28,574 nucleotides of DNA from a virus (taxonomy: Duplodnaviria > Caudoviricetes), in the IMG/VR virus record IMGVR_UViG_3300034356_003525, positions 1 to 28,574 of that record; one strand, 5' to 3'. Shown piece by piece: positions 1-28,574 of the stretch (position 1 is the stretch's first letter; each line of letters opens with the position of its first letter). The notes beneath the pieces are model-generated. The model had not been told where the DNA came from, ran no database searches, and worked only from the letters and a program-made list of their open reading frames with translations. The translations under genes and the position numbers were made by a program.

Positions 1-1654
1 CAATTGAGTCTGGACGGTCAAAAGGGTTTTGTTGACCAGGTATCATTGCGAACACAAGCGTCCCAGATGTTATTTCGTCGTCTGGGTCAGAAATTCCATC
101 CTGTTCAAGCATCTGTTTGTTTGAGCCCCAGTAAATTTTTAGAGGTATAAATGGAACATCTTCAAATTCTGCGTTGGGATTATGGTTATGTATTGCAATT
201 TTTTCAAGAATTTTTTCTACCAATTCTTCCATTTCCCTAAATTTTGTATTACTTAGTGGCTCTTCAAGCTGTTCTTCTAGCGCTTCTTTTCTTGCTTTTT
301 TTAGTTCGGAGTCAGAAAGCCCACCACGCAGCAGTCTCTGCACAACACTTGGACTGTATCCAAGCAAATCTTGTTCAAACTGATTAAGGAGTCTGAATCC
401 TCCAGCCCCATCTGGGACGGCCTGTTGCTCAAGAACACCGTTAATCATTACTGGGGATGCTTTTTCAAAATAATTTGCATCTAATCTGATTTCTGGTTTG
501 CCATCTTTTTTACGTCTTGCATTTACTCTGTCTTCAAGGTCCAAATTTGACCGATATAAAATTTCTAACGCTTTTTGAATTCCGGTTCCGGGCCATGATT
601 TTACGATATTCCTAATATAAGATTCTGGTTTTACAACTTTTTCTTTTTTGCGCGCCTGTCTTTCTTTACCTTCATTACGGGGTAATATTCTTGTTGTATT
701 GCTAACAATTGGCAGAAACATCCTTCCAACTGGAGAATCATCTGGTGAATCTATTCCTGATGCAATAAGAGAACCGTTATCGTCATATAAGCTAAGAGTA
801 CGTTTGTCGTACCTTAGTGGTCTGATGTTGCTTGCCATTGAGCTAATAGCTTCTGACAACTTTCTAACTTTTGGAACATTTGGAATTTTGTCGTTGTTTA
901 TCTTTGCGGTAGCAGAACCGACTGAGCCATCTGGGCCATCTGGGGAACCCGGTATGTCGCAACCTATTCCAAAAATATTCGTAAATCTATTTGCTCCGGG
1001 ATTTCCTGGACCACACCTTAATTTGTTTTTTCCGTCAAGGTAAAGCCCTCTTGCGTTTGCAGCAATACTCAAAAGAGATTGGCTAAAATCGTTGAGCGAA
1101 CGTCCAAGTAGTCCTTTTTCGGATTCATTTTTTACTGGGCGCGGATACTGCAATCTAAATTTGTCGGTTGGTAGCGGTAGATATTTGATTATGTCGTCTA
1201 ATTCCGTAAACCTCATATCATCAATTGGGTCCCCGCCACCGTAGTTGTGGCACATCTTCATGGATAGACCAGGCGGCATCATCGGCAAGTCATCGCCTGG
1301 TTTCCACTTCTTTGCCCACTTGAAGAATTCAGACTCTGGATATTCGGGAGTTTCTTTTTTGGGTTTTGATGCTTTGAAATTTATTTGCTCGTTGGGCTGT
1401 TTCCACCAGTCGTCAAGGCTTTTACCCCTATAAGAGGTAATTGCATTTGTTGCCCACTCTGAGTTATGTCCACCAAATTCGGTAATAGAAACAGATTTTA
1501 ATTGAATTTCGTCGGATGCTTCAGCTTTTCTAAAAATATCAGTAGTCGAGTTATAGACAAAACGGTCTCCACCTGGTGTTTGGTACATGAATGAGTTGCC
1601 ATTCTTTGCAACAATTCTTGCATTTAGTGGAATGTTCTGGCTTTTATCGCCCAT
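1..1654 (-). CDS. Large hypothetical head-operon protein, truncated by the window edge (at least 551 codons)
   Basis: Not in the ORF track. Hand translation from ATG at 1654 (MGDKSQNIPLNARIVAKNG...) stays open to position 1. Contains LRCGPGNPGANRFTNIFGIGC and one SPVGRM motif (719-736). TATAAT on the minus strand at 1702-1707. Confidence 0.9.
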   Translation of the reverse strand, partial: MGDKSQNIPLNARIVAKNGNSFMYQTPGGDRFVYNSTTDIFRKAEASDEIQLKSVSITEFGGHNSEWATNAITSYRGKSLDDWWKQPNEQINFKASKPKKETPEYPESEFFKWAKKWKPGDDLPMMPPGLSMKMCHNYGGGDPIDDMRFTELDDIIKYLPLPTDKFRLQYPRPVKNESEKGLLGRSLNDFSQSLLSIAANARGLYLDGKNKLRCGPGNPGANRFTNIFGIGCDIPGSPDGPDGSVGSATAKINNDKIPNVPKVRKLSEAISSMASNIRPLRYDKRTLSLYDDNGSLIASGIDSPDDSPVGRMFLPIVSNTTRILPRNEGKERQARKKEKVVKPESYIRNIVKSWPGTGIQKALEILYRSNLDLEDRVNARRKKDGKPEIRLDANYFEKASPVMINGVLEQQAVPDGAGGFRLLNQFEQDLLGYSPSVVQRLLRGGLSDSELKKARKEALEEQLEEPLSNTKFREMEELVEKILEKIAIHNHNPNAEFEDVPFIPLKIYWGSNKQMLEQDGISDPDDEITSGTLVFAMIPGQQNPFDRPDSI

Positions 1655-1725
1655 GGTGGGTCTTTCTTTAATCTTTGCGATTGCGGGTTATTTGTATGTA
1701 AATTATAGACTTATTATCATAATTA

Positions 1726-4329
1726 TTACGAAGGAGACTTTTCGTAGCCGTCAATAATTGAACCGATTCTTGATGTTAGTTTTTCTCCTGTTGTTGACCA
1801 GCTGTAGGTTTTGTCGTTTTTGAAATCTGTATACACATACCCAAATGGGTTTGAGCGAACACTTGGGTCGTCAATGTTTTTGTCAACCTCGAGCGTTTTC
1901 ATTACAAGGTCGTACCCAGCAGCACGTATTTTTTTCCTTGTTTTTTCTGAACTTTCAGCAATGTTCTCTGATAGGAGTTTTAGCATTTTTATAGCATTTT
2001 CTCTGCTTAATGATTTTTTGTTTGATAAATACCCATTATTTATTAATCCCAAATCGTTTGCCATGAAGGCAAACCCAAACCAGTCTCTCATCTCGGTATC
2101 GGTCATTGGGCCTTCTGGAATACCGTCTGAGCCATCACTCAGAACACCAGATTCAAGAAGTGAGTTAACTCTGTGGACTGGGTTTGAAAGTGACCCTTTT
2201 CCTCCAGAAATTTGCTCCCACAATGGAACTCCTGTGGTTTCCGATGAATACCCATAAGCCGTATTCGGTGATGGCTCGGTAGACATTGAACCAACCGGGC
2301 CAGATTGAGGCAATGGAGCAACACCAGTTTTTGATTTTGAGCCACTGAAGGAAACTTGCCTTTCTTCTAGCAGCTTAAAGAAATTTTTTGAGTCTTTATA
2401 GTTCGGGGCGACTGGCGCATTGTCCGAATCTGTACCCAACCTATTAGTCATTTGCTCAGCAACCGACTCTCGTTCGTCTTGCGAGATTGACCAAAGTAGC
2501 GGTGGATTTTTGCCTATTTCAATCTTCCAGCCATCCATGGTTGATGTTATTTTTATGCCGTTATTTTTTTCAATTTGAGCAGTTGAATCCCGAAAGTAGC
2601 TGTCAAAATTTCCATAATTTATTGCTTCTTCGTCTACGCCATTTTTGCCCATGAAGTAGATGCCGGCCCTTCGTATATCAAATGCTCTATATTGCTCTCT
2701 TGCTGGGTTTTTACTCTCACCCTGCAAGAGCGAAAAGATGTATTCTGCTGGCATTTTGCCCAATAGCCCGTAACCGGTTTTTTCTAATAGTTCATTTTTT
2801 TTAAAGTTTTCACCAATTTGATTTTCAATTAATGGCTGTATGTCGTTTGCCATCAACCAAAAATCAAACCAGTCAACTGTTTCCCCTTCTGCAAAGTTAC
2901 TTAGCTCAAACACATCTCCACCCTGGTTGTCTGGCAAAGAATATTTATCTATTTTGTTTCCTTGTGGTTTTGATGAAATCCATGAATGAAGTGGATTTGC
3001 GGAAATCAAAGTTTTAAATTTTTTTCTTTGTTTTACAACACCGTTCTCGGTTTGGGTATTTACGAGTTGGCTCAAAGACGACATATTCCCTATCGGTCCA
3101 TTTTTTTCTTGTATTTCGTACTTGGGTTGCTTTGTGTTGTTCATGTCTCCTGGGTTATCCCAGTAGTCATTGTGGTTAAACCTAACCCCTCCGTCTGCCA
3201 ATGATTGTTGCAGAAGAAGTAGCGATTCAAACTCTTTCTTCAGCCCAAGAATCTGGGCGGAACGTGTCATTTTCCATATCCTAGTTGGGTAGGCAAGCCA
3301 TGGGTCTTGTCCTGCATCCCAATTCATATCGTCAACATATGTTGACGTTTCGACATCCCACCCAAAAGCAAGTGCGTTTATTTTTATTGCTTCTGCAACA
3401 TTTTTTAAAAATTTTCTGTTTCTTTTTAGCCTCTTTAATGGCTTGCCTGCAATATTGTATTTTTCCCCATAGGCAATACTTCCTCTGTCAATTGGAAACA
3501 ACCACCAGTCGTAGTGGTCGTTATGTATTTTATTCCATCGAGAGGAGTCTGCTAACTGTCTATGTTTTGCGAGCTCAAGGGCTTGATGCGTTACTATGAA
3601 TCTGTCACCGCCATAAGGCGTTGTGTTTATATATCTTGCCCTTGGAATTGTGCTTTTTGGCAACATTGAAGATGGACTTCTGTATCCGGAAAGAACATCG
3701 GACTGCGGCTCAAATTCCCCATAGCTATCCATTGTTTCGTAAAAGTTTGGTGGGGGAAATTCGTAGGACTCCTCAAAGTCTGGGTCTAGCCCAGCGTCTG
3801 CAAGGTATGCACGCCAAGCGTCGTTGTAGTCAATTTCAAGTTCTTCGTCTTCTAGTTCCGTCAGGCTGCCATCAGCTTCGGATAGCCAAATTTTTTTATC
3901 AAATTCTTCTTCGTCTTCTTCCTCTTCCATCAATCTTTCGTCAAATTCAAGTTCCATTTTGTTGTAATCAATTTGTGTAAAAAGAGATGGATTGGATGGC
4001 TCGTCTATCTCAAACTCGGAATCGGAAACCGGTTCGTCTTTTGAAACTGCGCGATTAACAAAATCTCGAGCTTTTCTTCTTTTTGACCTGTTATTTTCAA
4101 CCCGCCCAACAGGGCCGCCGGGCGTTGGGTCAATTACTCCACGTCCACGATTAACGAAAGGAACACCCTCAAGTACATATGGGTCGTTATCTGCGTTTCT
4201 TGCGGTTCTTGGGTCAAGATTTCTACCAGAAGAACCTATGGGCATGCCAATAGCTTTAACACCTAAGTTGGCGTTAGTTTTTCTATTTGTTCTGTTGCCA
4301 GGTTTTCTAACTTCAGTTGGTTCGGCCAT
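1726..4329 (-). CDS. 867-aa modular protein: NADND tag, acidic linker, OGFr-N/DUF1810-like domain, two diverged repeat units
   Basis: Long ORF in the head operon. HYDWWLFP (3493-3516) and later TRIWKMTRSAQILG resemble the H..QWLFP / RITRILKSL..LG pattern of the OGFr N-terminal family. GPIGNM and GPVGSM motifs precede the two repeat units. Confidence 0.85.
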   Translation of the reverse strand: MAEPTEVRKPGNRTNRKTNANLGVKAIGMPIGSSGRNLDPRTARNADNDPYVLEGVPFVNRGRGVIDPTPGGPVGRVENNRSKRRKARDFVNRAVSKDEPVSDSEFEIDEPSNPSLFTQIDYNKMELEFDERLMEEEEDEEEFDKKIWLSEADGSLTELEDEELEIDYNDAWRAYLADAGLDPDFEESYEFPPPNFYETMDSYGEFEPQSDVLSGYRSPSSMLPKSTIPRARYINTTPYGGDRFIVTHQALELAKHRQLADSSRWNKIHNDHYDWWLFPIDRGSIAYGEKYNIAGKPLKRLKRNRKFLKNVAEAIKINALAFGWDVETSTYVDDMNWDAGQDPWLAYPTRIWKMTRSAQILGLKKEFESLLLLQQSLADGGVRFNHNDYWDNPGDMNNTKQPKYEIQEKNGPIGNMSSLSQLVNTQTENGVVKQRKKFKTLISANPLHSWISSKPQGNKIDKYSLPDNQGGDVFELSNFAEGETVDWFDFWLMANDIQPLIENQIGENFKKNELLEKTGYGLLGKMPAEYIFSLLQGESKNPAREQYRAFDIRRAGIYFMGKNGVDEEAINYGNFDSYFRDSTAQIEKNNGIKITSTMDGWKIEIGKNPPLLWSISQDERESVAEQMTNRLGTDSDNAPVAPNYKDSKNFFKLLEERQVSFSGSKSKTGVAPLPQSGPVGSMSTEPSPNTAYGYSSETTGVPLWEQISGGKGSLSNPVHRVNSLLESGVLSDGSDGIPEGPMTDTEMRDWFGFAFMANDLGLINNGYLSNKKSLSRENAIKMLKLLSENIAESSEKTRKKIRAAGYDLVMKTLEVDKNIDDPSVRSNPFGYVYTDFKNDKTYSWSTTGEKLTSRIGSIIDGYEKSPS

Positions 4330-4343
4330 GCCGTACCGCCGAA

Positions 4344-5906
4344 CTAGTTGAGCTCTGTTTGAGGCTTTGATTCGTCTTGGCTGTTGGAAAAACCTTCTTC
4401 AGCCGCAATCATTTCAAACTCAAGGAGCGTTGAAAGGAAATTATCTGCTGCAGACTTTTCTCCAGTTTCAAATCTCTTTTTTGTTTCTTCGTCAACCCAG
4501 CCATCCGGAATGATGTTTTCAAGACCCAGCGCCATTGCTCTTTTCATGATGTGCATCTTTGCAACATCACTCTTTGAGCGCTCCCATGCCATTATTGCAT
4601 TTCTTAGGTCCATCTCATTGGCGATTGGGAATTTGCCATCTTCCATTGCTTCTCCAGATTCGGACATTTCTTTTTTCTGGATGTCGCTATAGGAGCGCTT
4701 GAGTGCAATTTCTGCAGCTTCTGCCTCAATTGCAAGTGCTTCATCTTGGGTGTATTCGTCATACCCGAGAACGTCGCCATCAAGTGAAACAAAAACATCG
4801 TAAGACTTGCCGTCTATACCTTCAATCTCTACTGCGTATGCATCAAAGCCTTCAAAAATGTCTGCCTCAACAGCAACAACATCACCCTGAATACTCTTTG
4901 TCGCAATTCCAGCAGCTTCGCTGAAGGATATTAGGTTTGTTGGCTGGAAACCAGATTTTACCTGAAGAACTTCCTCGTTCAGCATGTGCCATCCCATTAC
5001 CTCACCAGTTGAGCCATCAAAGAATATCTCAATTGGCTTTCCGTCTTTTCTTTCGACATCAACCACAAACATGTCCGCTGCATCAGAATACCCAGAATCA
5101 AGTACCTTACCGCTGAACATATCTTCTGCTCTTCCTTCAATTTCCAGGAGAGCCGGCATGTCGCCTTCCTTTACACAACCGCCTGGGCAGTTGTCACAAA
5201 GACCAGATGCACCCGGATAGACCTTGCGCTCAATTGCGCAGACGAATACATCAGAGCCAAAGTCTTCGGACTTGTAGCCCATGCTTCTTAGTCTTCTGTC
5301 TTCCATCATTTGACGATTTGGAATTTCATCCTCCATATCGTCTTCTTCCATCTCTTCTTCCATTACTGGAGCCATCTGTCTTTTTCTTTTTGGAGCAGAA
5401 CTCATGGCGAGCATCTCGTCCATGTCGTCTTCCATATCGTCTTCGTCTTCGTACTCTTCTTCGTCTTCGTCTTCATCCATCATGGGGGCGGTCATACCCA
5501 TGCCTTTTTTCTTCTTTGACATTGCGTTCATCATCTTGATGTCGTCTTCGTCCATGGCCATGTCCATGTCCATGTCCTCTTCGTCCTCTTCTTCGTCGTC
5601 ATCATCTTCTTGAACATCGTGGTCTTCGTCTTGATAGACATCACCATAAGCCCTCATGGCGGCTTTCTCTTCTGTCATTTCCATCATCGGCTTCTTTTTC
5701 TTTTTTGGCATTGGGACAGGCATGTCTTCATCCATTTCAACAGATGCGTCGTCATACATTTTCATAGAAACAGCCATAGCTCCGCACTTCCCACAAACTT
5801 TGTCTCCTGTTTTGTACCCACACTCAGAAGAATCAAGACCTTTTGCGCACTGAACAATTTCTCCGTCAGCATCAATTTTCAACATAGGACCGTCAGTCAT
5901 TGCCAT
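4344..5906 (-). CDS. 520-aa probable head-internal protein: Cys clusters, Met/Asp/Glu-rich region, two PepSY-like domains, DUF6582-like domain
   Basis: AAGGAG upstream of the ATG. ISFSEAAGIA...GDVVAVE...AYAVEIEGIDGKSYDVFVSLDGDVL is a typical PepSY pattern, with a second copy upstream. AMEDGKFPIANEMDLRNAI...HIMKRAMALG matches the DUF6582-type pattern. Confidence 0.85.
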   Translation of the reverse strand: MAMTDGPMLKIDADGEIVQCAKGLDSSECGYKTGDKVCGKCGAMAVSMKMYDDASVEMDEDMPVPMPKKKKKPMMEMTEEKAAMRAYGDVYQDEDHDVQEDDDDEEEDEEDMDMDMAMDEDDIKMMNAMSKKKKGMGMTAPMMDEDEDEEEYEDEDDMEDDMDEMLAMSSAPKRKRQMAPVMEEEMEEDDMEDEIPNRQMMEDRRLRSMGYKSEDFGSDVFVCAIERKVYPGASGLCDNCPGGCVKEGDMPALLEIEGRAEDMFSGKVLDSGYSDAADMFVVDVERKDGKPIEIFFDGSTGEVMGWHMLNEEVLQVKSGFQPTNLISFSEAAGIATKSIQGDVVAVEADIFEGFDAYAVEIEGIDGKSYDVFVSLDGDVLGYDEYTQDEALAIEAEAAEIALKRSYSDIQKKEMSESGEAMEDGKFPIANEMDLRNAIMAWERSKSDVAKMHIMKRAMALGLENIIPDGWVDEETKKRFETGEKSAADNFLSTLLEFEMIAAEEGFSNSQDESKPQTELN

Positions 5907-5907
5907 T

Positions 5908-6099
5908 TTATTGCTCCTTGTATTGCATGGTCGTCGAAAGACAACCCTTTGGGTTCATGCATCCACCGCATGGAAACTGACGCTTTTCGCCAGCAACAAT
6001 GCACCGATACTTTGCCTTAGAACTGTTTTCTTTAGTACGTTTAGCATAACCCATAACAGGGTTCTTGCGGTTGTACCTACTTTTTCTTTCTGTATTCAT
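5908..6099 (-). CDS. 63-aa Cys-cluster protein
   Basis: Fills the gap between flanking same-strand genes almost exactly. YRC-x10-CGGCMNPKGC resembles the FVC...CDNCPGGC cluster of the next gene. Confidence 0.7.
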   Translation of the reverse strand: MNTERKSRYNRKNPVMGYAKRTKENSSKAKYRCIVAGEKRQFPCGGCMNPKGCLSTTMQYKEQ

Positions 6100-6103
6100 A
6101 AAA

Positions 6104-6604
6104 CTATTTACTTCTGTTTTTCCATTTTTCGGGAATCATGTCTTGCCGCCCCAAAGATACGGCCCTCTTGATTATGTGTTTTTTTGCTCTGGCTTTATTT
6201 TTTGCTCGACCAAAAGCATAAATTGCATTTTCCAAATCCGATTCATTCTCAATTGGATAAGAGCCATCGGGAAGAGCCATTCCGCTTCTTGCTAGTTTGT
6301 CTCGTGATTCTTCACTGAATAGTCTTTTCTTGTTCAACCCAGAGAGCTCCGATAATCTCTTTACAAGCTCATCAATTAGTAATGGACCCATTGACTTTGC
6401 GTCAACAAGTACTACCCCTTTTTCATTTGCCAAGGACTCAAATCCATATCTTTTTAGAACTTGGTCAACTTCGGTTTTTAGGTAGAATATTTCAGAGAGT
6501 TCGGTTTCAATAGTAATTTCTTCTGCAAGCGTCTCGTCAATAGATTCAAGACTTTTTATTGAAGTTTGGTATATGTTCGATTGAGCCGAAGTATATATTT
6601 TCAT
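6104..6604 (-). CDS. 166-aa protein with C-terminal DUF6582-like domain
   Basis: ALPDGSYPIENESDLENAIYAFGRAKNKARAKKHIIKRAVSLG is clearly paralogous to the C-terminal domain of 4344-5906. Confidence 0.85.
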   Translation of the reverse strand: MKIYTSAQSNIYQTSIKSLESIDETLAEEITIETELSEIFYLKTEVDQVLKRYGFESLANEKGVVLVDAKSMGPLLIDELVKRLSELSGLNKKRLFSEESRDKLARSGMALPDGSYPIENESDLENAIYAFGRAKNKARAKKHIIKRAVSLGRQDMIPEKWKNRSK

Positions 6605-6610
6605 CTTAAA

Positions 6611-9600
6611 CTAATCCCTGTCTCGCGGAACGGTGATTCCGGGTATGTTGTATCTTGGAAAATTAGAAGAGTTGAGCATTGTCTGGTCTTCAAGGGATGC
6701 ACCGCTTCTCAATCTGTCCATTTCGTCAAATTGCAGAACACCATCAACATCTCTCTTTTCCAACATTTGTTTTCTGAGTTGCAAGTAGAACCATTTTCTG
6801 CGTTTTTGAAGTTTTGGAAGATATGACACAAGCTTTCTGACTTCGGCTTTTTTCTTATCCCGTTCATTTCCGGCGTGAGTTCTCATTTTTGCCAGATACT
6901 CAAGTCTTCCAATAATTGTGTCTAGGGCTGAGTCTGCGGCTGTCCATCCAGAGAAAAGCACATATTCGGTTGCATCTTCAGCGCCACCGTAAGGAAGCAT
7001 TGCGTCGCCATCCTCGTACGCATTTATGGCTGCTTCGGCATTACCCTTGGTTACTCGTGCGCCATTTCTTCTAACTGGGTCATTTGATGAGTACCTACTC
7101 CCAGGAATTTTTCTCATCCCGCCAGCTGGGCCATCGGAAAACGGAAGTTCTGGTTGTTCGTTTTCGTAGATGCCAGATTCAATAACTGGATTTTGTTCTG
7201 GCTCTTGTCTTTGTGGTGGGTTTTGTGAAGAAATCCGTGCTGGAGAAAATGGATTAAATGTTGTGTCGTTTCTGTCCATCCTCTTGGCGCCGTCAAGTGC
7301 CTCCAACCTGCTATCAAAAGAACGGCTTACCGGAGCGTTTCTGTTAGCCGTGTCTATTATGACCCATTTACCGTCTTCGGTTGGCTTGATGTCATAACGC
7401 TGCGGAACAAAACGTCTGCCCATTGAGCCAGCGGGACCACTCCCACCTTCTTCTGGGTTGTATGTAGGACTATTAAATAATTTGTTTAGTTCCTCAATCT
7501 CACGTGCTGTATCTATATCGGCGTCTGGCTCTGTTGTATTTTCCCCATCATAGAAATAGCCAGCGTATGGACCGCCAAGGTCTTCTATCTGCTCGATTGG
7601 GCGGTCGTTTCCATTCTCATCATAAAGTGTGTTCTTATTTCTTTCAGTTGCACTCTGGAACCAATCGTCAAATCCGTCCCCAAGTTCTTTTCTTTTTCTG
7701 GAAAGAAGTCTTTCAAATGTCTTGCGTCTGTCATTGACAATCATTCTCTCGGCTCGCTCAAATGGGGTCATTAGAGACGCCATTCGTGCTTCAGCTATTT
7801 CTCTGCCTTTTTGAGCGTAATCAACAACCTGATTTGCTGATATGTCCAAATCTCCAGCAACCGAAAGAATGTCATATGGCATTCCTTCAATATCACCGAA
7901 GTCTTCACCACTTATTTGCGAGTCAAATATTCTCTGATTTAGGTAATGATGAATATCAATGAGGTCGTCGTCTGTTGGATTATCCCAGTCTCTTTGTTCA
8001 ATTGTAGAGAATCTTTTTCCAATTTGTTCAGCAACAATCTTCCATTTGTCATCACCATAAACTTCGTACAGCCTTCTATCAACATGCTTACTGCCACTGA
8101 TGGGTACATTTGGCATTGAACCTGAGGACATTGAACCAACCGGTCCCTGCGGTGGGTTTTGCTGTATTTCTCTGATTGCAGATTTTGCATCCTCGGAATC
8201 AAAGTATCTTTTTTGAATTTCTCTACCGACAGATTTTAGTTCTTTCATTAATGCCGATTTGGCAGCCCTATCTTTGCGGTGCGGTCTTCCGTAGGAGCCG
8301 AAGAGTTTTTCCATTGCATCGTTCCATGCGTCAACCAGTTCGTCATCGGACATTTCTGATGCATTCTTACCGGACATGGCTCCAACAGGACCAGAATCGT
8401 CATAAGAAAAATTCATCTCCCTGTATGCATAGTCAATATTTTTAACTAATTCTCTTTGACTCATTTCGTCATCAAGGCGCATTTCAAGTTCGTTGTAATC
8501 AATTTCACCAGATTCTAATTGACTCGTAATTTCATCAATAGAATCAAATGAGCGTATTTCGTTGGCTCTTTCCCTGTCTACAACATTCAATCTTCTTCTT
8601 ATGTTTTGTTGACTTGTTGAATGTCTTTGTGCAAGCTGTGATATTGCCTGTCCTTCTGGAACAGAGGAGATAAGTTCTGTTAACTCATTATAAATCTGTA
8701 TGTTGTACAAATTGTCAATGTTTCTTTCTTCTGTGTTTCTTGGTCTTACATATCTGCCCATTTTCCCAAAAGGAGAGGAATTCATTTCTGGGTCAAAAGG
8801 AATGTTTCCAGAAATCTCGTATTCATTGTTTTTTAGTCTTGTAATAGAGGCGCCAAATTCGTCAATGTATGGACCGTTTGCAGTTTTGTTTATTCTCTCA
8901 AGTGCGGCGTACCTGTCAAGAACATCGTCCAGTTGTGAATCGTTCCTGTTGCTCGAGTTGGTTATTCTAGAAAGCAATCTCTTCGATTCAGCCATTCTTT
9001 GCGATTCTGGCATTGATGAGTATGTTGAATCATGCTTATTTGGTCTCCAGAAATCTGTTGGAGAATAGTTTGGAACACGTGAAGCATTCAATCCAAGCGC
9101 ACCAAATGGCCCAGTATCAAAACTATTTATTTGATTTTTTCTGCTCGCTCTAGCAAGTTTTTCTTTTGCCCTGTTGTAAGCTGCAATGTCCGAGGCGCTA
9201 GCAATCGCAAAGCCTCTCCTATCTGCACCTATCTTGCGGCTTAGGTCTTCTAGTAAGTATGGCAATGATGTAGGTATCGGCTCAGATGTTGACCTTACGG
9301 CAATCATGTATGGGTCAAATATTTTTCTTTGACCGTCCGATTTATCTGTTGCATGTAGAGATACATCCCCATTTGTGTTTTTGACAAACTTAACAAGTTC
9401 TACTGCATAGACCTTGTTCCCATATGGAAACTCTGCATCAATAACGTCCCTGTCAGCAGTAGCAAGCGTGCTCGCAATGGTTCCCTGGTTGTCGTCAAGC
9501 GAAATGAGTAGCGTTCTTTCCCTAGCACCTCGTCTCAGGGAAATCGTTTTAGCAACTACATCGGCAGTTGTTCTTTGCCTTTCAGTCTGTCTTTCCCTTG

Positions 9601-12600
9601 GTTTTTCTTGCTCTTCTCGTGGTTGTGTTCTTTCCCTCTGGCCCGATTCCTCTTCTCTTGGTTTCCTTTCGCCAGCACCTTCGTCCCTTGGTCTTCTGGT
9701 GGAATTATCACGAGGTCTAGATGCTCCAGGAGATTCCCTACCTGGTCTTCTTGTCTCGGTCCGCTCGCCTGTCTCAGCTTCAGGTTTTGGCTTTTCGGAC
9801 TTTCTTCCATACATTCTGTCGGTTCTGAAATTCTTTTCTTTCCCATCTTTTTCATCTATTCCAACAATGTAGGCACTGATAACTTTGCCGTCCCCCCCAA
9901 AGCGCTCTTCGTATCGTGGCTCGGTGACTGTCCTTTTCTCTGGTCTATCTGCATCCGGCTTTAAGTATTCAAAAGAAATCTTAAGACCGGAATCCCTTGC
10001 ATCGGTAATCGCTTTCTTAATATCCGATTCAGTAAAGTCTTTTGCCAGAATTATTTCTGAGTCTGTCTCTATAACTGGTGTTGATGAATTTAAGCCAAGA
10101 CCGTAAAGTCCAAGTTTTTCATACTCTTCTTTAAGTTCTTGTGCGGTTACATTCTCTCCAGCTTTTCCTCTTATGTCAGCCTCGACATCCCATGGTTTTG
10201 CCGAAATCATAACTCCGTCTGTTGCCGGATGCCTGCCTCTTTGGGTTCTAATTTTTTCAACTGTTTCATCAAAAATTTCACCAAGTTCTTCTTGTGGCCA
10301 GTCGCTATAGGAAAACAGGTCACCAGAAACTGGGTGATTCCATTTGATTAAATTGCCATTTTCGTCTTCGGCAACCAAAAACACAGGACCGGTAGAATTT
10401 ACGCCAACATTCTTGTGTCTGTATTTTGTTACCTCACCAGTCAGTTTGTTTACATATGTAGATGAAATTTTTCCATCGTCCCCAATTTCCGATTTGTCAA
10501 TATTTGTCCCTCTGCCGCCAACTGTTTGTGCAGCTTGACTTGGTGATGATTGACCAGCCTGCCTGGAAGCTCTACTTTCAGCCATTCTTTGTCTAGTAAG
10601 GGTGCGCATTCTGTCCCATTGCTCTGGCATCAACCCGCCGTCAATGTCGTATCTGTACAGTAATTTTTCAATATCTGCGTCGTCTTGTTCAAGCGTTCTT
10701 GCTGCGTTGACCAATCTTTTTCCGTCTTCTGGGTCTGCGCCAAGCAGCTCGCCGGTCTCTCTGTTTACTCTGAGTACAGCTTCTTCTCCTGGGGCAAGAG
10801 TGTAACCTCCGTCATTGTTTTCAAACTTGTCAATCAATGATGCGGCATACGACCATTGCCTATCCGAAAGTTTTCCATTTTTTGCATACTGGAAGTACAT
10901 GTCGCCGAGTACTGAATAATTTTTTTCTGCACCGGTCAAGTCTTTTTTGTCTTTTGAGTCAGCGGCTTCTCTTAGGGCAGCAGACTGCTCGCTATTTCTT
11001 AGCGTATGAATTTTTTCTATGACAGCCGGTCCAAAGTCTGGGGTATCTACATCTTTTGTAACAATCAAATCTGGGGAGGTACCCTGGTATCTCCACTTCC
11101 ATGAGTTTTGTGTCCAGAATTTTTCTTCGGGCCCACTCTCAAGCCTTCTAACTTTTTTATTTCTAATAAGTCTTCTTGCTTCTCTTTCTTCTTCATCCCA
11201 GCTTTCAGACATATCGGCTGTTGCAAAAATTTCTCCGCTTATTTTGAAGTGTGAAGGCTCTCCGTCATATCCGCTCTTATTGTTCCATGAAACAATTCGT
11301 GAACCTTCTCGTGGCGATGTAGAGCTATCTATGGAGCGCAAAGTTTCTGTTCCGTCTGGATTCAAGAACAAACCCTGTGGTTTCATTTCATCATCAAGGA
11401 ACACTCCACGTTCTGCGGCTCGAGCCATAGCTTGTGCTTCATCATTTGTGACAAATGAGTACTCTGGGGTTTCAACCACCATGTAGTTGGTCTCCCCATC
11501 TTCTGCCAAAAGCTTTCTTCCTAGAATTTCATGGAGTTCTGGTTGATTGAATCCGCGCACTCTACGGAGGTATGGCTTTTCCTGCATTGACACACCATCA
11601 GACAGGTCATCAGTGAGGTCGTATTCCTCTACTTGGCCATCGTCACCGTTTGCGTAAATACGTGTTTTATTGTTTTGTCTTATTGCCATTGAACCAACTG
11701 GACCATCAGAGAAATAATCGTCTATCTCGTTGTCAAGCTGTGTTTTCCCAACATACTTTTTGTACAGGCTCCCGTCGCTGGCATCGGCTTCAAGAAAGAA
11801 TCCTTCATCGTCAATTCCGTACCTCGTGTTTGATACAGAAACGGGTTTTGAAGTTGAGCCATCTGCTTTTCTAAGAGTTCTCATAGACTTTGTTAATCTT
11901 GAATCAACATCTTCAATTTTTAAATTAAAGTCTTTGGCAATGTCCAGATTTGTTGCACCGTAGAGTTTTTGGGAGAGCACATCCCTGTCTGTTCCTTCGA
12001 GCAGGTATCCGTGTTCTCTCATCAAGTAACGAATCTCGGAGCGTTCTGGGGTCTCTGTAGCCGAAAGAATTGTTGCTTGTGCTTTTACAATTTGAACGAC
12101 ATCATTTCTTGAAATATCGTTGTCTTTTGCTATTTGCTCAATTGGCGAATTCCCAAAACTTGAGTAAACATTTCTCATTAGCTTTTCAGGGTATGAACTC
12201 TCTTCATTATTGTTATTACTAATGATTCTGTCAATTGCTCTTATTGCACCTGACGGACCGTCTGGAGAATTATTACCAGAATAAGGCTCTCCAGTTATTG
12301 AGAAGTTACTCAAGAAACTGTTTATTATGTTTGGAAGATACTCATCAAGCTCTGGGTCGTCGGGGTTGTTTTGTTTTAGGTAACTCTTCTTGCGACCAGT
12401 TAGGTCAAAAACTTCAGATGTAAAACCATCTGGCAACGGTTTTTTAACTGAATCAGTGTCTAGTGTCTCACTAAACCCAATACTCCTAGGACTGCTATCT
12501 CTTCCTTTTAAATCGTCGACAGACTCGGCTGCCCCTATTGACTCCGTCCATTTTGCATTGGTCATTGAGCCAACCGGCCCATTGTCAATTACCATGGAGT

Positions 12601-15400
12601 CTTGCAACTTTCTCATTGCAATTTGTTCTTGCCGTCTTACGGTCTGTCTATCTGTTCCAAGTCTCTCTGCTGCTTCTTGAAGGGTCTCTCCGTCAAGCCT
12701 TCTTTTCATCAAACTTGTCTGTGCGTCAGTAAGCGTCGACGAAGGGTCGTCAAGCATTCTTCTTGTCACTCGATTGGGACTGTTTTCATCCATGCCACGA
12801 AGTTTTGACATGTGCCTTAGCTCAAGCTGTCTTGCCTTTTCCCTTGTTATAGAGAATTGTGAAGCTGCTTCGTTAAGAGAAATTCCATCGTTATCTCTTG
12901 CTAGGAATATTTGTCTTCCAAGCTTTTCTTCACGCATTTGTCTTTTTTCTCTTGCTGAGAAGTTTGAGCTGCTTGGTAAAGCAGACATTGCCCCACGTGG
13001 TGAGTCAACATCAACAACTCCAGCCTCTTCTGGTCTTTTCACATATGGGAGGTCTCTGTTGCTTCTTTTTCCAATTTCGTTTACATATCTTTCTACTGTT
13101 CGTGGAGAGATATTAAATTTGCGCGCAACCTGTTCGTATGCTTTTTTTGTATCTTTGTTTTTTGAAACAGCGTTGAATGCATTGAATACCTTTTCGGCGG
13201 TATCCATGTCAATTGGTCGCTGTTCTTGCGAGAATCTTCTTCCGGTCGACATGCGACCAGCTGGTCCACCAGAGACCCTCTGGGGCACTCTTTCTGGGAC
13301 CTCAACTGGAAGTGGGGTTCTTTCTGGCTGTCTCCGTGGTACGCGCTCAGGAACTCTTTCAGGCTCTCTCTGGGGGACGCGTTCTGGAACTTTTTCAGGT
13401 TCTTTTTCAGGAACTGTTTCTGGAACTTTTTCAGGTTCTTTTTCAGGAACGATAACTGGTCTCGCTGGTTTTACGTCTGGTTTGACTGGCTGTACTTCTG
13501 GAATCTCTTCTGGAATTGTGACTGGTTCCGGGACAGAAGGCATATCTGCTTCTCCCGGTCTTCTAGTACGTTTTGGCTTTTTGGGAACATTAAAATCGCT
13601 TCCAGGGGTTGGGTCGATAACGCCACGTCCCCTGTTTATTGTTGTAATTCCCTCAAGAACATATGGGTCGTTGTCTGCGTTTCTTGCAGTAAAGGCATTT
13701 GTGTTTCTTGGCTTTTTGCCGATTGCAGCACCAAGAGCTTTTTGTTCAAAAGAATCAAAAAAATTTGATAGAGCCTTGTATGCCGCAACGCTGACTTTGT
13801 CAATATTCGGAACAACAATTCCGTTTTCCAAAACTTTTACATCAAATGAGTGGTACTCAGCAATTGTATTAATTATTTCAAAAGCTTCAATTTTTTCTGC
13901 ATTGTTTTCCGGCAACAAGAAAAGATGCTCTCCGATATTTGCAGATTTAAACTCATCAAGAGTGCTCAAGTTGTTTGGTATAGAGCAAGATGTGTCGCCT
14001 TTTGAACAATCGTCACAACATGCTTCATGTGGCACTGCAGCCGAAGACATTGCATCGTAGAGGCTTCCGTTTGTTTGCCCCATTGATACAATCATTGCGT
14101 TTGGGGTTCCGTTATCACCCATTCGACTACCGTTTGAGTTGTTCGTAGGTATATAAACGGTTTCTGGTCTTACTTGTTGCGCCGTTCCAAACATGAATTC
14201 GTCGCCATCAAAATAATAAGAAACTCTTAATGTCTCAACTGAGACGCCGGCTCCCATTTCAAAAATTGCAATGTCGTTGTCTGCGTTAACCAGTCTTACG
14301 GCTCCGCCAAAATGAGACGCCAATGCCCTTGTAAGGTCGGCGGCGCGTCCAACAACAGAGTTCTCTCCATTGTTCATTGCTTCATATATAGCAGTTACAT
14401 GGTTTTTTGTTTCCGAATCATTGCTATCATCTTTTTTCTTTGTGTTGCTATAGCGCTCAAGTAGTCTTCTTCCCTTGGCTGCAAGTTCTGCGGCATCCGC
14501 AGCATTCTTTGGAACTGGTTCGCCCCACGCAGAAGCAGAAAGGGCTAGTCGTGTTGGTTCTCCGTTTGGTTTCTTCATTGGACCAGAGGGATTTGTAAAA
14601 AATCTTGTCAGAAAAGAACCTTTGCGACGCATCTTTTCCGGTGTGTCTGCTGGACCCTTAACTCCTGGTTTAAGATTTGCGCCTTCGGTCCTCTTGAAAT
14701 GAGCACGACCAGCTGCGGTCAAACCACCATTTGGGTCGCGTAACTTTGCTCCTTTTTCTTCGATTGGAACACAGTTGGGAACCATATTCCCATTCTTTCC
14801 CTTTTTCATTCCTTCTTGTCTGTATCCATCCCAACAAGGTCCACCCTTAACCTCGCCACCCTGTTCATCAGACTTAATAGAAATTGTCCCCGTCAACTGG
14901 TTTGCACCATGAAGTACTGGGGAAACTTCATACAGCTCAACCTCTTTTAGAAGATTTGCTTGCTGTGTTGGGTCAAAGACTGCATCAAGGGTTTTATAAC
15001 CAATTGACCATTCCTGCTCAAGCCCAAAGAACGAAACATTTGCAAATGCCTCTCGTCCTCTTTCGGCTTTAAGGTTGAATTGAACTCTCGTATAAAGACC
15101 ACCGACCCCAGCTTTTCTCATCTTTGCTGGAAGACGTGGGTCGTTTGGACCAACTTCATAGATTTCCAAAACTTTACCAATTGGCTCATTCCAATTGTGG
15201 CCCCATACAACTCGAGGTTTTCTTCTCTTCAAAGAGTTTGTGAAACAACCAGGAAGGCAAATATCGCCAACAGAGTCTTTATTACCAACGCCAGCAGCAA
15301 AACACTCGACTATACCGAGAGCTTCGTCAATATTGAATTGCCCTGTTAGGGACTTATATTCGTAGTCGGCTGATGTTTCTTGCATGTTTGTCATAGTCAC
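6611..15400 (-). CDS. 2929-aa giant protein: N-terminal HK97-type prohead protease fused to a long array of modules (HTH/sigma70 region-4-like, WYL, unknown)
   Basis: Uninterrupted ORF directly downstream of the portal. N-terminus shows protease motifs (see domain feature). Exact start uncertain (GTG 15400, or one of two ATGs a few codons downstream). Confidence 0.93.
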   Translation of the reverse strand: MTMTNMQETSADYEYKSLTGQFNIDEALGIVECFAAGVGNKDSVGDICLPGCFTNSLKRRKPRVVWGHNWNEPIGKVLEIYEVGPNDPRLPAKMRKAGVGGLYTRVQFNLKAERGREAFANVSFFGLEQEWSIGYKTLDAVFDPTQQANLLKEVELYEVSPVLHGANQLTGTISIKSDEQGGEVKGGPCWDGYRQEGMKKGKNGNMVPNCVPIEEKGAKLRDPNGGLTAAGRAHFKRTEGANLKPGVKGPADTPEKMRRKGSFLTRFFTNPSGPMKKPNGEPTRLALSASAWGEPVPKNAADAAELAAKGRRLLERYSNTKKKDDSNDSETKNHVTAIYEAMNNGENSVVGRAADLTRALASHFGGAVRLVNADNDIAIFEMGAGVSVETLRVSYYFDGDEFMFGTAQQVRPETVYIPTNNSNGSRMGDNGTPNAMIVSMGQTNGSLYDAMSSAAVPHEACCDDCSKGDTSCSIPNNLSTLDEFKSANIGEHLFLLPENNAEKIEAFEIINTIAEYHSFDVKVLENGIVVPNIDKVSVAAYKALSNFFDSFEQKALGAAIGKKPRNTNAFTARNADNDPYVLEGITTINRGRGVIDPTPGSDFNVPKKPKRTRRPGEADMPSVPEPVTIPEEIPEVQPVKPDVKPARPVIVPEKEPEKVPETVPEKEPEKVPERVPQREPERVPERVPRRQPERTPLPVEVPERVPQRVSGGPAGRMSTGRRFSQEQRPIDMDTAEKVFNAFNAVSKNKDTKKAYEQVARKFNISPRTVERYVNEIGKRSNRDLPYVKRPEEAGVVDVDSPRGAMSALPSSSNFSAREKRQMREEKLGRQIFLARDNDGISLNEAASQFSITREKARQLELRHMSKLRGMDENSPNRVTRRMLDDPSSTLTDAQTSLMKRRLDGETLQEAAERLGTDRQTVRRQEQIAMRKLQDSMVIDNGPVGSMTNAKWTESIGAAESVDDLKGRDSSPRSIGFSETLDTDSVKKPLPDGFTSEVFDLTGRKKSYLKQNNPDDPELDEYLPNIINSFLSNFSITGEPYSGNNSPDGPSGAIRAIDRIISNNNNEESSYPEKLMRNVYSSFGNSPIEQIAKDNDISRNDVVQIVKAQATILSATETPERSEIRYLMREHGYLLEGTDRDVLSQKLYGATNLDIAKDFNLKIEDVDSRLTKSMRTLRKADGSTSKPVSVSNTRYGIDDEGFFLEADASDGSLYKKYVGKTQLDNEIDDYFSDGPVGSMAIRQNNKTRIYANGDDGQVEEYDLTDDLSDGVSMQEKPYLRRVRGFNQPELHEILGRKLLAEDGETNYMVVETPEYSFVTNDEAQAMARAAERGVFLDDEMKPQGLFLNPDGTETLRSIDSSTSPREGSRIVSWNNKSGYDGEPSHFKISGEIFATADMSESWDEEEREARRLIRNKKVRRLESGPEEKFWTQNSWKWRYQGTSPDLIVTKDVDTPDFGPAVIEKIHTLRNSEQSAALREAADSKDKKDLTGAEKNYSVLGDMYFQYAKNGKLSDRQWSYAASLIDKFENNDGGYTLAPGEEAVLRVNRETGELLGADPEDGKRLVNAARTLEQDDADIEKLLYRYDIDGGLMPEQWDRMRTLTRQRMAESRASRQAGQSSPSQAAQTVGGRGTNIDKSEIGDDGKISSTYVNKLTGEVTKYRHKNVGVNSTGPVFLVAEDENGNLIKWNHPVSGDLFSYSDWPQEELGEIFDETVEKIRTQRGRHPATDGVMISAKPWDVEADIRGKAGENVTAQELKEEYEKLGLYGLGLNSSTPVIETDSEIILAKDFTESDIKKAITDARDSGLKISFEYLKPDADRPEKRTVTEPRYEERFGGDGKVISAYIVGIDEKDGKEKNFRTDRMYGRKSEKPKPEAETGERTETRRPGRESPGASRPRDNSTRRPRDEGAGERKPREEESGQRERTQPREEQEKPRERQTERQRTTADVVAKTISLRRGARERTLLISLDDNQGTIASTLATADRDVIDAEFPYGNKVYAVELVKFVKNTNGDVSLHATDKSDGQRKIFDPYMIAVRSTSEPIPTSLPYLLEDLSRKIGADRRGFAIASASDIAAYNRAKEKLARASRKNQINSFDTGPFGALGLNASRVPNYSPTDFWRPNKHDSTYSSMPESQRMAESKRLLSRITNSSNRNDSQLDDVLDRYAALERINKTANGPYIDEFGASITRLKNNEYEISGNIPFDPEMNSSPFGKMGRYVRPRNTEERNIDNLYNIQIYNELTELISSVPEGQAISQLAQRHSTSQQNIRRRLNVVDRERANEIRSFDSIDEITSQLESGEIDYNELEMRLDDEMSQRELVKNIDYAYREMNFSYDDSGPVGAMSGKNASEMSDDELVDAWNDAMEKLFGSYGRPHRKDRAAKSALMKELKSVGREIQKRYFDSEDAKSAIREIQQNPPQGPVGSMSSGSMPNVPISGSKHVDRRLYEVYGDDKWKIVAEQIGKRFSTIEQRDWDNPTDDDLIDIHHYLNQRIFDSQISGEDFGDIEGMPYDILSVAGDLDISANQVVDYAQKGREIAEARMASLMTPFERAERMIVNDRRKTFERLLSRKRKELGDGFDDWFQSATERNKNTLYDENGNDRPIEQIEDLGGPYAGYFYDGENTTEPDADIDTAREIEELNKLFNSPTYNPEEGGSGPAGSMGRRFVPQRYDIKPTEDGKWVIIDTANRNAPVSRSFDSRLEALDGAKRMDRNDTTFNPFSPARISSQNPPQRQEPEQNPVIESGIYENEQPELPFSDGPAGGMRKIPGSRYSSNDPVRRNGARVTKGNAEAAINAYEDGDAMLPYGGAEDATEYVLFSGWTAADSALDTIIGRLEYLAKMRTHAGNERDKKKAEVRKLVSYLPKLQKRRKWFYLQLRKQMLEKRDVDGVLQFDEMDRLRSGASLEDQTMLNSSNFPRYNIPGITVPRDRD
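9810..10025 (-). other. WYL domain within the giant protein
   Basis: IKKAI...KISFEYLKPDADRPEKRTVTEP...AYIVGIDEKDGKEKNFRTDRM follows the WYL consensus F.Y....R.v.P....Yl.g.d......FRlDRi. Confidence 0.8.
13280..13530 (-). repeat. Coding tetrapeptide repeat (PEKV/PEKE/PERV) linker with a 36-bp tandem duplication
   Basis: TTCTGGAACTTTTTCAGGTTCTTTTTCAGGAAC occurs at 13382-13414 and 13418-13450; protein reads VPEKEPEKVPETVPEKEPEKVPERVPQREPERVPERVP. Confidence 0.9.
14870..15352 (-). other. Prohead protease domain (HK97 gp4 / peptidase S78-like)
   Basis: NKDSVGDICLPGCF, VVWGHNWNEPIG (His), EWSIGY (Ser), LKEVELYEVSPVLHGAN (Glu): canonical order of S78 motifs. Confidence 0.93.
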
Positions 15401-15452
15401 CTAGTCATCAATGATAAACGAGTTGCTCCCGTTTTTGTGAAGCTTTTTATTT

Positions 15453-15484
15453 TATTTATATAAAGTTGGTTGTGTTTATATAAA
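15453..15484. promoter_or_regulatory. Tandem TTTATATAAA palindromes upstream of the giant protease gene
   Basis: Perfect 10-bp palindrome at 15455-15464 and 15475-15484 in the 84-bp portal-protease gap. Confidence 0.4.
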
Positions 15485-17734
15485 TCAATCTTTATCAAAT
15501 CTCAATCTACATCTGCAGTTTATTGTTAGATGAGGTGGGGCGAATGGGTCTCCTGGAAACCTCAACAATGTCCCACCCATATCAAACGCTTCTAGTACGC
15601 CAACCGACTTACCATGTAGGCCGGCGTGTTCTGGTCTAACTTTTGGGTCTTTTTCCGTAATCCATGTTTTTGTCATTGCTCCTATTGAGCGTCCGGACAA
15701 ATAAGTTCCTGCGTTGTACGCAGTTTGCCCCTCGTGCTCAGCTATGAGTCTTTTCCTCTTCATTAATAGATTTATAAAAATAGCTAAAAGGGCAGCTTTT
15801 AACATTCCGACTTTATCTTCTTCGTCGGACATTGACGAAGCAACAAGAACGGCTGCTGCAACCTCAGATGCTGTGGTGGAATTTACATTTTCCATCCGCT
15901 CCATCTGTGAATCAAGATGTTCTTTTACTGCATCCTCATCCATCTCTGCCTGCATTGATGCTTCTTGCGACACAACACTTGAGGCGTCATTCATTATTCC
16001 GCTAAGTATTGGTCTTATGTCTTCGTTCATCTGTTTATTCCATACGGCTACGTCAAATATCGATTCTGGGTCAAGTGACTTCGATTCAATATTTTTTCTA
16101 GCTTTACTCCCAGCAGCTTTTTCCATAATTACTCTCTGCTGTCTTTCAAAAAATCTTTCAAGTGATGCGTCAAGTATCTCAATCCACCTGTCCGATGATT
16201 CTTCTGCTTTGAAATCCCATTCATCAGATATGTAAGAACCCGCTCCACCGCCCTCTTCTTTTGTCTGTGGCCCACCCATAGCTGTTGCTTGTTGAGCAGC
16301 AATTGCCTCTGCTGTCAAGGCTGATGTCATTCCCTCAGACGGACCGCCCTGTGGGGCTGCTTGAGGACCATATGCCGGAATTGGTATTTCTTGAGGAGCT
16401 GCTGGTGCCCCGGGGGTTGGTGGCATTCCGGGTACTGGTGGCATCCCGGGAACTGGTGCACCGCCTCCCATCATGTCAAGTTGTCCCTGCTGCGCTGGTT
16501 CAAACTTTTTATTTGTGTATCCGATTGGCGTCAAGTTTGGATTAGCAAGCATTGCATCCATTAGCTCGGAGTCAATTTTTCCGCGCCCAGCACCTTCTCT
16601 ATATTCGTTTCCACTTATCAAACCACTTTGGTATTCATTGAGAAGGTATCTGTCTCGTTCCTGCTTATAGAGAACTAGAACTGGAACATCAGTTACATCA
16701 AAGTCAATGTAATATTCTGGGTGAAGTTCGTCCAACCCACGAGCCAGTGTTTCTAGGTGCGGGAGCATTGTTTCATTCCAAAAAACTTTATGTTCTTCTG
16801 AGGCGTTGCTAAATGTTCTTCCGGAAGCATTACCAATAACAGATTCGGGAACTCCAAAAGCTGCGAGTATTTCTTCTTTTTGTATCTGACGCATTTGCAC
16901 ATAGTTTGCATCTCGGGGTGATTGACCCGTATCTACAAAATCAACACCTTCGTCAGAAGAGACAACAGTTACTGCGCCGGCCCTATTTATGTTTCCTCTA
17001 AAACGACTTCTCAATTCATCTTTGTCGTCATCATTAATTTCTCCCCTAACAACAAGAAGGCCACCTGGTCGACCATCATTAAGTAAGAAATTTCTGTTGT
17101 ATATTTTTGACAAGTTCTCAATCTCTATTGCGATACCGGCAGCTTCCATTGGGGTTAATGAAAGGTATGGGTCCAGTGGGTGTGGTTTTCTAATCCACAC
17201 AACATCTTCTGGTTTGAGAATTACTTTTGTGCCATTGCGCATATCAACTTCAAAACCTGAAACAAATCTTTTCGGACAAGGTATTGGAGCAGTGTGTTGC
17301 GGTGGCAAAAGTTGCAGCGCAATTAGCTGACCATCTCTGCCTCTTACTTTTTCAATGAATGCCCCACGGGACGACATAAGCAATTGAGATGAGAGCCTGT
17401 ATCTAAAAACAAATGAGTTCTCACCCATGTTTGATTTGGTGTTTAGTAAGTTGAGGATGCTCTCATCTGACTCTCGAATAATTTTTCCATTTGGACTATT
17501 GTTCTCCCGCAAAATAGCTGGCAATCTTGATTGATTTCCTGCAATTGCATCTATGCACCTATTAACCCAAGTTACCTTTTGGAAACCTTCACGGTACGCT
17601 CTTTCAATATCCCACGAGTCCCTGTAGGGCTTACCAACCATTGAAGGGTTGAACGCAACCGGCGCTCCTGGTCCAAGTGCGGACTTTTGTTGCGACTGGT
17701 CAACTGACTTATTTTGCGATGGGTTCCAAGGCAT
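15485..17734 (-). CDS. Portal protein (HK97 family) fused through a Pro/Gly-rich linker to a MuF (SPP1 gp7-like) domain
   Basis: Portal motifs WVNRCIDAIA, SLTPMEAA, NFLLNDGRPGGLL, EILAAFGVPESVIG; C-terminal KTWITEKDPKVRPEH...FPGDP...INCRC is the MuF signature. Confidence 0.93.
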   Translation of the reverse strand: MPWNPSQNKSVDQSQQKSALGPGAPVAFNPSMVGKPYRDSWDIERAYREGFQKVTWVNRCIDAIAGNQSRLPAILRENNSPNGKIIRESDESILNLLNTKSNMGENSFVFRYRLSSQLLMSSRGAFIEKVRGRDGQLIALQLLPPQHTAPIPCPKRFVSGFEVDMRNGTKVILKPEDVVWIRKPHPLDPYLSLTPMEAAGIAIEIENLSKIYNRNFLLNDGRPGGLLVVRGEINDDDKDELRSRFRGNINRAGAVTVVSSDEGVDFVDTGQSPRDANYVQMRQIQKEEILAAFGVPESVIGNASGRTFSNASEEHKVFWNETMLPHLETLARGLDELHPEYYIDFDVTDVPVLVLYKQERDRYLLNEYQSGLISGNEYREGAGRGKIDSELMDAMLANPNLTPIGYTNKKFEPAQQGQLDMMGGGAPVPGMPPVPGMPPTPGAPAAPQEIPIPAYGPQAAPQGGPSEGMTSALTAEAIAAQQATAMGGPQTKEEGGGAGSYISDEWDFKAEESSDRWIEILDASLERFFERQQRVIMEKAAGSKARKNIESKSLDPESIFDVAVWNKQMNEDIRPILSGIMNDASSVVSQEASMQAEMDEDAVKEHLDSQMERMENVNSTTASEVAAAVLVASSMSDEEDKVGMLKAALLAIFINLLMKRKRLIAEHEGQTAYNAGTYLSGRSIGAMTKTWITEKDPKVRPEHAGLHGKSVGVLEAFDMGGTLLRFPGDPFAPPHLTINCRCRLRFDKD

Positions 17735-17743
17735 TATGTACTT

Positions 17744-17965
17744 TTACTCCATCCCAAGTAAGATTCCGACTGCACCACAAGCAACACCAAAAGTAATAAA
17801 ACCAGCTGGTGGAGATATTAAAAATGTTCCTACGCTCACAAACAGTATAAATGAAGCAATCAATATGTTGGCGATGGTATTCCTTTGGGTCATTTTTGAA
17901 GCAAAAATGCCTATTGCTTTTGTCATTTTTTGAAACTTTTTTTCGCTAGGATTAGCTTGTGCCAT
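17744..17965 (-). CDS. 73-aa membrane protein with two hydrophobic segments
   Basis: ILIASFILFVSVGTFLISPPAGFITFGVACGAVGILLG; similar small membrane genes often precede HK97-type portals. Confidence 0.8.
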   Translation of the reverse strand: MAQANPSEKKFQKMTKAIGIFASKMTQRNTIANILIASFILFVSVGTFLISPPAGFITFGVACGAVGILLGME

Positions 17966-18005
17966 AGTAATCTAAACTTAGCACGACTAATCGACTTGGA
18001 CGACA

Positions 18006-19310
18006 ATGACAAACTGGCAAAAAGTTTTAGAATACCTAGAACCAAGAAAACCTTATTTTTGCCCTGAAACGCCATCTATTACCCAGAAAGTATTCCTAAG
18101 AACATATGCGCTAGAAGCGTTTTTTGGAGGTGCTGCTGGTGGTGGTAAGAGCAGTGCTCTGCTTATGGCGGCAATGCAGTATGTGGATGTGCCAGGTTAT
18201 TCGGCCATTCTTTTTAGAAGAACATATTCGGACCTTTCTCTTCCTGGGGCCCTCATGGACCGATTCAAATCATGGGTCGGCGGGGTTGAGGAGATAAGTT
18301 GGAACAACAACACATATGTGGCAACATTCCCATCTGGGGCAAGAATCTCATTTGGTTACCTAAATAACACCAACGACTACCTCAGATACAAGGGTTCCGA
18401 GTTCCAGTTTATCGGTATGGACGAGGTGACTGAAATACGTGAGTCTGATTACAGGTATTTGTTTTCCAGACTTAGAAGACCCAAAAGTGGCGAGCTCTCC
18501 AAGGTCCCACTGAGAATGCGTTCTGCATCAAACCCTGCCCCCAACTGGGTTAGGCAGAGATTCATAGTTGAAGGAGTGGATGCTGGAAGAATTTTTGTTC
18601 CATCTCTTCTTACCGACAACCCAGGTGTTGACCCAGAATCATACAGACAGGCGCTCGCAGCTCTTGACCCAATTGAAAGAAGACGATTGGAGGAGGGTGA
18701 CTGGTGGGCCACAACCCTAGGAAGCCTTTTTGACAGAACATCCTTTGTGATAATTGACCAATCAGAGGTCCCTCCAGTTGGCGGGAATGCTAGGGCTGTT
18801 AGGTTCTGGGACCTTGCTGCAACAGAACCTTCTGGTAGCAACCCAAACCCTGACTGGACCGTAGGAACATTGGTGCTGTATGACTCCGGGGTTGCCTATG
18901 TCCTAGATGTCAAAAAAGCAAGGGTAAAGGGCGACAAGGTTGAGCAAATGATAGCCCAAACCGCAGCGGAAGACGGGCCAAATGTGTCAATCAGAATGGA
19001 GCAGGAACCAGGCTCCTCCGGCAAGGCGCTGGTTGACCAATACGCAAGATATATACTCCAGGGTTATGATTTCATGGGAATTCGCTCAACTGGTGACAAA
19101 CTAACTAGGGCTCGACCGTTCGCTGCAGCCGTAGCCAACGGGAATGTCAGGGTTGTGCGTGGTCCATGGTTGAGCGATTGGCTTGACGAAATGTCATCCT
19201 TTCCTGAAGCCTGTGACCACGATGACCAGGTTGACTCGGCTGTTGGAGCTTTTACATTTTTAGCTGGTTTGGGCTTGCCTTATCGTCGTCCTACCAGTAT
19301 CATCATCTAA
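18006..19310 (+). CDS. terL: Terminase large subunit
   Basis: Walker A FGGAAGGGKS, Walker B FIGMDE, coupling motif ASNP, nuclease motifs RFWDLAAT, DWTVG and HDDQVDS. Confidence 0.96.
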   Translation: MTNWQKVLEYLEPRKPYFCPETPSITQKVFLRTYALEAFFGGAAGGGKSSALLMAAMQYVDVPGYSAILFRRTYSDLSLPGALMDRFKSWVGGVEEISWNNNTYVATFPSGARISFGYLNNTNDYLRYKGSEFQFIGMDEVTEIRESDYRYLFSRLRRPKSGELSKVPLRMRSASNPAPNWVRQRFIVEGVDAGRIFVPSLLTDNPGVDPESYRQALAALDPIERRRLEEGDWWATTLGSLFDRTSFVIIDQSEVPPVGGNARAVRFWDLAATEPSGSNPNPDWTVGTLVLYDSGVAYVLDVKKARVKGDKVEQMIAQTAAEDGPNVSIRMEQEPGSSGKALVDQYARYILQGYDFMGIRSTGDKLTRARPFAAAVANGNVRVVRGPWLSDWLDEMSSFPEACDHDDQVDSAVGAFTFLAGLGLPYRRPTSIII

Positions 19311-19343
19311 TACAGATTACACCCCTATTAAAAAAGAGGAAAA

Positions 19344-19868
19344 ATGGATACTGAAGTAATTTTTAATGCAGAGCAGTTGGCCGCCCAGGTTTCGGAAATA
19401 TCCAAGAAACTTATGGATGTTGATAGGAATTTTTCGGCCGCCAGGGAACAGGGCGTAGATATTGAAGAATTGTGTACATCTCTCACGATTTTGAATTTTC
19501 TCAAGCAGGAAATTTCATCCGTCTACGACACGGCTGCAAAAATAGTTGCGGACAAGATGGGCTCCGTCCCAATGATTTCCTTAGGTGATGGAACCACTAT
19601 TGAAAAGAAATCTGGTAGTGACCGCAAATCCTGGGACCACGATGGACTAGCATCAATCGTTACACGTAGGCTCGTTGAGATGTCAACCGACCTTGACTCA
19701 GGTGAAATGAATTCGACCATTGACGACATCGCTTCTCAGCTGCTACGTTTTGTCCAGCCCTCTTATTGGCGAATAAAAGAATTATCAAAAATTGGTATCA
19801 ACGCAGACAATTACTGTCAGGTTTCAGACGAAGTAAAAACAAGCATAATTATCCGAAAGGCAAAATGA
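19344..19868 (+). CDS. Hypothetical protein (helical N-terminus), first gene of the recombination cluster
   Basis: AGAGGA upstream; stop overlaps the next start (ATGA). Confidence 0.85.
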   Translation: MDTEVIFNAEQLAAQVSEISKKLMDVDRNFSAAREQGVDIEELCTSLTILNFLKQEISSVYDTAAKIVADKMGSVPMISLGDGTTIEKKSGSDRKSWDHDGLASIVTRRLVEMSTDLDSGEMNSTIDDIASQLLRFVQPSYWRIKELSKIGINADNYCQVSDEVKTSIIIRKAK

Positions 19869-20533
19869 TGAGCAACGAAATTTATCAACTTTTTACAGAA
19901 CCATTCCCACAAGAAATGGAGCGCACACTCAATAAGGGTGGAACTTCTTTGACCTACATCCCAGTTAGCGAAGTGGTTAACAGGATGAATAAGGTTGTTG
20001 GTGTTGGAAAATGGTCGCTGAAAGTCCAAAGCTTTGTTGAAATTGGTGACTCAGTCGTCGCACATGTGACAGTGGTTGCAACCATTGATGGCGACGAAGT
20101 CACTAGGGACGGTGTTGGTGGCCAAAAAATCAAGCGGATAAAGGCAACCGGTCTTGCTGTTGATTACGGCGATGAGGTAAAAGGTGCAGTGTCTGATGCA
20201 TTCAAAAAGGCTGTGCAAACATTTGGAATCGGTTTGTATCTTGCTCGAAGCGAAGACGCAATTGAAATTGAGCAGGTAATGGACGCTGAGGTTTTGCGAC
20301 CTGCGGAACCAGTAGATACCGAGAAGCTTGAGATGTGGAGCAAATTCATGTCAATGACAAAAAAAATGACACCAGAACAAAAAACAACTCTTCGTAAAGA
20401 TTGGGAGACATATAGCAACAATGCTCCGGTGCCAAGCAACGCAGCCAGTCTCACAAACGAGCAGATGATTTTCCTTATTGAGACTGTTGTAAAAATTGAG
20501 TTCAATGGGCAGTTGGCATCGGAAGCAAAGTGA
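19865..20533 (+). CDS. Rad52/Rad22-family single-strand annealing protein (Sak-like)
   Basis: LTYIPVSEVVNRMNKVVGVGKWS, TRDGVG and KGAVSDAFKKAVQTFGIGLYL are Rad52/22 motifs. Start moved from 19766 to the ATGA-coupled ATG at 19865. Confidence 0.9.
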   Translation: MMSNEIYQLFTEPFPQEMERTLNKGGTSLTYIPVSEVVNRMNKVVGVGKWSLKVQSFVEIGDSVVAHVTVVATIDGDEVTRDGVGGQKIKRIKATGLAVDYGDEVKGAVSDAFKKAVQTFGIGLYLARSEDAIEIEQVMDAEVLRPAEPVDTEKLEMWSKFMSMTKKMTPEQKTTLRKDWETYSNNAPVPSNAASLTNEQMIFLIETVVKIEFNGQLASEAK

Positions 20534-21315
20534 TAACCACCACTGAACTGCCATACGAGCTACCTCCGTACTTATCACCATCTTCAATATCAACGTATGT
20601 TCAATGTCCATTGAAGTACAAGTACTCCAGGGTTAATAAGCTCTCAGAACCACCAACAGAAGCAACGCTGATGGGTAATTTTGTTCACGATGTCCTTGAG
20701 TATTTTTATCTAAATGTTGAACCAGTAAACAGGGGTGTTGCTACATTAAAAAATGTTAGTTCCTCTGTCTGGACAAGTGGAGAATGGGAAGAAAAAGTCA
20801 CTCCGTTTATAAAAGATGGACTGAACACTTTTAGGTGGAACTCCTGGTGGTGTCTTGAAAATATTTTTAAAGTTGAATCACCGGTTGACGTAATTCCGTC
20901 TGGAGTGGAAACTGAACTCAACGGAAGTATTGGCGGTTTCAACATCAAGGGATATATTGATAGGTGGTCAACCATTGATGGGCTGACAACAATTTCTGAT
21001 TACAAAACAGGAAAAACTCCAAAAGCTAGATATGTCGGAGACAAATTTACTCAGCTGCTGATTTACGCAATAGTTTTGGCGGATACAAAAGATGTCAAAA
21101 TAGACCTAGTCGAGCTTCTGTACCTAAAAGATGGAACTAAATTTTCTCAAAAATATACAGAAGAAGATGCTGAAAAGGTATCTAAAATGGTTGAGGATGT
21201 TGGAATCAAAATAGGAAATTCTTTTGATGCAAATCAATGGGAAGCAATACCTGCCGTTCTCTGTAACTGGTGTTATTTCAAGCGAGACCTATGTGAATAT
21301 TGGAATAAAAAATAA
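20530..21315 (+). CDS. RecB-like PD-(D/E)xK exonuclease with a four-Cys cluster
   Basis: LSPSSISTYVQCPLKY, GNFVHDVLE, KGYIDR, ISDYKTGK, QLLIYA and CNWC...C. Confidence 0.92.
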   Translation: MITTTELPYELPPYLSPSSISTYVQCPLKYKYSRVNKLSEPPTEATLMGNFVHDVLEYFYLNVEPVNRGVATLKNVSSSVWTSGEWEEKVTPFIKDGLNTFRWNSWWCLENIFKVESPVDVIPSGVETELNGSIGGFNIKGYIDRWSTIDGLTTISDYKTGKTPKARYVGDKFTQLLIYAIVLADTKDVKIDLVELLYLKDGTKFSQKYTEEDAEKVSKMVEDVGIKIGNSFDANQWEAIPAVLCNWCYFKRDLCEYWNKK

Positions 21316-21324
21316 GGAGATTAA

Positions 21325-21864
21325 ATGAATACCGTTTATCACATGATGAGCGATGACGCTTTTGCGCACTTGGTTGCTCAGGACATAAAAAACAACGTAA
21401 ACGATAATCAGCGTCAGTTCTTGCGTGAGTCGCAAAATTTAAAACGCTGGTCTAGGTGTCTTGATGCTCTATTGTCAAACCTTAATGAGCAGGTAGAAGA
21501 AATAGAAGGCGACATGGAGTCTGATACGGAGCAGTATTCTGCACTTGGGGAGGATGGGTCCAAGCTTCTTGCAGAATCAATGCATCATTATCTTGGGCAA
21601 AAACGCAAGATTGAAAAGTTCAGGGGCCATGTGTTGCGAAAGTTAAATGAAGTAGCCGAGTTTATTTCCATGCCTGAGGATGGAGTTTCGTCGGAAGATG
21701 ACATATTGATTATGTGTAGGCAAGCTATAATCAGGCATAGAAAAGAACTAAACGAAAACGATATTGAGCCGACTCCATATGACGAGGCTTTGTGGGAAGT
21801 TCTAAATGGCCGATGGAATTTTGAAGAAATCGAATACGACGAGGCAAACTTAATTGAGATATAG
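21325..21864 (+). CDS. Hypothetical coiled-coil protein
   Basis: AAGGAG 5 nt before the ATG; in operon. Confidence 0.85.
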   Translation: MNTVYHMMSDDAFAHLVAQDIKNNVNDNQRQFLRESQNLKRWSRCLDALLSNLNEQVEEIEGDMESDTEQYSALGEDGSKLLAESMHHYLGQKRKIEKFRGHVLRKLNEVAEFISMPEDGVSSEDDILIMCRQAIIRHRKELNENDIEPTPYDEALWEVLNGRWNFEEIEYDEANLIEI

Positions 21865-22156
21865 GTCTGCTAAAAAAGAAAAAGAATATGTCGAGAGGAG
21901 AAAGCTCGTCGTTCGACTTCTAGAAGAAAAACCATGGTGCGAAGCATGTCCGGTTTTTGCTGAACACGATGAAAAAAAAATGTATAAACGCAATCAATCA
22001 TCCGACTTGCATGAACTCAAACGACGCTCCCAGGGCGGTTCAATTTTAGATGAAGAAAATATAATTTGCGTTTGCAGACCATGTCACACGAGAATAGGAA
22101 ATTATCCCCAACTAGCTTTTGACTTGGGTTTAGCAAAGCATGGCTGGGAAAATTAA
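21854..22156 (+). CDS. HNH endonuclease
   Basis: CEAC...DLHELKRRSQGG...ENIICVCRPCH. Confidence 0.85.
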   Translation: MRYRSAKKEKEYVERRKLVVRLLEEKPWCEACPVFAEHDEKKMYKRNQSSDLHELKRRSQGGSILDEENIICVCRPCHTRIGNYPQLAFDLGLAKHGWEN

Positions 22157-22176
22157 CATCCCGCTGTTTTTAGGGT

Positions 22177-22216
22177 AAAAAAAAGCACCTCACCCATATC
22201 GGATGAGGTGCTTTTT
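22177..22216. terminator. Bidirectional intrinsic terminator
   Basis: A8-GCACCTCACCC-ATATC-GGATGAGGTGC-T5 between convergent genes ending at 22156 and 22232. Confidence 0.9.
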
Positions 22217-22231
22217 ATAATTAAAGCTTAT

Positions 22232-22579
22232 TTAGCTCTCAACCGTGAATGCAACTGTCATGTTTGAACCAGCGGTGCTTGAACCAACAGCTGAGACATC
22301 GAGGCTCACGAGGTCACCTTCAGCGAAGTCGCAGTTGACTGCAGTAAGCGTGCCTGCGTCTGAAGTTCCTGCTGCTGCGATTGAGAAGGCTGCTGCTACA
22401 TCAGAACCGACTTTAAGGTCTGCGGTAAGTGCTGAACCTACTGGGGCTGTGGTGACTGCGACGGTAGCGCCAGTGATAACACCAGCAAACGGCATAGCCA
22501 TCGTGACGATGCTGCTTGTTGCTAGTCCACCAGGAATTGTTAATGTGATGGTTGTCGGTGCGAGTATTGCTGTTGACAT
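22232..22579 (-). CDS. 115-aa Ala/Thr/Val-rich beta protein, possibly a capsid decoration or other virion structural protein
   Basis: AGGAG precedes the ATG at 22579 (MSTAILAPTTITLTIPG...); TATACT further upstream. Function inferred from composition only. Confidence 0.75.
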   Translation of the reverse strand: MSTAILAPTTITLTIPGGLATSSIVTMAMPFAGVITGATVAVTTAPVGSALTADLKVGSDVAAAFSIAAAGTSDAGTLTAVNCDFAEGDLVSLDVSAVGSSTAGSNMTVAFTVES

Positions 22580-22690
22580 TTTTGCTCCTATATTGAATTG
22601 GGTACAAAAAAAAGTATACATGAGGCAGTTTGATTTGAATAGAACTGCACAAAAAATTTGTTTATATTTAACGTTTTTTATATTTGGTTT

Positions 22691-22701
22691 TGGTGTATTG
22701 T
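22691..22701 (+). promoter_or_regulatory. Putative promoter motif TGGTGTATTGT
   Basis: One of four intergenic TGGTRTAnnnT copies; the TAnnnT part fits a -10 hexamer. Confidence 0.5.
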
Positions 22702-22705
22702 TGTA

Positions 22706-22773
22706 ATCCTTAGGACCGTTATAGGCGCGAGGGCCGGGTGCACGAAGCAAAGTGTGGCACCCGGTTCTTGCGT
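22706..22773 (+). ncRNA. Candidate small RNA: 17 nt antisense to 23S rRNA helix 69 followed by a 17-bp hairpin
   Basis: CCTTAGGACCGTTATAG (22708-22724) is the reverse complement of the conserved 23S sequence CTATAACGGTCCTAAGG. 22725-22741 pairs fully with 22757-22773 using four G-U pairs, which works only on the plus strand. Confidence 0.6.
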
Positions 22774-22826
22774 GTAAACAATTAATAGAATTCCTATATT
22801 TATTACCAGTTTCTATAAATATAGTT

Positions 22827-22837
22827 TGGTATAAAAT
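22827..22837 (+). promoter_or_regulatory. Putative promoter motif TGGTATAAAAT
   Basis: Second TGGTRTAnnnT copy, in AT-rich context. Confidence 0.5.
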
Positions 22838-22915
22838 TTCCTCATACGACTTAGTGAGGGGGTGGTCCATTTCTAAACGGGAAACCGTTGCAAGAAATAT
22901 CCTTTACTTGGATTT

Positions 22916-22952
22916 GCCACTGTGGAAAAAAATCACAGTGGCTTCTTGCTTT
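22916..22952 (+). terminator. Hairpin with T-rich tail (terminator or operator)
   Basis: GCCACTGTG-N9-CACAGTGGC followed by TTCTTGCTTT. Confidence 0.45.
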
Positions 22953-22953
22953 A

Positions 22954-22964
22954 TGGTGTAGTTT
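22954..22964 (+). promoter_or_regulatory. Putative promoter motif TGGTGTAGTTT giving a leaderless ruvC transcript
   Basis: Hexamer ends 7 nt before the GTG at 22972; no Shine-Dalgarno is present. Confidence 0.5.
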
Positions 22965-22971
22965 TAATTAA

Positions 22972-23490
22972 GTGAATAGAAAGATAATAGGGCTGGACCT
23001 ATCGCTTACTTCGACCGGGTGGTCATGCGATGGTGAATACGGTGTCATATCTTCAAAGAATAAAAAAACGCAAAGACTTGTTGACATATCAAGCGAAATT
23101 TTAGAAAAATGCTCAAAACATCAAGTTGACACTGTCGTAATTGAGGGTTACTCTTTTGCGTCCAGAAGTGGACAGGCCTTCTCCATAGGTGAGCTTGGCG
23201 GGGTTGTTAGATTCTGTTTACTGAAATCCGGTTTTGAGTTCGTAGAGGTTCCACCCACCGTTAGGGCAAAATTTGCAACCGGTAGGGGTAATGCGGCCAA
23301 ATCGGAAGTTGTTTCATCCATATCTGCAAAAACGGGAATCGTCTGGAGTGGCCCCGGAGCGGACGATATGTGTGATGCCTGGATTTTAGAAGAAATAGGT
23401 TTGGTTCACTATGGACAACAGCGGTTTGATTGGCCTAAACTAAACATGTCAGCGCTTGAAAGCCTTGACTGGACACCAACTACTAGGTAA
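22972..23490 (+). CDS. ruvC: RuvC-like Holliday junction resolvase
   Basis: IIGLDLSLTSTG, VVIEGYSF, GELGGVVR, KFATGRGNAAKSEV and DDMCDAWIL. Confidence 0.9.
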   Translation: MNRKIIGLDLSLTSTGWSCDGEYGVISSKNKKTQRLVDISSEILEKCSKHQVDTVVIEGYSFASRSGQAFSIGELGGVVRFCLLKSGFEFVEVPPTVRAKFATGRGNAAKSEVVSSISAKTGIVWSGPGADDMCDAWILEEIGLVHYGQQRFDWPKLNMSALESLDWTPTTR

Positions 23491-23500
23491 AGGAAAAACA

Positions 23501-23839
23501 TTGAGCAGAAATAGCCCGATTAGCCAGGTCGAAGTTGAAGAAGAGCTCTTGCGTCTCGTCTCTGCCCTTGAAACAGAAACAGAAGCATTTGAGACTCTTG
23601 CGGTTGATGCCGCAAAAAAAGAAGCAGCCTACAGGTCAAACTGGGCAAAATCATACCTTGGAGCAAAGGGCTCAATTAGAGAACGAGAAGCATGGGCTGA
23701 CTATCAAATGAATGACGAGAACTACGATTACAAAATATCGGAAGGTCTTGTAAAAGCAAAACGAGAACAGCTCTTGTCTCTTCGTACATCAATAGATGCT
23801 CTTAGGACGCTCAACGCAAATGTCAGGGCGCAGGTATGA
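23501..23839 (+). CDS. Hypothetical helical protein (112 aa)
   Basis: AAGGA precedes the TTG at 23501, which avoids the overlap implied by the listed 23456 start. Confidence 0.8.
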   Translation: MSRNSPISQVEVEEELLRLVSALETETEAFETLAVDAAKKEAAYRSNWAKSYLGAKGSIREREAWADYQMNDENYDYKISEGLVKAKREQLLSLRTSIDALRTLNANVRAQV

Positions 23840-23946
23840 GGCTGAGCAGGAAAAACAAAAAGTTGTTCCCAGAAAAACTTACAAACGACAAAACTTATTC
23901 ATTCTCAATACTTAAAAACAAAGAAAAAACAAAGAAGAAGAAATGA
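23836..23946 (+). CDS. 36-aa Lys-rich small ORF
   Basis: MRLSRKNKKLFPEKLTNDKTYSFSILKNKEKTKKKK; ATGA overlaps at both ends (23836-23839 and 23943-23946). Below the ORF-track length cutoff. Confidence 0.6.
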   Translation: MRLSRKNKKLFPEKLTNDKTYSFSILKNKEKTKKKK

Positions 23947-24722
23947 CCGAAAACATACATCCGTCACTATCTGGAATGACAATACCGATAAGTCAATTGC
24001 GTCAACTTGAGAACAATCCACGACGTGGAGATGTTGGTGCGATTATTTCCTCTTTTAAAGAATTTGGACAAGTAACCCCAATAGTCGTTAAAGACAATGG
24101 CGATTCAACATTTACTGTCATATCTGGAAACCACAGACTTGCGGCTGCAAAACAAATGGGATGGACAGAGCTTGCTTGTATTGATTTTGACGGAAGTGAC
24201 AAATCCGCAATTGCATTTGCGCTTGCCGACAACAAGACATCAGAGCTTGGTGAGACAGACCAATCAATGTTGATAGAAATGATTAACAGTATTTCTTCCG
24301 AATACGCTGAGCTTTTTGACAATCTAGGTTGGGACGATTTTGAGATAGCTTCACTTTCGGTGGACGAAATAAGAAGTTCAAAAAACGACAATCGTTCTGG
24401 TTATGTGGCTCCGCCAGAAGTAAATCCTTTCAAGCCGCAGAATGAAGTTTCTCCATCTGTGGAGAAAAACGCAAATGATGAAAACATCTATGTTGCTTCA
24501 GACGAAGTAAACGAGATGGAAGCTGTAACCCGTGGGAGCTCTGCTGTAAATATGAAGGGCGGAGAAAAAGCCGTGGTTCAATACACACTTGTTTTTGATG
24601 ACTCAACACAACAGCGTGACTGGTACGACTTTATTCGCTACATACGAAATGACCCTGGATATATCGGCGACACTACAGCTGCAAAGCTTGTTGACTTTAT
24701 TCGTTCTCATGCGGACTTCTAA
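23943..24722 (+). CDS. ParB/sulfiredoxin N-terminal domain protein
   Basis: LENNPRRGDV, FGQVTPIVV, VISGNHRLAAAKQMGW and ALADNKTSEL. Confidence 0.9.
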   Translation: MTENIHPSLSGMTIPISQLRQLENNPRRGDVGAIISSFKEFGQVTPIVVKDNGDSTFTVISGNHRLAAAKQMGWTELACIDFDGSDKSAIAFALADNKTSELGETDQSMLIEMINSISSEYAELFDNLGWDDFEIASLSVDEIRSSKNDNRSGYVAPPEVNPFKPQNEVSPSVEKNANDENIYVASDEVNEMEAVTRGSSAVNMKGGEKAVVQYTLVFDDSTQQRDWYDFIRYIRNDPGYIGDTTAAKLVDFIRSHADF

Positions 24723-25885
24723 TGCCTAGGCAGCGGATGTTTTTGTCAATGTCATGTGTTGATGCTGCGCGCGAGAGAATGCGTCACATATACGACACCT
24801 TTGACACTGTATGCATACAGTTTTCGGGTGGCAAAGATTCAACAGCAATACTTTACTTAGCAAAAGAAATACACGAAGAACGTAATCTTGGGCCGGTAAA
24901 AGTTATTTTTCGAGACGAAGAAATGCTGAGCCCGACAATTGTGAAGTTTGTTGAAGAAGTCAGAAACTACGACTGGGTTGACATGGAGTGGTACTGCTTG
25001 CCAATGGGTACAGACGTTTGGGTGCTTGGGAGACGGCAATATTGTTTGCTCTGGTCGGCTCAGCGTGCTAGAGAGGGCCGCCTAGCCAGAGAGATGCCGG
25101 AATGGGCCATAACCGCAGAAGACTTCGGTCTGGACTCCAACAAACCAATACCCCAGACGATTGACTACTACACGATGCAAGGTAAAAAGGGAAAAGTTGC
25201 ATTCGTGATGGGCGTTAGGGCAAATGAATCAATGATTCGTTATCGCTCACTGGTGCAGAAACTTCATGAGAATTATATAGTTGTACCGTATCGTTCAAAA
25301 CGAAATATACCGCTTCGTTTTGCAAAGCCAATTTACGACTGGACAACCGATGATGTTTTTAAATTCATTGTCGAAGAGCACGGTGCAACATATTGCGAGT
25401 ACTACGACCTAGCTTCATCAACAGGAAGCAACACCCGTGTGGGAATACCTTTACACGCAGTCGCTGTTAGGCGAATAGGAGATGTGGTTGCAACGGAACC
25501 AGAATTCTATGACCGACTTTGGGAAATATTTCCACACCTAGATGCCCAGAGGAGAGTTTGGCCAGACTACGACATAGAGATGGTCATAATGCGTTATGCA
25601 AAAAGTGGGTGGGATGGGGTCAGGCGGTGCATTGAAGAAAACATCCTTACAAAAGGTTTGGCCCAGCGAGCTTTTTCCTATTCCGCAGATTTCCGCAGGA
25701 AGAGTATGAAAGAACCGCTCTCCTACCCTGTCCATTGGCTGATTAGAAATCTTTTAATGCACGAATTTATTGGAACTTCTCCGCACCCGATTGGACCAGG
25801 AACAAAGGCTTACTCACTTGCAATGAAAGAAGCCTCCGAACTTGCTGACATGGACTCCCTTGACATAACCGACGAGAAAATGTAG
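24722..25885 (+). CDS. PAPS-reductase-family PP-loop protein (IbrA/YbdN-like)
   Basis: QFSGGKDS PP-loop, VIFRDEE, MGVRANESMIR and KPIYDWTTDDVF. Confidence 0.88.
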   Translation: MPRQRMFLSMSCVDAARERMRHIYDTFDTVCIQFSGGKDSTAILYLAKEIHEERNLGPVKVIFRDEEMLSPTIVKFVEEVRNYDWVDMEWYCLPMGTDVWVLGRRQYCLLWSAQRAREGRLAREMPEWAITAEDFGLDSNKPIPQTIDYYTMQGKKGKVAFVMGVRANESMIRYRSLVQKLHENYIVVPYRSKRNIPLRFAKPIYDWTTDDVFKFIVEEHGATYCEYYDLASSTGSNTRVGIPLHAVAVRRIGDVVATEPEFYDRLWEIFPHLDAQRRVWPDYDIEMVIMRYAKSGWDGVRRCIEENILTKGLAQRAFSYSADFRRKSMKEPLSYPVHWLIRNLLMHEFIGTSPHPIGPGTKAYSLAMKEASELADMDSLDITDEKM

Positions 25886-25894
25886 GGTTTAGAG

Positions 25895-26452
25895 ATGACT
25901 GATTCTCCAATAAATAATGTTTCTTGGGTTGAAATTGAGAAGCTGAAGCCAGCCGACTGGCGGTCCACTCATACTCTTAAACCAGACCTGAAGGTTCTGG
26001 CCGGCTCAATATTGGATTTTGGCTGGACTAGCCCAATTGTTGTTCAAAAAGATTCATTCAAAATAATTGATGGATTCCATAGGTGGGTGTGCGCTCAGTC
26101 AGAACAAATAAAGAAGATGAGCAATGGCATGGTTCCTATTGTGATTGTCAATGTTGATGAGATAGATGCAATGCTCATGCATGTGAGGCTCAATCGAGGC
26201 AGGGGTGATGTCGTCACCAAGCACCTATCAAACCTTATTCGCTCAGTTGTGCATTCAAAGAAGTACTCAATTGAGCAAATAAAAGACCTGCTAACTATGA
26301 GTAATTCTGAAATTGCAGCAATGGTTGACGGAACGGTTATCAAGCAACGAAAAATAAAAGAACACACATACTCGAGGGCATGGGTACCAATTGAGGCTCC
26401 AAGCCAGCCAGAAATGCCCTCCCTTGAGCGTCCTCCAAACGCCGACAGGTAA
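25895..26452 (+). CDS. ParB-like protein (IbrB/YbdM-like)
   Basis: SILDFGWTSPIVV, IIDGFHRW and HVRLNRGRG; directly follows the IbrA-like gene. Confidence 0.85.
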   Translation: MTDSPINNVSWVEIEKLKPADWRSTHTLKPDLKVLAGSILDFGWTSPIVVQKDSFKIIDGFHRWVCAQSEQIKKMSNGMVPIVIVNVDEIDAMLMHVRLNRGRGDVVTKHLSNLIRSVVHSKKYSIEQIKDLLTMSNSEIAAMVDGTVIKQRKIKEHTYSRAWVPIEAPSQPEMPSLERPPNADR

Positions 26453-26474
26453 GTTTCGGCTTTATTGCGGTGGC

Positions 26475-26485
26475 TGGTGTAAAAT
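26475..26485 (+). promoter_or_regulatory. Putative promoter motif TGGTGTAAAAT ahead of the neck/tail operon
   Basis: Fourth TGGTRTAnnnT copy, in a 61-bp gap upstream of GGAGG and the ATG at 26514. Confidence 0.55.
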
Positions 26486-26513
26486 ACTCCTAGTATTTGA
26501 CCCGGAGGTCCTA

Positions 26514-26786
26514 ATGAATTTTCCGTCGGATGTAGAGGATGAAGAGCTTACAGAAGAAGCTGTGGATGTTATTCCAGAGCTTGAGGAGACAGGAGCCGAA
26601 CTGGTTCCTGTGCCAACTCCTGCCCCACAAAGAAAACCAGCATGGTGGAGACGGGCTGTTGCGTATTCGGCAAGAAGACTGGCAGACAGGGTTCAGTTTG
26701 GTCGTGGCGCAAGACAAAGGACCCAGGCTGGCGAAGGTCGCAATTTAGCCGCGGAGGCAAGAGGCCGGATAACTGGAAGGGGCTAG
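26514..26786 (+). CDS. 90-aa protein with acidic N-half and Arg-rich C-half
   Basis: GGAGG at 26504-26508, ATG at 26514; start moved from 26391. Confidence 0.8.
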   Translation: MNFPSDVEDEELTEEAVDVIPELEETGAELVPVPTPAPQRKPAWWRRAVAYSARRLADRVQFGRGARQRTQAGEGRNLAAEARGRITGRG

Positions 26787-26793
26787 TTCAAAC

Positions 26794-27651
26794 ATGCTAG
26801 TCAGCTTACCCGAATTAAAAACATACATGGACATCTCTCTTACCCAGAGACAAGAAGATGCCGTCGAGATGATACTTCTTGGTTTGGAGAGTGAGCTTGA
26901 AGCTTTTCTTGGAAGACCAGTTACGCAGAATGAAGTAACCGAGGAGCATGTAATCCCTTCGTACTTCCAGGGCGTGCCAGCAACATCTTTTTTTTATGAC
27001 CATAGCCTGAGTTCGACCGATGATGGTATTAATTATATTCAGCCATCACAAATAATTTATGCAAGAAATTCACCAATAACAAATGTAAAAAAGGTTACTC
27101 TTGCAAATTTGGCTTCCATTCCAGTCAATCTCGCTGAAGCAATGCAAAAAAAAGCCACGATAACATCTGCTTCGGCTAGTGGTTCTTCGGTCGTTTTTAC
27201 CGCAGACAACGACTTCACCATTGGTCAGAGAGTTACAGTTTCAAACATCAATCCTTCGACTCTCCAGATTAGCGGATTAGAAATAACAGCAGTAACTTCA
27301 ACAGCATTTACAGTTGGTGATGCTGCTGGAGCCACCGGTTCATATGTATCTGGTGGCTTAGCCACTGCCACAGGCAATGACTACACTGTGCATAGATACG
27401 GTATTGAGCTTTATAGAGGATTCCCAAATGACGTCGTAAGCATTACTTACACCGGAGGGCTTGACGGCTCTGCCATAAAAATGTTTAAGTTAATGATTCT
27501 GAGAGCTGCTTCTCGAGAAGTTCAAAACATGCACGACGATGTTGTTGGACTAAAAGATTTAAATACAAGAAATGTTGCACCTCTTGAAACAGGGTTCCTT
27601 GAAAAAGAATTAGCAGCAATGAAGTCTTACAAGAGAAGACGAATTGCATAA
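26794..27651 (+). CDS. Head-tail connector/adaptor-like protein with an inserted beta-rich domain
   Basis: MLVSLPELKTYM, ESELEAFLGRP and VSITYTGG fit gp6/gp15-like adaptors; located before a virion morphogenesis gene. Confidence 0.75.
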   Translation: MLVSLPELKTYMDISLTQRQEDAVEMILLGLESELEAFLGRPVTQNEVTEEHVIPSYFQGVPATSFFYDHSLSSTDDGINYIQPSQIIYARNSPITNVKKVTLANLASIPVNLAEAMQKKATITSASASGSSVVFTADNDFTIGQRVTVSNINPSTLQISGLEITAVTSTAFTVGDAAGATGSYVSGGLATATGNDYTVHRYGIELYRGFPNDVVSITYTGGLDGSAIKMFKLMILRAASREVQNMHDDVVGLKDLNTRNVAPLETGFLEKELAAMKSYKRRRIA

Positions 27652-28247
27652 TGGATTCTCCAAGACAGATTTACCGCTCTTTAAAACTTGACACTGATTT
27701 TGATAAAAAATCATTGTTAAAAGTAATTGGGGAATTTAAGGCTTTAGAGAATTCTATTGATTCTATTGGCTCAAGCAGGCCGGGTGGTTCACGAGTTGAA
27801 TTTGAACCAGACTTTTCCGAAGCCTACGAAATGCTTGCGGAAATAGGCACCAGGGGTTCATTTACTTCTCCAGTATTTCCGGTTTTAAAAAAACAGGTAC
27901 AGGCAATGAATGCTGCAAACTTCGCAACAAACGGATTGCCTGTTGGTGGCTGGAAACCACTTGATGCAAAGTATGCTGCATGGAAATCAATACGTTTTCC
28001 AGGTGCCCCAACAATGGTTAGGACTGGCGCATTGATGGAGTCACTGACCATAACACCATTAGTTCAAAATGAAACAGCAACATCTTTTGAAATTGGCACA
28101 GCAATACCTTACGCAAGATTTCACCAAACTGGAACTTTTAAAATGCCAAAAAGACAAGTTGTTTACGAACCAGTTGGTTTTGCTGAATTTGCAAGTGGGA
28201 TAGTTGCTAACTATGTTGCCGGTATAAGCAAGGTTCCTGGTGTCTGA
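27651..28247 (+). CDS. Virion morphogenesis protein (Mu gpG / tail completion-like)
   Basis: GWKPLDAKYAAWK, MVRTGALMESL and IGTAIPYARFHQTGTFKMPKR. Confidence 0.85.
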   Translation: MDSPRQIYRSLKLDTDFDKKSLLKVIGEFKALENSIDSIGSSRPGGSRVEFEPDFSEAYEMLAEIGTRGSFTSPVFPVLKKQVQAMNAANFATNGLPVGGWKPLDAKYAAWKSIRFPGAPTMVRTGALMESLTITPLVQNETATSFEIGTAIPYARFHQTGTFKMPKRQVVYEPVGFAEFASGIVANYVAGISKVPGV

Positions 28248-28574
28248 TGCCTGCAGAAGTTATGTATGGACCACAGTATGCAAAGCAGTTCGTTAACGAA
28301 TATTTGATATCCGAGATGCCTACTAGGCTGAATCGTTATAGGAACTCATGGAATCTCAGCACAAGTGAGCTTCCGGATATAGAGGATATATTTGCCTATG
28401 AACCATTGGCTATGGACAAATGGCCAACAATAATAACTGTTGCATTGTCAACAAAGTCTTTAGCTCGTACTGGATTCAGCTCAACAAACAATCCTGAATA
28501 CAATGTTATTTACGCAATGCGCACATATGTGTGGGCACGTAGCGACGGCGCTCAAGACACCACCCTGATGAGAG
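28247..28574 (+). CDS. Truncated ORF, probable tail completion/terminator protein
   Basis: TGATG overlap; MPAEVMYGPQYAKQFVNEYL... is open to the window end. Function from position only. Confidence 0.75.
   Translation, partial: MPAEVMYGPQYAKQFVNEYLISEMPTRLNRYRNSWNLSTSELPDIEDIFAYEPLAMDKWPTIITVALSTKSLARTGFSSTNNPEYNVIYAMRTYVWARSDGAQDTTLMR

Follow-up and report, generated by a model that had tools for sequence, protein, structure and literature searches.

The giant head-operon proteins of an uncultured tailed phage are divided by a short recurring motif, [GS]-P-x-G-x-M, and comparison with relatives indicates that this motif is a real, family-wide junction code of phage head polyproteins that is selected as protein. 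We consider it probable that the motif is a cut site of some kind. It forms the joints of swappable modules and, more tentatively, may be cut by a zincin encoded in the edge ORF, with the fused capsid protease cutting at separate lysine sites.

A recurring motif in the head operon

The DNA analysed here, a stretch of 28,574 nucleotides (the window), is a phage fragment with a terminase, a portal fused to a MuF domain as first head-operon gene (15485-17734; window coordinates are on the minus strand unless marked otherwise) and, after it, an S78 prohead protease with a fused extension of about 2,750 residues. The resulting 2929-aa protein (6611-15400) comprises the HK97-type prohead protease, a lysine-punctuated N-terminal part (residues 1-554) that includes a DUF6321 domain (residues 221-292; 14525-14740), and about 11 motif-delimited modules. 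It is followed by a 520-aa acidic protein (4344-5906), by an 867-aa protein made up of a leader module, an OGFr_N-like module and two further modules (1726-4329), and by an edge ORF (2-1654) that holds the first 551 residues of a protein of about 1750 aa, whose two HExxH...E zincin domains lie beyond the window edge. The 520-aa protein has Lys sites, no Met motif, and weak PepSY-like repeats (best at 4788-4931), its PepSY match in Pfam being below the cut-off at E 5e-4; it is a conserved head-cluster protein that carries Cys motifs and occurs in zincin-less lineages too. Elsewhere in the window, a trio of ParB-like, PAPS-reductase-like and ParB-like genes on the plus strand (23943-26452) is possibly a DNA-modification cluster. 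An independent contig, possibly of the same population, is 99.96% identical to the window over positions 8227-21341 (13,115 bases), so the reading frame over that span is no assembly artefact. Small shares, belonging to related strains, are present in four lake metatranscriptomes; these matches are to contigs only, give no cover for window bins beyond 18764, and are no evidence of expression or habitat.

The preliminary description had reported 12 strict copies of the motif and three variants, and all of them are present, in frame. Nine strict copies punctuate the 2929-aa protein: GPAGRM (Met717; 13250-13267), SPRGAM (Met805; 12986-13003), GPVGSM (Met946; 12563-12580), GPVGSM (Met1238; 11687-11704), SPFGKM (Met2214; 8759-8776), GPVGAM (Met2342; 8375-8392), GPVGSM (Met2424; 8129-8146), GPAGSM (Met2660; 7421-7438) and GPAGGM (Met2762; 7115-7132). 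The same protein holds the variants GPSGAI (12242-12259) and GPFGAL (9095-9112), which read GPSGAV and GPVGSL in the closest complete record, G001. The 867-aa protein has GPIGNM (Met416; 3082-3099), GPVGSM (Met682; 2284-2301) and the variant GPVGRV (4099-4116; GPVGQM in G001), and the edge ORF has SPVGRM (Met312; 719-736), upstream of the first zincin domain. An extra loose copy, GPDGSV at 920-937, was missing from the earlier listing. Another loose match, SPNGKI (17480-17497), lies within the portal domain and is retained in G001, probably by chance.

Chance accounts poorly for these numbers. For the 2929-aa protein 0.035 strict copies are expected, and none of 2000 shuffles reached nine (maximum one); local shuffling over 30 or 60 residues raises the expectation only to 0.065 or 0.05. 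The 867-aa protein has two copies against 0.019 expected (two were reached in 0/2000 shuffles), and the edge ORF one against 0.010, a count matched in 20/2000 shuffles. Among gapped three-residue patterns in the giant, P.G.M ranks second, behind a repeat of the Pro/Glu-rich linker. As the earlier reading had it, the motif is missing from non-head genes: the strict form is absent from the remaining 21 of the 24 window ORFs, among them three further products of this operon, the 520-aa and 166-aa proteins and the portal. The residue after the motif Met is S, T, A or G in 10 of the 12 strict copies, again as reported, the other two being R and F.

The cargo between the motifs is only partly recognisable. 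Right after K554, the giant continues with a 47-aa leader module (13601-13741), a second copy of which, 70% identical, opens the 867-aa protein (4117-4257); the module recurs in other giants. It has a DxDxD-like segment and directly follows a Lys site in several giants, and it is possible that it serves as an address tag for capsid targeting or ejection. A long repeat linker rich in Pro, Glu, Arg and Val (13253-13560) stands ahead of the giant's first Met motif. Next come two motif-bounded HTH modules (12566-13252), of residues 717-804 and 805-945, the latter with tandem sigma-70 region 4-like HTH. Together with the OGFr_N-like module (3085-3690), which is a weak assignment by language-model neighbours only and had no Pfam match, these HTH/sigma-70 region 4-like modules are the sole identifiable cargo in the window. 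A search for a free-standing homologue of the OGFr-like module returned only the module itself, and a search with the 840-aa C-terminal part of the giant gave only 8 relatives. One stretch of 864 aa is free of motifs, and a few motifs are spaced just 7-14 aa apart. In relatives, the domains between motifs include NUDIX, zeta-toxin-type kinase, Clp_N, DnaJ, ADP-ribosyltransferase (ART) and exonuclease. Thus, of the earlier proposal that the motif releases effectors, the modules between motifs stand; an effector role for them does not follow from a window that identifies only HTH/sigma-like modules and a weak OGFr_N-like one.

Junction placement and respelling among relatives

Conservation of the motif is at the protein level, as had been suggested from its synonymous codon variation. 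Three close pairs (80-83% identical) offer 24 orthologous sites for comparison: Pro and Gly are each retained in 24/24 and the first residue in 22/24, and the last residue is always M, V, I or L, even as synonymous differences occur at 42 of 72 codons.

The motifs were also said to lie between domains and not inside them. This is borne out in 10 proteins, where 0 of 71 motif sites fall within Pfam stretches (8.1 expected), often at about 6-16 aa from a domain start. Across 31 non-redundant giants with 203 motifs, 55 of 325 homology starts lie within 10 aa of a motif (18.6 expected), as do 63 of 364 ends (21.2 expected), with starts skewed downstream of the motif and ends upstream; shared motif letters can pull alignment ends in this comparison. 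With the motif removed from the query, [GAS]xM[SAGRTK] occurs within 20 aa at 40 of 49 homologous module starts (9.4 expected), some targets being near-duplicates of one lineage. Modules are gained and lost cleanly at motifs: a motif-bounded module of 280 aa is present in G001 at a place where only a decayed junction remains in the window (12470-12493), and the related protein P0002 is without the window's module 717-804. The suggestion that the motif is a cleavage site is kept as the best reading of its junction placement and conservation, the cleavage being predicted from sequence.

Relatives were collected with the first 300 residues of the 2929-aa protein as query; 600 related stretches were confirmed and 80 loci were listed. 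The genes of the head giants sit between portal and capsid gene, and in G001 (174 kb) this interval holds twelve head-cluster ORFs totalling 14,724 aa, among them proteins of 3190, 1748 and 5345 aa. Those head residues contain 21 strict copies (0.18 expected), and the 37,021 residues of the 141 other G001 ORFs contain none. The 5345-aa protein (L101:3220-19254, minus strand) precedes the capsid gene and ends in Clp_N, NUDIX and zeta-toxin-type modules, each motif-bounded. G002 has its own motif form: 18 copies lie in the head cluster, and of the 2 outside it one is in the tape measure (7419-12512, minus strand); the G001 tape measure has a loose match only. In G011, the gene following the capsid gene (L206:1-912) holds one copy of its lineage motif.

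The exact spelling is not shared by the whole family. [GS]PxGxM is clade-specific, punctuating the protease fusion in 4 of the 80 listed loci with 3 stray single matches elsewhere, and other lineages have ISGRM, VSGKM, ITGKM, VTGAM, LSGSM, PTASM, AGM, TGxM, GMRS or GLAS. What is common to the whole family is the core small-x-Met/Leu-small, and not the strict motif. In a motif-free clade, 7 loci with at least 2,700 head residues have zero copies; by eye, the head-cluster proteins of this clade (L122-L123 of G010 and L106-L107 of G004) contain long linkers rich in Arg and Pro, and each ends in a single kinase-like domain. Junctions before homologous modules match the spelling of their own genome in 163 of 182 directed pairs, a figure obtained with hand-made per-genome patterns and thus partly circular. 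Since the DNA is not homogenised, we infer that a single trans-acting reader best accounts for such concerted respelling.

Lysine sites, the candidate zincin and alternative readings

The S78 domain itself is readily recognised (residues 30-173; 14882-15313; Pfam E 5e-11), with 43.4 bits for PF04586 against a cut-off of 21 and 54 bits for TIGR01543, slightly under the cut-off of 59. His68 (15197-15199) and Ser132 (15005-15007), which by analogy with HK97 gp4 we take to be the catalytic pair, are invariant in 27/27 sequences. A model of the domain has T4 gp21 and herpes proteases as its top matches, the resemblance to T4 gp21 being weak (E 0.018, prob 0.97), and thus shows an assemblin/gp21 fold with conserved His and Ser on that weak match; a PDB sequence search with the S78 protease gave no match. 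Lys-type sites flank the domain, EYK/SL before it (K16; 15353-15361; invariant in 27/27) and SIK/SD after it (K176; 14873-14881; at least 90% conserved). Further sites lie at 14846-14854 and 14753-14761, and EQK/AL (K554; 13739-13747) opens the cargo part. In the window giant all pattern-matched Lys sites lie at or before residue 554 and all Met motifs lie from 717 on. The general Lys-site pattern is only 2.8-fold denser before the first Met motif in relatives (17 in 8,026 aa versus 23 in 30,333 aa), so the Lys code rests on its conserved sites. The window has no capsid gene, but extrapolation from HK97, whose mature capsid chain retains 282 of 385 aa, leads to K139/D140 of the G001 capsid protein. 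At this maturation site, 39 of the 39 distinct sequences from the 80 listed loci have Lys.

The preliminary description named the fused S78 domain or another phage or host enzyme as the possible protease. Since the capsid and flanking lysines are conserved and the S78 core does not vary between clades with and without the motif, S78 is probably a Lys-specific protease, with G-x-M as a separate signal and two codes coexisting. It is thus probably not the main reader of the motif, and we propose a phage zincin for that role.

The best candidate reader, tentatively, is the zincin of the edge ORF. Protein P0023 is 100% identical to residues 125-551 of the edge ORF and then continues with two HExxH...E domains, each with the zincin signature and downstream Glu that the 2929-aa protein itself is without. 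A model of a relative's zincin domain (pLDDT 83.5) is nearest to a lethal-factor-type fold (VIA, Z 9.0, rmsd 3.5, 165 aligned), then to Pro-Pro endopeptidase zincins at about 5, and the rows after the best match are also zincins; neither Foldseek nor Pfam matched the domain, and Atlas gave only weak M90/ATLF neighbours. Among 34 distinct edge-ORF homologues, HExxH is present in 23, 4 are cut short, and the 7 that are complete without it all belong to the motif-free clade. This joint loss of zincin and motif is essentially one clade event. Invariant zincin residues were identified in sequences that had been picked by those same patterns. A zincin is nevertheless present in motif-free G004/L043, and one is encoded in the head cluster of a cultured Gordonia phage that makes no polyproteins; the zincin can therefore have another job. 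Covariation with the motif singled out neither zincin nor S78 as reader in the 18 of 21 lineages compared (L009, L022 and G011 lacked markers or had too few sites and were left out): the partial correlation is 0.03 for the zincin (p 0.41), 0.24 for S78 (p 0.03) and 0.24 for the PepSY protein, for which some sequences are of unequal span. Such zincins prefer a hydrophobic P1' residue.

The steps we propose would run as follows. The head giants would be packed into the prohead, where the HK97-type protease would trim their N-terminal parts at xxK/[SAGD] and bare the shared leader module. The zincin would then cut before Met, tolerating Val, Ile or Leu, in the head or post-ejection, and release units mostly of 80-300 aa. 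With somewhat less assurance still, we picture lake myophages with a two-protease system, in which Lys trimming would load 10,000-15,000 cargo residues and a dedicated zincin, possibly checked by the PepSY protein, would cut 20-30 junctions with a specificity that is tuned anew by each lineage throughout its head cluster. A PepSY domain is thought to inhibit M4 peptidases (PMC9988556).

Several other readings were weighed against cutting by the zincin. The motif may stay uncut and be bound instead, as a repeated tag that serves capsid loading, a chaperone or tail threading during ejection, an idea we regard as doubtful and yet as the strongest of these alternatives. The results on junctions, conservation and respelling would suit any trans-acting reader, P-I-G also occurs in the leader just after the Lys site of several giants, one motif copy lies in the G002 tape measure, and the virion RNA polymerase of N4 has a zincin domain and is nonetheless packaged uncut (PMC5512222). 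However, strict placement at module starts exceeds what a tag needs, and whole chains of 3,000-5,300 aa would be hard to eject.

It is unlikely, if a little less so than for the remaining readings, that one enzyme, the fused S78 protease, serves both kinds of site, cutting behind Lys and, with Met as a Lys look-alike, also behind the Met of G-x-M/[SAG]. T4 and SPN3US, each with one protease and one motif, offer a precedent (PMC10052503). S78 stands at the head of the chain, small residues follow both site types, and the partial correlation given above favours it; the PepSY protein, however, correlates equally well. Also in its favour is a second, upstream capsid site: of 48 distinct sequences, 33 have Lys there and 4 have Met, and three of these 4 come from Pro-type lineages, G001 among them. 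That upstream site is loosely constrained, though, with 10 different residues seen, and the true capsid site is Lys without exception. In addition, the S78 core stays the same where spellings differ or vanish, and the motif Met is swapped at orthologous sites for Val, Ile or Leu, which are poor Lys mimics.

Cutting by a host protease after ejection, with spellings that follow host change, appears improbable. Motif distance does track every phylogenetic marker (rho 0.66-0.78), Clp_N and DnaJ domains are among the cargo of relatives, and Clp-type proteases prefer Met/Leu. The host is likely actinobacterial, because among cultured phages those of Gordonia and Brevibacterium have the nearest proteases (37-42%). 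Nonetheless, a phage zincin is at hand, and host proteases are too conserved for so many spellings and mostly processive.

Two further readings are very improbable. If the Met codons were translation starts, either internal or left over from genes that have fused, the residue following Met, which resembles natural second residues, would be accounted for, as would a Clp_N module that begins about where ClpC proteins presumably do; yet there is no excess of Shine-Dalgarno sequences at motifs (15/203 versus 99/1795) and none of leaderless -10 boxes (1/203 versus 30/1795), GTG or TTG occurs in 0 of 11 Val/Leu/Ile variants, and the Pro and Gly upstream of Met are conserved as amino acids. A DNA-level recombination cassette driving module shuffling would suit the clustering of homology breakpoints at motifs and the slightly raised share of identical codons in 3 of 7 genomes, but the same-codon fraction is near codon usage (0.37 versus 0.35 in G001, 0.29 versus 0.27 in G002) and motif serines are both TCN and AGY; the motif may still aid shuffling as a side effect. 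Two other candidates were rejected, a slippery A-run at the protease/cargo junction (runs of 4-8, with Lys codons AAG 51 and AAA 37 in 40 junctions) having found no support, and 2A-like skipping having been set aside because Pro is not retained across lineages. An adenain-like enzyme was a further candidate.

Comparison with known systems

The S78 protease, the HK97-fold capsid and the Lys at the equivalent position of the relatives are shared with HK97 gp4/gp5, in which the capsid maturation site is presumably Lys103. Maturation of this kind would account for the Lys sites only and not for G-x-M. The Gordonia myophages (ChisanaKitsune, GMA6 and kin) likewise have a portal-MuF fusion, xxK/[AGS] sites, head-cluster cargo and a zincin-bearing gene; their cargo, however, is in separate short genes, and neither polyprotein nor G-x-M punctuation was seen by eye in 11 proteins. 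In ChisanaKitsune, gp23 (L216:5356-8265), a gene labelled HNH endonuclease, has an unannotated HExxH...E domain, and the head proteins have xxK/[AGS] sites throughout, which makes this phage a tractable test system.

Protease-led chains with a recurring junction signal are known from RNA-virus polyproteins and from African swine fever virus pp220. As in such processed polyproteins, a recurring signal here stands at domain junctions; the differences are that this is a tailed DNA phage, that cleavage is predicted, and that the modules are cargo and not core replication proteins. If the proposal is true, a DNA phage would be using polyproteins with a second protease.

T4 and SPN3US/phiKZ (gp245/gp175) resemble the present system in having a short motif common to several head proteins (PMC10052503), and the gp21-type protease of T4 has the same fold as S78 by the weak model match. 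These phages are described there as cutting after A-x-E, mostly to remove N-terminal propeptides (PMC10052503), whereas here the proteins would be divided internally and a separate Lys code is present; the junction motif is without Glu, and the x-x-Glu signal of T4 and SPN3US does not apply to it or to an S78 protease with Lys sites.

The closest parallel is with the polyvalent proteins of phages and conjugative elements, for which HExxH...E zincin domains have been proposed as processing enzymes (PMC5512222). As described there, polyvalent proteins have many unrelated domains per chain, are encoded among virion genes, are mosaic and have HExxH...E zincins; the giants studied here also have at least two unrelated domains per chain in mosaic arrangement among relatives. 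Pfam scans with general profiles found ART and NUDIX domains in relatives and no ArdC match. In contrast to our giants, in which the assemblin-like peptidase is N-terminal, it is C-terminal in polyvalent proteins, and the available part of that paper's text has no junction motif and 0 occurrences of 'linker' (PMC5512222); here, a recurring signal is common to several genes and respelled per lineage. Head-fused effectors and processing zincins are mentioned, with no junction motif in the portions covered, in three other papers (PMC7824862, PMC9503650, PMC3482391). A literature search that included the motif letters found no description of it, within a scope that leaves out most subscription papers, and the supplements of PMC5512222 could list such proteins.

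The processing of polyvalent proteins has so far been proposed without defined sites. Here, the sequence itself gives 20-30 sites per genome, so that a reporter and two small purified enzymes would be enough to test the idea. If the reading is right, the motif would mark domain boundaries for many head-cargo modules that are still uncharacterised and are candidates for anti-defence or host takeover, and the proteases of the different lineages would form a natural series in which specificity shifts.
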